This document shows positions 1 to 64,000 of a stretch of 64,000 nucleotides of DNA, in pieces. Source of the DNA: Candidatus Binatia bacterium (GTDB lineage Bacteria; Desulfobacterota; Binatia; UBA9968; JAJDTQ01); the NCBI GenBank assembly GCA_963664535.1, contig OY761465.1, forward strand, positions 76,980-140,979. The letters run 5' to 3'. The stretch's first letter is position 1; every line of letters starts with the position of its first letter. The notes beneath the pieces are model-generated. The model was given only the letters and a program-made list of their open reading frames with translations. It had not been told where the DNA came from and did no database searches. The position numbers and the translations under genes are program-made.

Positions 1-109
1 GCGGCGAGGGGATGTAGCGCGGGTCCTGGTAGAATCCGTAGCCCAGCAGGATCAGCACCAGCCCCACGCCCATGAGGGTGAACAGCAGTCTTCGCGCCGC
101 GGGACTCAC
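1..109 (-). CDS. ccmG: Thiol:disulfide interchange protein CcmG/DsbE, N-terminal part (runs off window)
   Basis: Manual translation from GTG at 109: MSPAARRLLFTLMGVGLVLILLGYGFYQDPRYIPSP. It has an N-terminal TM helix plus the DPxxIPSP segment typical of DsbE, and lies directly downstream of ccmF. Confidence 0.7.
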   Translation of the reverse strand, partial: MSPAARRLLFTLMGVGLVLILLGYGFYQDPRYIPSP

Positions 110-112
110 GAT

Positions 113-2071
113 TCAGTCCCCGCGCCCGGCTGGGCCCATGGGCAGGATGGTCATGAGCGTGCCGAGGGTGATGACGAAGCCGCCGAGCCAGATCCACAGC
201 ACCAGCGGGCGGATCAGCACCTTGAGGGTGGCCCGGTTCTGTTCTACCTCGCTGAAGCCCGAAAGGATGAGGTAGACGTCCTCCTTGAGGGTGCTGCGGA
301 ACACCGCCCGTCCGATGGGCGAGTCCTGGGTCGGGAAGAACTTCAACGCCGGTGACAGGCGCCCCAGGGCATGGCCGTTCTGCGACACCTGAAAAGCTCC
401 TTCCACGCGGTAGTGGGTGGGCTGCTGCGAGCCCTTCAGCCCCTCGAAGGCCACCCGGTAGGGTCCGGCCTGGAGCGTCTCGCCGACGCTCAGGGTCGCT
501 TCCCGCTCGATGCTGTAGGCCATGGAGCCGGCGATGCCCAGCACCACCAGCACCACCCCCAGGTGCACCACGAAACCGCCGTAGCGGCGCTGGTTGCGGC
601 GCACCAGGGTGGCGAGCCCGCGCAAGGGGCCTTCTCCCGCCTGCCGCCGGCGCGCGCGCAGGGACAGGAAGGTGTCGAAAAGCATGGTCCAGACCGTGAA
701 GGCGCAGAGGGTGAAGCCCAGCAGCGCCAGGAACGAGCGTATCCCGCCGGCGAACAGGCCCACGGCCACGGCCAGCGACGCCACCGTGGGCCAGGTGAAG
801 TTCCGCTTGAGGTTGTCCCACGAAGCCCGGCGCCAGGCAATGAGCGGCCCCACCCCCATGAGGAAGACCAGCAGCAGGAACAGCGGCGCCGTGACGCTGT
901 TGAAGTAGGGGGCGCCGACGCTCACCTGGACCCCGGCCACGGCCTGGGACAGCAGCGGGAAGACGGTGCCCAGGAAGATGGTGAACAGGGCGGACACGAA
1001 CACCACGTTGTTCAGCACGAAGGCCGATTCCCGGCTCACCACGGAGTCGAGCTCCGGCTGGCCGCGCAGTTGGTCGCTGCGCCAGGCCAGGAGCCCCAGG
1101 GACGAGATCAGCACGAAGGCCAGGAACCCCAGGAAGTAGGCTCCCACGGGCCCGGACGAGAAGGCGTGGATGGACGACAGGACCCCCGAGCGCGTCAGGA
1201 AGGTGGCGAAGATGGTGAGGCTGAAGGCGATGATGATCAGCAGCAGGTTCCAGGTCTTGAGCATGCCGCGCCGTTCCTGGACCTGCACGGAGTGGAGGAA
1301 CGCGGTGGCCGGCAGCCAGGGCATGAAGGCGGCGTTTTCCACTGGGTCCCAGGCCCAATAGCCCCCCCAGCCAAGGACGTGGTACGACCACCACGCGCCC
1401 ACGAGGTTGCCGAGGGTCAGAAAGAACCAGGCGGTGATGGTCCAGCGCCGGGTGGCGACGATCCAGCCCTGGTCCAGCTTGCCGCGGATGAGCGCCGCCA
1501 TGGCGAAGGCGAAGGGGACGGTGAGCCCCACGAAGCCGGTGTACAGCAGCGGCGGGTGGCTCAGCATGTTGGCGTCTTCCAGCAGCGGGTTGAGCCCGCG
1601 GCCGTCGGCGGGCACCGGAAACTGGGTCTCGAAGGGGTTGGAGCCGAAGGCGATGACTGCCAGGAAGAAGGCCGAGACGATGGAGAACACCATCAGCACC
1701 CAGGGCATGAACTCCTGCATGCGCCTGCGGTAGCTCCACGCCACTAGGGCCGAGAAGATGATGAGGATCCACTCCCACAGGAGCAGCGAGCCTTCCAGGG
1801 CGCCCCACAGGCCGGTGACGCGGTAGTAGACGGGGGTGTTCCGGGTGGTGTTGAGGGCCACGTACCGGATGGAGAAGTCCGTGGCCACCAGGGCGTAGAT
1901 CAATGCCGCCGCGGCCAAGGTCACGAGCACGAACTGGCCGGCGATGGCGTAGCGGGCGGAAGCGTGGAAGCGCTCGTTGCCGGTGCGCGCGTGCAGGACC
2001 GGGGTCACGATGCCCCACGCCGCCAGCGCCAACGCCAGCAGCACGCAGGTATGTCCCAGGGTTGCGGTCAT
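113..2071 (-). CDS. ccmF: Cytochrome c heme lyase CcmF
   Basis: 652 aa polytopic membrane protein with the WGGYWAWDPVEN (WWD) motif, HPP and SIHAF motifs. Confidence 0.97.
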   Translation of the reverse strand: MTATLGHTCVLLALALAAWGIVTPVLHARTGNERFHASARYAIAGQFVLVTLAAAALIYALVATDFSIRYVALNTTRNTPVYYRVTGLWGALEGSLLLWEWILIIFSALVAWSYRRRMQEFMPWVLMVFSIVSAFFLAVIAFGSNPFETQFPVPADGRGLNPLLEDANMLSHPPLLYTGFVGLTVPFAFAMAALIRGKLDQGWIVATRRWTITAWFFLTLGNLVGAWWSYHVLGWGGYWAWDPVENAAFMPWLPATAFLHSVQVQERRGMLKTWNLLLIIIAFSLTIFATFLTRSGVLSSIHAFSSGPVGAYFLGFLAFVLISSLGLLAWRSDQLRGQPELDSVVSRESAFVLNNVVFVSALFTIFLGTVFPLLSQAVAGVQVSVGAPYFNSVTAPLFLLLVFLMGVGPLIAWRRASWDNLKRNFTWPTVASLAVAVGLFAGGIRSFLALLGFTLCAFTVWTMLFDTFLSLRARRRQAGEGPLRGLATLVRRNQRRYGGFVVHLGVVLVVLGIAGSMAYSIEREATLSVGETLQAGPYRVAFEGLKGSQQPTHYRVEGAFQVSQNGHALGRLSPALKFFPTQDSPIGRAVFRSTLKEDVYLILSGFSEVEQNRATLKVLIRPLVLWIWLGGFVITLGTLMTILPMGPAGRGD

Positions 2072-2081
2072 GGACAGCCCA

Positions 2082-2519
2082 CTAGCCGCCGGCGGGCCGC
2101 GCGGGCACGAAGCTTCGTTTGCCGGCCGGGTCTTCGCCTTCCGGGTGCGGGCTGTACTCCTCGGCGTGCTTGGCCATGACGGTGGACGCCCTGAAGATGC
2201 CGTCCTCGCCGAGCCGCCCCTCCACCACCGCGCCCTTGCCCTCGGAGAAGAGGTCCGGCGGCACGCCCTGGAAACGCACGGCGAGGGACTCCTGGCCGTC
2301 GGTGATCCGGAAACGGAACGCGCGCCGGTCGAGGTCCTTATCGAGCGAGCCCGGCAGCACCATGCCGCCCACCCGGAGGAACCGGTCCGGCGGCGTGGTC
2401 TCGGAGCGCAGCTCGGTGGGCGTGACGAAGTAGACCACGGCTTCCTGCATGGCGCCGTAGATGAGATAGGCCAGGCCGCCGACGATGATCAGGCCGCCGA
2501 TGAGATACCTAGGCTTCAT
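2082..2519 (-). CDS. ccmE: Heme chaperone CcmE
   Basis: N-terminal TM helix, PDLFSEG, and the heme-binding AKHxxxY motif (AKHAEEY). Confidence 0.95.
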   Translation of the reverse strand: MKPRYLIGGLIIVGGLAYLIYGAMQEAVVYFVTPTELRSETTPPDRFLRVGGMVLPGSLDKDLDRRAFRFRITDGQESLAVRFQGVPPDLFSEGKGAVVEGRLGEDGIFRASTVMAKHAEEYSPHPEGEDPAGKRSFVPARPAGG

Positions 2520-2664
2520 GTCCGTCCGCCTCGCTTGACGCCCGGGGAGTCTTTCCGCGGGCTGCCGTGGCCCTCTGAATGCGCCGCTTCAGGAGCACGG
2601 TGTAGATGAGGATGCTGCACCAGACGATGCCGTAGGCCAGAAAGACGAAACCCCAGTGTCCCAT
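2509..2664 (-). CDS. ccmD: Heme exporter protein CcmD (51 aa, below ORF-track cutoff)
   Basis: Manual translation MGHWGFVFLAYGIVWCSILIYTVLLKRRIQRATAARGKTPRASSEADGHEA. It has an AYG-containing TM helix and a basic tail, and sits between ccmC and ccmE. Confidence 0.85.
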   Translation of the reverse strand: MGHWGFVFLAYGIVWCSILIYTVLLKRRIQRATAARGKTPRASSEADGHEA

Positions 2665-2688
2665 GGATTCATGCTCCCGAAACGCCGG

Positions 2689-3369
2689 TCACGCTGCGTC
2701 GTGGAGCCGGTTCCGACGCGCCTGCTCCTTCACGTCGCCCAGGTGGATGCGCAACGACAACAGATAGAAGAACAGCAGCAGAAAAGCGACGAAGTTGATG
2801 CCCAGGGGCCACAGCATGGCCGGATCGATGTTGTCCCATGGCGCCTTGTCGGGGCGCAGGATGGAAGGGGGCTGGTGCAGGGTGCGCCACCAGTACACCG
2901 ACATGTGAATCAACGGGATATCCAGGAAGCCGATGATGCCCAGTATCGCGCCGGATACGGCCGCCCGCCGCTGGTCCTCGATGAGCGACCGCAACAGCAG
3001 GTAGCCGGTGAAGATCAGCAGCAGGACGGCGGTGAGCGTGAGCCGGGCGTCCCAGGTCCACCACACCCCCCAGGTGGGTTTGCCCCAGATGGCCCCTTCG
3101 ACGATGGTGAGGGCGGTGAAGAGCACGCCGATCTCCGCGGCCGCGTGGGCCAGGTTGTCGTCCCGGCGCTCGCCTTTCCAGAGGTAGAGGCAACTCCCCA
3201 CGAACACGATGAAGAACGACAGGTACGCCACCAGGATGCTGGGGATGTGGAGGTACATGATCCGCTGGGTCTCGCCCTGCCGGGCGTCCGGCGGCGCCTC
3301 CACCAGACCCCAGTACAGACCCGTGACGATGAGGATGAGCGCCAGCGCGCCGAGAATTCTTCGAGCCAT
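2689..3369 (-). CDS. ccmC: Heme exporter protein CcmC
   Basis: WGKPTWGVWWTWDARLT motif, with YLH and TLHQ histidines. Confidence 0.96.
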   Translation of the reverse strand: MARRILGALALILIVTGLYWGLVEAPPDARQGETQRIMYLHIPSILVAYLSFFIVFVGSCLYLWKGERRDDNLAHAAAEIGVLFTALTIVEGAIWGKPTWGVWWTWDARLTLTAVLLLIFTGYLLLRSLIEDQRRAAVSGAILGIIGFLDIPLIHMSVYWWRTLHQPPSILRPDKAPWDNIDPAMLWPLGINFVAFLLLFFYLLSLRIHLGDVKEQARRNRLHDAA

Positions 3370-3403
3370 GAGTTGATACGAAAATGGAAATGATGCCTCG
3401 CAT

Positions 3404-3433
3404 CCGTCATGTCCGCAAAAGCGGGAATGACGG
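3404..3433. repeat. CGTC-class REP-like palindrome (degenerate copy of 11991-12020)
   Basis: CCGTCATGTCCGC-AAAA-GCGGGAATGACGG in the ccmB-ccmC intergenic gap. Confidence 0.7.
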
Positions 3434-3490
3434 CGACCATGCCGTCTCCGCCTAATGATAGCACCCGCGTGTGGCAGTTCCCAATCGCGG

Positions 3491-4167
3491 TCAGCCGTCG
3501 AGCACCCATTCCAGCAACAGGAAGCCGGCGGTGACGAAGATCAGGTCGAAGCCCACCAGCAGGCGGAACCAGGGCACCAGATCGGGGGCGGCGCCCGCCC
3601 CCAGAATGATCTGGAGGGTGCGGACGGTGCCCAGGATCACCGGGATCATCAGAGGAAACAGCAGCACGGGAAGCAGCAGGGCGCGGGCCCGGGCCCGCAG
3701 CGTCACCGCGGCGAACAAGACGCCCACGACACAGAAGCCCAGGGTCCCCAGGAGCGTGTAGAGCAGCACGTCCGGCAGCAGGTGCCAGAAGTCCAGGCGG
3801 AACAGGATCCCGAACAGCGGCAGGATGAAGATCTCCAGCAGCGCCATCAGCGAGAAGTTGAAGAGGACCTTGGCGAGGTAGTAGGCGCCCCGGTCCATGG
3901 GCGCCAGCAGCAGCGCGTCCAGGCAATCGTTCTCGCGGTCGCCCTGGAAGAGCTGGCCCAGGGCCAGGGTGCCGCTGAACATGAATGCCAGCCACAGCAG
4001 CCCCGGCGCCATGCCGGCGACGTTGTCCGAGGTGATCTCGAAGGCGAACGAGAAGAGGAAGAGCAGGGAGAGGCCGAAGAAGAACAGCGACAACAGGTTG
4101 TCGCGGCGGCGCACTTCCAGCAGGAGGTCCTTCCAGAGAAGCCAGTAAAGCTGTCGCAGGGCGCCGG

Positions 4168-4171
<4 letters not shown>
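3491..4171 (-). CDS. ccmB: Heme exporter permease CcmB
   Basis: Hydrophobic 226 aa protein with KDLLLEVR and LLPVLLFPLMIP motifs, between ccmA and ccmC. Confidence 0.93.
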
Positions 4172-4893
<722 letters not shown>

Positions 4894-5136
4894 GCTCCGA
4901 ATCGGGAAAATTCGCCGCGCGGCGATCAATATAGCGGGTTCAGGGGGAAATCGCATGGGACGCCGCCGGCCCGGCGCGCCGCCCGCGGGGTCCGGGCTCT
5001 CCCTTGACTCGCCAACGGAGATTCGTTAATGACTACTCAGACCCCACTCATGGCCTGGACCGGATGGGCGGGCTCGCCGAGCCCGCCGCCGGAATCAGGA
5101 TCTCCGAGACCGTCCGCGGTCCTCGGGCCATCTCAA

Positions 5137-5160
5137 AGATCAGAGGAGAGATCAGAGGAG
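5137..5160 (+). promoter_or_regulatory. Tandem 12-bp duplication containing the icd Shine-Dalgarno
   Basis: AGATCAGAGGAG occurs twice, ending 4 nt before the ATG at 5165. Confidence 0.7.
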
Positions 5161-5164
5161 AAAC

Positions 5165-6426
5165 ATGGCAAGCTATCTACACGTCAATGTTCCGTCCGAG
5201 GGCGCCAAGGTTTCGCTTTCCGACGGCAAACTGCAGGTTCCCGACAATCCCATCATCCCCTTCATCGAAGGCGACGGCATCGGCGTCGACATCTGGGCGG
5301 CCGCGGTCCGGGTGCTGGACGGCGCCGTGGCGAAGGCCTACGGCGGCAAGAAGAAGATTTCCTGGATGGAGGTCTACGCCGGCGAGAAGGCCGAGGCCGT
5401 GTACGGCGACGACTGTCCGCCCAGCCTGCTGCCGCAGGAAACCGTGGACGTCATCCGCGAGTATCTGGTGGCCATCAAGGGTCCCCTGACGACGCCGGTG
5501 GGCGAGGGCTTCCGCAGCCTCAACGTGACCCTGCGGCAGGTGCTGGACCTCTACGTCTGCCTCCGGCCCGTACGCTACTTCAAGGGCGTGCCGTCACCGG
5601 TGGTGCGGCCCCATCTGGTGGACATGGTGATCTTCCGCGAGAACACCGAGGACATCTACGCCGGCATCGAGTGGGAGACCGGAACCCCCGAGGCCGAGAA
5701 GGTGGTCAAGTTCCTGCGCGACGAGATGGGAGTCAAGAGCATCCGCTTCCCCGACACCGCCAGCATCGGCATCAAGCCCATCTCCATCGAAGGGTCGGAG
5801 CGGCTCATCCGGGCGGCGATCCGCTACGCCGTGGAGCACAACCGGCGCAACGTCACGCTGGTCCACAAGGGCAACATCCAGAAATACACCGAGGGCGCCT
5901 TCATGCGCTGGGGCTACGCGCTCGGCAAGCGGGAGTTCGGCGACAAGGTGGTGTCGTGGGAAGACTGCGGCGGCAAGCCGGCGGAAGGCCAGATCCTCAT
6001 CAAGGACGCCATCACCGACGCCTTCCTGCAGCAGATCCTCACGCGCCGGACGAGTTCGACGTGATCCCCACCATGAACCTCACCGGCGACCTCATCTCGG
6101 ACGCGCTGGCGGCGCAGGTGGGCGGCATCGGCATCGCGCCGGGCGGCAACATCAACTACGACAGCGGCCACGCCCTGTTCGAGGCGACTCACGGGACCGC
6201 GCCCAAGTACGCCGGCCAGGACAAGGTCAACCCCGGCTCGGTGATCCTTTCCGGAGAGATGATGCTGCGCCACCTCGGCTGGGACGAAGCCGCGGACCTG
6301 GTGATACAGGGCCTCGAGGAAACCATCGCGCAGAAGACCGTAACCTACGATTTCGAACGGCTCATGACCGGGGCCAGGCTGCTGAAGTGCTCGGAGTTCG
6401 GCGACGCCATCGTGGGCAACATGTAA
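5165..6426 (+). CDS. icd: Isocitrate dehydrogenase (NADP-type), with a 1-nt frameshift at about 6046
   Basis: The N-terminal part ([28 protein letters not shown]) is in ORF 5165-6064. The C-terminal part ([32 protein letters not shown]) is in another frame ending at 6426. Confidence 0.93.
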
Positions 6427-7383
<957 letters not shown>

Positions 7384-7416
7384 CCGTGTCTCCGACCTCC
7401 GTTCCGTAAGCACCGC

Positions 7417-8592
7417 ATGAACATCCACGAATATCAGGCCAAGCAGTGGCTCGCGCGGTTCGGCGTGGCCGTGCCCGGCGGACGGGTGGCGGCTACGGCC
7501 GGCGAGACGCGGGCGGCGGCCGAGGAGATCGGCTTTCCGTGCGTGGTGAAGGCCCAGATCCATGCCGGCGGCCGGGGCAAGGCCGGCGGCGTCAAGGTCG
7601 TCCAGACGGCCGAGGAGGCAGAGGCCTTTGCCGAGGGCCTGCTGGGAAAGCCCCTGGTCACGCACCAGACCGGTCCCGAGGGCAGGGTGGTCCGGCATGT
7701 GTGGGTGGAAGAGGCGTCGCGCATCGCCAGAGAGCTTTACTGCAGCATCGTCATGGACGCGGCGGCCGGACAACCCGCCGTCATCGCCTGCCGCGAAGGG
7801 GGGATGGAGATCGAGGAGGTGGCGAAGGAGACCCCGGACGAGATCGTCATCGAGCTGGTGGACCCTCTCGTAGGGGTGGCGCCGTTCCAGGTCCGCCGCG
7901 TGGCCGGCCGGCTGGGCCTTTCCGGCAAGGAGGTGGGCGCCTTCGGCGCGCTGCTCAAGGGCCTGTACCGCGCTTTCCTGGAGTCCGACTGCATGCAGCT
8001 CGAGGTGAATCCGCTGGCCCAGGTCGACGACGGGAGCTTCCTGGTGCTGGACGCCAAGATGAACTTCGACGGCAACGCGCTCTTCCGCCAGAAGGAGGTG
8101 CTGAAGCTCCGGGACGTGAACGAGGAGGACCCCAAGGAGGTCACGGCTTCGGACCTGGGCATCTCCTACGTGGCCCTGGACGGCAACATCGGCTGCATGG
8201 TCAACGGCGCGGGCCTGGCCATGGGCACCATGGACATCATCCAGCAGTACGGCGGCATGCCGGCCAACTTCCTCGACGTGGGCGGCGGCGCCAGCAAGGA
8301 GATGGTGGGGCAGGCCTTCCGCCTGCTGCTGTCGGACGACAAGGTGCGCGGGGTGCTGGTGAACATCTTCGGCGGGATCATGCGTTGCGACGTCATCGCC
8401 GCGGGCATCATCGACGCCGCCAGGGAGATCGGCGTCAACGTGCCGCTGGTGGTGCGGCTCCAGGGCACCAACGTGGAGCAGGGCAGGGAGATCTTGTCGA
8501 ACTCGGACCTGAGCATCATCGCCGCGGACACCATCGCGGACGCGGCGCAGAAGATCGTCCAGGCCGTGCAGGCGGAAGAGGGGCGGGCATGA
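7417..8592 (+). CDS. sucC: Succinyl-CoA synthetase beta subunit
   Basis: [24 protein letters not shown] and [10 protein letters not shown] motifs. Confidence 0.97.
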
Positions 8593-9458
8593 GCATCCTG
8601 GTGAACTCCCGGACCCGGGTGCTGACCCAGGGCATCACCGGCGCCACGGGCCAGTTCCATACCCGGACCTGCAAGGAGTACGGCACCCAAATGGTGGCGG
8701 GCGTCACCCCCGGCAAGGGCGGCACTTCCTTCGAGGACATCCCCATCTTCGACAGCGTGGAGGAGGCGGTCGGGGAGACCGGCGCCAACGCCAACGTCAT
8801 CTACGTGCCGCCCCCGTTCGCCGCCGACGCCATCATGGAATCGGCGGACGCGGGCGTGCCGCTGGCGATCTGCATCACCGAGGGCGTGCCGGTCCAGGAC
8901 ATGATGCGGGTGAAGCGCTACCTGAAGGATCGCGGCACGGTGCTGGTGGGTCCCAACTGCCCCGGCGTCATCACCCCGGGCGAGTGCAAGATCGGCATCA
9001 TGCCCGGACACATCCACAAGCGCGGCGGCATCGGGGTGATCTCCCGCAGCGGCACCCTCACCTACGAAGCCGTGGATCAGCTCACGCGCCTGGGAATGGG
9101 ACAGTCCACCTGCGTCGGCATCGGCGGCGACCCCATCCGCGGGTTGAACTTCATCGACGTGCTGGAGCGGTTCAACGACGACGACGAGACCGACGCCGTG
9201 GTGCTCATCGGAGAGATCGGCGGCAGCGCCGAGCAGGACGCCGCGGACTGGATCCGGGCGCACATGAGAAAGCCGGTGGTGGGATTCATCGTCGGCCAGA
9301 CGGCGCCGCCGGGGAAGCGCATGGGCCACGCGGGGGCCATCATATCCGGCGGCAAGGGCACGGCGGCGGAAAAGGTCGAGGCGTTGCGCGCCGCGGGCGT
9401 GCGCATGGCGCCGACCCCGGCCGACATCGGGCAAGCCATGAAGGAAGCGCTAGGGTAG
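8589..9458 (+). CDS. sucD: Succinyl-CoA synthetase alpha subunit
   Basis: MSILV..QGITG, GPNCPG and RMGHAGA motifs. The ATG overlaps the sucC stop. Confidence 0.97.
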
Positions 9459-9463
9459 CAAAG

Positions 9464-9889
9464 ATGGAGCGAACACTGTCGATCATCAAGCCGGAGGCCG
9501 TGGCCAGGAACCTCATCGGGGACATCCTCAGCCGTTTCGAGCACGCGGGGCTCAAGGTCGTGGCCGCGAGGCTGACCCGGTTGGACAAGCAGCGGGCGGA
9601 GTCCTTCTATGAAGTGCACCGGGAGCGGCCGTTCTTCAACACTCTGACCGACTACATGTCCAAGGGCCCCATCTTCGTGTCGGTCCTGGAGGGCGACGGC
9701 GCCATCGCCCGGAACCGGGAGATCATGGGCGCCACGGACCCGGCCAACGCGGCTCCGGGGACCATCCGGAAGGATTGGGGCACCGACGTGGAGGCCAACG
9801 CGGTGCACGGCTCCGACGCCCCCGAAACCGCCGCCGCGGAGATCGCCTTCTTCTTCGCCGCCGACGAGATCCCGTCGTCCGGGTCGTAG
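9464..9889 (+). CDS. ndk: Nucleoside diphosphate kinase
   Basis: [14 protein letters not shown] and NAVHGSD motifs. Confidence 0.97.
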
Positions 9890-9979
9890 AATTTCGGCCC
9901 CCGGGCTGCGGGTTCCAGGGCCGCCCGGGCCGCGGCGGGTTCCCAGGCCGCCAGCGAGGCGGCGGCAGGCGCATTGCCG

Positions 9980-11080
<1,101 letters not shown>

Positions 11081-11100
11081 CGGGACAGGGACGGTAGAAG

Positions 11101-11970
11101 ATGGAACAGAACACGATGCTCGGTGTCATCGGCGGCACCGGCCTCTACGAGATGGACGGTTTGAGCGGGGTGCGCGAGGTGGAGGTGGAGACGCCCTTCG
11201 GCGCGCCTTCCGGCCCCTTCGTGCTGGGGTCCCTGGGCGGAGTCGGGGTGGCTTTTCTGCCGCGTCACGGCAAGGGCCACCGGCTGCTGCCCACCGAAGT
11301 CAACAACCGCGCCAACATCTTCGGCATGAAGAAGCTGGGGGTCGGGCGGCTCCTGTCGGTGAGCGCGGTGGGGAGCCTCAAGCTGGAGATCGAGCCGGGC
11401 CACATGGTGCTGCCGGACCAGTTCATTGACCGCACCTACAGGCGTTCCAGCACGTTCTTCGGCGACGGCATCGTGGCCCACGTCCAGTTCGCCGATCCGT
11501 TCTGCAACGACCTCCGTGCCCTGGTGGCGGCCGCGGCCGCCACCGAGGACATCGAGGTGCACGGCCGCGGCACCTACGTCTGCATGGAGGGGCCGCAGTT
11601 CTCCACCCGGGCGGAGTCCGCGCTGCACCGGAGCTGGGGCGCGGACGTCATCGGCATGACCAACCTGCAGGAGGCCAAGCTGGCCCGGGAAGCCGAGATC
11701 TGCTTCGCCACCATGGCCATGTCGACGGACTACGACTGCTGGAACGAAGCCGCCGGCGACGTGGACATCGAGGAAATCATCGCGGTGCTGCAGAAGAACG
11801 CGGACGTGGCCAAGCGTATCATCCGGGGCACGCTGGAGCGGTTGTCGCCCGAGCGGACGTGTCCCTGCGCCACGGCCCTTGCCATGGCCATCGTCACCGA
11901 CCGCTCGGTGATTCCGGAGGAGACCCGCGAGAAGCTGGCTCCGCTGGTGGACAAGTATCTCCAGTCGTAG
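11101..11970 (+). CDS. mtnP: S-methyl-5'-thioadenosine phosphorylase
   Basis: GVIGGTG, RHGKGH, EGPQFSTRAES, GMT and TDYDCW motifs. Confidence 0.92.
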   Translation: MEQNTMLGVIGGTGLYEMDGLSGVREVEVETPFGAPSGPFVLGSLGGVGVAFLPRHGKGHRLLPTEVNNRANIFGMKKLGVGRLLSVSAVGSLKLEIEPGHMVLPDQFIDRTYRRSSTFFGDGIVAHVQFADPFCNDLRALVAAAAATEDIEVHGRGTYVCMEGPQFSTRAESALHRSWGADVIGMTNLQEAKLAREAEICFATMAMSTDYDCWNEAAGDVDIEEIIAVLQKNADVAKRIIRGTLERLSPERTCPCATALAMAIVTDRSVIPEETREKLAPLVDKYLQS

Positions 11971-12100
11971 TCGTCATTCCCACCCCCACTCCGTCATTCC
12001 CGCGAAAGCGGGAATGACGGAAGGGCGATGCGAGAATGACGGAGTGGGGGTGGGAATGACGAAGGGGCGATGCGGGAATGACGGAAGGTGTGGCGGAATG
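11971..12100. repeat. Composite CGTC-class REP/palindrome cluster
   Basis: A perfect 29-bp inverted repeat (11971-11999 / 12034-12062) overlaps a 13-bp GAAA-loop hairpin (11991-12020). Further GGAATGA units continue to about 12100. Confidence 0.85.
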
Positions 12101-12141
12101 AGCGAGTGGGGCGGCGTTCGGGACTCGGGAGGATTGTGAAC

Positions 12142-13047
12142 ATGAGCGTATTGGTGGTGGGCTCGATGGCCTTCGATTCCATCGAGACCCCGCACGGCCG
12201 TGCCGACCGGGTCTTGGGCGGCTCGGCGGCCTACTTCGCGTTGGCGGCGGCGTTCTTCGCTCCGGTACGGATCGTCGGGGTGGTGGGCGAGGACTTTCCG
12301 GAGGAGCACCTGACCGCGCTGTCGCGCGGCGGGGTCGACCTGGAGGGGTTGCAGCGGGTCGAGGGCAAGACCTTTTTCTGGCACGGGCGGTACCACGAAG
12401 ACCTGAACGTCCGTGATACCCTGGAGGTCCAGCTCAACGTGCTGGAAGACTTCGTCCCCCGAATGCCGGCCGGCTACGAGGACACGGAGTATGCCTTTCT
12501 CGGCAACATGCACCCGGCGGCCCAGTTGGAGGTGCTGTCGCAGTTGACGCGGCCGCGGCTCGTGGCCCTGGACACCATGGACCACTGGATCCACGAGAAC
12601 CCCGGGGAGTTGAGGAAGGTGCTGAAGCGGGTGGAGACCGTGGTCATCAACGACTCGGAAGCGTACATGCTGAGCGGGGACCACAACATCGTACGCGCCG
12701 CCCGCGCCATCCAGAAGATGGGCCCGCGCGTGGTGCTCATCAAGCGCGGCGAGTACGGCGTGTTCCAGTTTTCGGACGCTTCGACCTTCGTGGTGCCGGC
12801 CTACCCCCTGGAGGAAGTCATGGACCCCACCGGCGCCGGCGACTCCTTTGCCGGGGGGTTCATGGGATGCCTGGCTGCCGGCGGCGGCGCCGGGGAGGAC
12901 GCGTTGCGCCGGGCCATCGTCTACGGCAACGTCACCGCCTCGTTCACCGTCGAGGATTTCGGGCCCGGGCGGCTGATCTCGATGGCCCGGACCGAAATCG
13001 ATGAACGTTATCGCCGCTTCGTGGAATTGACTCGCTTCGGCGAATGA
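12142..13047 (+). CDS. PfkB/ribokinase-family carbohydrate kinase
   Basis: VVGSMAFD, GGSAAY and the DPTGAGDSFAGG signature. Confidence 0.9.
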   Translation: MSVLVVGSMAFDSIETPHGRADRVLGGSAAYFALAAAFFAPVRIVGVVGEDFPEEHLTALSRGGVDLEGLQRVEGKTFFWHGRYHEDLNVRDTLEVQLNVLEDFVPRMPAGYEDTEYAFLGNMHPAAQLEVLSQLTRPRLVALDTMDHWIHENPGELRKVLKRVETVVINDSEAYMLSGDHNIVRAARAIQKMGPRVVLIKRGEYGVFQFSDASTFVVPAYPLEEVMDPTGAGDSFAGGFMGCLAAGGGAGEDALRRAIVYGNVTASFTVEDFGPGRLISMARTEIDERYRRFVELTRFGE

Positions 13048-13075
13048 ATGCGTCAAGACCTGAGCCGTTGATCAC

Positions 13076-14377
13076 ATGAACATCGCAATGCTCGGCACGG
13101 GTTACGTGGGGCTGGTGACAGGGAGCTGCTTCGCCGAGACCGGCAACGACGTGGTGTGCGTGGACATCGACGAGGCCAAGGTCGAGCTGCTGCGGAAGGG
13201 CCGGGTGCCGTTCTACGAGCTGGGGCTGGAGGAACTGGTCGAGCGCAACACCCGCGAGGGCCGGTTGTCCTTTTCCACGGACCTGGGCGAGGCGGTGAAG
13301 CGGGCGGAGGCGGTCTTCATCGCGGTGGGCACGCCGCAGGTGTCGGCGGGCGGCGCCGACCTGAGCCAGGTGTTCGCGGTGGCGGAGGACATCGCCCGGG
13401 CCATGAACGGCGCCAAGATCGTGGTGACCAAGAGCACGGTCCCGGTGGGGACGGCCGCGCGGGTGCGGGAGATCATCGAAGAACACACCCGGCATGGCGT
13501 GGCGGTGGTCTCGAACCCGGAGTTCCTGAAGGAAGGCACGGCGGTGGAGGACTTCATGAAGCCCGACCGGGTGGTGCTGGGCGGCGATGACGCGGACTCG
13601 CTGGAGCGCCTCAAGGACCTCTACGAGCCCTTCGTGCGCACCGGCAAGCCCGTTATCCTCACCGACACGCGCAGCGCCGAGATGAGCAAGTACGCCGCCA
13701 ACGCGATCCTGGCCACCAAGATCTCGTTCATCAACGAGACGGCCCGTCTGTGCGAGAAGGAGGGGGCGGACATCGAGCAGGTCCGGCGCATCATCGGACT
13801 GGACCACCGTATCGGCCCGCATTTCATCTTTCCGGGAATCGGTTACGGGGGATCGTGCCTGCCCAAGGACATCCGGGCGATGATCGCCATGGGCGGGGAA
13901 GAGCTGGAGATGCCGTTGCTGCGGGCAGTGGACCGGATCAACGAGACGCAGAAGGGCCTGTTGCTGGCGAAGGTCAAGGACCACTTCGGCGAGCTGTCCG
14001 GCGTCACCCTGGCGCTGTGGGGCTTGTCCTTCAAGGCCCGCACCGACGACATGCGCGAGGCGCCCGCCATTTGGGTCATCGACGGCCTGCTGGAGGCGGG
14101 CGCGCGGGTGCGAGCCTTCGACCCCGAGGCCATGGAGGAGGCGCGGAAGCGCTACGGCGAGCGCATCGAGTTCGGCGACAGCAACTACGAGGCGGCCGAG
14201 GGCGCCGACGCGTTGCTGGTCCTGACCGAATGGAACGAGTTCCGCAGCCCGGATTTTTCCCGGCTGAAGGAGCTGCTGCGCGGGCCGGTGATCTTCGACG
14301 GCCGCAACCTCTACGACCCGGCGGCGATGCGGCGGCAGGGTTTCGTCTACCATTCGATAGGGCGGAGCGGTGGATAG
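13076..14377 (+). CDS. ugd: UDP-glucose 6-dehydrogenase
   Basis: [22 protein letters not shown] and [10 protein letters not shown] motifs. Confidence 0.92.
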
Positions 14378-16163
14378 CGCTCGGATCCGGAACTTCTGCA
14401 TCATCGCCCATATCGACCACGGCAAGTCCACGCTCGCGGACCGGCTGCTGGAGCACACCGGCGCGCTCAGCGAGCGCGAGAAGACCGACCAGTTCCTGGA
14501 CAAGATGGAGCTGGAACGCGAGCGCGGCATCACCATCAAGGCCAGTCCGGTGCGGCTCGACTACCGCTCCGCCGCCGGCCATGACTACGTCCTGAACCTC
14601 ATCGATACGCCCGGCCACGTGGACTTCACCTACGAGGTCTCCCGGAGCCTGGCCGCCTGCGAAGGGGCGATCCTGGTGGTGGACGCCGCCCAGGGGGTGG
14701 AGGCGCAGACCGTGGCCAACGTCTATCTGGCGCTGGACCACGATCTCCAGGTCTTTCCGGTCATCAACAAGATCGATCTGCCCAGCGCGGATCCGGAGCG
14801 GGTCAAGCGGGAGATCGAGGACATCATCGGCCTGGACAGCTCCCAGGCCATCCTGGCCAGCGCCAAGAAGGGCATCGGCACAGAGGCCGTGCTCGAAGGC
14901 ATCATCGCCAACTTCCCGCCGCCCCGGGGCGAGCGCGACGCGCCCTTGAGCGGGCTCGTCTTCGATAGCTGGTTCGATCCCTACCACGGCGCGGTGATCC
15001 TGCTGCGGGTCTACGAAGGGAACGTCCGCACCGGCGACACCATCCGCCTCATGTCCACCGGCGGCGTGTTCGAGGTGAACCGGCTTGGCATTTTCGCTCC
15101 CGGGCCGGTGGAAGTGGGGAGCTTGGGTCCGGGCGAGGTGGGCTTTCTCATGGCCTCCATCAAGAACATCCACGAGGCCCGCATCGGCGATACCGTCACC
15201 GGCCACAAGCGTCCCGCGGCCCAACCGTTGGAAGGCTTCCGTCCGCTCAAGCCGGTGGTGTTCAGCGGCCTCTATCCGGCGGACTCGGGCCAGTACCAGG
15301 CGCTCAGGACCGCGCTCGAGAAACTGAGCCTGAACGATTCGTCCTTCACCTTCGAGCCGGAGACCTCCCAGGCCCTGGGGTTCGGCTTTCGTTGCGGGTT
15401 CCTGGGCCTGCTGCACCTGGATATCGTGCGCGAGCGGGTGGAGCGGGAGTTCGACCTCGCCCTCATCACCACGGCGCCCACGGTGATCTATCGGGTCACC
15501 ACCCAAGGGGGAGAGGTCCTGGCCATCGACAATCCGGTGGACTTCCCCAACGAGGCCGACATCGCCACCATCGAGGAGCCGTTCATCCTCGCCACCATCC
15601 ACCTTCCCCAGGACTATATGGGGGGCGTGCTCAAGCTGTGCGAGGAAAAGCGCGGCATTCAGCGGGAACTGCGCTACGCGGGCCTCAACCGCGCCATGGT
15701 CACTTACGAGCTGCCGCTGAACGAGATCGTGTTCGACTTCTACGACAGGCTCAAGTCCCTGAGCCGGGGCTACGCGTCCATGGACTACGAGATGGCGGGC
15801 ATGCGGCCGTCGAAGCTGGTCAAGCTGGACGTGCGCATCAACGGCGACCTGGTGGACGCCATGTCGCTGATCGTGCACCGGGAGAAGGCGTACATACGGG
15901 GCCGGGACATGGTGCAGCGCATGCGCGAGTTGATCCCGCGGCAGATGTTCGAGGTGGTGATCCAGGCGGCCATCGGCAGCCGCGTCATCGCCCGGGAGTC
16001 GGTGAAGGCGCTCCGCAAGAACGTCACCGCCAAGTGCTACGGCGGCGACATCACCCGCAAGCGCAAGCTCCTGGAGCGGCAGAAAGAGGGCAAGAAGCGC
16101 ATGAAATCGGTGGGACGGGTGGAGATACCCCAGGAGGCCTTCCTGGCGGCGCTGAAGGTCTGA
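14370..16163 (+). CDS. lepA: Elongation factor 4 (LepA)
   Basis: [25 protein letters not shown] and [14 protein letters not shown] motifs. Confidence 0.98.
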
Positions 16164-16175
16164 AGTTCAAAGTCG

Positions 16176-16877
16176 GTGGGTGAAGTGTTAAGTTTCAGGC
16201 GAAGGACCTCTTACGTGGCCAGATTTGGAAAGCCGAGAAAATCCGTCTTCCGGGAGTACACCGAAGCCATCCTCATCGCCCTGGTGGCGGCGTTGTTCCT
16301 GCGGGCCTTCGTGGTGCAGGCCTTCAAGATCCCCTCGGGCTCCATGATTCCGACCCTGGCCATCGGCGACCACATCCTGGTGAACAAGCTGTCCTACGGC
16401 TTGCGGCTGCCGGACGTGAGCTGGGTACCCTTCGCCGGGTGCGTGGACCTGGTCAGAGGCTCCCATCTCATGGAATGGAACATCCCGGAACGGGACGACG
16501 TCGTCGTGTTCGTCTTCCCGCAGGACCGCTGCAAGGATTTCATCAAGCGCGTGGTGGGACTTCCGGGAGACGAGGTGGTGATCCGTAACAAGAAGGTCTA
16601 CATCAACGGCGAGTTCGTGGACGACGCCCATGCCCATTTCGAGGAGGAAGGCACGAGCCTGGGGACCGGCCACGTCCGGGACAACTTCGGCCCGGTGACG
16701 GTGCCGGACGGGCGCGTGTTCGTCATGGGCGACAACCGGGACCGGAGTTTCGACAGCCGCTTCTGGGGCTTCGTGCCCATCCAGGACATCCGCGGCCGGG
16801 CCTTCGTCAAGTACTGGTCCTGGGACTCGGAAAACAGCCGGCTGCGCTGGTGGCGCATCGGCGGCCTCATTTACTGA
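16176..16877 (+). CDS. lepB: Signal peptidase I (start uncertain)
   Basis: [17 protein letters not shown] and [14 protein letters not shown] motifs; follows lepA. Confidence 0.95.
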
Positions 16878-16902
16878 CGTCAAGAGTGCGCCGGTTGATC
16901 TC

Positions 16903-18021
<1,119 letters not shown>

Positions 18022-18022
18022 G

Positions 18023-21253
<3,231 letters not shown>

Positions 21254-21270
21254 TCCGGAAATATCCAGGA

Positions 21271-21341
21271 CTTCACCCCGGACCTCCACAACGTCACCCG
21301 TGACATCCCACAACGTCACCCCGGACTCGATCCGGGGTCCA
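21271..21341. repeat. CGTC-class REP with tandem partial copies
   Basis: CGTC-ACCCCGGA-CTCGA-TCCGGGGT-CCA at 21314-21341, preceded by two degenerate TCACCC(C)G units separated by CCACAACG. Confidence 0.7.
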
Positions 21342-21402
21342 GAGACGGGGCTGGGGGACCCCGGCTTTGGCAGGCTCTCGTCAAAGACTGTAATATTCCT
21401 TC

Positions 21403-23622
21403 GTGCCTTCCCACTATCACCCCACGCATCTCGAACCCGCCGATTGCCGCGAATCCTTGCGGGTTCGTCTGGACGTGCTGAAGGGCATCGGCCCGGTACG
21501 GGCCGCGCAGCTCGCCGGGCGCGGGCTCGCCACCGTCGAGGACCTGCTGTACCACCTGCCGTTTCGCTACGAGGACCGCCGGGACGCCACGGCCATCGGC
21601 GAAGCCGCGGCCGGGGAGAACGGTATCTTTGTCGGCCGCCTGACCGGCCTCCGGGCCGGACGGATTCGCCGGGGCCGCGGCATCCTCACGGGCACTTTGA
21701 CCGACGACACCGGCAGCCTGGAGCTGGTGTGGTTCAACCCGGTCCGTTACATCGCGGAGGCCCTGCGCGTGGGTCAGCGGCTTTCCGTCTACGGCAGGGT
21801 GGCGTCCGGACGGGGCGCGCGACTCAGCGTGCCCCATCCGGAGTTCGAGGTCCTCGACGAGGGAACGGAGCGGCAGCCGGAGGTGAGGCCGGTATACGAG
21901 AAGCCCGGCGACGTGTCGCAGGCCAACCTGCGCGGCTGGGCGGCCCAGGCCCTGGACCGGTTCGGCGGGTTCCTCCCCAGCTTCCTGCCGTCGGAGGTGG
22001 CCAAGCGGCAACGGCTCATGGACCTGAGACAGGCCTTGGAGATCCTCCACCGTCCATCCCCCGGGAACCGGGAGGTCCCTCCCTCGCAGGGTGGAAGCCT
22101 TCCCGACAGCGCGCCGGAGCCCGGCGCCGCCGACGAGGTCCGGGCCGCGGCCCGCCGCGCCCTGGCGTTCGACGAGTTCTTCTACTTCCAACTGGCCCTG
22201 GCCCTGCGCCGACGGCAGCGCCTGGACAGCCCCGGCTTCCCCTCGCCGGCGCGGCCGGGACCGCTCACCGTCCGGATGCGGGAGCTGCTCCCATACCGCC
22301 TCACCGGCGGTCAGGAACGGGTGCTGCGGGAGATCTACCAGGACATGGAGTCGCCGAGCCCCATGCGCCGCCTGCTGCAAGGCGACGTGGGCTCGGGCAA
22401 GACCGTCATCGCCTGGCTCGGCGCGCTACGGGCCATGGAGAACGGCCGTCAGGCGCTGTTCCTGGCTCCCACCGAGCTGCTTGCCGAGCAGCACTACGAA
22501 AGGCTCCGACCCTACGCCGAGCGGTTGGGCGTTCGCGCGGCGCTGCTCTCCGGCTCACTTCCAGCCAGTGCCCGGAAAGAGATCACCGGGCGCATCGGCG
22601 ACGGCGAGGTGGATTTCGTGGTGGGCACGCACGCGCTCTTCCAGGAGGGCGTGTCCGTGCCGCGCATGGGACTGGGCATCGTCGACGAGCAGCACCGCTT
22701 CGGAGTGAGCCAACGCACCGCCTTCGCGCGCCTGTCCTTGCGGGACGCGACAGCCGGCGCCGCCGCCCCCGAGCCGGACCTGCTGCTGATGAGCGCCACC
22801 CCCATTCCCCGCAGCCTGGCCATGGTGCTGTCCGGCGACCTGGAAGTGTCGCTGCTGGACGAGGCGCCGCCGGGAAGGACGCCCGTGCGCACGGTGGTGG
22901 TGCAGGAGAACCGGAGACGGAAGGTCTACGAGCGCGTCCGGGCCGCGGTGGCGGACGGACGCCAAGCCTATCTCGTGTACCCGCTGGTGGAAGACTCCGG
23001 GAAGCTGCCCCTGGCGGCCGCCGAGACCATGGCCGGGGAGCTGTCCCGGACCGTCATGAAGGGATTTCGCGTGGGCCTGGTCCACGGCCAGATGCCCGCC
23101 GCCGAGCGGGACCAGGTGATGCGGCGTTTCCGGCGGGGCGAGGTCCAGGTGCTGGTGGCCACCACCGTCATCGAGGTCGGCATCGACGTCCCCGGCGCCA
23201 CCCTCATGGTCGTCGAGCACGCTGAGCGTTTCGGGCTCGCACAGTTGCACCAGCTCCGGGGCAGGGTAGGGCGGGGCCGGGACGAATCCCACTGCGTCCT
23301 GATTCACTACGGCTCCCGGGACGACGAATCCCGCCGGCGGCTGGAAGTGCTGGAACGCTCCGCCGACGGCTTCGAAGTGGCCGAGGCCGACCTGCGGTTC
23401 CGCGGCGCCGGGGAGATCCTAGGGACGCGCCAGGCCGGTTACCAGGGATTCCGGGTGGCGCACTTGGTGCGGGACAACGAGGTGCTGCAGGCGGCGCGGG
23501 GCGAGGCGCGTGACTGGCTCGCACACGACCCGGGCTTGGGCGGCGAGATCTCGCAGGGAATCAGAGAGGTGCTGCAACATCGATGGGGCGACAGCATGCA
23601 GTTGGGAGCATGGGCCGATTAA
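21403..23622 (+). CDS. recG: ATP-dependent DNA helicase RecG
   Basis: DLLYHLPFRYEDR, LLQGDVGSGKT, DEQHRFGV, MSATPIPRSL and QLHQLRGRVGRG motifs. Confidence 0.97.
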   Translation: MPSHYHPTHLEPADCRESLRVRLDVLKGIGPVRAAQLAGRGLATVEDLLYHLPFRYEDRRDATAIGEAAAGENGIFVGRLTGLRAGRIRRGRGILTGTLTDDTGSLELVWFNPVRYIAEALRVGQRLSVYGRVASGRGARLSVPHPEFEVLDEGTERQPEVRPVYEKPGDVSQANLRGWAAQALDRFGGFLPSFLPSEVAKRQRLMDLRQALEILHRPSPGNREVPPSQGGSLPDSAPEPGAADEVRAAARRALAFDEFFYFQLALALRRRQRLDSPGFPSPARPGPLTVRMRELLPYRLTGGQERVLREIYQDMESPSPMRRLLQGDVGSGKTVIAWLGALRAMENGRQALFLAPTELLAEQHYERLRPYAERLGVRAALLSGSLPASARKEITGRIGDGEVDFVVGTHALFQEGVSVPRMGLGIVDEQHRFGVSQRTAFARLSLRDATAGAAAPEPDLLLMSATPIPRSLAMVLSGDLEVSLLDEAPPGRTPVRTVVVQENRRRKVYERVRAAVADGRQAYLVYPLVEDSGKLPLAAAETMAGELSRTVMKGFRVGLVHGQMPAAERDQVMRRFRRGEVQVLVATTVIEVGIDVPGATLMVVEHAERFGLAQLHQLRGRVGRGRDESHCVLIHYGSRDDESRRRLEVLERSADGFEVAEADLRFRGAGEILGTRQAGYQGFRVAHLVRDNEVLQAARGEARDWLAHDPGLGGEISQGIREVLQHRWGDSMQLGAWAD

Positions 23623-23796
23623 GCACTTCGCGGACTGTCGTCCCGCCGACAATTTGCGCCTGTCCTTTCAATGCCTTATATACAATCCATCCTGCCTGTT
23701 TCAGTCGCTGAAGGTCATACGGGACTGTCGTCGAGAATCCCGCGGCCGCAATCCCACGAATTCGCCGGGCCGGAAGGGGACGAGAGGAACTGCAAG

Positions 23797-24975
23797 GTGG
23801 AGTTCAACCGGATCAAGAGACTGCCTCCCTACGTTTTCAACACCATCAACGACCTCAAGCAGGAGGCTCGGAGGAAGGGAGAGGACATCGTCGACTTCAG
23901 CATGGGCAATCCGGACATGGCGACGCCGGCGCCCATCGTCGACAAGCTGGTGGAGGCGGTCATGAAGCCGCAGAACCACCGCTACTCGGTGTCACGGGGC
24001 ATCTACAAGCTCAGGGTCGCCATCTGCGACTGGTATCAGCGGCGGTACGGGGTCTCCATCGACGCGGATGACGAGGCCATCGTCACCATCGGCTCCAAGG
24101 AGGGGCTGGCGCACCTGGTGCTGGCGATGATCGATCCGGGCGACGTGGTGTTGTGTCCGAGCCCCACCTATCCGATCCACCAGTACTCGGTGGTCATCGC
24201 CGGCGGCGACCTGCGGAGCATCCCGCTGGTCTCCAGCGAGGGGTTCATGGAACAGCTCGAGGAGGCCATCAAGCAGACCTGGCCCCGGCCCAAGCTGATG
24301 ATCCTGAACTTCCCGCACAATCCCACCACCGAGGTGGTGGACCTGGAGTTCTTCGAGCGTATCGTGAAGTTCGCCAAGGAGAACGAAATCCTGGTGATCC
24401 ACGATCTGGCCTACGCGGACCTGACCTTCGACGGCTACGAGCCCCCGAGTTTCCTTCAGGTGCCCGGGGCCAAGGACGTGGGCGTGGAGTTCTTCACCAT
24501 GTCCAAGAGCTACAACATGCCCGGCTGGCGGGTGGGGTTCGCTGTGGGCAACGCCACCATGATTCACGCCCTGGCGCGGCTCAAGAGCTACATGGACTAC
24601 GGCATCTTCCAGCCGGTGCAGATCGCGGCCATCCACGCCCTCAACGCACAGGACGAGGACGTGCGGGAAATCTCCGAGACCTACCGGAGCCGGCGGGACG
24701 TGTTGGTGGACGGGTTGGCCCGGCTCAACTGGATGATCCGGAAGCCCAGGGCCACCATGTTCGTGTGGGCCGAGATCCCCGCTCCCTACCGCTCCATGGG
24801 CTCGGTGGAGTTCTCCAAGTTCCTGCTCAACGAGGCCAAGGTGGCGGTGTCTCCGGGCATCGGCTTCGGCCAGTACGGCGACCAGCACGTGCGTTTCGCC
24901 CTGATCGAGAACGAGCACCGCACGCGCCAGGCCGTGCGCACCATCCGCAAGGCCATGGGCGTCCTGCCCGAATAG
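23797..24975 (+). CDS. alaC: Class I/II aminotransferase, AlaC-like
   Basis: [27 protein letters not shown] (PLP Lys) and ENEHRTRQA. It precedes hom. Start chosen at GTG 23797. Confidence 0.8.
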
Positions 24976-24984
24976 CCTGGCGCC

Positions 24985-26361
24985 ATGGCATCCCGGGTCC
25001 ACATCGGCATCCTCGGCGCCGGCACCGTGGGCGGCGCCGTCCACGACCTTGTCGTCGACGGCCACCTGGCTCGCTTCGGCGTCGACGCCGAGGTCGTCAA
25101 GGTATTCACGCGCACTCCCCAGGGCAAGCCGCGGTTCGAGATTTCACCGGAGCTTTTCACCACCGACCCGGCCGCGGTCACCGGCCATCCCGACATCGAT
25201 ATCGTTGTGGAGGTATTGGGCGCCGGCGGACCCGAGGACCTGCGCGCCCAGAAGGAATGGGTCGTGGATGCGCTGCGTCACGGCAAGTCCGTGGTGACGG
25301 CCAACAAGGCGCTGCTGGTGGCCCACGGGGCGGAGATCTGGGCTACCGCCCGGGAATGCGGCCGGGCCCTGCGCTTCGAGGCGTGCGTGGGCGGCGGCAT
25401 CCCCATCATCGGACCGCTGACCCAGAGCCTCGGCGCCGAGCGGCCGGCGGCCGTTTACGGCCTGGTGAACGGCACCTGCAACTATATCCTGACGGAGATG
25501 GCCCGGAAGGGCAGATCCTACGGCGACGCGCTGGCGTCGGCCCAGGCGCTTGGCTACGCCGAAGCCGACCCGGACGCCGACGTGAGCGGCCGGGACGCCG
25601 AGGCCAAGCTGCTGCTGCTGTCGTCCATCACCTTCGGCGCGCGCCTGGAGCCGGGCGTCATCCACCGCAGGGGCATCGAGCGCATCCACGCCATCGACTT
25701 CCTCTACGCCGCCCGGAAGGGCCGCGGCACCATCAAGTCCGTGGCCCTGGCGCGAAGCGTCGGCGGCGCGCTGGAGGCCATGGTGACGCCCATGGTGGTG
25801 CCCGAGGAGCACCCCATCGCCCGCATCGACGGCGTCACCAACGCGGTGTTCTTCAAGGGTGAGGTAAGCGACGGCGGAGCGGCGGACGCCGGCGACTGGG
25901 ACTACGTGTTCGCGGGGCCCGGTGCCGGCGGCGGCGCCACCGCGGTGGCGGTCCTGGGCGACGTTCACGAGCTGGTGGCGCGCTCGGGCGACACGCCGTT
26001 CCTGCCGGTTGAGAGCATCGTCCCGGGAGTCCGCTCGGTTCGTCCGGAAGACGAGTTGCGGGCCTCCTTCTACGTGCGCTTCGTGGTGCGGGACCAGAGC
26101 GGCATCGTCGGCGAGATCTGCCAGATCTTCGGGGACAAGCAGATCAACGTCTCGGAGATCTGGCAGCTAGACCACGGCGAGGAAGAGTTGGAATCCTTGG
26201 TGGGGGCGGGGAAGGGCGGAGCCGCGCCCGACGAAATCCTCCCGTTCGTCATCACCCTGGAAGAGACCAGCGTGGGTCAGTTGCGCCAGGCCCTGGAGCG
26301 TATCGCGCAGAAGGACTTCGTGCTGGCGGAACCCCTGTGGCTGCCCGTATGGAGGGGCTGA
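24985..26361 (+). CDS. hom: Homoserine dehydrogenase with C-terminal ACT-like domain
   Basis: GAGTVG, VVTANK, EACVGGGIP, NGTCNYIL, GYAEADP and GPGAGGGATA motifs. Confidence 0.93.
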   Translation: MASRVHIGILGAGTVGGAVHDLVVDGHLARFGVDAEVVKVFTRTPQGKPRFEISPELFTTDPAAVTGHPDIDIVVEVLGAGGPEDLRAQKEWVVDALRHGKSVVTANKALLVAHGAEIWATARECGRALRFEACVGGGIPIIGPLTQSLGAERPAAVYGLVNGTCNYILTEMARKGRSYGDALASAQALGYAEADPDADVSGRDAEAKLLLLSSITFGARLEPGVIHRRGIERIHAIDFLYAARKGRGTIKSVALARSVGGALEAMVTPMVVPEEHPIARIDGVTNAVFFKGEVSDGGAADAGDWDYVFAGPGAGGGATAVAVLGDVHELVARSGDTPFLPVESIVPGVRSVRPEDELRASFYVRFVVRDQSGIVGEICQIFGDKQINVSEIWQLDHGEEELESLVGAGKGGAAPDEILPFVITLEETSVGQLRQALERIAQKDFVLAEPLWLPVWRG

Positions 26362-26398
26362 CCGTGCGCGGAGGCGATGGGAGCCCGGAGGGTGGCTG

Positions 26399-27064
26399 AT
26401 GGGTGATGGCGCCGACCGGGTGGCGCTGGTATGCGTGCGAGACAGCCGCCGCTTCGGTCTTCAGGTGCTGTCGAGGTCCATGGGCGCGGCGGCAGGCTCC
26501 GGAAGCCGTGGCCTGTCCTTTCCGGGAGATCGTGTCGACGGCGCCGACCGCGCGGCGCGGACCTTGCGGCGATGCCACGGTCTGACGAGCGCCAGGGCGC
26601 ACCGGTTGCTGGGCCACGGGATGACGCCGGCGCGGGCCATGGGCTGTTGGGTTGCCGCCGCCAGGGTCCTGCTCGCCGCCACGGGCCTTGTCTTCGCCGT
26701 CGAGGGGGAGCGCCGGACGCCCGTGCGGCGAAGGGTGCCGCCTCGTGAGCGTCAGGCCCCGGGCGGTAGCGGACCGGACTTCGCCGATTTCCTTGTTCGG
26801 GAACAACTGCATTGCGATCTGGGGCGGCTCTTCTTCTTCACTCAATGGGTGGACCCGGCTTCCAACCACGCCACCAGGTTCTTCCTCGTCAACGTCCCCG
26901 GCGACCTGCGTATCGGCGGCGCGCTCTGGCATGTGCCGGAGAAAGCGTTGCTCCTGTGGCGCAACGGGGATCTTCTCCTGGATTTCGAAACCTTCGCGTG
27001 TCTGCGGACCCTGACGGATTTCTCCTCCTGTGATAGTCTTCTGTCTGAATACCGGGCTCGTTGA
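26399..27064 (+). CDS. NUDIX-fold (Nudt19-like) protein with a degenerate Nudix box
   Basis: FPGDRVD, AAARVLLAATG (where AAxRELxEETG is expected) and FFTQWVDP...TRFFL. Confidence 0.6.
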   Translation: MGDGADRVALVCVRDSRRFGLQVLSRSMGAAAGSGSRGLSFPGDRVDGADRAARTLRRCHGLTSARAHRLLGHGMTPARAMGCWVAAARVLLAATGLVFAVEGERRTPVRRRVPPRERQAPGGSGPDFADFLVREQLHCDLGRLFFFTQWVDPASNHATRFFLVNVPGDLRIGGALWHVPEKALLLWRNGDLLLDFETFACLRTLTDFSSCDSLLSEYRAR

Positions 27065-27156
27065 GGCGCCGGACACTCGGCACACACTCGGCAGATCGAT
27101 GGTCCGTCCGATGCCGGAGGCAGGCATCGTAACCGGACAGACAGGGGAAACTCGAT

Positions 27157-28137
27157 ATGGCGACAGAACTGACCATCGCGCTCGAGCGCTATGACCGGCA
27201 CGTACCGTTTTTCATGGGAATGGTGACGCCCCCGGAGGGCATCGACCTGAAGGTGCTCGAGGTTGGCATGGCGCCGCCGCGGCGCGACGGCATCGACCGC
27301 CATAAACGCTTCATGCGCGGCCAGGAATTCGACATCTGCGAGATGTCGGTCTCATCCTATCTGACGGCCAAGAGCCGCGGGCTCGACTACACGGCCACGC
27401 CGGTGTTCCCGCGCCGCCTGTTCAGCCAGAACCACATGTTCGTCAGCACCGCCGCCGGCATCGACAAGCCGGCCGATCTGATCGGCCGGAAAGTATGTTG
27501 CCGCAGCTTCCAGACCACCATGTCGGTGCTGGCCAAGGGCGACCTCGCGTTCGAGTACGGCGTTCCCTGGCGGGAACTCGACTGGCAGACCATGAGCGTG
27601 GAGCTTGTGGACTGGCCGGGCCGCGAGGCGGCCGCTCTGACGCTGATCGACGAGCCCAGCGCCCCCGACGCGCTGATCGAGGGCGATCTCGCCATGATGA
27701 TCCACCCGCATCCGCCGGCAAGGCTGCTGGAGGGCTTGCGCGACGGCTCGCTCCACCGGCTCTTCCCCGATACCAAGGAAGAATGTGCCCGGTACTTCAG
27801 GAAATATGGCGACTATCCGATCATGCACGTGCTGGTCTACAAGCAGGAAGTCGCCGACCGTCACCCCGAGCTGCCGCGCGCGCTGATGGACATGTGGGAG
27901 GATTCCAAGACCCAGGCGGCGGGATTCTATGAAGACCCGGGCTACGCGGAACTGGCGTTCGCGCGCAACGATTTCGAGGAGGAAAGGAATCTGTTCGGCG
28001 CCGATATCTGGCCCTCGGGCCTTGCGGCCAACCGCGCCAGCCTCGAACGTTTCATGAAATACCTGACCGACCAGACGCTGATCGAGGCGCCCTATCCGGT
28101 GGAGGAACTCTTTCATCCAAGCGTGCTGGACACATGA
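27157..28137 (+). CDS. 4,5-dihydroxyphthalate decarboxylase-like / periplasmic-binding-fold protein
   Basis: RYDRH, EFDICEMSVSSY, PVFPRRLF, YPIMH and GLAANRASLE motifs. No signal peptide seen. Confidence 0.75.
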   Translation: MATELTIALERYDRHVPFFMGMVTPPEGIDLKVLEVGMAPPRRDGIDRHKRFMRGQEFDICEMSVSSYLTAKSRGLDYTATPVFPRRLFSQNHMFVSTAAGIDKPADLIGRKVCCRSFQTTMSVLAKGDLAFEYGVPWRELDWQTMSVELVDWPGREAAALTLIDEPSAPDALIEGDLAMMIHPHPPARLLEGLRDGSLHRLFPDTKEECARYFRKYGDYPIMHVLVYKQEVADRHPELPRALMDMWEDSKTQAAGFYEDPGYAELAFARNDFEEERNLFGADIWPSGLAANRASLERFMKYLTDQTLIEAPYPVEELFHPSVLDT

Positions 28138-28278
28138 ACCGACACTCCCGGGACGATCCGCGAAGGGGCGCCGGCGGCTTGGTCATGGCGAAGCCCCCGG
28201 AACTGTGAAATACTTCCCTTGCGTTGCGGGGAACCACGGCATGCGGTAAATCCATCGTTTCGCCGAGCCATCGATACC

Positions 28279-29616
28279 ATGAAACTCTACGTGCAAACCT
28301 GGGGCTGCCAGATGAACCAGCTCGACTCGTCCCGGATCGTGCAGCTCATGAAGTCCGCGGACTACGAGCCCACGGATCGGGTGGACGACGCCGACCTGAT
28401 CATCCTGAACACGTGCAGCGTGCGGGACAAGGCCGAGCAGAAGGTCTACAGCGCGCTCGGAAGGTGGCGCACGCTCAAGGAGGAGAAGGGCGTCATCCTG
28501 GGCGTGGGCGGGTGCGTCGCCCAGCAGGAGGGGGAGGCGTTGCTGCGGCGGGCGCCGCACCTGGACCTGGTGTTCGGCACCCACAACATGCACAAGCTGC
28601 CGCAGATGGTCGAAGAGGCCAGGGAAGCGGCCCGGCGTTCGGTGGAGACGGCCTTCTACCGCGATCCGTTCTATCTCGAGGACCCGTCGGGACTGCCGGA
28701 GACGGACGGCGCCAAGGCCTACGTCACCATCATGCAGGGATGCAACAAGGTGTGCAGCTTCTGCATCGTTCCCCGGGTGCGCGGCCGCGAGGTGAGCCGG
28801 TCCAGCGAGAATATCGTCCGGGACGTGGAGGCGCTGGTGGAGCGCGGCGTCAAGGAGGTGATGCTGCTGGGCCAGAACGTCAACTCCTACGGCCGGACGG
28901 TGGAAGGGGAAAGGTCGTTCCCCGCGTTGCTGGAGCGCATCAACGCCATTCCCGGCATCCGACGGATCCGCTTCACCACCTCTCATCCCCATGACCTCTC
29001 GCCGGAGCTGGTGGATGCCTTCGTCCGGCTCGAGAACCTCTGCGAGCACCTCCATCTGCCGCTCCAGTCCGGTTCCGATTCGGTGTTGGCGCGCATGCGT
29101 CGCGGCTACCGGCTCGACGAGTACATGGAGCGCGTCCGCTCGCTGCGCAAGCGGCGGCCGGAGGTGGCCGTCACCACGGACATGATCGTGGGCTTTCCCG
29201 GCGAGACCGAGGCGGAATTCGAGGAGACCCTGGCCGTCGTCCGCGAGATCGAGTACGACGACATGTTCACTTTCACCTACTCGCCGCGTCCCCGCACGGT
29301 GGCGGCCAAGGTCTACCGCGACGACGTGCCCGACGAGGTCAAGGGGGACCGCTGCCGCAGGCTGCAGGAGCTGCAGAAGGACATTGCGTTGCGGAAGAAC
29401 CGTAGCCTGGTGGGCACGGAGCAGGAGATTCTGGTGGAAGGGCCGTCCAGGCTCGGCAGGGATCAACTCATGGGCCGGACCCGGACCAACCGGATCGTCA
29501 ACTTCACGCCCGGCGAAGCTACGGTGCCGGCGGAGATGGCGCGGGTTCGCGTGGTCGACGCCACGCCCAATTCACTGATCGGCGAGGCCGTGGGAGCAAG
29601 GGAGGTCATGCAATGA
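28279..29616 (+). CDS. miaB: tRNA methylthiotransferase MiaB
   Basis: TWGCQMN, NTCSVRDKAEQK, GCNKVCSFC and a C-terminal TRAM-like region. Confidence 0.96.
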   Translation: MKLYVQTWGCQMNQLDSSRIVQLMKSADYEPTDRVDDADLIILNTCSVRDKAEQKVYSALGRWRTLKEEKGVILGVGGCVAQQEGEALLRRAPHLDLVFGTHNMHKLPQMVEEAREAARRSVETAFYRDPFYLEDPSGLPETDGAKAYVTIMQGCNKVCSFCIVPRVRGREVSRSSENIVRDVEALVERGVKEVMLLGQNVNSYGRTVEGERSFPALLERINAIPGIRRIRFTTSHPHDLSPELVDAFVRLENLCEHLHLPLQSGSDSVLARMRRGYRLDEYMERVRSLRKRRPEVAVTTDMIVGFPGETEAEFEETLAVVREIEYDDMFTFTYSPRPRTVAAKVYRDDVPDEVKGDRCRRLQELQKDIALRKNRSLVGTEQEILVEGPSRLGRDQLMGRTRTNRIVNFTPGEATVPAEMARVRVVDATPNSLIGEAVGAREVMQ

Positions 29617-30128
29617 AGGGTCCTGAAGCAATTGAAATGACCGTGGCCGGCCTGACGCTGGATCAGGTGACCCGGACGCCCATCGTGGTCCTCAAGGACT
29701 CCGAGAACAAGCTGCAGTTGCCCATCTGGATCGGGCTGCTGGAGGCCACGGCCATGGCCACGGAGATCGAAGGCATCAAGATGGCCCGGCCCATGACCCA
29801 TGACCTTTTCAAGAACGTGCTCTCCGAGCTCGGCGGCACGGTCACGAGGGTCGCCATCACCGAGCTCAAGGAAAACACCTACTACGCGGTCATCACGCTG
29901 CTGGTGGGGGACCGTGAGGTGGCCATGGATTCGCGGCCGAGCGACGCCATTGCCATGGCGCTCCGGAGCAAGACGCCCATCTACGTCGCCAAGGAAGTGC
30001 TGGAGCAGTCGAGCGTTCTGCAGCAGACCGAAGAGGGGGGAGACCCGGACTTCGCCAACGTCTCGAAGGAGAAGTGGGGCGAGATCCTGGACAAGATGTC
30101 CCCCGACGACTTCAAGTACAAGATGTAA
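29613..30128 (+). CDS. Bifunctional nuclease family (DUF151) protein
   Basis: LPIWIGLLEA, RPMTHDL and DSRPSDAIA motifs. Confidence 0.92.
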   Translation: MKGPEAIEMTVAGLTLDQVTRTPIVVLKDSENKLQLPIWIGLLEATAMATEIEGIKMARPMTHDLFKNVLSELGGTVTRVAITELKENTYYAVITLLVGDREVAMDSRPSDAIAMALRSKTPIYVAKEVLEQSSVLQQTEEGGDPDFANVSKEKWGEILDKMSPDDFKYKM

Positions 30129-30152
30129 TCCAGAACTGGAGAATCGTTGCAT

Positions 30153-30845
30153 ATGGCAGCGCCGAGACAGCGCATATCGCGAAAGGATATCCGTCAACCC
30201 GACCGGTTCATGGTGCTGATGGGGAGGTGCCTCGATCTCCTCAAGACTTACCGGAGCCCGTTGATCGGCATCGGCGTAGCCGTGGTCGTGGCGGTAAGCG
30301 GCGTGGTGGGTTGGCAATACTACCGCGGGCACCAGCAGGATCTGGCGTCCCAGGCCTACAACAAGGCGCTTCGCGAGTATCAGCAGGCCCGCTACCAGGC
30401 GGCCCTGGAGTCTTTCGAAAGCCTTCGGGCCCGGGGCGAGGCGCCGTACGACGCGCTGGCCGACCTCTATGTAGCCAACAGTTACATAGCCCTGGATCAA
30501 CACGCCAAGGCCGTTGAGACGCTTGGCGCCACCGCCGAGAAGGAACACGATGGCTTCCTGGGCCAGGTGATGCTCGTTACCTTGGGCATCGCCCAGGAAA
30601 TGACCGGCGCCTGCGACGAGGCTGTGCGGTCCCTGGATCGCGCGCTGGAGCGCCAGGGGCCGCTACGGCAGGAAGCCATGCTGGGCAAGGCCCGCTGCAA
30701 CGCGCGGCTGGGAAAAACCCGCGACGCGGTGGAGAGTTACAAGGCTTACCTCAAGGAGTTTCCCGAGGGCGAGACGGTCGAGATCGCGTTGCGGTTGCAG
30801 CAACTCGAAGCCGAATCCGGAACCCCCGTCAAGGCCACGCCCTAA
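30153..30845 (+). CDS. Membrane-anchored tetratricopeptide-repeat protein (YfgM-like)
   Basis: RKDIRQPDRF N-terminus, one TM helix, then TPR-like helices. Confidence 0.8.
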   Translation: MAAPRQRISRKDIRQPDRFMVLMGRCLDLLKTYRSPLIGIGVAVVVAVSGVVGWQYYRGHQQDLASQAYNKALREYQQARYQAALESFESLRARGEAPYDALADLYVANSYIALDQHAKAVETLGATAEKEHDGFLGQVMLVTLGIAQEMTGACDEAVRSLDRALERQGPLRQEAMLGKARCNARLGKTRDAVESYKAYLKEFPEGETVEIALRLQQLEAESGTPVKATP

Positions 30846-30963
30846 GAAACCGGGCATCGTCGCATCCCAGGCCCGGAACCTCAGTCCGGGCTCGAAGCCT
30901 CTCGCCAGGACCTGAAATACCAAAGCGGGCTCGCTTGGGCTCGGATCGATTGTCGCACAAATA

Positions 30964-30991
30964 ACGTCTGATAATGTATATTATGTCAACT
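30964..30991 (+). other. dif: dif site (XerC/XerD chromosome dimer resolution site)
   Basis: ACGTCTGATAA-TGTATA-TTATGTCAACT versus E. coli GGTGCGCATAA-TGTATA-TTATGTTAAAT: identical core and 9/11 match in the XerD arm. Intergenic between convergent genes; KOPS polarity flips here. Confidence 0.88.
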
Positions 30992-31038
30992 TTCACATCC
31001 GGCGCGGAGCGCCCGATGTGAAAGTTGACATAATATAC
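30976..31038. repeat. Perfect 24-bp AT-rich inverted repeat duplicating most of the dif core and the XerD arm
   Basis: GTATATTATGTCAACTTTCACATC (30976-30999) pairs with GATGTGAAAGTTGACATAATATAC (31015-31038). The spacer is C-GGCGC-GGA-GCGCC-C. Confidence 0.95.
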
Positions 31039-31145
31039 CTGCACTATACCTATAGCTGCCTTTCCTGGTGGGGGGCGCGTCTGTAGTCTTGGGGGACTAC
31101 GGAGAGGGAAACTGGGGGTTGAGAGTCGTCTCCCGGTTCGACGGG

Positions 31146-31484
31146 TCAGGTCATTCGTTTTTTGGTGCGGATTGGTTTCTCCGAGTCTTGGGGCCGGGAA
31201 TCCTTCGCCCCGCCCTGCACGAGGAACAGGCGGGTCCGGATGGGCTCGCGGCGTCGGTGGTAGGTCCACGCGCCGTAGGAGTTGCTGGTCAGCGTGTAGA
31301 TGCCGTCTTCAAGCCGTTGTGCGCTCATCTCGCTGCAGGTGCTGAACGCGGACTGCTGGATCCATTGGCGGTGGTACGTGCAGTTGCCGGAGCGTGTGTC
31401 TCGCGGACCGGGTTGGAGGTACAGGCAGTAGTTGCAGGTGTTTTCCCAGTCGGGATAACGGCGGCGTTTCGGGTTGGTTGGCAT
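31146..31484 (-). CDS. Hypothetical Cys-rich small protein
   Basis: 112 aa with CNYC...GNCTYH...C, co-oriented downstream of the persulfide dioxygenase-rhodanese gene. Confidence 0.6.
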   Translation of the reverse strand: MPTNPKRRRYPDWENTCNYCLYLQPGPRDTRSGNCTYHRQWIQQSAFSTCSEMSAQRLEDGIYTLTSNSYGAWTYHRRREPIRTRLFLVQGGAKDSRPQDSEKPIRTKKRMT

Positions 31485-31530
31485 GACCGGTACGGGTTGT
31501 CTTGGGGGGATTGGCTCAATCGGTTTCCCG

Positions 31531-32583
31531 TCATTGGGCGCGGGAGTGATGTTCCACCGGCAGGCGAGCTTCGTTCCAGGCGAGCAGGCCGCCGGCGAGA
31601 TTGGAGACGTCGTTGAAGCCGGACCTGCCGAGGATCGCCGCGGCGGTGGCGCTGCGCATCCCGGCGCGGCAGATGGTGACCACGGGAGTTGCCTTGTGCT
31701 CGGCGATTTCGGTTACCCGGTTCATGAGCTCCCGGAGGGGAATCAGCACGCTACCGGCCAGGTGGCCGAGCTCTCCCGAGTACTCGCTGGGCTCGCGAAC
31801 GTCCACCAGCAGCGGGCGCGTTTCGGAATCGAGCATCCGCCGGAGCGCCTGGACGTCGATTTCCCGGACCTTCTTGAGCTCGCTCCAGTCGGGAAAGCTG
31901 ATGTCTTCGTTGCTGATGGCCGATTGATTGGGTTGGAGGACCTCCTGGATATTCTGGGGCGGCGAGAGCTGGAGGTTGTTCATGAGGTCGATGTAGTCCT
32001 GCCGGGTCCGGTTGGCGAGCCGCGGGTTGGTCTGTTTTTCGCGGCCGATGGTGGAGGCGGTGTTGCCGCGGTAGTCGTGGCCGGGACGGACGACAGTGTC
32101 GTCCGGGAGCGCGAAGAGCTTGTCCGTGACGGCATCGTACTGCGCGCCGGCGTCGCCGCCGGCGAAGTCGGTGCGTCCCGAGCCGCCGATGAACAGCGTG
32201 TCGCCGGTGAGGACGTTTCCTTCCACCAACAGGCTCATGCCGTCGGGCGTGTGCCCGGGAGTATGGAGGACCCGCACCACGAGAGCGCCGACGGCGATTT
32301 CGTCGCCCTCTTCCAGATGCCTGTCCACGGCGGGGCTGGGGGCCCACTTCTGCATCGCGAACGGCGGTCCGAGCAGGAATCGCAACTGGGGGCACCCGCT
32401 GAGATGGTCGGCGTGGGTGTGGCTGTCGATGACCATGTCCAGCTTGAGGCGATGGTAGGCGAGCACGGCGATATACCGCTCCACGTGGGCGTAGAGCGGG
32501 TCCACCAGCACCGCGTGTCCCCTGCCCTCGTCGGCTATCAGATAGGTCTTGCAGCTTCCGCCGTTGAGCTCGCGGAGGATCAT
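31531..32583 (-). CDS. Persulfide dioxygenase (ETHE1-like MBL fold) fused to rhodanese
   Basis: SHTHADHLSG, HTPGHT, LTGDTLF, GRTDF, PGHDY and STIGREK motifs. C-terminal rhodanese with DVREPSEY and CRAGMRS. Confidence 0.92.
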   Translation of the reverse strand: MILRELNGGSCKTYLIADEGRGHAVLVDPLYAHVERYIAVLAYHRLKLDMVIDSHTHADHLSGCPQLRFLLGPPFAMQKWAPSPAVDRHLEEGDEIAVGALVVRVLHTPGHTPDGMSLLVEGNVLTGDTLFIGGSGRTDFAGGDAGAQYDAVTDKLFALPDDTVVRPGHDYRGNTASTIGREKQTNPRLANRTRQDYIDLMNNLQLSPPQNIQEVLQPNQSAISNEDISFPDWSELKKVREIDVQALRRMLDSETRPLLVDVREPSEYSGELGHLAGSVLIPLRELMNRVTEIAEHKATPVVTICRAGMRSATAAAILGRSGFNDVSNLAGGLLAWNEARLPVEHHSRAQ

Positions 32584-32610
32584 GGCCGTCTCGTCAGGGT
32601 GATGTGGGCG

Positions 32611-33768
32611 CTAAAAGTAACGCCAGAGCCACCATTTCTCGAACAGGACCTTGCTCCAGTAGATCATCCGGGAGGGCCCCCAGGAGCGTGAGTCGGTGGC
32701 GCCGAAAGGCGGCCATCCCTGTGGGTACGTCGTGCGGTTGGCGGCGGCGCGTCCCGCGCCGCAAGAGAGCAGTCATATGGTGTGCAGGTGAAGGGTGGAC
32801 AGTTCCCCTTCCCCCGTGATCTCCGCCACCAGGTTGTCCGCCACGACGTCGGCTTCCTGGTGCGCCACGCCGCCGGCCTTGGAGGCGGGCATGTCGGCGC
32901 AGTCGCCGATGGCGTAGACGTTCTCCCACTTGGTCTCCAGGGTGTCGTAGTCCACCCGTATGCCGTTTTCCTTCTCGGCCAGGCCACAGTCGTAGAGCAC
33001 TTGGGAGGGTCGGTGCGGCGGCACCATCATCAGCAGGTCGTAGGACAATTCGTAGCCGTAGAGGCCCTTGACGCGTTTCCTGTCCGGATCGATGGACTGC
33101 ACGACGAAGTCGTAGTGGATGGTGACGTTGCGCTTCTTGCTTTGGGCGTCCATCCACACCGAGGGCATGTGCTCCTCGCCGGCCGGCTCCGGTTCCCGGG
33201 TGAAGTACTGGAGGTCCACCAGGTCGCGGATGGTCCGCCCCTTGAAGTAGCTGTCCAGCATCCACTGGGCTTCGTAGGGGGCCGGCGGGCAACGGTACGG
33301 TCCCTGCGGGATGCCCACCAGCACGCGCCCCTCGCGGAAATTGTCGAGGGTGGTCCTGAGACGCACGGCCGCGTCCATCTCCCATGAATGCTGCGCCCCC
33401 TCGGCGAAGCCGGGCAGCAGGTCGGGCCTGACCTCGAGGCCCAGGGAAACGATCAGGTAGTCGTACGGGATGGCGGTGCTTTCGAGGATGACTTGCTGGC
33501 GGCCGGCATCGATCCCGAGGATCTCCGCCTGAAGCACCCGGATGTTGCGTTTCTCCAGGCGCTTGAGCTTTCGCGTGATGTCCTCGGGCCGTCGCTGTCC
33601 GACCATCACGAACAGGAACGCGGGCATGTAGACGTGGTCGGCGCGGCGGTCGATGAGGGTTACGTCGTGATCCCCTCCGAGGGCGCGGCCGAGCTTGGTG
33701 GCGGCCACGACTCCGCCACTGCCGCCGCCCAGCACCACGATCTGCTTGCGTCCGTTGTGGTAGTGCAT
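32611..33768 (-). CDS. SQR/FCSD-family FAD oxidoreductase, probable selenoprotein (Sec332, 385 aa)
   Basis: GGGSGG FAD motif, YRCPPAPYE, YAIGD and KAGGVA. The in-frame TGA at 32775-32773 is followed by 53 codons ending PSRMIYWSKVLFEKWWLWRYF-TAG. Confidence 0.85.
32744..32762 (-). promoter_or_regulatory. Putative bacterial SECIS hairpin
   Basis: GCGGCGCG-GGA-CGCGCCGC: a perfect 8-bp stem with a G-first loop, 18 nt between the UGA and the loop. Confidence 0.72.
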
Positions 33769-33778
33769 TTCGTGACCG

Positions 33779-33988
33779 TCAGGAGTCCTGTTGCTGCCGC
33801 CGCCTGGCTCGAAGGGCGAGGCCCTTCAGGTTACGCATGCGCCGGTCCCGCCACATCCGCTGTTCCTGCCGCCCTTCTTCGGTCAGTTCGGACTCGAACC
33901 GCGAAGTGCCGCGGATCAGGCGCAGCACCAGGAAGTCGGAACAGGTCTTGATCTGTTCCGCAATCCAGGTGAAGAGGCCGCCGGACAT
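33779..33988 (-). CDS. Small basic hypothetical protein (69 aa)
   Basis: Fills the gap between the DapA-like and SQR-like genes on the same strand and ends 10 nt before the SQR start. Confidence 0.5.
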   Translation of the reverse strand: MSGGLFTWIAEQIKTCSDFLVLRLIRGTSRFESELTEEGRQEQRMWRDRRMRNLKGLALRARRRQQQDS

Positions 33989-34009
33989 GGGTGTCTTCCG
34001 TTACCCGAG

Positions 34010-34975
34010 CTAACGAAGGAAGGTGTCTTCCTGGGCAAGCTGGATGGCGGCCTCGTCAAAGGCGGCTTCGTCGGGCTCGCCATCGCCGAGGATGCCGATC
34101 TGCCCCAGGAACTGCCCGATCTGGGCATGGTCCCGGGGACTCACGGGCGAGTACGGCCGGGCGGGGTCGCCGATATCGACTCCGAAGTGCTTCAGGGCGG
34201 ATTTCATGATCGGCGGCAGTCCGTAGGCGCCCCACTTCCCCGGGAAGAGGGTGAAACAGCGCTGCCAGTAGCGCGCCTTGTCGACATCGCCGTCCCGGAA
34301 CGCGCGGACGACCCGGGCGCCGATGCGCGTGCCCGGCGGCGGCATGGTGGCGCCGGCGCCTCCCATCATGAGCGTCGTCAGCAACGGCTGCATGGTGGTG
34401 AAGTAGTTGGCCTTGCCGGCGAGGTGGACCTGCTCGATGAGGCGCGTGATCTTGGTGATGTCGCGCGAGCTTTCCTTGAAATAGTCGACTTTCTCGATCT
34501 CGCTGAGCCGCACGAAGGCGTCCAGGGGCGGGTCGGCGCCGGGACCGGGGTTGTGATAGGCGACGATGGGCAACGGGCTGACAGACGCCACTTCGGTGAA
34601 GAACTGCACCAGATCCGCGATGGTGGGCTGCCCGCCCCACGGACGGATGGGCATCAGCACCTGGATGAGGTCGCCGCCCACAGCGGCGGCATGGTCCGCG
34701 AGGTCGAGGATCGTTTCGATGGAATGGCTCGACGCCCCGAGAATGACCGGCACGCGCTTGTTGACGACCTCGGTGGCGCGCCGCATGACTTCCTTCCGCT
34801 CCTGGAGGGAAAGGACCGTGTACTCCGAGGCTTCGACGGCGACCACGGAGATGGCGTCGCAGTCGGCTACGAGAAACTCGATCTGCCGCGCCAGTGCGTC
34901 ATAGTCCACGTTCCCGTCGTCCGTGAACGGGGTCAGCGCAGCTCCGATAATTCCTCTGATGGGGCTTGCCAGCAT
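34010..34975 (-). CDS. Dihydrodipicolinate synthase/N-acetylneuraminate lyase family aldolase
   Basis: ALTPF..G.VDY, VAYHNP and YFKES (Schiff-base Lys). The GxxGE loop is replaced by AVEASE. Confidence 0.85.
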   Translation of the reverse strand: MLASPIRGIIGAALTPFTDDGNVDYDALARQIEFLVADCDAISVVAVEASEYTVLSLQERKEVMRRATEVVNKRVPVILGASSHSIETILDLADHAAAVGGDLIQVLMPIRPWGGQPTIADLVQFFTEVASVSPLPIVAYHNPGPGADPPLDAFVRLSEIEKVDYFKESSRDITKITRLIEQVHLAGKANYFTTMQPLLTTLMMGGAGATMPPPGTRIGARVVRAFRDGDVDKARYWQRCFTLFPGKWGAYGLPPIMKSALKHFGVDIGDPARPYSPVSPRDHAQIGQFLGQIGILGDGEPDEAAFDEAAIQLAQEDTFLR

Positions 34976-34988
34976 GCCTTGACCTCGC

Positions 34989-35639
34989 TCAGACCTCGGC
35001 GACGATTCTGGCGTGGGCCGCGTCGCTCCCCTGCACCTTGAGGGGCAGCGCCATGATGCGGCTCTTGCGTCCAGCAATGGCGGCGAGATTGGTTACGTTC
35101 TCGGCGATCAGCACGTCGTTGCCCAGGAGAGTCCGGTGTACCGGGAAGCCGAACCCCTTGGGCCGCAACGGCGTGGGAAGGTCCACCGTGATGCAGTCGA
35201 TTCCGAACAGCTTCACTCCGCGCTCCACGATCCATTCCGCCGCGTCGACGGAGAGATAGGGGTGCATATTGTATTCTTCGCTTTCGAATTTCTCGTCCCA
35301 TCCGGTATGCAGCATCAGCACGTCGCCCCGCTCCACCGCAACCCCCGAGCCTTCGAGATCCGCCGCGGTGACTTCCTCTCCCCCGCCCTTCTCCACGGAG
35401 ATCACGGCGCCCGGCCCGACGAACGCGTCGAGCGACAGCTCCTCGATGGACTTGCCGTCGGGCATGATGTGGACAGGCGCGTCCACGTGGGTCCCGGCAT
35501 GACACGGCAGGTTGATCTCGGTGACGTTGAGCGGGTGGCCCTTGCCGAGGTCGAAGAAGCGCTGCACGTGCACGTCCGGCAGCACCGGGATCTTGGGCAT
35601 GCCGTCGTAGATTATCCGCGAGAGATCGATCATGGACAT
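34989..35639 (-). CDS. Cyclase family (kynurenine formamidase-like) metal-dependent hydrolase
   Basis: IDLS, HAGTHVDAPVH, HRTLLG and IAENVTNL motifs. Confidence 0.9.
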   Translation of the reverse strand: MSMIDLSRIIYDGMPKIPVLPDVHVQRFFDLGKGHPLNVTEINLPCHAGTHVDAPVHIMPDGKSIEELSLDAFVGPGAVISVEKGGGEEVTAADLEGSGVAVERGDVLMLHTGWDEKFESEEYNMHPYLSVDAAEWIVERGVKLFGIDCITVDLPTPLRPKGFGFPVHRTLLGNDVLIAENVTNLAAIAGRKSRIMALPLKVQGSDAAHARIVAEV

Positions 35640-35677
35640 GGTCGTGTTCCTGAAGGGTTGGGGCGCCTGCCGCGGGT

Positions 35678-36427
35678 TCAGGCCGCGCCTCCGTTGCGCC
35701 AACCGGCGTAGATGGGGTCCTTGTCGACGAAGGCTCTCTTGATGCCGTCGAAGGCCAGCCAGAACTGGTCCAGGGTCTTCTGCACCGACTGGCGCACCAG
35801 ATCCTGCTGCTGGTCGGTGACCGCGTATCGGCTCACGGCCAACGGGCCCACCTTCATGTGCTCTTCGTCCACGCCCATGTGCAGCGTCCAGTAGCGGATG
35901 TTGTCGCTTTCCCGGTCGAAGCCGTAGTGCGTGGTCAGTCCGGTGACGATGCGGCTCATGCGCTCGCTGGCGGTACCTTCAAGGCAGAAGCCCTGGCAGG
36001 CGTAGAGCTCCAGCCATGAGCGTTGGTACATGAGCAGGTCGCGCCAGTCGAGGAACGCCGAGGTCTCGGGCAGGGGCCGCACCGCGTCCAGCTCCTCCTT
36101 GGAAGCGTAGCCGCAGTTCATGGCGAAACGGATGAAGAGGCCGCGGTGACTGTCGGTGCCGGAGATCTCCCCGGTACCCTCCTCCACCACGTTCTCGATC
36201 CACATCCTTTCCAGCTCGGCGTCCTCGGGACAGCGTCCCAGCATGGCCGCGATGGGCTTGGGAAAGGGCTTGGGGAAGAAAAGATAGAACTGGCCCACGA
36301 ACCCCTTGAGCGCCTCCCGGTCGATCTCGCCCCTTTCGATCATCCCGATCAGAGGGTTGTCCTTGGAGTGCTTGGCGCGAACGGTGTCGTGAATTTCCTG
36401 TACAAAAGCATCGCCGGAAAGAGGCAT
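35678..36427 (-). CDS. Heme-oxygenase-like diiron oxidase (CADD/PqqC/TenA fold)
   Basis: Ligand pattern ENVVEE...SH, CLE and HMGVDEEH (HxxxDxxH). Confidence 0.82.
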   Translation of the reverse strand: MPLSGDAFVQEIHDTVRAKHSKDNPLIGMIERGEIDREALKGFVGQFYLFFPKPFPKPIAAMLGRCPEDAELERMWIENVVEEGTGEISGTDSHRGLFIRFAMNCGYASKEELDAVRPLPETSAFLDWRDLLMYQRSWLELYACQGFCLEGTASERMSRIVTGLTTHYGFDRESDNIRYWTLHMGVDEEHMKVGPLAVSRYAVTDQQQDLVRQSVQKTLDQFWLAFDGIKRAFVDKDPIYAGWRNGGAA

Positions 36428-36593
36428 CGAATCCACTCCTGAAAACGTGAATTTTCGTTGAGGGCCGCCGTTTCCCGGCGCCGCATGCGACGCCAGCGGG
36501 AACGGGCGGACTTCCTCCAACGAAGTCAGACTAGTTACTTGAAAGCCGGGCGGATGGCAACCGATGCGACGCTCCGGCGCCTGGGGCGGGCCC

Positions 36594-37616
36594 TCAGTCG
36601 AGTCCGTAGAAGCGCCGGGCGTTGTCTCCCAGGATATTCTGCTTGGCCTCCTGCGAGAGGTCGTCCCGCGCCCATATCAACGAGCCCGATTCCGGCCAGC
36701 TCATGTCCCAATGGGGATAGTCCGACGCATACATGATGGTCTCGGAGCCGATCTCCCCCACCACGTAGCCGATGGTCTTCTCGTCGGGCTCGCAGCCGTA
36801 GTACACGTTCTTGCTGGTGATGTAGCGGCTGGGTTCCTGCTTGCATTCGGGGGCTTCCACGGCGCCGCGTTTCTCCCACTCCTCGTCCATCCGGTCCGAC
36901 CAGTAGGGGATCCAGCCGCAGCCGATCTCGAGAAAGCCGAGCTTCAGGTCGGGGAACAGCTCCGGAACGCCGGCGAAGATCATGCCGGTGAGCTGGCGCA
37001 ATACCGGGAACGGGTGGCCGGTGGTGTGAATGGAGATGAACTGGTCGAAGATCTCGCTGCCGGGCTCGTCGCCGCCGAAGGCGTGGATCGCCAGCGGCGT
37101 CCCGATCTTCTGCGCTTCCTCGTAGAGCGGGAAATACTCCGATGAGCCGAAGTTCTTTCCGTGTCCCTGAGCCGCCAGCATGCCTCCCACCAGTCCCAGC
37201 TCGGTGACCGCGTAGCGCAACTCCTCGGCCGCCGCCTCCGGAGCGTTGACCGGCAGGTTCGCCACGGCCTTGAGACGCGGCGAAACCTTGCAGTAGTCGG
37301 CGATGAACTCGTTGTAGGCGCGGCACAACTGGGTCTGGTAGCCGGGTTCGCGGATGCGGCCGATGCCTAGCCCGCTGGTGGGGTACATGACCGCTGTATG
37401 GATTTCCTGGGTGTCCATGGCGGCCAGGCGCTCCTCGTGCTTGACGCCCGCGTGGCCGAGGGTCCCGCCAAGGTTGCGGTCGTAGGTTTCCCGCGGAATG
37501 AACGGGGGGCGCCGGTTCTGGAAAGCCTCCCCCAGAAACGGCTTGACCAGGTCGTCGTTGTCCCGCGCGTGAGCGTCCGCGTCGATTACCTTAACAGTCG
37601 GGTCGATCTTCCCCAT
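36594..37616 (-). CDS. Amidohydrolase_2 family protein
   Basis: IDADAH, YPT, AIH, FLEIGCGW, ASDYPHWD and NARRFY motifs. Confidence 0.9.
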   Translation of the reverse strand: MGKIDPTVKVIDADAHARDNDDLVKPFLGEAFQNRRPPFIPRETYDRNLGGTLGHAGVKHEERLAAMDTQEIHTAVMYPTSGLGIGRIREPGYQTQLCRAYNEFIADYCKVSPRLKAVANLPVNAPEAAAEELRYAVTELGLVGGMLAAQGHGKNFGSSEYFPLYEEAQKIGTPLAIHAFGGDEPGSEIFDQFISIHTTGHPFPVLRQLTGMIFAGVPELFPDLKLGFLEIGCGWIPYWSDRMDEEWEKRGAVEAPECKQEPSRYITSKNVYYGCEPDEKTIGYVVGEIGSETIMYASDYPHWDMSWPESGSLIWARDDLSQEAKQNILGDNARRFYGLD

Positions 37617-37700
37617 GTTCGTCTCCCTTGATGGAATTTTCGTGTACGTGATCCACCGGCAAAACTACCACCTTCGGCCCCGGATGGAAATCGTCCGTTT

Positions 37701-39830
37701 TCAGGTGGTCGCCTCGAGATCCCGGTCCGGGATGGTGATCACCGGCTCCACCTCCCTCAGCTCCTCCAAGGGAATGTGGCAGGCGATGGAATGGCCCTCG
37801 GTGTCGAGCTGCACCGGCGGCGGCTCGTCATCGCAGATGCTCCCGACCTTCCGCTGGCACCGCGTCGAGAACGGGCATCCCTTGGGCGGATCGAGGGGGC
37901 TCGGCAGATTGCCTTCCAGCACGATGCGGCGCTTCTCCACCTCCGGGTCGGCGATGGGCACCGCAGAGAGCAACGCCTCGGTATAGGGATGATAGGGCGG
38001 CGCGAAGACTTCCTCGGTGGTCCCCCGCTCCATGATCTGCCCCAGGTACATGACCACCACGCGGTCGGAAAGATAGCGCACCGCGGACAGGTCGTGGCTG
38101 ATGAACAGCAGCGTGGTGCGGTGCTCGCGCTGGATGTCCATCAGCAGCTCGGTCACCGCCGCCGCCACCGACACGTCCAGCGCGGAGATGGGCTCGTCCG
38201 CGATGACGGTCTTCGGGTTGCCGGCGAAGGCCCGGGCGATGCCCACCCGTTGCTTCTGTCCGCCGGATAGCTGGCGCGGCTTGCGGGCGGCGAAGGCCCG
38301 GGGCAGCTTTACCGTGTCCAGCAGCTTGTGGACCCGATCCTGGATCTTGGCGGGGTCGGATTCGATGCCGAAGCGCTTGATGACCCGTCCGATCTGGTAG
38401 CCGACGGAGTGGGACGGGTTGAGCGTATCGTTGGGGTTCTGGAACACCATCTGCAGCGATGCGAGCTGCTCCGGGGTACGCTTCTTGACCGCGATGCTGC
38501 CCAGGTCCGTTCCGTCGAGGCGCACCTCGCCGTCGGTGGCGGTCTCCAGGCCCATCAGGACCTTGGCGAAGGTGGACTTGCCGCAGCCCGACTCGCCGAC
38601 GATGGCCACGGTCTCCCCTTCCCCGGCGTCGAAGCTGATGCTCTCGTTGGCCTTCACCTGCCGCACGGCTTCCCGTGAGACGAGCGTCGCCAGCGTGCTC
38701 TCCTTGACGTCGTAGTACTTGCGCATGTTGTCGACTTCAAGGACCGTGTCGCCCACCTCGATGGGCTCGCGGGTGGTTTCGTTGCCTACGACCGCGTCGT
38801 GATCGATCTCGCTCCAGCGCAGGCACCGCACCCGGTGCGCGGGATCGTCGTCGGTGTCAACATCCTCCATGGGAATGTGGTCGGCGTCGCAACGTCCGGC
38901 TTGAAAGGACTCGCAGCGGGGGCCGAAATAGCAGCCCTTGGGGCGTTGGTGCGGCAACGGAAGCTGGCCCTTGATGGCGGCCAGCGGACGGGCGTTCTTG
39001 TCGGCGTGGGGCAGCGGGATACAGCCGAACAACCCGTGCGTGTAAGGGTGCTTGGGCCAGGAGAAGATGGAATCGATATGCCCTTCCTCCACCACCTCGC
39101 CGGAATACATCACGCAGATCCGGTCGCAGACCTCCAGCATCAAGCCGAGGTTGTGGGAGATGTAGAGCAGCGACGCGCCCGATTCCTTGCTCAACTCGGC
39201 GATGAGCTCCACGATCCCCGCCTCCACCGTGACGTCAAGGGCGGTGGTGGGCTCGTCCAGCAGCAGCAGCGCCGGCCGCGACAACAGCGCCATGGCGATG
39301 ACCACCCGCTGCTGCTGGCCGCCGGAGACCTGGTGCGGGTAGGAATCCATCAGGCGCTTGGGATCCGGGATGTTCACGGCCGCCAGCATGTCGAAGGAGC
39401 GCTCGAAGGCCTCTTCCTCGCTCACGCCCTCGTGGATCATGGGCACTTCCATGAGTTGGGCGGCGATGGTCAGGCTCGGATTGAGAGCGGCCATGGGCTC
39501 CTGGTAGATCATGGCGATGTCCTTGCCCCGGACCCGCCGGATCTCCTCCTCGCTCAGTTCGGCCATGTCCCGGCCCTGGAACTTGATGGTGCCGCCGACG
39601 ATGCCGCCGTTCTTGCCCATGTAGCGCATGATGCCGTTGGCCACGGTGGACTTACCGCAGCCGGACTCGCCCACCAGACCCACCGATTCGCCTTTCGCGA
39701 TGGTGAGGTCGAAGTCCATGACCGCGGGAATTTCTCCCGCCCGCGTGTAGTAGCTGAGCCGGAGGCCGGAGATTTCCAGGACCGGCGGCTCGCCGCTGCC
39801 GTTGCCTTTGCCGTTGGGATCGGCCATCAC
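37701..39830 (-). CDS. Peptide/nickel-type ABC transporter, fused double ATPase
   Basis: Two GESGCGKS Walker A motifs, SGGQ signatures and HPYT C-terminal motifs. Confidence 0.95.
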
Positions 39831-39837
39831 GTTCCTC

Positions 39838-40731
39838 CTAATCCTTCAGCGACACTTCCCGCAGCCCGTCGGCCAGCAGGTTGAAGCCCAGCACCAGCAG
39901 GGAGACCGCGCATGCGGGCAGGATCGCCATGTGGGGAAAACCGCCTGTCACGAAGGCGCGGGTCTCGGTAATCATGCCGCCCCAGTCGGGGTCCGGCGGC
40001 GGCAGGCCGAGGCCGAGGAACCCCAGCGCGCCGATGGTGATGGTCGTGTAGCCCATGCGCAGGCAGAAATCGACGATCAGCGGGCTGCGGGCGTTGGGCA
40101 GTATCTCCACCAGCATGATGTACCAGGGCCCTTCGCCCCGGGTCTGGGAGGCCGCGATGTAGTCGCGGGTGGCGATGTCCATGGTGACGCCGCGCACGAT
40201 GCGCATGATGCCCGGCGAGGAGGCGAACACCACCGCGAAGATGATGTTGAGCCCCGAGGCGCCGACCTTCGCGATGATCAGCACGTACAGGACCATGATG
40301 GGAAAGGAGAGGATCACGTTGGCGAAGAACGAGATGATCTCGTCCAGATAGCCCCGGAAGTAGCCCGCGGCCAAGCCCATGACGACGCCGACGATATACG
40401 CGGAAATGGTCGCCACGGTGGCATAGAACAGCACCCGCTGGCCGCCCCAGATGATCCGCGAAAGGATGTCGCGGCCCAAATGGTCGGTGCCGAACAGGAA
40501 TACGCCGCCGTCCGGCGCCGCCGTGCCCGGGAAGGCGAAGGGCAGGATCGTCGCGTTGGGATCGAAGGGTGACACGAGCGGCGCGAAGATCGCCAGCAGG
40601 ACGAAGAACAGCACGATCAGTGCGCCGAACAGGCCGACGGGGCTTTCCCGCAGGAGAGCCACCGCCTTGACCGCGTTCACGATGGTCGAATCCGGCCTTA
40701 CGAGAGGTGCGTCGGTAGTACTGGTAGCCAT
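39838..40731 (-). CDS. Peptide/nickel-type ABC permease (DppC-like)
   Basis: GTDHLGRDILSR and LGFLGLGLPPPDPDWG motifs. Confidence 0.94.
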   Translation of the reverse strand: MATSTTDAPLVRPDSTIVNAVKAVALLRESPVGLFGALIVLFFVLLAIFAPLVSPFDPNATILPFAFPGTAAPDGGVFLFGTDHLGRDILSRIIWGGQRVLFYATVATISAYIVGVVMGLAAGYFRGYLDEIISFFANVILSFPIMVLYVLIIAKVGASGLNIIFAVVFASSPGIMRIVRGVTMDIATRDYIAASQTRGEGPWYIMLVEILPNARSPLIVDFCLRMGYTTITIGALGFLGLGLPPPDPDWGGMITETRAFVTGGFPHMAILPACAVSLLVLGFNLLADGLREVSLKD

Positions 40732-40741
40732 GATCCCCTCC

Positions 40742-41674
40742 TCACTTGAACCGGATCCTCGGGTTCAGATAGGTGTACCCGAGGTCGCCGATGGTTTGGG
40801 TGAAGACGGCCACGAACACCGCCGCCGTGCCGCAGGCCTCGATCACGAAGATGTCCCGCCGTAGCGCCGCTTCCAGCAGCAGCGCCCCGAATCCCTTGTA
40901 GCCGAAGGCGAATTCCGTGACCACGACGCCCGACAGCAGCCAGTTGATCTGGAGCATGATGACCGTGAACGGAGCGATCAGCGCGTTCCGCAGCGCGTGC
41001 TTCATGATGATGTGCCGGTAGGGCAACCCCTTGAGCATGGCGGTGCGGATGTAGTGGTTGGTCATCACCTCCGCCATGGACGCTCGGGTCATTCGGGCGA
41101 CATAGCCGAAGCCGTACAAGGTCAGCACCATCACCGGCAGGATCAGCTCCACCACGTTGAAACCCGACGTCATGGACGAGGTCCCGGGGAGCCAGCCGAG
41201 CGTGAAGACGAAGATCCAGGCGAGCAGCACCGCGCTGGCGTACTCGGGGATGGAGGTGGTGGTGATGGAAAAGACCGAGATCACGCGGTCCTGCGTCGAG
41301 CCTTCCTTCATGCCGGCCAGCACGCCCAGGGTCAGGGCGACAATGACCATGACGACGAAGGTGACCCCGGCCAGGATGCCGGTGTTGCCCAGCCTGTCCC
41401 AGAAGATCTCGTTCACCGGCCGTTTGTAGATGATGGAGTCGCCGAGATCGCCGGACATCACCCTGCCGATCCATTCGACGTAGCGGACCAGGATGTGGCG
41501 GTCGTAGCCGTGCTGGACGATCCAGGCGTCAAGCTGCTGGTCCTGGGCATAGGGTCCCAGGACGCTGCGCGCGATGAGGCGCGGATCACCCTCGTTCATG
41601 AGAAACAGAAGCAGCGCGACCGTGAGCATGATGAGGATCATCATGCCGATGCGCCGCATGATCAGTTGTGGCAT
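40742..41674 (-). CDS. Peptide/nickel-type ABC permease (DppB-like)
   Basis: GDLGDS, YIRTAMLKGL, HALRNAL and LNPRIR motifs. Confidence 0.94.
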   Translation of the reverse strand: MPQLIMRRIGMMILIMLTVALLLFLMNEGDPRLIARSVLGPYAQDQQLDAWIVQHGYDRHILVRYVEWIGRVMSGDLGDSIIYKRPVNEIFWDRLGNTGILAGVTFVVMVIVALTLGVLAGMKEGSTQDRVISVFSITTTSIPEYASAVLLAWIFVFTLGWLPGTSSMTSGFNVVELILPVMVLTLYGFGYVARMTRASMAEVMTNHYIRTAMLKGLPYRHIIMKHALRNALIAPFTVIMLQINWLLSGVVVTEFAFGYKGFGALLLEAALRRDIFVIEACGTAAVFVAVFTQTIGDLGYTYLNPRIRFK

Positions 41675-41735
41675 GTCAGTCTCCGGTGCTCTCTGGTCGT
41701 GGCGTACGCGCACCCGGTCAACCGGGAGGGTGCGG

Positions 41736-41763
41736 GTAGGGGCGACCGGCCGGTCGCCCCTAC
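41736..41763. repeat. GTAG-class REP, perfect 28-bp palindrome
   Basis: GTAGGGGCGACCGGCCGGTCGCCCCTAC, located between the substrate-binding and permease genes. Confidence 0.88.
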
Positions 41764-41785
41764 AGGTTCACCGCAACGCAGGCTC

Positions 41786-43519
41786 CTAGCCTTCCAGCCA
41801 CACGTCTTGAAACTGGTGGTACAGCGTCGGATGGGTCTTGAGTCCCTTGACCCGCTTGTTCGCCGCCTTGAAGACCGACCGCCAGAAGGGCTGCGGGATG
41901 ATGGCGTCGTCCTGGAGGATCTTCTCGCAGACGGCCATCTTCTTCTTGCGCTCGTTGACATCGAGGGTTGCCTCGGCGGCGTCGAGCGCGGCGTCGAACT
42001 TGGGGTTGTTGTAGGCGGTCTCGTTCCAGGGCACCCCGGACCGGTAGCCGAGGCCGAGCACCATGGTGCCGAGCGGACGGTGCGTCCAGGCGGTGTAGCC
42101 CCAGGGCGCCTTGTCCCAGACCTCCCAGTACTGGTTGGCCGGCATCTTGTTGATGTTCAGGTTGATGCCCGCGGGAGCGAGCTGGTTCTTGAAGATGGCG
42201 CAGACGTCGGTCATCCAGCGCCCCTCGGTATCGCCGTTGGCGATCTCGACGGTGATGCCGTCCTTGTAGCCCGCCTCGGCCAGCAGCTTCCTGGCCTTCT
42301 CGATGTCCCGCTTGAGCGGCGGCAATGCCGCGTATTCCGGGTGGATCGGACAGACGTGATGGTTCTCGGCGACCTGGCCGAGGCCCTTGAAAGCCTTGTC
42401 CAGGATATCCTTGTGGTCCATGCAGGCGGCGATGGCCTGGCGGAGCTTGAGGTTGTCGAAGGGTTTCTCCGTTATGCGGAAGCGCATGACCGCCGTCTGC
42501 GCGGTGGTCGCCTCGTGGAGATCCACGAAGGGCAGGCGCTTCACCGTCTCGATGGCGTCGTTGGGCAGGCGGAAGACCATGTCCACCTGTTGCGAGGCCA
42601 GCGCCGCGATCCAGGCATTGGTGTCTTCACCGTGGTCGAAATAGTGGATCTCGTCCAGGTGGAACGGTCCGGCCCACCATTTCCGCGCCTTCTTGAGGAT
42701 GGCCCTCTCGCCCACCGCGAACGATTCCAGCTTCATCGGACCGGTGCCGATGGGGTTCTTGGAGAGGTCGGCGGCGTAGTCCTTGCCGAAGCCCCGGTGC
42801 ACGATGGCGGTGGGATAGTTGTAGAAGTTCTCCGGCATGGCCAGGGCGGCCTGCTTGAGGTTGAACTTGATGGTGTGGTCGTCGATGACCTCCACCGCGT
42901 TGGCGATGCCGCGCTTCATCGGCTTTCCGTCGGCGCCCTTCACGGTCTCCACCATGGCGCTGAAGAGGCCGAGGTTCGAGGACCCGGTCTTGGGGTCGAG
43001 CCAGCGGTTGACGGTGTGGGCGACGTCGGCGGAGTTGAACTTGTCGCCGTTGGACCAGGTCACGTCGTCCCGCAGATGGAACACCCACGTCTTGAGGTCG
43101 TCTGACGCTTCCCACTTCTTGGCGAGGTAGGGAACCGTCACGTTGTCGGCCTTGGTCCGGGTGAGGTGTTCCACCAGGAAGCGCGCCACATTGGATTTCT
43201 CCGTCCAGTCGAAGCTCGCCGGATCGGTCACCTCCTGAATCCGCATGGAGACCCTGAGGGTCCCACCCGGTTTCGGCGTGGCGGCCGACGCCGACGGGAT
43301 GAATGCGCCGCCGATGAGCTTGTCCGCCGTGGCATACGCCACGCCCGCGGTCATGCCCAATAGCGCCGCCTGGCGCAGAAAGTCGCGTCGGGTGATCTTT
43401 TTTGTGCGGAGCTGGTCGCAAAGCTCCGGCAGGTAGCTGTGCGTCTCGGCCCCCAGTTCTCGCTCCGAGGGCAGCAGGTAGCGCCGCTTGTCTCGGCTCA
43501 GGATCTTCTTGTCGCTCAT
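41786..43519 (-). CDS. Family 5 ABC substrate-binding protein with Tat signal
   Basis: TRRDFLR twin-arginine motif, PYLAKKWEASDD..W.F.LR and PIGTGP. Start at ATG 43519 within the longer track ORF. Confidence 0.93.
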   Translation of the reverse strand: MSDKKILSRDKRRYLLPSERELGAETHSYLPELCDQLRTKKITRRDFLRQAALLGMTAGVAYATADKLIGGAFIPSASAATPKPGGTLRVSMRIQEVTDPASFDWTEKSNVARFLVEHLTRTKADNVTVPYLAKKWEASDDLKTWVFHLRDDVTWSNGDKFNSADVAHTVNRWLDPKTGSSNLGLFSAMVETVKGADGKPMKRGIANAVEVIDDHTIKFNLKQAALAMPENFYNYPTAIVHRGFGKDYAADLSKNPIGTGPMKLESFAVGERAILKKARKWWAGPFHLDEIHYFDHGEDTNAWIAALASQQVDMVFRLPNDAIETVKRLPFVDLHEATTAQTAVMRFRITEKPFDNLKLRQAIAACMDHKDILDKAFKGLGQVAENHHVCPIHPEYAALPPLKRDIEKARKLLAEAGYKDGITVEIANGDTEGRWMTDVCAIFKNQLAPAGINLNINKMPANQYWEVWDKAPWGYTAWTHRPLGTMVLGLGYRSGVPWNETAYNNPKFDAALDAAEATLDVNERKKKMAVCEKILQDDAIIPQPFWRSVFKAANKRVKGLKTHPTLYHQFQDVWLEG

Positions 43520-43696
43520 GAATGCAACCTCCGTTTGGCTCGACTGCTGGGCGGGCGTCGTGAGGGCTGACACGACTCCGGCTGGAAGGGGCACCGCCCG
43601 ATATCCCTGGCGGCCCAACAGACCATTCTCCGAAGCACCAGAGCCTATTCCACATCCGGTCTGGAATGCAAGCCGGTTTTCTGCGATTCTTCGACC

Positions 43697-45955
43697 ATGG
43701 GTACGCCCCCGGATCGCCATCCGCTCAACGTCATCGGCCGGTCGACGCCCGCCGTCGAAGGCGCCGCGAAGGTTACCGCCGAGGCCCACTACCTGGAGGA
43801 CCTCCACGCCCCGGGCATGCTCTACGGCAAGATCCTGCGCAGTCCCCTCCCCCACGCCCGTATCCTCGACATCGACACTTCCCGGGCCGAACGCCTCCCC
43901 GGAGTGACCGCGGTCGTCACCGCCCGGCACATGCCCGACATCAGGTTCAGCTTCGTCCCGGAGTTCGCGGACAAGGTGCCGCTGTGCGCGCCCGGCCGCA
44001 CGGTGCGTTACGCCGGCGACGAGGTGGCGGCCGTGGCGGCGCTGGACGAGCGCACCGCGGAGGAGGCCGTGCGCCTCATCGAGGTGGACTACGAGTCCCT
44101 GGAGCCGGTGCTGGATCTGGAGGCCGCGCTGTCTCCGGACTCCCCCGCGGTCCACGACGGCGGCAACCTGGCCTACGAGGTGCACAAGGCCGAGGGCGAC
44201 ATCGAGGCCGCCTTCGCGGACTGCGACCTGGTGGTGGAGGAGGAGTTCGAAACCGCGCGCCAGTCCCACGCGGTCATGGAGGCCCGGGGTTGCATCGCCC
44301 AGTACGGCGTCACCGGCCAGCTCACGGTCTGGCACCAGACCCAGGCGCCCCACACCTTGCGCGCCGAGATCGCCCGCGCCCTGGGCATCCCCCAGCGGCT
44401 GGTGCGCGTGATCCAGCCCGAGACCGGCGGCGGGTTCGGCGCCCGGCTGGTGATGAACGTCATGGTGCCCATCGCCGCGACCCTGTCCCGCAAGTCGGGC
44501 GGCCGGCCCGTGCGCATCGTCAACACCCGCGACGAGGAGTTCCGTTGCGCCGGCGCGCGCTACGCCTACCGCTTCAAGCTCAGGCTGGGCTGCAACAGCG
44601 ACGGCGTCATCCGCGCCAAGAGCCTGGAGGTGCTGGGAGACAACGGCGCCTACAACGACAAGGGCATCTCCACCATCAACTTCATCACCATGTCCTTCTT
44701 CTCTTCCTATGATCGCCATCATCCGGCGACGTCGGTGGACGCCCGGCTGGTGTACACCAACAAGCCGCCCGGGGCCGCCTACCGGGGCTTCGGGCATGCC
44801 GAGGAGACCTTCGCCTTCGAGTCCATCCTGGAGACCATGGCCGAGCGGCTGGGCCTGGACCCGGTGGCGGTCCGCGCCGAGAACCTGAGACGCCCCTGCG
44901 AGCGCGCCTGCCTGGAACGGGCCACCGAGCGGATGCGGCCGGGCAAGGGAGCCGCCGAAGGCACGACGCGCACGGGCATCGGCATGGCGGTCCTGTCCGA
45001 GACCGGCGCCGGGCTGCGCTACTACCGGCAGAACTCCACCGAGGCCATCGTCAAGGTGGACCGCGACGGCAGCGTGGCGATCATCGCCACCATCGCCGAC
45101 ACCGGCACCGGCACCCGCACCGTCATGGCCCAGATCGCGGCCGAGCAACTCGGCGTGTCGGTGGACCGCATCCGCATCTTCCACAACGACACCGACGTGA
45201 TCCCCTTCGACCTGGGCACCTGGGCCAGCCGCACCACCTACGTGTGCGGCAACGCCGTGGCCGCGGCGGCGGCCGACGCGCGCCGGCGGCTGGCGGAGGT
45301 GGCCGCGGGCATGCTGCGCGCAGTTCCCGGGACGCTGGAGTTCGGCAACGACCGCGTGGCCGCCACGGTGGAGCCCGGCGGCGAGGTGAGCTTCGACGAC
45401 GTGGTGCGGGAGGCCTACGACCGTCAGGGCCTGCTCATCATCGGCAAGGGCGCGTTCGTGGACGAGGCCGCCACCCGCTTCGTCACCAACGACTACGAGG
45501 CCGCGGCCCCGGTCATCGCCGCCTGCTGCCACGTGGCCGAGGTGCGGGTGGACATGGAGACCGGCGAGGTGGAGTTGCTGCGCTACCTGGCGGTGCACGA
45601 CGTCGGCAAGGCCATCAACCCACTGGGTCTCGAGGGCCAGATCGAGGGGGGTGTCACCCAGGGGCTCGGCTACGCCTTGTACGAGGATCTGACCGTGGAC
45701 GGCGGCCAGGTGCTGAACCCGAACTTCGTGGACTACCGCGTCCCCACCTTCGGCGCCATGCCCAAGCGTCTGGAGACCGCCTTCGTGGAAGGCGACCCCT
45801 CCGAAGGCCCCTACGGCGCCAAGGGCGTCGGCGAGCTGCCTTTCGGCCCAGCCGCCCCCGCCATAGCCAACGCCGTCTACAACGCCGTGGGGGTGCGTCT
45901 GAAGACCCTGCCCATGACACCGGAGCGGGTTCTAAGGGGGTTGAAGACCCATTGA
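43697..45955 (+). CDS. Xanthine dehydrogenase-family molybdopterin-binding (large) subunit
   Basis: RSPLPHARI, QAPH, GGGFG, AYRGFG, GQIEGG and GAKGVGE motifs. Confidence 0.93.
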   Translation: MGTPPDRHPLNVIGRSTPAVEGAAKVTAEAHYLEDLHAPGMLYGKILRSPLPHARILDIDTSRAERLPGVTAVVTARHMPDIRFSFVPEFADKVPLCAPGRTVRYAGDEVAAVAALDERTAEEAVRLIEVDYESLEPVLDLEAALSPDSPAVHDGGNLAYEVHKAEGDIEAAFADCDLVVEEEFETARQSHAVMEARGCIAQYGVTGQLTVWHQTQAPHTLRAEIARALGIPQRLVRVIQPETGGGFGARLVMNVMVPIAATLSRKSGGRPVRIVNTRDEEFRCAGARYAYRFKLRLGCNSDGVIRAKSLEVLGDNGAYNDKGISTINFITMSFFSSYDRHHPATSVDARLVYTNKPPGAAYRGFGHAEETFAFESILETMAERLGLDPVAVRAENLRRPCERACLERATERMRPGKGAAEGTTRTGIGMAVLSETGAGLRYYRQNSTEAIVKVDRDGSVAIIATIADTGTGTRTVMAQIAAEQLGVSVDRIRIFHNDTDVIPFDLGTWASRTTYVCGNAVAAAAADARRRLAEVAAGMLRAVPGTLEFGNDRVAATVEPGGEVSFDDVVREAYDRQGLLIIGKGAFVDEAATRFVTNDYEAAAPVIAACCHVAEVRVDMETGEVELLRYLAVHDVGKAINPLGLEGQIEGGVTQGLGYALYEDLTVDGGQVLNPNFVDYRVPTFGAMPKRLETAFVEGDPSEGPYGAKGVGELPFGPAAPAIANAVYNAVGVRLKTLPMTPERVLRGLKTH

Positions 45956-45997
45956 CGCCGCAGGGTGCTGCCGTTTCCGCCAGTGAAGGGGCTGATC

Positions 45998-46990
45998 TCA
46001 AGTGGAGTGTATTCCACACCTGACGGCGATCGTCTTCGCGAGCGTCTTGAAGTCCTTGTAGCAATCCTGCACGGCGTAGATATGACCTCCGAGCGCACCG
46101 TCCGCGGCGGTGAGGCGGAACATAGGCTTGCGGGCCTCGTGCGCCATTGCCATCAGGCTTCGATAGTGCTTCAGGGTAGCAAGGCATTCGGTGTCGTCAT
46201 CTGTCGAGAATACGTTGCCGTCGACCTCGCCGAGCGCTTCCTTACGATAGGCGCCTGGAATTCGTCCGATCCATTTCTGGTATGCCTGCACGGGACGGCC
46301 TGCACGCACCGCGTGCTGCATCACAATGTACCCCGCCGGTCCGATGTCGGCCGATGGAAGATCGAGGTTGGAAACCTCCGGGCGGCGTTCCAGACGGTCC
46401 CGCCACTCGTTGCGCCACTCCTGGAGGGTCGGCCCCACGTTGCGGAGCGCCTGCAAAGAGAAAAGATCCGGGGCAAGCGGAAACACGACGAAGTTTGCTG
46501 CAACGATCGCCGCCCGGTTGATAGCCCCCAGGTTCGGACCGACGTCAATCAACACCACGTCTGCATTCTGTTTGTCGGCGGCGTTGAAAATCGTCCGATG
46601 GAACGCCGATTCGGTGCGAAATGCCGACTCGTCGCCGCTCAAACAGTTAGGCCACGCTGCTGACAGCTTCGCCTCGAAGCTCGAAAGAGCCAAGTCGCCG
46701 ACGACGATACCGAGGTTCGAAGCGACCTGTTCGACGTGCGGCTCCCGGATGTCGCCAAGCCCGCGCAGAATGGGCGAGATCGCGCCCAGGATGCTGTCGG
46801 GATGTTCGCCGTCAGGCCACAACTGCTCCAGGCGATCCTCCCTGAGAAATACGGTGCTGAGGTTCGCTTGTGGATCGAGATCTACCGCGACCACCGAGAA
46901 TCCGAGGTCCGCGTACATCCACGCCAAGTGATATACCAGGGTCGTTTTGCCCACGCCGCCCTTGTTATTGAAGAAAGCGATCGTTTTCAC
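45998..46990 (-). CDS. ParA/Soj-like ATPase
   Basis: FNNKGGVGKTT deviant Walker A, DLDPQANL and DVGPNLGAIN motifs. Confidence 0.9.
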   Translation of the reverse strand: MKTIAFFNNKGGVGKTTLVYHLAWMYADLGFSVVAVDLDPQANLSTVFLREDRLEQLWPDGEHPDSILGAISPILRGLGDIREPHVEQVASNLGIVVGDLALSSFEAKLSAAWPNCLSGDESAFRTESAFHRTIFNAADKQNADVVLIDVGPNLGAINRAAIVAANFVVFPLAPDLFSLQALRNVGPTLQEWRNEWRDRLERRPEVSNLDLPSADIGPAGYIVMQHAVRAGRPVQAYQKWIGRIPGAYRKEALGEVDGNVFSTDDDTECLATLKHYRSLMAMAHEARKPMFRLTAADGALGGHIYAVQDCYKDFKTLAKTIAVRCGIHST

Positions 46991-48171
46991 GGGGCCCTCC
47001 GAATGGTGGCCAGCACGTGGGAAGGATCGAACGTGAAACTCGCCTCTGGATTTCCGTTGCTGCGCAACGTTTCCTGCGCACGGATAACGCCGCGGCCAAA
47101 CGCATTGACATAACCGAGAGTTGCCAATGCCTCCGACAGGACCGGATTACGATAGTCCGTCTGCCGGGGGAAGTTCTCCGGCGATGCCATGCCATACAGG
47201 CCGCCCGGATTCTGGATCTCTATGCGGTCATCGTACCAGTAGAAGCGAACGGGCGCGTTTGACTCGTAGGATCGATGCATGATGGCGTTCAAAAGCAGTT
47301 CGCGGATGGCTGCTGGGGGATAGTCGATCACCGTTCGTTCCCGGAGAGCCGATTCCGCCACCGGGTGTGGCTGTGCCGGAAGAGAAACCAATGTTTCGAG
47401 TTCACGCAGGACCGTAATCAGATCGCCGCTAAGCCGTTTCTCGCTGATCGGGTCGTCGGCCATCGTGGTTCCCGCCCAGCGGACAAACTGGATCGAGGCC
47501 CCGGGCACCCAGCGTAGCGGATCCCGGGCGAACAAAAGTGCTCCGGCGTTCGTGGGGCAGTCCGCGGTGAGGTCGTAAAACCGTAGCGAAGCCATCTGCT
47601 CTTCGATAGCGCGGTTATTTTCCTCGATGACTGCACGGTCGACGGCGGCAGGCAGATAGGTGACGAGAAACATGTCCCGGACAAGATCGTCCACCTTGCA
47701 GCCTGTGCAGGGCCGTAGATCGAAGGTCCGCTGCTGGGCAGTTCGTTTTTCGATCAGAATCCGTTCTTCCTGCTGATTGGCGCGACGCCGTGATGGACAG
47801 ACACGGATCCAGACCGTACCCTTGTACCGCACCGGCGGGAGGTCCGACGGCAGGACTTCCACCACCGCTACCGCACCTTCCGGTAATGAGTATTTCTGGA
47901 CGGTCATAGGCGGGAGCGGCTCGATGTTGACGTTCGAGCGCAGTGCTGCGAGATCCTTTAGCAGTTTGTCGCTGACGGTCTGGCCACTGAACGTTCCGTC
48001 ATCGTCCACACCAACGACTAAGTAGCCCGGCCTCCGGTGATTGGGGAAGTCGTTGGCGAAGGCACAAATCGCCTCCCCAAACTTGTCGGTGTCCTTCTTC
48101 GAGAGCGTGAGTTCCACGCAGTCGGACTCGTGATCCCGGATCAATGCACGCAATTCATCGGTCGTGGGCAT
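46987..48171 (-). CDS. Schlafen/AlbA_2 domain protein with RecG_C/HATPase_c_4 domain
   Basis: ESDCVE, ICAFAND, GYLVVGVDDDG, RELLLNAIMHRSY, IEIQNPGGL and RNPVL motifs. Confidence 0.85.
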   Translation of the reverse strand: MPTTDELRALIRDHESDCVELTLSKKDTDKFGEAICAFANDFPNHRRPGYLVVGVDDDGTFSGQTVSDKLLKDLAALRSNVNIEPLPPMTVQKYSLPEGAVAVVEVLPSDLPPVRYKGTVWIRVCPSRRRANQQEERILIEKRTAQQRTFDLRPCTGCKVDDLVRDMFLVTYLPAAVDRAVIEENNRAIEEQMASLRFYDLTADCPTNAGALLFARDPLRWVPGASIQFVRWAGTTMADDPISEKRLSGDLITVLRELETLVSLPAQPHPVAESALRERTVIDYPPAAIRELLLNAIMHRSYESNAPVRFYWYDDRIEIQNPGGLYGMASPENFPRQTDYRNPVLSEALATLGYVNAFGRGVIRAQETLRSNGNPEASFTFDPSHVLATIRRAP

Positions 48172-48403
48172 GGCACTCTTGAAGCTGAAATTTCAGAAAG
48201 GATGGCACGGCGAGAAGCACGGCGCAAATCCCTTCATTGCCGAGTAGGAAACCTGAGTCTTTTGCGCACGCACCGCGTAGGGGGTGGTGACTGGCCAACA
48301 CGGTTCATGCCGTGATACGAGGGTAATTCCACTTGGTCGGAGCGCCCGTTGGCGACAACGACGAGTGCTCCTCGTACGTGTATGATAGAGCCTACCGACA
48401 ACC

Positions 48404-49393
48404 ATGCGTGATCTCCCCACTCGATGGGGCCTGAGCCTTCCCAACCGCGGCGTGCTGTTCGGCCTCACGACCGTGGAGGACCTCTTCGCCTCCGCCACCC
48501 TCGCCGAGGAATCCGGCGTTTTCGAGTCCGTGTGGGTGGGCGACAGCTTCATCCACAAGCCCAGGCTCGATTCCATCGTGATGCTGTCGAACCTCGCCGC
48601 GCGCACGGAGCGTGTGCGGCTCGGCACCATTTGCATGGCCACTTTCCCCTTGCGCCATCCGGTGGAGTTGGCGATCCAGTGGGCGAGCCTGGACCATGTC
48701 TCAGGGGGCCGTACCGTGCTCGGCGCGTGCATCGGCGGCGGCCACGAGCCCGAGCTGCGGGCCTTCGGGCAGACCTCCAGGGAGCGCGCGCCGCGGCTGG
48801 AGGAAGGGATCGCGCTGTTGCGCGCGCTGTGGAGCGACGGCAAGGTGCATCACCGCGGGCGCTTCTACACCCTGGAGGACTACGACATCCTGCCCAAGCC
48901 GGTGCAGCGCCCCTGCCCCATCTGGATCGCCGTGAACCCGCGGCGGCCACTGGAGGGCAGCCCGCTGGTGCAGCGCGCGCTGGAGCGGGCGATACGGCTG
49001 GGGGACGGCTACATGACCGATGCCGTGGCGCCCGACGAGTTCCGCCGCCGCTGGGATTTCATGCAGCGGGTGGCGCAGCGGCAGGGGCGCGACCTGGGCG
49101 GCTTCGAGACCTGCATCCACGGCATGATCAACATCAACGAGGACAAGCGGGCGGCCTACGAAGAGTCGAAGCACTATTTCCAGGAGTATTACCCGCTGGC
49201 GCCGCCCAGCGAAGAGGTCATCCGGACCTGGCTTGCCTACGGCGCCCCCGAGGAGTGCGCGGTGCTGCTGCGGGAGTGGTTGGACATGGGCATCAGCACG
49301 CCGGTGCTGCGCTTTACCGGGCCCGACCAGTTGGCGCAGATCCGCCGTTTCGTCGAGGAAGTCCTGCCTCTCGTACGGGAGGGCGCGCGATGA
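48404..49393 (+). CDS. Luciferase-like (LLM) flavin-dependent oxidoreductase
   Basis: SVWVGDS, LAARTERVRLGT, LDHVSGGR and PKPVQRP motifs. Confidence 0.92.
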   Translation: MRDLPTRWGLSLPNRGVLFGLTTVEDLFASATLAEESGVFESVWVGDSFIHKPRLDSIVMLSNLAARTERVRLGTICMATFPLRHPVELAIQWASLDHVSGGRTVLGACIGGGHEPELRAFGQTSRERAPRLEEGIALLRALWSDGKVHHRGRFYTLEDYDILPKPVQRPCPIWIAVNPRRPLEGSPLVQRALERAIRLGDGYMTDAVAPDEFRRRWDFMQRVAQRQGRDLGGFETCIHGMININEDKRAAYEESKHYFQEYYPLAPPSEEVIRTWLAYGAPEECAVLLREWLDMGISTPVLRFTGPDQLAQIRRFVEEVLPLVREGAR

Positions 49394-49406
49394 AGGAGGC
49401 TGTTTC

Positions 49407-50792
49407 ATGAACCCTGATCTGCGAACTTTTCTCCAGGCGGTGAGGGAGACCGGACCCGAGAACTACGTCGAGGTGACGAAGCCGCTGGACGCCTACCTGG
49501 AGATCGGCATCATCCAGCACAAGCTGGCGGCCGAGGGCCGCAACCCCGTGATCTATTGCCCCGAGATCAAGGGCAGCACGCTGCCGCTGGTCACGAACAT
49601 GTTCGGCTCCTTCGACCTCCTGGCCTGGGGCCTGGGCTGCGACCCGCGCAGCATGACCCGGCTGGAGATCTACGACGTGCTGCGCAAGAAGCTGGCGCAA
49701 CGGGAGGATCCCGTGTGGGTGGACGAAGAGGACGCGCCGGTCAAGGAGAAGAAGTTCGTCGGCGACGACGTGGACCTGAACGTGCTGCCCATCATCCACA
49801 ACTCGAAGCTCGATGCCGGGAAGTACATCGGCGCCGGTTTCACGATCGCCCGATGGCCGGACACCGGCGTTCCCAACGCGGGCATCTACCGTCACCTGGT
49901 CATGGGCCGGAACCGGCTCGGCTGCATGATCAATCCGGGCAACGACGGCGCGTACATTGCCCGGCGTTGCGCGGAACTGGGACGGCCCATGGAGATCGCC
50001 CTGGTCATCGGCCACCACTCCGCGGTGCTGCAGGCGTCCCAGGCCAAGGGAGTGGTGGAGTTCGATCTCATGGGCGGCTACCTGGGCGAGTCGCTGGAGG
50101 TGGTCAAGGGCGAGACCGTGGACGTGCCGGTGCCGGCGCAGGCGGAGATCGTCATCGAGGGGACCATCGACGCCGCCACCATGGCCACCGACGGCCCCTA
50201 CGCCGAGTACCTGGGCTACTACGGCGTCGGCGACAAGCCTTGCTACGTCATCGACGTGACCGCCATCACCATGCGCCGGGACGCCATCTACCATCACCTG
50301 GACTCGGCCCACATCGAGCACAACCTGGCGCCCAACGTGAGCGCCGAGATGAGCATGTACGACCGGTTGCGATCCCAGTTCCCCACGCTCAAGGCGGTGA
50401 GCACCATGGGCTGGCTGGGTACGTACGTCTCGCTGCAGCAGCGGGTGCCCGGCGAGGGCAAGCAGGCCGGCCTGGTGGCCGTGTCCACCGACAACTACGG
50501 GAAGACCGTTGTGGTGGTGGACGACGACGTGGATATCTTCAACGAGCGGGAGGTGGCCTGGGCCATCAGCACCCGCATGGTGGCCGACCAGGACCTGCTG
50601 ATCATGCCGGGGGTCAAGGGCGCGCACCTCGACCCGGTGTCCTACAACGAGGCCCGCACGGGCCGGGGCCCCATGACCACCCACCTGGTCATCGACGCCA
50701 CCCGGCCGGTGGAAAAGGAGTTCGAGACCAGGATCGAGCCGGACCCGGAACTGTGGCAAAAGATGGACTTGAAAGACTATCTGAAACCCTGA
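49407..50792 (+). CDS. UbiD-family (prFMN-dependent) decarboxylase
   Basis: DLRTFL, DAGKYI, GIYR, AEIVIEG, DGPYAEYLGYY and VVVDDDVDI...V.WAISTR motifs. Confidence 0.92.
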   Translation: MNPDLRTFLQAVRETGPENYVEVTKPLDAYLEIGIIQHKLAAEGRNPVIYCPEIKGSTLPLVTNMFGSFDLLAWGLGCDPRSMTRLEIYDVLRKKLAQREDPVWVDEEDAPVKEKKFVGDDVDLNVLPIIHNSKLDAGKYIGAGFTIARWPDTGVPNAGIYRHLVMGRNRLGCMINPGNDGAYIARRCAELGRPMEIALVIGHHSAVLQASQAKGVVEFDLMGGYLGESLEVVKGETVDVPVPAQAEIVIEGTIDAATMATDGPYAEYLGYYGVGDKPCYVIDVTAITMRRDAIYHHLDSAHIEHNLAPNVSAEMSMYDRLRSQFPTLKAVSTMGWLGTYVSLQQRVPGEGKQAGLVAVSTDNYGKTVVVVDDDVDIFNEREVAWAISTRMVADQDLLIMPGVKGAHLDPVSYNEARTGRGPMTTHLVIDATRPVEKEFETRIEPDPELWQKMDLKDYLKP

Positions 50793-50798
50793 TCGCCA

Positions 50799-50827
50799 TT
50801 GACAAAGAACCGGCCAGGAACTAGTAT
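50799..50827 (+). promoter_or_regulatory. Putative sigma70 promoter for the ABC transporter
   Basis: TTGACA-17 bp-TAGTAT upstream of the ATG at 50895. Confidence 0.55.
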
Positions 50828-50894
50828 TCGTCGTTTCGCGAAGAAAGAACGCGTTCGTTGCCGAAACCGGCGACCAGTTTAAAGGAGGCAGACA

Positions 50895-51887
50895 ATGCGA
50901 CGCTACACATGGACAGCTTTGCTGGCGATCGTGCTGGTGAGTTTCCTGGCCTTCGAGGCCGCGGCTCAGGATCTCCACAAGATCAAGGTTACCGCCGGGC
51001 GGAACAGTGTCATTTCCATGCTGTATCTGGCCGGGGAAATGGCCGGTATTTTTGAAAAGAACGGCATCGACGTGGAAGTGGACGTGCGCCCCTTCGCGGG
51101 ACACATGGCCGCGCTGCCCGCCAAGGAGGTGCCTTGCTCGTCGTACGCCGGCACGGCCGCTATCGCCAGGATCACCAAGGGGCTTGACTTCGTCATCGTC
51201 GGAGGCGGGCTCACGGTGATGCAGGAGGTCTTCGTCAAGAAGGACAGCCCGGTCAAGTCCATCGGCGACCTGCGGGGCAAGAAGTTCGGCACCTGGTCCA
51301 CCGGCGCCGGCGCCTTCAAGGCCACCCGCGCGGTCATCATCGACGGCCATAACATGGACGTCATCAACAAGAAGGACGTGGATCTGAAGCAGGCCGCGGC
51401 CCCCGCGCTATTGGCTCTGCTGGACCGCGGTGACGTAGATTCCATGTTCAACATCAGCTCGCTGACCGTCCGCGCGGCGTCGCAGCCCGACAAGTACCGC
51501 TCGGTGTTCGTACCCAACGACTACTGGAAGTCGAAGACCGGCCAGCCCATCGTGTGGTCCGCTCCGCTGGTCTGCTGGCGGGAGTGGGTGGACGAGGACA
51601 AGAAACGCGCGGCGGGCTTCGCCTCGGCGGTCATGGAATCCATGCACTGGCTCCGGAACCCCAAGAACTTCGATCGGGCCGAGGCCAAGTTCGCCAAGGT
51701 TACCGGCATCAAGAACAAGGCTGAAGCCGGCGTTTACCGGGATTGGCTGCAGAAGAACAAGGTGTTCCTGGCCAAGTGGGACAAGGAAACCGTGGACCAC
51801 CAGTGGAACTTCCTCGAAATGGCCAAGCAGCGTGGCGTCCTGGACTTCGTCCCGGACAAGAAGAAGCACGGGCTGATTCTCAACTAG
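50895..51887 (+). CDS. NitT/TauT (NMT1/SsuA-like) ABC substrate-binding protein
   Basis: Signal peptide, GIFEKNGIDVE and SIGDLRGKK motifs. Confidence 0.9.
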   Translation: MRRYTWTALLAIVLVSFLAFEAAAQDLHKIKVTAGRNSVISMLYLAGEMAGIFEKNGIDVEVDVRPFAGHMAALPAKEVPCSSYAGTAAIARITKGLDFVIVGGGLTVMQEVFVKKDSPVKSIGDLRGKKFGTWSTGAGAFKATRAVIIDGHNMDVINKKDVDLKQAAAPALLALLDRGDVDSMFNISSLTVRAASQPDKYRSVFVPNDYWKSKTGQPIVWSAPLVCWREWVDEDKKRAAGFASAVMESMHWLRNPKNFDRAEAKFAKVTGIKNKAEAGVYRDWLQKNKVFLAKWDKETVDHQWNFLEMAKQRGVLDFVPDKKKHGLILN

Positions 51888-51974
51888 TCGACGTTACGGC
51901 GTCCGGGTCCTGGTCACGGCTTCAGCCGGACCGAGGGCCCGGACCTCCACGCCCATCTCTGACAGGCTCTCCAC

Positions 51975-52739
51975 ATGATCAAGGGCAACCCCGGTCTCCT
52001 GCCCGGGATTCTTACGCTGCTGGCCTTCGTCCTTTTGTGGCAGGTGGTATCGCTGCTGTTTCTGGCGGCTTTCCTGCCGGGGCCGCAGGAACTCGTCCAG
52101 CGCCTCTTCACGGTCTATTCGGAGCCCAGCAGCTACACCGTGGTCTGGGATACCCTCCGGCGCATCATTCTGGGCCTCGGTTTCTCCATGGTCATCGGCG
52201 GCATCGCAGGGCTGATCATGGGGCTCCACCGGCACGTGGAGGCCTTCCTCGACGGCTGGATCATGGTGCTGCTTACGTTCCCGGCCATCTGCTGGGCGTT
52301 TTTGGGTGTGTTGTGGTTCGGCCTCTCGGACATCGGACCGGTCTTCACCACCGTGCTTATCGTCTTTCCCTTCGTGGCGCTCAACGTCTGGGAGGGGACC
52401 AAGGCCATCGACAAGGAAGTCATCGACATGGCCAAGGTCTACAAGGCGAACCGGCACCTGATCGTCCGCAAGGTGATCGTGCCGCAACTCATGCCCTATC
52501 TCTTCTCGTCCATGCGAATCGCCCTTTCGCTTTCGTGGAAGATCGTGCTGGTGGGCGAGGCCTTTGCCGTGGGCAGCGGGGTCGGGCAGATGCTGGTCTT
52601 CCATTTTCAGGATACGCGCGTGGACATGATGCTGGCTTGGGGCGTGAGCTTCATGGTGTTCATGGTGCTGGTGGATGTATTGATATTCCGTTCCTGGGAA
52701 AGACGCGCCTTCCGGTGGCGGCATCAGGTTGCGACTTAG
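51975..52739 (+). CDS. NitT/TauT ABC permease
   Basis: TM helices, EAA-like loop (IDMAKVY) and SWKIVLVGE. Confidence 0.9.
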   Translation: MIKGNPGLLPGILTLLAFVLLWQVVSLLFLAAFLPGPQELVQRLFTVYSEPSSYTVVWDTLRRIILGLGFSMVIGGIAGLIMGLHRHVEAFLDGWIMVLLTFPAICWAFLGVLWFGLSDIGPVFTTVLIVFPFVALNVWEGTKAIDKEVIDMAKVYKANRHLIVRKVIVPQLMPYLFSSMRIALSLSWKIVLVGEAFAVGSGVGQMLVFHFQDTRVDMMLAWGVSFMVFMVLVDVLIFRSWERRAFRWRHQVAT

Positions 52740-52758
52740 CTTGGTACAGGTATCGTTC

Positions 52759-53538
52759 ATGGCTTCGACCGTAGTTCACGTAGACAAATTGACAAAGAAG
52801 TTCCCCACCCCGGGCGGCGGCGAAGAGTTCGTGGTGCTCGACGCCGTGAGCCTGGACGTCAAGGAGGGAGAGTTCGCCAGCCTCGTGGGTCCCTCCGGCT
52901 GCGGGAAATCGACGTTGCTGAACGTCATCGCGGGCATCGAGGTGGAGAATGGCGGCAGCCTCACGGTGTACCCCTCGGCCCAGTCGCCCGACGGCGCCGT
53001 GCACGTGGGCTACGTCTTCCAGAGCGCTCGCCTGCTCAACTGGCTCACGGTGGATGACAACATCCGCTTCGCGCTGGAGGCTCAGGCCGTGCCCCGGGAG
53101 CAGTGGCGCGACCGCGTGAGCAAGTACCTCGACATGGTGGGGCTGGCGGGGCAGGAGCCCAACTATCCCCTCAATCTGTCCGGCGGGATGCAGCAACGGG
53201 TGGCCATCGCCCGCGCCCTGGCCATCGAGCCCGACATCCTGCTCATGGACGAGCCTTTCAGCCACCTGGACGAGATCACCGCGCGCAAGATGCGCATCGA
53301 CCTGATGGAGATCCTCGAACGCGCGAAAACCACCATCCTGTTCGTGACCCATGACCTGCGCGAGGCCGTTTACCTTTCCGACAACGTGTACATGATGAGC
53401 ACCAAGCCGGCGCGGATCTTCAGGCATGTCCATGTGGACTTGCCGCGGCCAAGGCAACCCGAGGATCCGCGCCTGTTCGACATGGAGAAAGAGCTGGTGC
53501 AGGAATTCTTCGCCGTTCTGGAGCAGCAGTCCGAATGA
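52759..53538 (+). CDS. NitT/TauT ABC ATPase
   Basis: GPSGCGKST, LSGGMQQR, LMDEPF and FVTHD motifs. Confidence 0.94.
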   Translation: MASTVVHVDKLTKKFPTPGGGEEFVVLDAVSLDVKEGEFASLVGPSGCGKSTLLNVIAGIEVENGGSLTVYPSAQSPDGAVHVGYVFQSARLLNWLTVDDNIRFALEAQAVPREQWRDRVSKYLDMVGLAGQEPNYPLNLSGGMQQRVAIARALAIEPDILLMDEPFSHLDEITARKMRIDLMEILERAKTTILFVTHDLREAVYLSDNVYMMSTKPARIFRHVHVDLPRPRQPEDPRLFDMEKELVQEFFAVLEQQSE

Positions 53539-54314
53539 GCATGCGTACCTACATGCGTGCGGCGTCCATGGTGGCGCTGGTGGCGGTCTGGTGGATCGGA
53601 TCCCTGTTCACGCTGCCCGAGGTTCTGCCGAGCCCGTTCCGGATTGTCCAGACCATGGGACGCATCCTCGTGGAACTCGGTCCCGAGGGCCACTCGGCCT
53701 TCTTCCACATCGGCATCACGATGTTCCGCATCATCATCGCGTTCGTGGTGGCGATGCTGGCGGGCATCGGCATCGGACTGGCCATGGGACTCCGCAAGAC
53801 CGTGGAGTATTCCCTCATGAGCCTGATCCCGCTGTTCCTGACGATACCCACCATACTGATGGTGTTCCTGGCGGTGCTCTGGTTCGGGTTCAGCGAGACC
53901 GGCAGCCTGGTGGCGGTGATGGCGGTGGTCACGCCCTTCGTGACCGTGAACATGGCGGAAGGCACCAAGGCCATGGACAAGAGCCTGATGGACATGGCCA
54001 AGTCCTTCAAGGCCAACCCGCGGATGATGATCCGCAAGGTCTACGTACCCCAGCTCATGCCCTACCTCATGTCCGCGTTCCGCTACTCCTTCGGCATGAC
54101 CTGGAAAATCGTCGCCTTGGCCGAAACCTTCGGCATCAAGTTCGGCATCGGCTACATGTTTTTCTTCTGGTTCGAGAACTTCGACATGGAACAGGTGCTG
54201 GCGTGGGTCCTGCTCTTCGTGATCCTGATGCTGATCATCGAGTACGGCGTCATCGCCCGTTTCGAGCAGCGCGCCTTTGCCTGGCGCCGCACCTTCTCCG
54301 CCGCCGCGCTATAG
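53535..54314 (+). CDS. NitT/TauT ABC permease (second)
   Basis: LPSP, TM helices, WKIVALAE and GIGY motifs. Confidence 0.9.
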   Translation: MSMRTYMRAASMVALVAVWWIGSLFTLPEVLPSPFRIVQTMGRILVELGPEGHSAFFHIGITMFRIIIAFVVAMLAGIGIGLAMGLRKTVEYSLMSLIPLFLTIPTILMVFLAVLWFGFSETGSLVAVMAVVTPFVTVNMAEGTKAMDKSLMDMAKSFKANPRMMIRKVYVPQLMPYLMSAFRYSFGMTWKIVALAETFGIKFGIGYMFFFWFENFDMEQVLAWVLLFVILMLIIEYGVIARFEQRAFAWRRTFSAAAL

Positions 54315-54326
54315 CCTCACAAGACC

Positions 54327-54638
54327 CTACCGCCCGTGCGCCTTGATCTCCGCCATGGAGAACGGCCCGGCCCCCATGACTTGGTGCAACTCCCACTCGA
54401 TCAGCTCGAACGTGCAGAAGCCGGCCGCGGTGTAAGGGTCGCTCCCGGCGATGCCCTCCGCCTCCTCCCGTGATTCCGCGCGTATGAGGTAAATGCCGAG
54501 CTTGCGGTCCGGCGTCGGTCCGGACATGACGATCTTCCCCGCTTCATGCTGCCGCTTCATCCAGGACAGATGGTCGTCCAGCGTGACGTTCCACTCTTCC
54601 CTGGGCTTGAGCGCGCTCCTGAGTCCGATGAACCACAT
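54327..54638 (-). CDS. YciI-like protein
   Basis: HLSW, SGP and DPY motifs, about 103 aa. Confidence 0.8.
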   Translation of the reverse strand: MWFIGLRSALKPREEWNVTLDDHLSWMKRQHEAGKIVMSGPTPDRKLGIYLIRAESREEAEGIAGSDPYTAAGFCTFELIEWELHQVMGAGPFSMAEIKAHGR

Positions 54639-54672
54639 GCTCGTCTTCTCCCTTGCCGTCCGAACGGGCACC

Positions 54673-55509
54673 CTATCGGGCGGCGCAGATATCCCACCAG
54701 TTCCGGTCCAGGTCGCTGAACACGAACGAAACCTCGCCGTTGTCCTCCTGCAGGTCCCCCGCCTCGCCGATGCCCATGTCCTTGCCCGAAGTACGGAAAG
54801 CCCGGTGCGCGTCCACCACCTCCTGCTCGGTCTCCACCTGGAGCGTGAAGCGGTTCAGCTCGGAAACGTAGTGGCGCTTGCGGCCTGGCAGGACGACCAC
54901 GTACCAGGGCGTGTCGTAGTGCTTGATGTAGACCGACATTCTCCCGCCGCCCAGAATCTCCAGCCCCAGCACGTCGCGGTAGAAAGGCGTGCTGACCTCC
55001 TTGTCGTCGCATTCCCGGGTGCCGTGGCTCAGCGCCTGGGGCAGGTAGCCGCGCCCTGGGAACCGTTCCTCCGGCATCTTCTCGCGCCACGGCTCGATGG
55101 CGTTCCGCTGGCCTCGCACCACTGCCTCGTGGTCGTAATACTCGATCTCCCAGTCATTGCCGCCGGGCTCGCGGAAATAGACCGAATGGGCGAAGTGGTT
55201 CTCGTGCGGACGGCTGACGCGCATGAGCTTGTAGCGCTCCTTCTGCGACTGGAGGTGCTCATAGGCTGCGTTCACTTCGTCGAGGGTCTCCACCCGCACG
55301 CCGTAGTGATGCAGATGCGGCTTGTCCACGGCTTCGGGCGCGCCTTCGTGGACCACCAGCTCCCAATCGGTGTTGGGGTGCTTCACCGTGGCCTGCCCGG
55401 TTCCCTGCCGTAGGACCTCAAACGCCAGCAGGTCGGTGAGCACCGGCAAGGTATCGTCCAAAGACTTGCATTCGTAGTGGCCCCGTTTCAGTGCGGTGGG
55501 CTTGATCAT
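54673..55509 (-). CDS. Two-domain VOC (glyoxalase/extradiol dioxygenase-like) protein
   Basis: GHYEC, HHYGV, SVYFREPGGNDWEIE, LSHGT and FSDLDRNWWDI motifs. Confidence 0.85.
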   Translation of the reverse strand: MIKPTALKRGHYECKSLDDTLPVLTDLLAFEVLRQGTGQATVKHPNTDWELVVHEGAPEAVDKPHLHHYGVRVETLDEVNAAYEHLQSQKERYKLMRVSRPHENHFAHSVYFREPGGNDWEIEYYDHEAVVRGQRNAIEPWREKMPEERFPGRGYLPQALSHGTRECDDKEVSTPFYRDVLGLEILGGGRMSVYIKHYDTPWYVVVLPGRKRHYVSELNRFTLQVETEQEVVDAHRAFRTSGKDMGIGEAGDLQEDNGEVSFVFSDLDRNWWDICAAR

Positions 55510-55659
55510 CCCGACTTCCTCCTCAAAGAGAGATTCCGGCCTTGCATGCAACGCTCAACGTAGCCCATTCCAGCCCGTTGATGAAGCGCCGGTCTTGTTC
55601 GAGGCGCCTTCGGTAGGTCATTATGAGTTCAGCATCCTTGCCACATGGAGGTTTCACTC

Positions 55660-57645
55660 ATGTTGACCCGTTTCGTCGTCAGTCGCAGCCAGCCGTTCGC
55701 GGACGGGCACGAGTTCGGCTCCGCCGGCGCTTACGAGATAGTAGCCGCGAAGGCCTTCGGCGAGGTCGCCCCGGAGGATCCCCGCAACGCCTGCATCGTC
55801 AACCTCGGCAACGCGTCCCGGAACGAACGCGGCGCAGTGGAGTATACCTGCGACGTCCATATCCTGCGGCCGGCGGATCGGGACAGAGGGAACGGCCGCG
55901 TGCTCTACGAGGCTCCCAACCGGGGCAGCAAGCGGGCGCTGATGTTCCTCAACGACGCGCCGGAGTGCAACGACCCCGTGAGCCTGGAACACGCCGGCAA
56001 CGGATTCCTGATGCGATGGGGCTACACCTGGGTCACCTCGGGTTGGCAAGGAGACTTGGTCCCCTGGAAGGACGGGATGGTGCTGGACGTTCCGGTTGCC
56101 ACCGAGCACGGCGCGCCGATCCAGCGGCTCGTGCGCACCGAGATCTGCGTCACCCGTCCCGGCATCCGTTCCCGGCCCCTGAGCGGCGATCCGCGCGTCC
56201 GCAGCTACCCCGCCGTGAATCCCGACAGCTCACAGGCCGAGTTGACGGTGAGGATGCGCTCCTACGGCCAGCGGGAGGTCATCCCGCATACGGACTGGGC
56301 GTTCGCCGTCGAGGGCGGGAACGGATCACGGGAGATCACTCCGAGCGCGTCCCATCTCCACTTGCCGGACGGATTCATTCCGGGGGCCATCTACGAGCTG
56401 GTGTACACGGCGCGGGATCCGCTGGTGCTGGGGCTCGGGTTCGCGGCGGTGCGCGATCTTGTCTCGTTCCTGCGCCGCGAGGAAGAGGACGGCGCCGGCA
56501 ACCCCAACCCCCTGGCGGGCGGCGGGGGCGTCGAGAAGGCCTATGCCTGGGGCCGTTCCCAGAGCGGCCGGTTCCTGCGCGACCTGGTCTACCAGGGGTT
56601 CAACGAGGACGAGCACGGACGGCAGGTGTTCGAAGCCATCGCGCCCCACGCCTCCGGCGGCGGGCGGATGTTCCTCAACTACGAGTTCGCCCGCCCCGTC
56701 ACCTCGTGTCAGCAGCACACCAACCAGCTCGAGCCGGAGCTTTTCCCTTTCGCCTACAACGTCATGGAGGATCCGCAGACGGGCCGGAGCGACGGGATTC
56801 TCAAGCGCCCCGCCACCGATCCCCTTGTGTTCCATACCCAGACTTGCACCGAGTACTGGCAGAAGCGGGGAGCGCTGGCCCACACCGACGGGCGCGGAAA
56901 CGATCTCTCCCTGCCCGATGGCGTGCGCATATATCTGTTCGCCAGCACCCAGCACAACGCGCCCTACGGCACCCGGGCCGAAAAAGGCAAGACCCGACAC
57001 CTGAGCAATCCCGTGAGCATCGGTCCCGCCCTGCGCGCCCTCATGGTCGCCATGGACCGGTGGGCCACCGACGGTACCGTGCCGCCTACGAGCCAGATCC
57101 CGCGCAGCACCGACAACACGCTTGCAACCCCGGAAAGCCTGTGCACCGGGTTCCCGGCCATCCCGGGCGCGGCCTGCACCGGCCTCCACAACCGCCAACT
57201 GTTCCTCGACTACGGCGAGGGAGTTGCCGGGGGCGTCATCGACGCCCGCCCGCAGACGCCGACCGATGGGGCCGGTTACAGCGTTCTCATACCGGCAGTG
57301 GATGCGGACGGCAACGATGTCGCAGGGGTTCGCCTTCCCTGGATCACCGTACCCTTGGCCACCTACACCGGATGGAACCTGCAATCCCACGAGTTGGCGG
57401 AAGGTGAATTGGCCGGCCTGTTGGGCTCGTCCATCCCCTTCCCCCAGACTCGCGCCGACCGTGTGGCCGCCGGCGACCCGCGCCGGTCGTTGGAGGAAAG
57501 GTACGCGAGCGTGGATGACTACCTCCAACAGGTACGAGCCGCCATGGAGGCTCTGGTCGCCACCGGCTTCATGCTTGCCGAGGATATCGATGCGCTATTG
57601 GCGGATTACCGGAAGGCGTACCTGGAAGCCGTCGTCGGCCCGTGA
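55660..57645 (+). CDS. Alpha/beta hydrolase domain protein
   Basis: GNGRVLYEAPNRG, nucleophile elbow GRSQSG, TEYWQ and VPLATYTGWN. GGAGG RBS before ATG 55660. Confidence 0.8.
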   Translation: MLTRFVVSRSQPFADGHEFGSAGAYEIVAAKAFGEVAPEDPRNACIVNLGNASRNERGAVEYTCDVHILRPADRDRGNGRVLYEAPNRGSKRALMFLNDAPECNDPVSLEHAGNGFLMRWGYTWVTSGWQGDLVPWKDGMVLDVPVATEHGAPIQRLVRTEICVTRPGIRSRPLSGDPRVRSYPAVNPDSSQAELTVRMRSYGQREVIPHTDWAFAVEGGNGSREITPSASHLHLPDGFIPGAIYELVYTARDPLVLGLGFAAVRDLVSFLRREEEDGAGNPNPLAGGGGVEKAYAWGRSQSGRFLRDLVYQGFNEDEHGRQVFEAIAPHASGGGRMFLNYEFARPVTSCQQHTNQLEPELFPFAYNVMEDPQTGRSDGILKRPATDPLVFHTQTCTEYWQKRGALAHTDGRGNDLSLPDGVRIYLFASTQHNAPYGTRAEKGKTRHLSNPVSIGPALRALMVAMDRWATDGTVPPTSQIPRSTDNTLATPESLCTGFPAIPGAACTGLHNRQLFLDYGEGVAGGVIDARPQTPTDGAGYSVLIPAVDADGNDVAGVRLPWITVPLATYTGWNLQSHELAEGELAGLLGSSIPFPQTRADRVAAGDPRRSLEERYASVDDYLQQVRAAMEALVATGFMLAEDIDALLADYRKAYLEAVVGP

Positions 57646-57655
57646 GAAAAGGGTG

Positions 57656-57729
57656 TGCCCCCGGCGAGACTCGAACTCACGACACCAGGATTAGGAATCC
57701 TGTGCTCTATCCTGCTGAGCTACGGGGGC
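57656..57729 (-). tRNA. tRNA-Arg (anticodon CCT), CCA not encoded
   Basis: GCCCCCG acceptor stem, TAGCTCAG D arm, CAGGA-TTCCTAA-TCCTG anticodon arm and GTTCGAGT T loop. Confidence 0.96.
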
Positions 57730-57857
57730 GTACAGGGAAGCCTAGCACGGCATCGGGATCCAGGCACGCGCGGAAACCTGTCCCGAAGCCGTAACGGAGA
57801 TTTCTGACACGCCTCCGCGCGGCCTGTCAAACGTTACCCAAGCTGTGTTCTCCGGTG

Positions 57858-58481
57858 CTATGCGTCCGGCGGCACCTGCATGCCGCGCTGCACCGCGGGG
57901 CGGGCGCCGATGGCGTCGAACCAGCGCTTGACCTGCGGGAAGTCGGCCAGATCCACCTGATGCCGCTCGTGCCGGCCCACCCAGGGGTAGGTGGCGATAT
58001 CGGCGACCGTATACTCGCCGGCCAGGTATTCGTGGTCGGACAGGCGTTTCTCCATGACTCCATAGAGCCGGCGGGTTTCGTTCTTGTACCGGTTGATGCC
58101 GTAGGGGACCTGCTCCTTGGCGCCGAGGAAGTGGTGCGCTTGGCCGAACATGGGCCCTACTCCGCCCATCTGGAACATGAGCCACTGCATGACGTCATAG
58201 CGGGCCCGGGACTCCTCGGGCAGGAACCGGCCTCCGGACTTCTCGGAGAGGTAAAGCAGGATCGCACCGGATTCGAACAGGCTGTAGGGACCTCCCCCGG
58301 GGCCTTCCTGGTCGACGATGGCGGGGATCTTGTTGTTGGGGCTGATGGCCAGGAAGTCGGGGGCGAACTGCTCGTCCTTGCCGATGTTGATCGGATGGAC
58401 CTGGTAGGGCATCTCCAGCTCTTCCAGCATGACGGAGACCTTGCGGCCGTTGGGGGTCCTCCACGTATACAGATCGATCAT
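57858..58481 (-). CDS. Glutathione S-transferase, YfcG/nu-class-like
   Basis: TPNGRK, ISPNNKIPAIVD, FESGAIL, GPMFGQ and ADIATYPW motifs. Confidence 0.92.
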   Translation of the reverse strand: MIDLYTWRTPNGRKVSVMLEELEMPYQVHPINIGKDEQFAPDFLAISPNNKIPAIVDQEGPGGGPYSLFESGAILLYLSEKSGGRFLPEESRARYDVMQWLMFQMGGVGPMFGQAHHFLGAKEQVPYGINRYKNETRRLYGVMEKRLSDHEYLAGEYTVADIATYPWVGRHERHQVDLADFPQVKRWFDAIGARPAVQRGMQVPPDA

Positions 58482-58765
58482 GATGCCTCCTTTGGGTTGA
58501 TCTTGACGCGTCTGGCCGTCCAAGGCAACGGCAGCCCCCTTCTCTTGCTGAGCCGGCCGGCGGCGAGCCCGGCCAGGACCACGAGAAGAAAGACCAGGAC
58601 CGGTCTGACGCGGATGCCGAGGGGGGGCGTGGCCGACGCCACCTCGACGGTTTGCGCGACCTCGGTCTCCTGCTGCATGTCATTAGCGGTCGCGGCGACC
58701 ACCACCCGATGGGGCGAGGCATCCGTGAACTGAAACCGGAGATCGAGGGCACCGTCCGTGGGCAC
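58478..58765 (-). pseudogene. Possible 5'-truncated membrane-anchored hypothetical gene
   Basis: Beta-rich segment plus a C-terminal TM and basic tail, with its stop overlapping the GST start. No signal peptide or good start; the frame runs into AT-rich intergenic DNA. Confidence 0.4.
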
Positions 58766-58880
58766 CCGGTTCAGGGCGAGGACTTCCCTACCCTTCTCGA
58801 GGCAATTGACAAGGGCCGTGAATCGTTCTTTTTTGAATATGGAGAGTGATTAATCGAAGTACTCGGAAAGGAGAAGGACC

Positions 58881-59849
58881 ATGAGCTTGAACCGCAGAAC
58901 GATCCTGGCCGCAGGCGCCTTGTTGTCGGCCTGGGCTCTTGTCTACCCGGCCACCACCCTGGCCGGCAAACGCGTCGTTTTCGGCGGGGGTCCCGCGGGC
59001 GGCACGTTCCAGATCGTGGCCAACTCCATCCAGACCTACGGCCCGGTCAAGAAGTCCAGGGACTACACCGTCAGGGCCCAGTCCTCGGCCGGCTCGGTGG
59101 AAAACCTGCGCAAGGTCAATGCCGGAAGAATGCAGTTCGGCGTGGTCTATTCCGGGCACGTGTATCTCGGGCACAACGGCCGCTTGAAGAACGACAAGCG
59201 CCAGTACAAGGATGTGCTCGCGGTCTCCTACCTGTACGGAGCGCCGGCACAATTGGTGGTGCGCAAGGGGTCGGGCATCCGCAGCGTCAAGGACCTGGTG
59301 GGCAAGAGGGTCGGCGTGGGCAACGCGGGCTCCGGCGCCTTCGCCAACTGCGAGCTGTTCTTCACCCACATGGGCGTCTGGGACAAGGTCGAACGCAATG
59401 CCATGGGGTACAACGACGCGGCCGCGGCCTTCGGGAACAACCAGCTCGATGCCTTCTGGTTGTTCACCGCGTTTCCCAGCGGCGCCGTGATCATGGCCGC
59501 GCAGACCAACGACATCGAGCTGGTGGATCTCGCCAAGGACGCCGAAGACAGCGGCTTCTTCAAGGAGTATCCCTACTTCGCCAAGCTCGCGGTGCCCGCC
59601 GGCACCTACCGCGGCGTCGACAAGACCGCCCCGTCGTTCCAGGACTCCACGCTGTGGGTCGCCAATTCCAAGGTGTCCGCGGACGTGGTCTACGACCTGC
59701 TCTCCAGGATCTACACCGACGAAGGCCTCGCCTACATGCGGAACCAGAAGAAGACCTTCAAGGAGATGAGCGTCAAGAGCGGGACCAAAGGTATCGTGAC
59801 TCCGTTGCATCCGGGAGCGGAGCGGTTCTGGAAAGAGAAGGGTCTGTAG
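58881..59849 (+). CDS. TAXI-family TRAP substrate-binding protein
   Basis: GGPAGGTF, SAGSVEN, GKRVGVGNAGSG and PLHPGAERF motifs. Confidence 0.93.
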   Translation: MSLNRRTILAAGALLSAWALVYPATTLAGKRVVFGGGPAGGTFQIVANSIQTYGPVKKSRDYTVRAQSSAGSVENLRKVNAGRMQFGVVYSGHVYLGHNGRLKNDKRQYKDVLAVSYLYGAPAQLVVRKGSGIRSVKDLVGKRVGVGNAGSGAFANCELFFTHMGVWDKVERNAMGYNDAAAAFGNNQLDAFWLFTAFPSGAVIMAAQTNDIELVDLAKDAEDSGFFKEYPYFAKLAVPAGTYRGVDKTAPSFQDSTLWVANSKVSADVVYDLLSRIYTDEGLAYMRNQKKTFKEMSVKSGTKGIVTPLHPGAERFWKEKGL

Positions 59850-59864
59850 AAGAACGCGAGTAGC

Positions 59865-61589
59865 ATGTTCGAGGAGTTGAACACCGCGGAGCGATGGTTG
59901 TTCGACGCCCTCGCCCTCGTGCTGGTGCTGTTCTATTCGTACTCCGCGGTGCTGGTTCCCGCGGCCACCCAGTACCACCGCGGGATCTACGTCGTCATCA
60001 CCTACGTGCTCGTGTTCCTCGTCTACCGCTCGCGGAGCGTGCCGGGGAGGATCGTCGACTATCTGCTGATGGCCGTGTCGGTGCTGTGCATCGGCTACTG
60101 GATGTGGAACTTCGAGGCCATCAACTACCGGGTCGGGGCGGAAACCGTCCTGGACCAGTGGGTCGCCGTGGCGGGCGTGCTGATCGGGGTCGAGCTGGCG
60201 CGCCGGGTGGTGGGGAACGTCTTCGTTGTCATCGGCGCGGTCATGCTGCTCTACGGGGTCTACGGCGATTCCATGCCCGACCTCATCGCCCATGCCGGCG
60301 ACACTTTCCCGGCCCTCTGCACCAGCATCTTCTACAAGAGCGACGGGGTCTTCGGCATCATGGCCAACGTGCTGGCCACCTACGTGATCCTGTTCGTCAT
60401 CTTCGGGGCCTTCCTCGAGACGAGCGGGGCGCAGCGTTTCTTCGTCGACTTCCCGCTTGCGGCGGTGGGGCACCGGGTGGGCGGCCCGGCCAAGGTGGCG
60501 GTGATCGCCAGCGGTCTCTTCGGCTCCATCTCCGGCAGCGCCATCGCCAATACGGTGTCCACCGGCAACTTCACCATCCCCATGATGAAGAAGGCCGGCT
60601 TCAAGCCCCATGTCGCCGGCGCCGTCGAGCCCGCCGCTTCCATCGGCGGCATGTTCATGCCGCCGATCATGGGCGCCGGCGGCTTCATCATGTCGGAACT
60701 TACCGGCGTGCCCTACTCCACCATCATGCTGGTGGCCGTCTTCCCGGCCCTGATGTACTTCTTCAGCGTCTACGTCATGGTCCACTACGAGGCCAGGCAG
60801 CACGGAATACGGGGCGAGAAGTCCCGGACCGGCGCCGGAGAGATCTTCAGACGCGGCTGGTACTACGTCCTGCCGCTCGCGGTCATCACCGTGCCGATGC
60901 TGCTGGGGTACTCGCCCGCCTATTCCGCGATACTGGGGATGGTGACCTGCATCGCCGTGAGCTGGCTGCGGGAGGATACGAGGATCGGGCCGCGGCGGTT
61001 TCTGGAGGCGGCGCGCGCGGGGGCCGAGAACAGCCTCAAGATCGGCGCCACCCTGGGCGTCATCGGCATCATCATCGGCGTGCTGACCTACAGCGGCCTG
61101 GTGCTCACGTTCGCCGATATCGTGATCGAGCTGGCCGACGGCAAGCTCTGGTTGACCATCCTGCTCATCGCCCTGGCGTCTCTGATCCTCGGCATGGGCG
61201 TGCCGGTGACGGCCGCCTACCTGATCACCGCGGTGGTGGCCGTGCCGCCCTTGACGGAGCTGGGCGTCAATCCCATCGCGGCGCACATGATCGTCTACTG
61301 GCTGTCCCAGGACTCGAACATCACCCCGCCGGTCTGCATCGCCGCGTTCACCGGCGCCACCATCGCCCAGGCCGACATGTGGAAGACCGCCTTCAGCGCC
61401 TTCAAGTTCGCCAAGTTCCTCTATCTCGCCCCCTTCCTCTTCGGCTACGTGCCGGCCTTCTCGCTCGGCGGGAGCGCGTTCGACATCGCCGTCGCCTTCG
61501 TGTCGATCATCATGGGAACCTGGGGCTATTCCTGGCTGCTGAGCGGGGTCTGGCTGAACCGGTTCACCGGCGGAACGGCGAAGGCCTGA
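59865..61589 (+). CDS. TRAP transporter fused permease (TAXI type)
   Basis: GGPAKVAV, GSISGSAIAN, MPPIMGAGGF and ITPPVC motifs. Confidence 0.93.
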   Translation: MFEELNTAERWLFDALALVLVLFYSYSAVLVPAATQYHRGIYVVITYVLVFLVYRSRSVPGRIVDYLLMAVSVLCIGYWMWNFEAINYRVGAETVLDQWVAVAGVLIGVELARRVVGNVFVVIGAVMLLYGVYGDSMPDLIAHAGDTFPALCTSIFYKSDGVFGIMANVLATYVILFVIFGAFLETSGAQRFFVDFPLAAVGHRVGGPAKVAVIASGLFGSISGSAIANTVSTGNFTIPMMKKAGFKPHVAGAVEPAASIGGMFMPPIMGAGGFIMSELTGVPYSTIMLVAVFPALMYFFSVYVMVHYEARQHGIRGEKSRTGAGEIFRRGWYYVLPLAVITVPMLLGYSPAYSAILGMVTCIAVSWLREDTRIGPRRFLEAARAGAENSLKIGATLGVIGIIIGVLTYSGLVLTFADIVIELADGKLWLTILLIALASLILGMGVPVTAAYLITAVVAVPPLTELGVNPIAAHMIVYWLSQDSNITPPVCIAAFTGATIAQADMWKTAFSAFKFAKFLYLAPFLFGYVPAFSLGGSAFDIAVAFVSIIMGTWGYSWLLSGVWLNRFTGGTAKA

Positions 61590-61670
61590 CTGCGCGTGAA
61601 AACGGCTCTCGCGTACCCGGGCCGTTTCCGTGAGTTGACAATCAACCGGCGAAAGTCGAGACTGGCGCCC

Positions 61671-61961
61671 ATGGGTTTTCGTTACAAACAAGGTGATCGC
61701 GTGCGGGTCAAGGAGACGTTGACCCTGGGGCATCACATCCGTTCGCCCCAATACCTCAGGGGGAAAGACGGCGTGGTGGCCGATATCCGTGGCAGCTTCA
61801 AGGACCCGGAGTTGCTCTCCTTCGGCAAGGACGGCCTGCCCATGGCCAACCTCTACTCCATCGAGTTCGACCTCGCCCACGTGTGGGACGACCGGCCCGC
61901 GCCCAACGGCGCCAACAAGATCTACGCGGACATTTTCGAGCAGTGGCTGGAGCCGCGATAA
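61671..61961 (+). CDS. Nitrile hydratase beta C-terminal SH3-like domain / thiocyanate hydrolase alpha-like subunit
   Basis: GDRVRV, HIRSPQYLRGKDG, LYSIEF and DIFEQWLEP motifs. Confidence 0.85.
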   Translation: MGFRYKQGDRVRVKETLTLGHHIRSPQYLRGKDGVVADIRGSFKDPELLSFGKDGLPMANLYSIEFDLAHVWDDRPAPNGANKIYADIFEQWLEPR

Positions 61962-61980
61962 CGCGTACCGGGAGAACGTC

Positions 61981-62799
61981 ATGGCCAGGGAAAAACAGGA
62001 AGAGAACGTCGAGGCTGCCCCCGCCGAGGGGCCGAGCTACTTCGAACGGCGGGCCCGCGCCACCGCGGACCTGTTGAAGGAAAAGGGTGTCCTGAGCGCG
62101 GACGAGACGCGAAGCGTCAAGCACGGGCACGGACACGACCACGGCCACGACGACGTGTTCGAGCAGCTCCACGCCAACAACCCCATCGACACCACGGAGC
62201 ACGAGCACACGCTGTTCGAGAAGCAGATGCTGGCCCTCGGGAACCTCCTGCGGGAGAAGGGCATCATCAGCACCGACGAGGTGCGGCGCAAGATCGACGA
62301 GAACGAGGGCGTATCGCCGCATCAGGGCTCCCGGGTGGTGGCCCGGGCCTGGACCGACCCCGAGTACAAGAAGCGCCTTTTCGAGGACGGCATCGCGGCG
62401 ACCGAGGAGCTCGGCGTCGACATGTCCACCGCCAACCAGCTCATCGCGGTGGAGAACACCGACGAAGTGCACCACGTGGTGGTGTGCACCCTGTGCTCAT
62501 GCTATCCGCGGCAACTTCTGGGACAGCCGCCGGACTGGTACAAGAGCACCAACTACCGCACCCGGGTGGTGGTGGATCCCCGCCGGGTGCTGAAGGAAAT
62601 GGGTCTGGAGTTGCCGGAGCCCACGGAGGTGCGGGTGGTGGACAGCACGGCCGAGACCCGCTACCTGGTGGTGCCCAGGCGTCCCGAGGGAACCGAGGCC
62701 TGGAGCGAAGAGCAACTGGCCGGGCTGGTGACGCGCAACAGCATGGTGGGATGCTCCAACGCCCTCACCCCGATGCAGAAAGAGATGATGGCCGATTGA
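61981..62799 (+). CDS. Co-type nitrile hydratase alpha / thiocyanate hydrolase gamma-like subunit with N-terminal extension
   Basis: VVARAWTDP, VVCTLCSCYP, PPDWYKS and RYLVVPRRP motifs, plus a His-rich duplicated N-terminus. Confidence 0.9.
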   Translation: MAREKQEENVEAAPAEGPSYFERRARATADLLKEKGVLSADETRSVKHGHGHDHGHDDVFEQLHANNPIDTTEHEHTLFEKQMLALGNLLREKGIISTDEVRRKIDENEGVSPHQGSRVVARAWTDPEYKKRLFEDGIAATEELGVDMSTANQLIAVENTDEVHHVVVCTLCSCYPRQLLGQPPDWYKSTNYRTRVVVDPRRVLKEMGLELPEPTEVRVVDSTAETRYLVVPRRPEGTEAWSEEQLAGLVTRNSMVGCSNALTPMQKEMMAD

Positions 62800-62824
62800 G
62801 GCCAGGGATTCCAAGGAGGCCGGC

Positions 62825-63478
62825 ATGAGTGTGTTAAGAAGTCTCAAGGAGCGTTGCGACCCTTCCCTGGGGGGGCTGATCGTGGTGGATGTGCAGAACG
62901 ACTTCTGCAGCCCCGAGGGCGCCTGCGCCAGGCGTGGGTTGGACGTTACCTCGGGTCTTGAAATGATGCCCAACCTCTACAAGCTCATCGACGAGGCGAG
63001 AGAGGTGAGCCTGCCCATCGTCTACATCCAGACCATCCACAGCGAGTGGACCGACACCGAGCCGTGGCTCTACCGCAAGCCGGAGGGCGCCGATACCGAG
63101 ACCTGCCGCGAGGGGTCCTGGGGCGCCGATTTCTTCGACGGCATCGAGCCCCGGGCGGACGAGCGGGTGGTTGTCAAGCACCGCTACAGCGCCTTCATCA
63201 ACACCGACCTGGAAACCATCCTCAAGGCCAAAGGCATCGAGAGCGTCCTCCTGACCGGCGTGGCCACCAACGTGTGCGTGGAAAGCACCATGCGGGACGC
63301 CTTCATGCTGGACTACTACGTCACCATGGTGCACGACTGCATGGCCGGTCCCGACCCGGTGCTGCACGAGGGCACCCTGGAGAACACCCGCCGTCAGTTC
63401 GGCCTGGTGGCGTCCCACCGGGAAGTCATCGATACGTGGGAGGGGCTGGAGCGGAAGAAGGTCGCTCCGGGGTTCTAG
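62825..63478 (+). CDS. Isochorismatase-family cysteine hydrolase (RutB-like)
   Basis: VVDVQNDF, KHRYSAF and GVATNVCVEST, giving the D-K-C triad. Confidence 0.92.
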   Translation: MSVLRSLKERCDPSLGGLIVVDVQNDFCSPEGACARRGLDVTSGLEMMPNLYKLIDEAREVSLPIVYIQTIHSEWTDTEPWLYRKPEGADTETCREGSWGADFFDGIEPRADERVVVKHRYSAFINTDLETILKAKGIESVLLTGVATNVCVESTMRDAFMLDYYVTMVHDCMAGPDPVLHEGTLENTRRQFGLVASHREVIDTWEGLERKKVAPGF

Positions 63479-63509
63479 CCGGGGCGACCGGGCCGGCGGC
63501 CCCGAACAC

Positions 63510-63998
63510 CTAATCCAACTTGATGTCCAACTCCTCCAGCAGCGCCGCCGCATCCGACTTGAAGCCCTCGTCGATGTCCTGATACAGGCTCTTGCCCTTG
63601 GTGTCGGCGTCGACGATGAGAGGGCCCAAACCGTCCACCTCGACGATCCACATGGCCTCTGGCCGGCCCAACTCGGGCCAGGCGCAGTCTATGACCCGTG
63701 TCACCCGCGAGGCGTACTCGTTGTAGTTGCCCGCGCACACCAGGTGAACGCAGCCAGAGCGTTTGCAGAACCCTTCCAGCCCTTCGAGCATCCCCTTGCC
63801 GATGATCACCTTGAGGTCCAACAGGCCAACGGCCTTCTCGATCTTCTCGCGTCCCGCGAGCCAGCTCGGCATGGGCACCATGGCGATCATCTCGGCGCTG
63901 TCCGGCCCTTCCTTCACCAGCGGGCCGCTGTGAAACACGGTCTCGGCGCCGAGCTCCTTGAGGCGGTTGCGGACGCCCTCCCCTCCCTCGGGATCGAT
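63510..63998 (-). CDS. Fe-S hydro-lyase beta (fumarate hydratase/tartrate dehydratase C-terminal) domain, partial
   Basis: FHSGP, IIGKG, ELGRPEAMW and GPLIVDADTKGKSLY motifs. The frame is open to the window edge. Confidence 0.8.
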   Translation of the reverse strand: MDPEGGEGVRNRLKELGAETVFHSGPLVKEGPDSAEMIAMVPMPSWLAGREKIEKAVGLLDLKVIIGKGMLEGLEGFCKRSGCVHLVCAGNYNEYASRVTRVIDCAWPELGRPEAMWIVEVDGLGPLIVDADTKGKSLYQDIDEGFKSDAAALLEELDIKLD

Positions 63999-64000
63999 CA

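What the first reader, a model, noticed from the sequence alone, without database searches (positions are those of the whole stretch)
32611..33768. SQR-like flavoprotein with in-frame UGA at the catalytic Cys position and a SECIS-like hairpin: probable selenoenzyme
Seen: the ORF track stops this gene at TGA 32775-32773 (...LHLHTI*). The frame stays open for 53 more codons (LLSCGAGRAAANRTTYPQGWPPFGATDSRSWGPSRMIYWSKVLFEKWWLWRYF-TAG), ending 27 nt before the next gene. Just 3' of the UGA is a perfect hairpin, GCGGCGCG-GGA-CGCGCCGC, with 18 nt between the UGA and a G-first loop. Known: SQR/FCSD enzymes use two redox Cys. One is in CPxAPYE (present here). The other is in a C-terminal C-h-h-x-x-G-x-x-x-A segment, followed by a K..FEK.W-type amphipathic helix. 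Bacterial SECIS elements lie just 3' of the UGA with a G near the start of the apical loop. Inference: the UGA is decoded as Sec332, giving a 385-aa enzyme with a Cys/Sec redox pair and a UxxxC motif. Standard gene callers would truncate it. I cannot verify whether this family is already catalogued as a selenoprotein.
Basis: partly seen in the sequence, partly recalled or inferred. Interest (0 to 1): 0.92.

Follow-up and report, generated by a model that had tools for sequence, protein, structure and literature searches.

The report
Selenocysteine sulfide:quinone reductase-like flavoprotein
This gene encodes a 385-residue sulfide:quinone-reductase-family flavoenzyme whose second active-site cysteine is replaced by selenocysteine (an in-frame UGA followed by a conserved hairpin), a form that public annotation routinely cuts short at 331 residues.

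Summary
The minus-strand gene 33768..32611 has TGA at codon 332 (32775-32773). It then runs 53 more codons to TAG, and the hairpin GCGGCGCG-GGA-CGCGCCGC starts 10 nt after the UGA.

- **Conservation:** the TGA sits at the same place in 76 of 76 relatives that reach the site (79 loci), down to about 65% identity. The downstream peptide is conserved.
- **Hairpin:** its core pairs are kept in 68-69 of 69 distinct sequences. Fourfold-degenerate sites inside the stem show no purines (0 of 207 cells), against 118 of 207 at sites in the loop or just outside.
- **Alignment:** U332 aligns with the C-terminal redox Cys of solved SQRs and with Cys in a 69%-identical homologue.
- **Machinery:** the genome has selA, selB, selD and tRNA-Sec.

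Not new as a kind: a Sec-containing "type III SQR" was predicted in 2025 and has an NCBIfam model, NF049943. This clade is separate from it. It shares about 33% identity, scores 264 bits against a cut-off of 525, has a different hairpin and sits on a different tree branch. Databases list it as truncated 331-aa proteins.

Physiological function as a sulfide:quinone reductase is inferred, not shown.

The parts
32611..33768 (-). Full selenoprotein gene: 385 codons plus the TAG stop. SQR-family flavoprotein.
   Evidence: Pfam Pyr_redox_2 (9.7e-24) and FCSD_central. A profile of the family hits solved SQRs first (human 1.5e-76). AF2 model pLDDT 93.1, pTM 0.92 over the whole 385 residues.
32773..32775 (-). 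In-frame UGA, read as selenocysteine 332 (motif H-T-I-U).
   Evidence: TGA at this codon in 30 of 30 inspected relatives and in 76 of 76 loci that reach the site. It aligns with the Cys of 'TSCPL' in human SQOR and with Cys in P0006 'LHTIC'.
32744..32762 (-). SECIS-like hairpin: 8-bp stem GCGGCGCG/CGCGCCGC with loop GGA, starting 10 nt after the UGA.
   Evidence: The core 6 bp are paired in 68-69 of 69 distinct sequences, and all changes that keep pairing are one-sided wobble changes. Fourfold sites in the stem are only C or T. Synonymous variability is 0.10 here against 0.23 elsewhere in the gene.
32611..32772 (-). Read-through part: 53 codons plus TAG. It encodes two beta-strands, a third strand and a Trp-rich C-terminal helix (FEKWWLWRYF).
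   Evidence: Conserved as protein in all relatives. It aligns with the C-terminal parts of solved SQRs 3h8i and 3hyv. AF2 elements E328-337, E340-348, E361-366, H367-384.
33289..33291 (-). Cys160 in CPPAPYE, the likely redox partner of Sec332.
   Evidence: Aligns with the Cys of 'VKCAGAPQ' in human SQOR. Cys at this site in 78 of 79 loci; the remaining locus does not cover it.
33779..33988 (-). Conserved 69-codon ORF ending 10 nt before the SQR start. Candidate partner or N-terminal module.
   Evidence: Its motif is found in 68 of 79 loci, and in 8 of these it is in frame with the SQR (7 labelled Acidobacteriota or Acidobacteria). Alignment A2 of 19 sequences has 15 invariant columns. No Pfam or NCBIfam hit.
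31531..32583 (-). Downstream gene: metallo-beta-lactamase-fold (persulfide-dioxygenase-like) plus rhodanese fusion, 27 nt after the SQR stop.
   Evidence: Pfam Lactamase_B and Rhodanese. Best NCBIfam match is the sulfur transferase/dioxygenase Blh model, below its cut-off. Present in only 24 of 79 loci: the window's genus, plus one (L150) on the opposite strand.
34010..35077 (-). Upstream DHDPS-family (class I aldolase-like) gene, the most conserved neighbour.
   Evidence: Pfam DHDPS 6.3e-32. Found upstream on the same strand in 74 of 79 loci.
34989..36520 (-). Upstream cyclase/arylformamidase-like gene (35702..34989) and haem-oxygenase-like iron redox enzyme gene (36520..35678).
   Evidence: Pfam Cyclase and Haem_oxygenas_2. 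NCBIfam matches are below cut-off. The cyclase is in 61 of 79 loci. The HO-like gene was seen in L099 and L115, the two loci where I looked for it.

Best explanation
The gene at 33768..32611 (minus strand) encodes a 385-residue FAD-dependent flavoprotein of the sulfide:quinone oxidoreductase (SQR) family. The UGA at codon 332 is decoded as selenocysteine by the SelB/tRNA-Sec system, directed by the hairpin that begins 10 nt downstream. Sec332 takes the place of the C-terminal redox cysteine (human SQOR Cys379 by my recalled numbering). It pairs with Cys160 of the CPPAPYE motif next to the flavin.

Shown here: the conserved UGA, the conserved hairpin, the coding conservation after the UGA, the alignment with Cys, and the complete Sec machinery.

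Inferred: the enzyme oxidises sulfide (or a persulfide-type sulfur) on a Cys-S/Se-Sec redox centre and passes electrons through FAD to a membrane quinone. It would sit on the membrane through the Trp-rich C-terminal helix. In this genus its product would be handed to the persulfide-dioxygenase/rhodanese fusion encoded 27 nt downstream. I put Sec decoding at about 0.9 and true sulfide:quinone reductase activity at about 0.55.

The clade is a second, separately placed Sec lineage within the SQR family, distinct from the catalogued NF049943 group.
For: - **UGA conservation:** exactly one TGA in every hit that covers the site, in all 36 carriers among 41 relatives, at 66-100% identity with query coverage through residue 385. 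It sits at the same codon 'LHTI*LL' in 30 of 30 inspected loci. It is TGA in 76 of 76 loci that reach the site, out of 79 loci; none of these has Cys.
- **Coding after the UGA:** the 53 residues are conserved with ordinary substitutions. No indels were seen in the 30 loci. The AF2 model is confident and builds this part into the fold, with U332 in the middle of strand 328-337.
- **Cys/Sec pair:** P0006 (385 aa, 69% identity) has LHTIC. Human SQOR has Cys at the aligned site. More distant relatives have 'G.C(F/M)(L/I)E' there.
- **Hairpin:** the core 6 bp are paired in 68-69 of 69 distinct sequences. Of the changes in the core stem, 12 cells are one-sided C-to-T changes that keep G-U pairing and 2 cells break a pair. 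The three fourfold sites in the stem read C 200, T 7, purine 0 of 207 cells. Three fourfold sites in the loop or just outside read purine in 118 of 207 cells. Synonymous variability of codons +4 to +11 is 0.10 against 0.23 elsewhere (one-sided Mann-Whitney p = 0.004, overstated because the sequences are related).
- **Machinery:** selA 580 bits, selB 378 bits, and selD 373 bits (itself with one TGA) lie side by side. tRNA-Sec scores 73 bits with anticodon TCA.
- **Co-occurrence with selB:** selB is over its cut-off in 38 of 41 relatives. Of the three without it, two also lack the gene and the third is an 81%-complete assembly. All 5 carriers tested with other phylum labels have selB.
- **TGA is still a stop:** the same gene ends in TGA in 26 of 75 loci.
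- **Family:** Pfam Pyr_redox_2 and FCSD_central. The top 14 distinct PDB sequences for the family profile are all SQRs.
- **Separate clade:** 264 bits on NF049943 against 649-673 bits for true members in the same phylum. About 33% identity, a different hairpin, and separate starred clades in the tree.
Against: - No direct evidence of selenium in the protein; everything here is comparative.
- The hairpin shows no double (compensatory) changes, only wobble changes. Its arms also encode the conserved peptide G-A-G-R-A-A, so part of its conservation is protein constraint.
- Taken alone, the hairpin region folds no better than shuffled sequence (z = -0.06).
- No Rfam family matches the region.
- For the function: the persulfide dioxygenase-rhodanese neighbour is found in only 24 of 79 loci. 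The conserved neighbours are instead a DHDPS-family gene (74 of 79), a cyclase-like gene (61 of 79), a haem-oxygenase-like iron enzyme and a small ORF. None of these belongs to a textbook sulfide-oxidation pathway.
- One relative (P0012, 64% identity) has Asn at the Sec/Cys position.
- The tree is a 'quick' IQ-TREE run on hand-picked rows, so 'independent origin' is the more parsimonious reading, not a proven one.
Confidence: 0.87

Rival explanations
1. The protein is a genuine Sec flavoprotein of the SQR fold, but its physiological job is not sulfide detoxification or respiration. It would be the redox enzyme of a conserved cassette: haem-oxygenase-like iron enzyme, cyclase-like hydrolase, DHDPS-family lyase, small partner protein and Sec flavoprotein, behind an Opp-type ABC importer. 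In that role it would act on an imported organic sulfur (or selenium) compound, or on a persulfide or disulfide released from it.
For: The DHDPS-family gene lies upstream on the same strand in 74 of 79 loci and the cyclase-like gene in 61 of 79. The HO-like gene is present in both distant loci examined. The small ORF is in 68 of 79 loci and is fused in frame with the SQR in 8. The DHDPS-like gene stays linked in loci with another phylum label (Acidobacteriota). Opp-type ABC transporter genes and an Amidohydro_2 gene lie directly upstream in the window. The PDO-rhodanese gene is genus-specific.
Against: Conserved gene order among related MAGs may reflect shared descent rather than shared function. 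The protein keeps both redox residues and the C-terminal amphipathic helix typical of SQRs. In the window's genus the classic partner, PDO-rhodanese, follows after 27 nt. No neighbour family has a known link to sulfur chemistry.
Confidence: 0.3
2. The UGA is a true stop. The gene makes a 331-residue protein, and the 53 downstream codons are untranslated or form a separate small gene.
For: This is how public gene callers read it. Nearly all of the 120 best database hits are 329-331 aa and cover 84-86% of the query.
Against: The downstream frame is conserved as protein across 65-100% identity and without indels in the 30 loci. It has no start codon of its own at the junction. It matches the C-terminal parts of solved SQRs. 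Truncation would remove the second redox residue and cut a predicted beta-strand in the middle. A Cys-containing full-length homologue exists (P0006).
Confidence: 0.03
3. The UGA is read through as something other than Sec, such as Trp, Cys or Gly by near-cognate suppression or a reassigned code.
For: The comparative data alone cannot name the residue that is inserted.
Against: TGA ends the same gene in 26 of 75 relatives, so it is not reassigned. The complete selA-selB-selD cluster and tRNA-Sec are present. The two relatives that are at least 92% complete and lack selB also lack the gene. A hairpin lies at the distance expected for a bacterial SECIS, with synonymous-site constraint. The site is a redox Cys, the usual place for Sec.
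Confidence: 0.03
4. The TGA is a sequencing error or a recent nonsense mutation, making this a pseudogene.
For: None beyond the bare stop codon.
Against: The same TGA is present in 76 of 76 loci from separate assemblies, across several taxon labels.
Confidence: 0.005

Closest known systems
[quoted passage not shown] Listed with motif HxxU in the review PMC13188914 (passages read).
   Same: Same superfamily and fold family. Sec sits at the same active-site position with the same H-x-x-U pattern: GHATU there, LHTIU here. Cys-containing homologues exist in both groups. Both occur in the same phylum as grouped by the genome tool.
   Different: Only about 33% identity. The window protein scores 264 bits against the model's cut-off of 525, while true members score 649-673. 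The C-terminus is different and shorter: FEKWWLWRYF here, against a longer tail of about 90 residues there. The hairpin sequence and its spacing differ. The two Sec groups fall in opposite halves of the tree, each with 100* support and with many Cys forms between them. The gene neighbourhood also differs.
Solved Cys-type SQRs: human SQOR (6oi5, 8dhk), Acidianus ambivalens (3h8i), Aquifex aeolicus (3hyv), Acidithiobacillus ferrooxidans (3sz0 and others)
   Same: These are the best PDB matches to the protein and to its family profile. They share the FAD Rossmann motif, the first redox Cys in a C-x-x-A-P motif, the second redox residue in the C-terminal third, and a C-terminal helical membrane-binding part.
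   Different: All of them have Cys where this protein has Sec. Identity is low: E = 1.6e-29 for the single sequence against human SQOR. The window protein is shorter (385 aa against 409-437). The assignment of SQR 'types' to these structures is recalled, not tested here.
Flavocytochrome c sulfide dehydrogenase flavoprotein (FCSD; 1fcd, 3vrd, 5n1t)
   Same: Pfam FCSD_central matches (34.5 bits). PDB matches reach 4e-27 to 3e-23. The two-Cys redox centre is the same.
   Different: FCSD ranks below all SQRs with the family profile. Alignments to 5n1t and 1fcd stop before the C-terminal helix. None of the neighbouring ORFs I scanned matched a cytochrome family. The Rossmann motif starts at residue 9, which leaves no room for an export signal.

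Membership tests
Bacterial selenoprotein (SelB-dependent Sec insertion) | In-frame UGA that aligns with Cys in homologues | tested here: met
   U332 aligns with Cys in P0006 (LHTIC), with Cys in human SQOR, and with Cys in relatives of 28-40% identity.
Bacterial selenoprotein (SelB-dependent Sec insertion) | UGA and downstream coding frame conserved in other Sec-using organisms | tested here: met
   TGA in 76 of 76 loci that reach the site. All 36 carriers among 41 relatives show '1 TGA'.
Bacterial selenoprotein (SelB-dependent Sec insertion) | Stem-loop (bacterial SECIS) just 3' of the UGA with G in the apical loop. The criteria (loop about 16-37 nt after the UGA) are recalled from bSECISearch; that program was not run. 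| tested here: met
   Hairpin at +13 to +31, with the loop 18 nt after the UGA and GG invariant in the loop. The core 6 bp are paired in 68-69 of 69 distinct sequences. Stem fourfold sites show no purines in 207 cells. No double compensatory changes were seen.
Bacterial selenoprotein (SelB-dependent Sec insertion) | selA, selB, selC (tRNA-Sec) and selD in the genome | tested here: met
   All are over their curated cut-offs, and the tRNA has anticodon TCA.
Bacterial selenoprotein (SelB-dependent Sec insertion) | Selenium shown in the polypeptide | not testable with these tools
   Needs 75Se labelling or mass spectrometry.
Sulfide:quinone oxidoreductase (SQR) family | FAD-binding two-dinucleotide-fold flavoprotein, with solved SQRs as nearest structures | tested here: met
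   Pyr_redox_2 9.7e-24. GGGSGG at residues 14-19. The top 14 distinct PDB sequences for the profile are SQRs.
Sulfide:quinone oxidoreductase (SQR) family | Two redox-active Cys-type residues at the flavin (C-x-x-A-P motif plus a C-terminal Cys) | tested here: met
   Cys160 is conserved in 78 of 79 loci. Sec332 occupies the second site.
Sulfide:quinone oxidoreductase (SQR) family | C-terminal amphipathic helix or helices for monotopic membrane binding | tested here: inconclusive
   AF2 predicts a helix at 367-384 with the Trp-rich FEKWWLWRYF sequence. Membrane binding itself was not tested.
Sulfide:quinone oxidoreductase (SQR) family | Sulfide-dependent reduction of quinone | not testable with these tools
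   Needs an enzyme assay.
NCBIfam NF049943 (type III SQR, selenoprotein subtype) | Score at or above the curated cut-off of 525 bits | tested here: not met
   264.1 bits and 258 bits in the six-frame search. True members score 649-673 bits.
NCBIfam NF049943 (type III SQR, selenoprotein subtype) | H-x-x-U motif at the Sec site | tested here: met
   HTIU here; GHATU in members. The motif is as listed in PMC13188914.
Flavocytochrome c sulfide dehydrogenase | Partner cytochrome c subunit gene alongside, and an export signal | tested here: not met
   None of the neighbouring ORFs scanned matched a cytochrome family. There is no N-terminal extension before the Rossmann motif.

The most novel reading that the evidence does not exclude
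This is an independently evolved selenoenzyme lineage, widespread in uncultured soil and sediment bacteria (MAGs labelled Candidatus Binatia, Syntrophobacterales, Thermodesulfobacteriota and Acidobacteriota). Here the SQR fold has been recruited, together with a dedicated small partner protein that is fused to it in the Acidobacteriota-labelled loci, as the Sec-dependent redox step of a conserved and so far undescribed cassette (haem-oxygenase-like iron enzyme, cyclase-like hydrolase, DHDPS-family lyase) for an imported organosulfur or organoselenium compound. It would not be a general sulfide:quinone reductase.
Probability: 0.2. Interest if true: 0.7.

Novelty: new member of a known kind. Interest (0 to 1): 0.5.

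Why it matters
**Annotation.** Nearly all of the 120 best database relatives are deposited as 329-331-aa proteins that lack the second catalytic residue and the membrane helix. NCBI names them only 'NAD(P)/FAD-dependent oxidoreductase'. The one curated selenoprotein model for SQRs does not reach this clade. A dedicated model for the 'LHT[IL]U...GAGRAAANRT' clade would correct these records, many of them from uncultured soil and sediment MAGs.

**Biology.** This is a second case, placed separately on the tree, of Cys-to-Sec replacement at the same SQR active-site position. That makes it a natural experiment on what Sec does at the residue that carries the sulfane sulfur. The Cys revertant P0006 and the Asn form P0012 are ready-made comparators.

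**Context.** The conserved small partner ORF and the upstream cassette point to a function worth testing.

Tried and rejected
**Rejected readings.**
- Sequencing error or pseudogene, rejected.
- A true stop with a separate downstream ORF, rejected.
- A reassigned TGA, rejected together.
It is not conserved: the +4 residue is F in 34, C in 24, Y in 17 and M in 1 of 76 loci.
- Membership of NF049943. The score is half the cut-off.

**Led nowhere.**
- Rfam scan of 32000-34000 at E up to 10 gave only two chance-level matches, and no SECIS family matched.
- The promoter and terminator scan of 32400-34200 found nothing on the gene's strand.
- Single-sequence folding of the hairpin region is not better than shuffles.
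- I looked for double compensatory changes in the stem and found none.
- Literature searches for 'Binatia' with 'selenocysteine' gave 0 papers. 'selenoprotein' with 'SQR' and 'sulfide' gave 10 papers, none on a bacterial Sec-SQR judging by title and abstract start. The BSepDB paper PMC13326102 does not contain 'sulfide', 'quinone' or 'FAD-dependent' in its main text.
I therefore cannot say whether members of this clade are already listed there. My statement that the clade is uncatalogued rests only.

**Not done.**
- bSECISearch was not available.
- I did not check raw reads, because 76 separate assemblies agree.
- I could not compare the AF2 model with solved structures or measure the Cys160-Sec332 distance.
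- SQR 'type' assignment against typed references was not possible.

**Limits of the tree.**
- It is a 'quick' IQ-TREE run.
- It uses 10 of the 30 own-order loci.
- It uses all 25 phylum loci.
- It uses 35 hand-picked proteins out of the 150 representatives (mostly full-length ones), together with P0006 and P0012.
Full report
**1. The observation**

On the minus strand an ORF starts at ATG 33768. It reaches TGA at 32775-32773 (codon 332, after ...LHLHTI). The same frame continues for 53 codons to TAG at 32613-32611. The next minus-strand gene starts 27 nt later at 32583. The perfect hairpin GCGGCGCG-GGA-CGCGCCGC lies at 32762-32744, so its loop begins 18 nt after the UGA. Taken alone the hairpin is not remarkable in this 65% G+C DNA: the 91-nt stretch folds no better than its shuffles (z = -0.06; composition). 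Its meaning had to be tested by comparison.

**2. What the protein is**

The read-through product (P0001, 385 aa) matches Pfam Pyr_redox_2 (9.7e-24) and FCSD_central (2.5e-08). Its best solved relatives are sulfide:quinone oxidoreductases (human SQOR 1.6e-29), followed by flavocytochrome c sulfide dehydrogenases. Alignments to the Acidianus (3h8i) and Aquifex (3hyv) SQRs run to residues 382-383, that is, through the read-through part.

With a profile of 36 family members (A1), the top 14 distinct PDB sequences are all SQRs (1.5e-76 to 4.9e-56). They rank ahead of FCSD (8e-54) and NDH-2 (1.9e-42).

In the printed alignment with human SQOR, Cys160 of CPPAPYE aligns with the Cys of VKCAGAPQ, and U332 aligns with the Cys of YTSCPL. 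By my recalled numbering these are Cys201 and Cys379, the two redox cysteines.

An AlphaFold2 model built on A1 is confident over the whole length (pLDDT 93.1, pTM 0.92). It places U332 inside strand 328-337, followed by strands 340-348 and 361-366 and a terminal helix at 367-384. A stop at 331 would cut a strand and remove the second redox residue and the Trp-rich helix.

**3. Is the UGA conserved?**

- Among 41 genomes (own genus and order), 36 have the gene. In all 36 the match that covers the site shows exactly one TGA, at 66-100% identity. The full-length hits cover the query to residue 385.
- In the 30 loci I could read, the TGA is at the same codon (LHTI*LL) and the 53 downstream residues are conserved, with ordinary substitutions and no indels.
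- A scan of one genome per species returned 79 loci. Of these, 76 reach the site and all 76 have TGA there; 3 end at a contig edge before it; none has Cys. One locus, L138, has a frameshift upstream of the site.
- These records are labelled Candidatus Binatia, Syntrophobacterales, delta proteobacterium, Thermodesulfobacteriota, Acidobacteriota or Acidobacteria, Candidatus Acidiferrales, Verrucomicrobiia (2) and Chloroflexota (1). MAG labels may be unreliable.
- In protein databases, nearly all of the 120 best hits are 329-331 aa and cover 84-86% of the query. They are the same gene cut at the UGA, named 'NAD(P)/FAD-dependent oxidoreductase' or 'sulfide:quinone oxidoreductase'.
- Two full-length relatives exist. 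P0006 (69% identity) has LHTIC, a true Cys/Sec pair. P0012 (64% identity) has Asn at the position.

**4. The hairpin**

I compared 77 sequences, which give 69 distinct 45-mers.

- The six core pairs (positions 14-19 with 25-30, counting the U of UGA as 0) are paired in 68-69 of 69.
- All changes that keep pairing are one-sided C-to-T changes giving G-U (12 cells). Two cells break a pair. There are no double compensatory changes.
- The arms also encode the conserved peptide G-A-G-R-A-A, so the informative sites are the fourfold-degenerate third positions.
- The three such sites inside the stem (positions 17, 26, 29) read C 200, T 7, purine 0 of 207 cells. Both C and T can pair with the G opposite.
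- The three such sites in the loop or just outside (positions 20, 23, 32) read purine in 118 of 207 cells.
- In the 30-sequence set, synonymous variability is 0.10 for codons +4 to +11 against 0.23 for 132 other codons (one-sided Mann-Whitney p = 0.004; overstated because the sequences are related).
- The loop keeps GG. It is 3 nt long (GGA, GGG, GGT or GGC) when pair 20/24 forms (32 of 69), and otherwise 5 nt.
- The codon before the UGA is ATA in 71 of 77 sequences, and the base after it is C in 75 of 77.
- No Rfam family matches the region.

This fits the bacterial SECIS pattern as I recall it from bSECISearch, but that program was not run.

**5. The Sec machinery**

- The closed 4.31-Mb genome has selA (580 bits), selB (378 bits) and selD (373 bits, itself with one in-frame TGA), side by side at C1:1815881-1820179.
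- It has a tRNA-Sec (73 bits, anticodon TCA) at C1:355613-355703.
- selB is over its cut-off in 38 of 41 relatives. The three without it are G026 and G038, which also lack the SQR gene, and G033, an 81%-complete assembly that has the gene.
- All 5 tested carriers with other phylum labels have selB.
- TGA is still an ordinary stop in these organisms. The same gene ends in TGA in 26 of 75 loci, in TAG in 30 and in TAA in 19.

**6. Comparison with what is known**

[quoted passage not shown] It is the best model for the window protein, but at 264 bits against a cut-off of 525.

The review PMC13188914 lists that family with motif HxxU and credits deep-Sep (passages). [quoted passage not shown] So a selenoprotein SQR is already in print as a kind.

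In a sample of 301 genomes of the phylum, 24 had a match at E <= 1e-30, and none outside the window's order exceeded 40% identity. Seven loci of family f17 carry TGA at the aligned site in the motif GHATU. In the five genomes I tested, seven places score 649-673 bits on NF049943, four with a TGA and three with Cys. These true members differ from the window protein in several ways:

- They are about 33% identical to it.
- They have a longer, unrelated C-terminal tail.
- They carry a different hairpin, CGAGAAGG-GGTC-CCTTCTCG, starting 20 nt after the UGA.

In a 72-row tree (quick IQ-TREE; rows chosen as stated under Tried and rejected), the window's clade has 13 rows: 11 Sec, the Cys form P0006 and the Asn form P0012. 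The NF049943-type Sec clade has 9 rows: 8 Sec and 1 Cys. Each has 100* support. They lie in opposite halves of the tree with many Cys forms between them, and the Sec label needs at least 5 changes. Two separate Cys-to-Sec replacements at the same site is the more parsimonious reading. The tree is unrooted and quick, so this is not proven. Within the window's clade the deepest member (P0122, truncated at ...LHTL) is already of the Sec type, so Cys in P0006 looks like a reversion.

**7. Function and context**

In the window, the next gene (32583..31531) is a metallo-beta-lactamase-fold plus rhodanese fusion. Its best NCBIfam match is the sulfur transferase/dioxygenase Blh model, below cut-off. 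SQR followed by persulfide dioxygenase and rhodanese is the classic heterotrophic sulfide-oxidation set (established knowledge, recalled). However, this neighbour is present in only 24 of 79 loci, essentially the window's genus.

The conserved neighbours lie upstream on the same strand:

- a DHDPS-family gene (74 of 79 loci);
- a cyclase/arylformamidase-like gene (61 of 79);
- a haem-oxygenase-like iron enzyme gene, seen in both distant loci examined;
- in the window, an Amidohydro_2 gene and an Opp-type ABC transporter further upstream.

Between the DHDPS-like gene and the SQR lies a 69-codon ORF (33988..33779) with no family match. Its motif occurs in 68 of 79 loci. In 8 of these it is in frame with the SQR, 7 of them labelled Acidobacteriota or Acidobacteria. 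Several versions begin with a hydrophobic stretch. This looks like a dedicated partner or N-terminal module.

I therefore hold the chemistry as likely: a Cys160/Sec332 centre that takes up sulfane sulfur and passes electrons through FAD to a quinone. I hold the physiological role as open, at about 0.55 for sulfide:quinone reductase and about 0.3 for a specialised cassette enzyme.

**8.

- The UxxxC motif is not a family feature. The partner residue is Cys160, conserved in 78 of 79 loci.
- The family is already catalogued as a selenoprotein in a sister clade, though not for this clade.

**9. Verdict**

This is a real and well-supported selenoprotein gene that standard callers truncate. It is a new member, in a separately placed clade, of a kind described in 2025. 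Interest is moderate. It matters for annotation of many uncultured soil and sediment genomes. It is also a second natural Cys-to-Sec replacement at the SQR active site, and it comes with an unexplained conserved partner ORF and cassette.

Noticed in passing
window 33779-33988 (minus strand): A conserved 69-codon ORF with no family match lies between the DHDPS-like gene and the SQR, ending 10 nt before the SQR start. Its motif is in 68 of 79 related loci. In 8 of these it is in frame with the SQR (7 labelled Acidobacteriota or Acidobacteria), and some versions start with a hydrophobic, transmembrane-like stretch.
   Followed up: partly
window 34010-45598 (minus strand): Upstream on the same strand lies a run of genes: an Opp-type ABC transporter (a solute-binding protein in a 1270-codon longest ORF, two permeases, a fused double ATPase), Amidohydro_2, a haem-oxygenase-like iron enzyme, a cyclase/arylformamidase-like gene and a DHDPS-family gene. 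The last three stay linked to the Sec-SQR in distant relatives. No known pathway fits them.
   Followed up: partly
own genome C1:1819253-1820179 (locus L010): selD itself contains one in-frame TGA, so SelD is probably a selenoprotein here as well. selA, selB and selD are contiguous.
   Followed up: no
window 32776-32778 and 32772 (minus strand); loci L078-L156: The codon before the UGA is the rare ATA (Ile) in 71 of 77 sequences, and the base after the UGA is C in 75 of 77. This may be a context requirement for Sec insertion or simply protein constraint.
   Followed up: no
P0012 (383 aa, 64% identity) and P0006 (385 aa, 69% identity): Within the Sec clade, one relative has Asn in place of Sec/Cys (motif HDLN) and another has Cys (HTIC). 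The Asn form may have lost the redox function.
   Followed up: no
L138 (about 3860-3985) and protein P0007: A one-base frameshift lies upstream of the Sec codon in one long-read MAG locus. One database protein of 398 aa continues out of frame past the same region. These are probably assembly errors.
   Followed up: no
G312 and G339 (loci L058/L077 and L076/L072): Two genomes of the same phylum carry both a Sec copy and a Cys copy of the NF049943-type SQR, each over the model's cut-off.
   Followed up: no
window 29463-30548 (minus strand): A 361-codon ORF with no Pfam or NCBIfam match has relatives of 35-42% identity downstream of the SQR in 47 of 79 loci.
   Followed up: no
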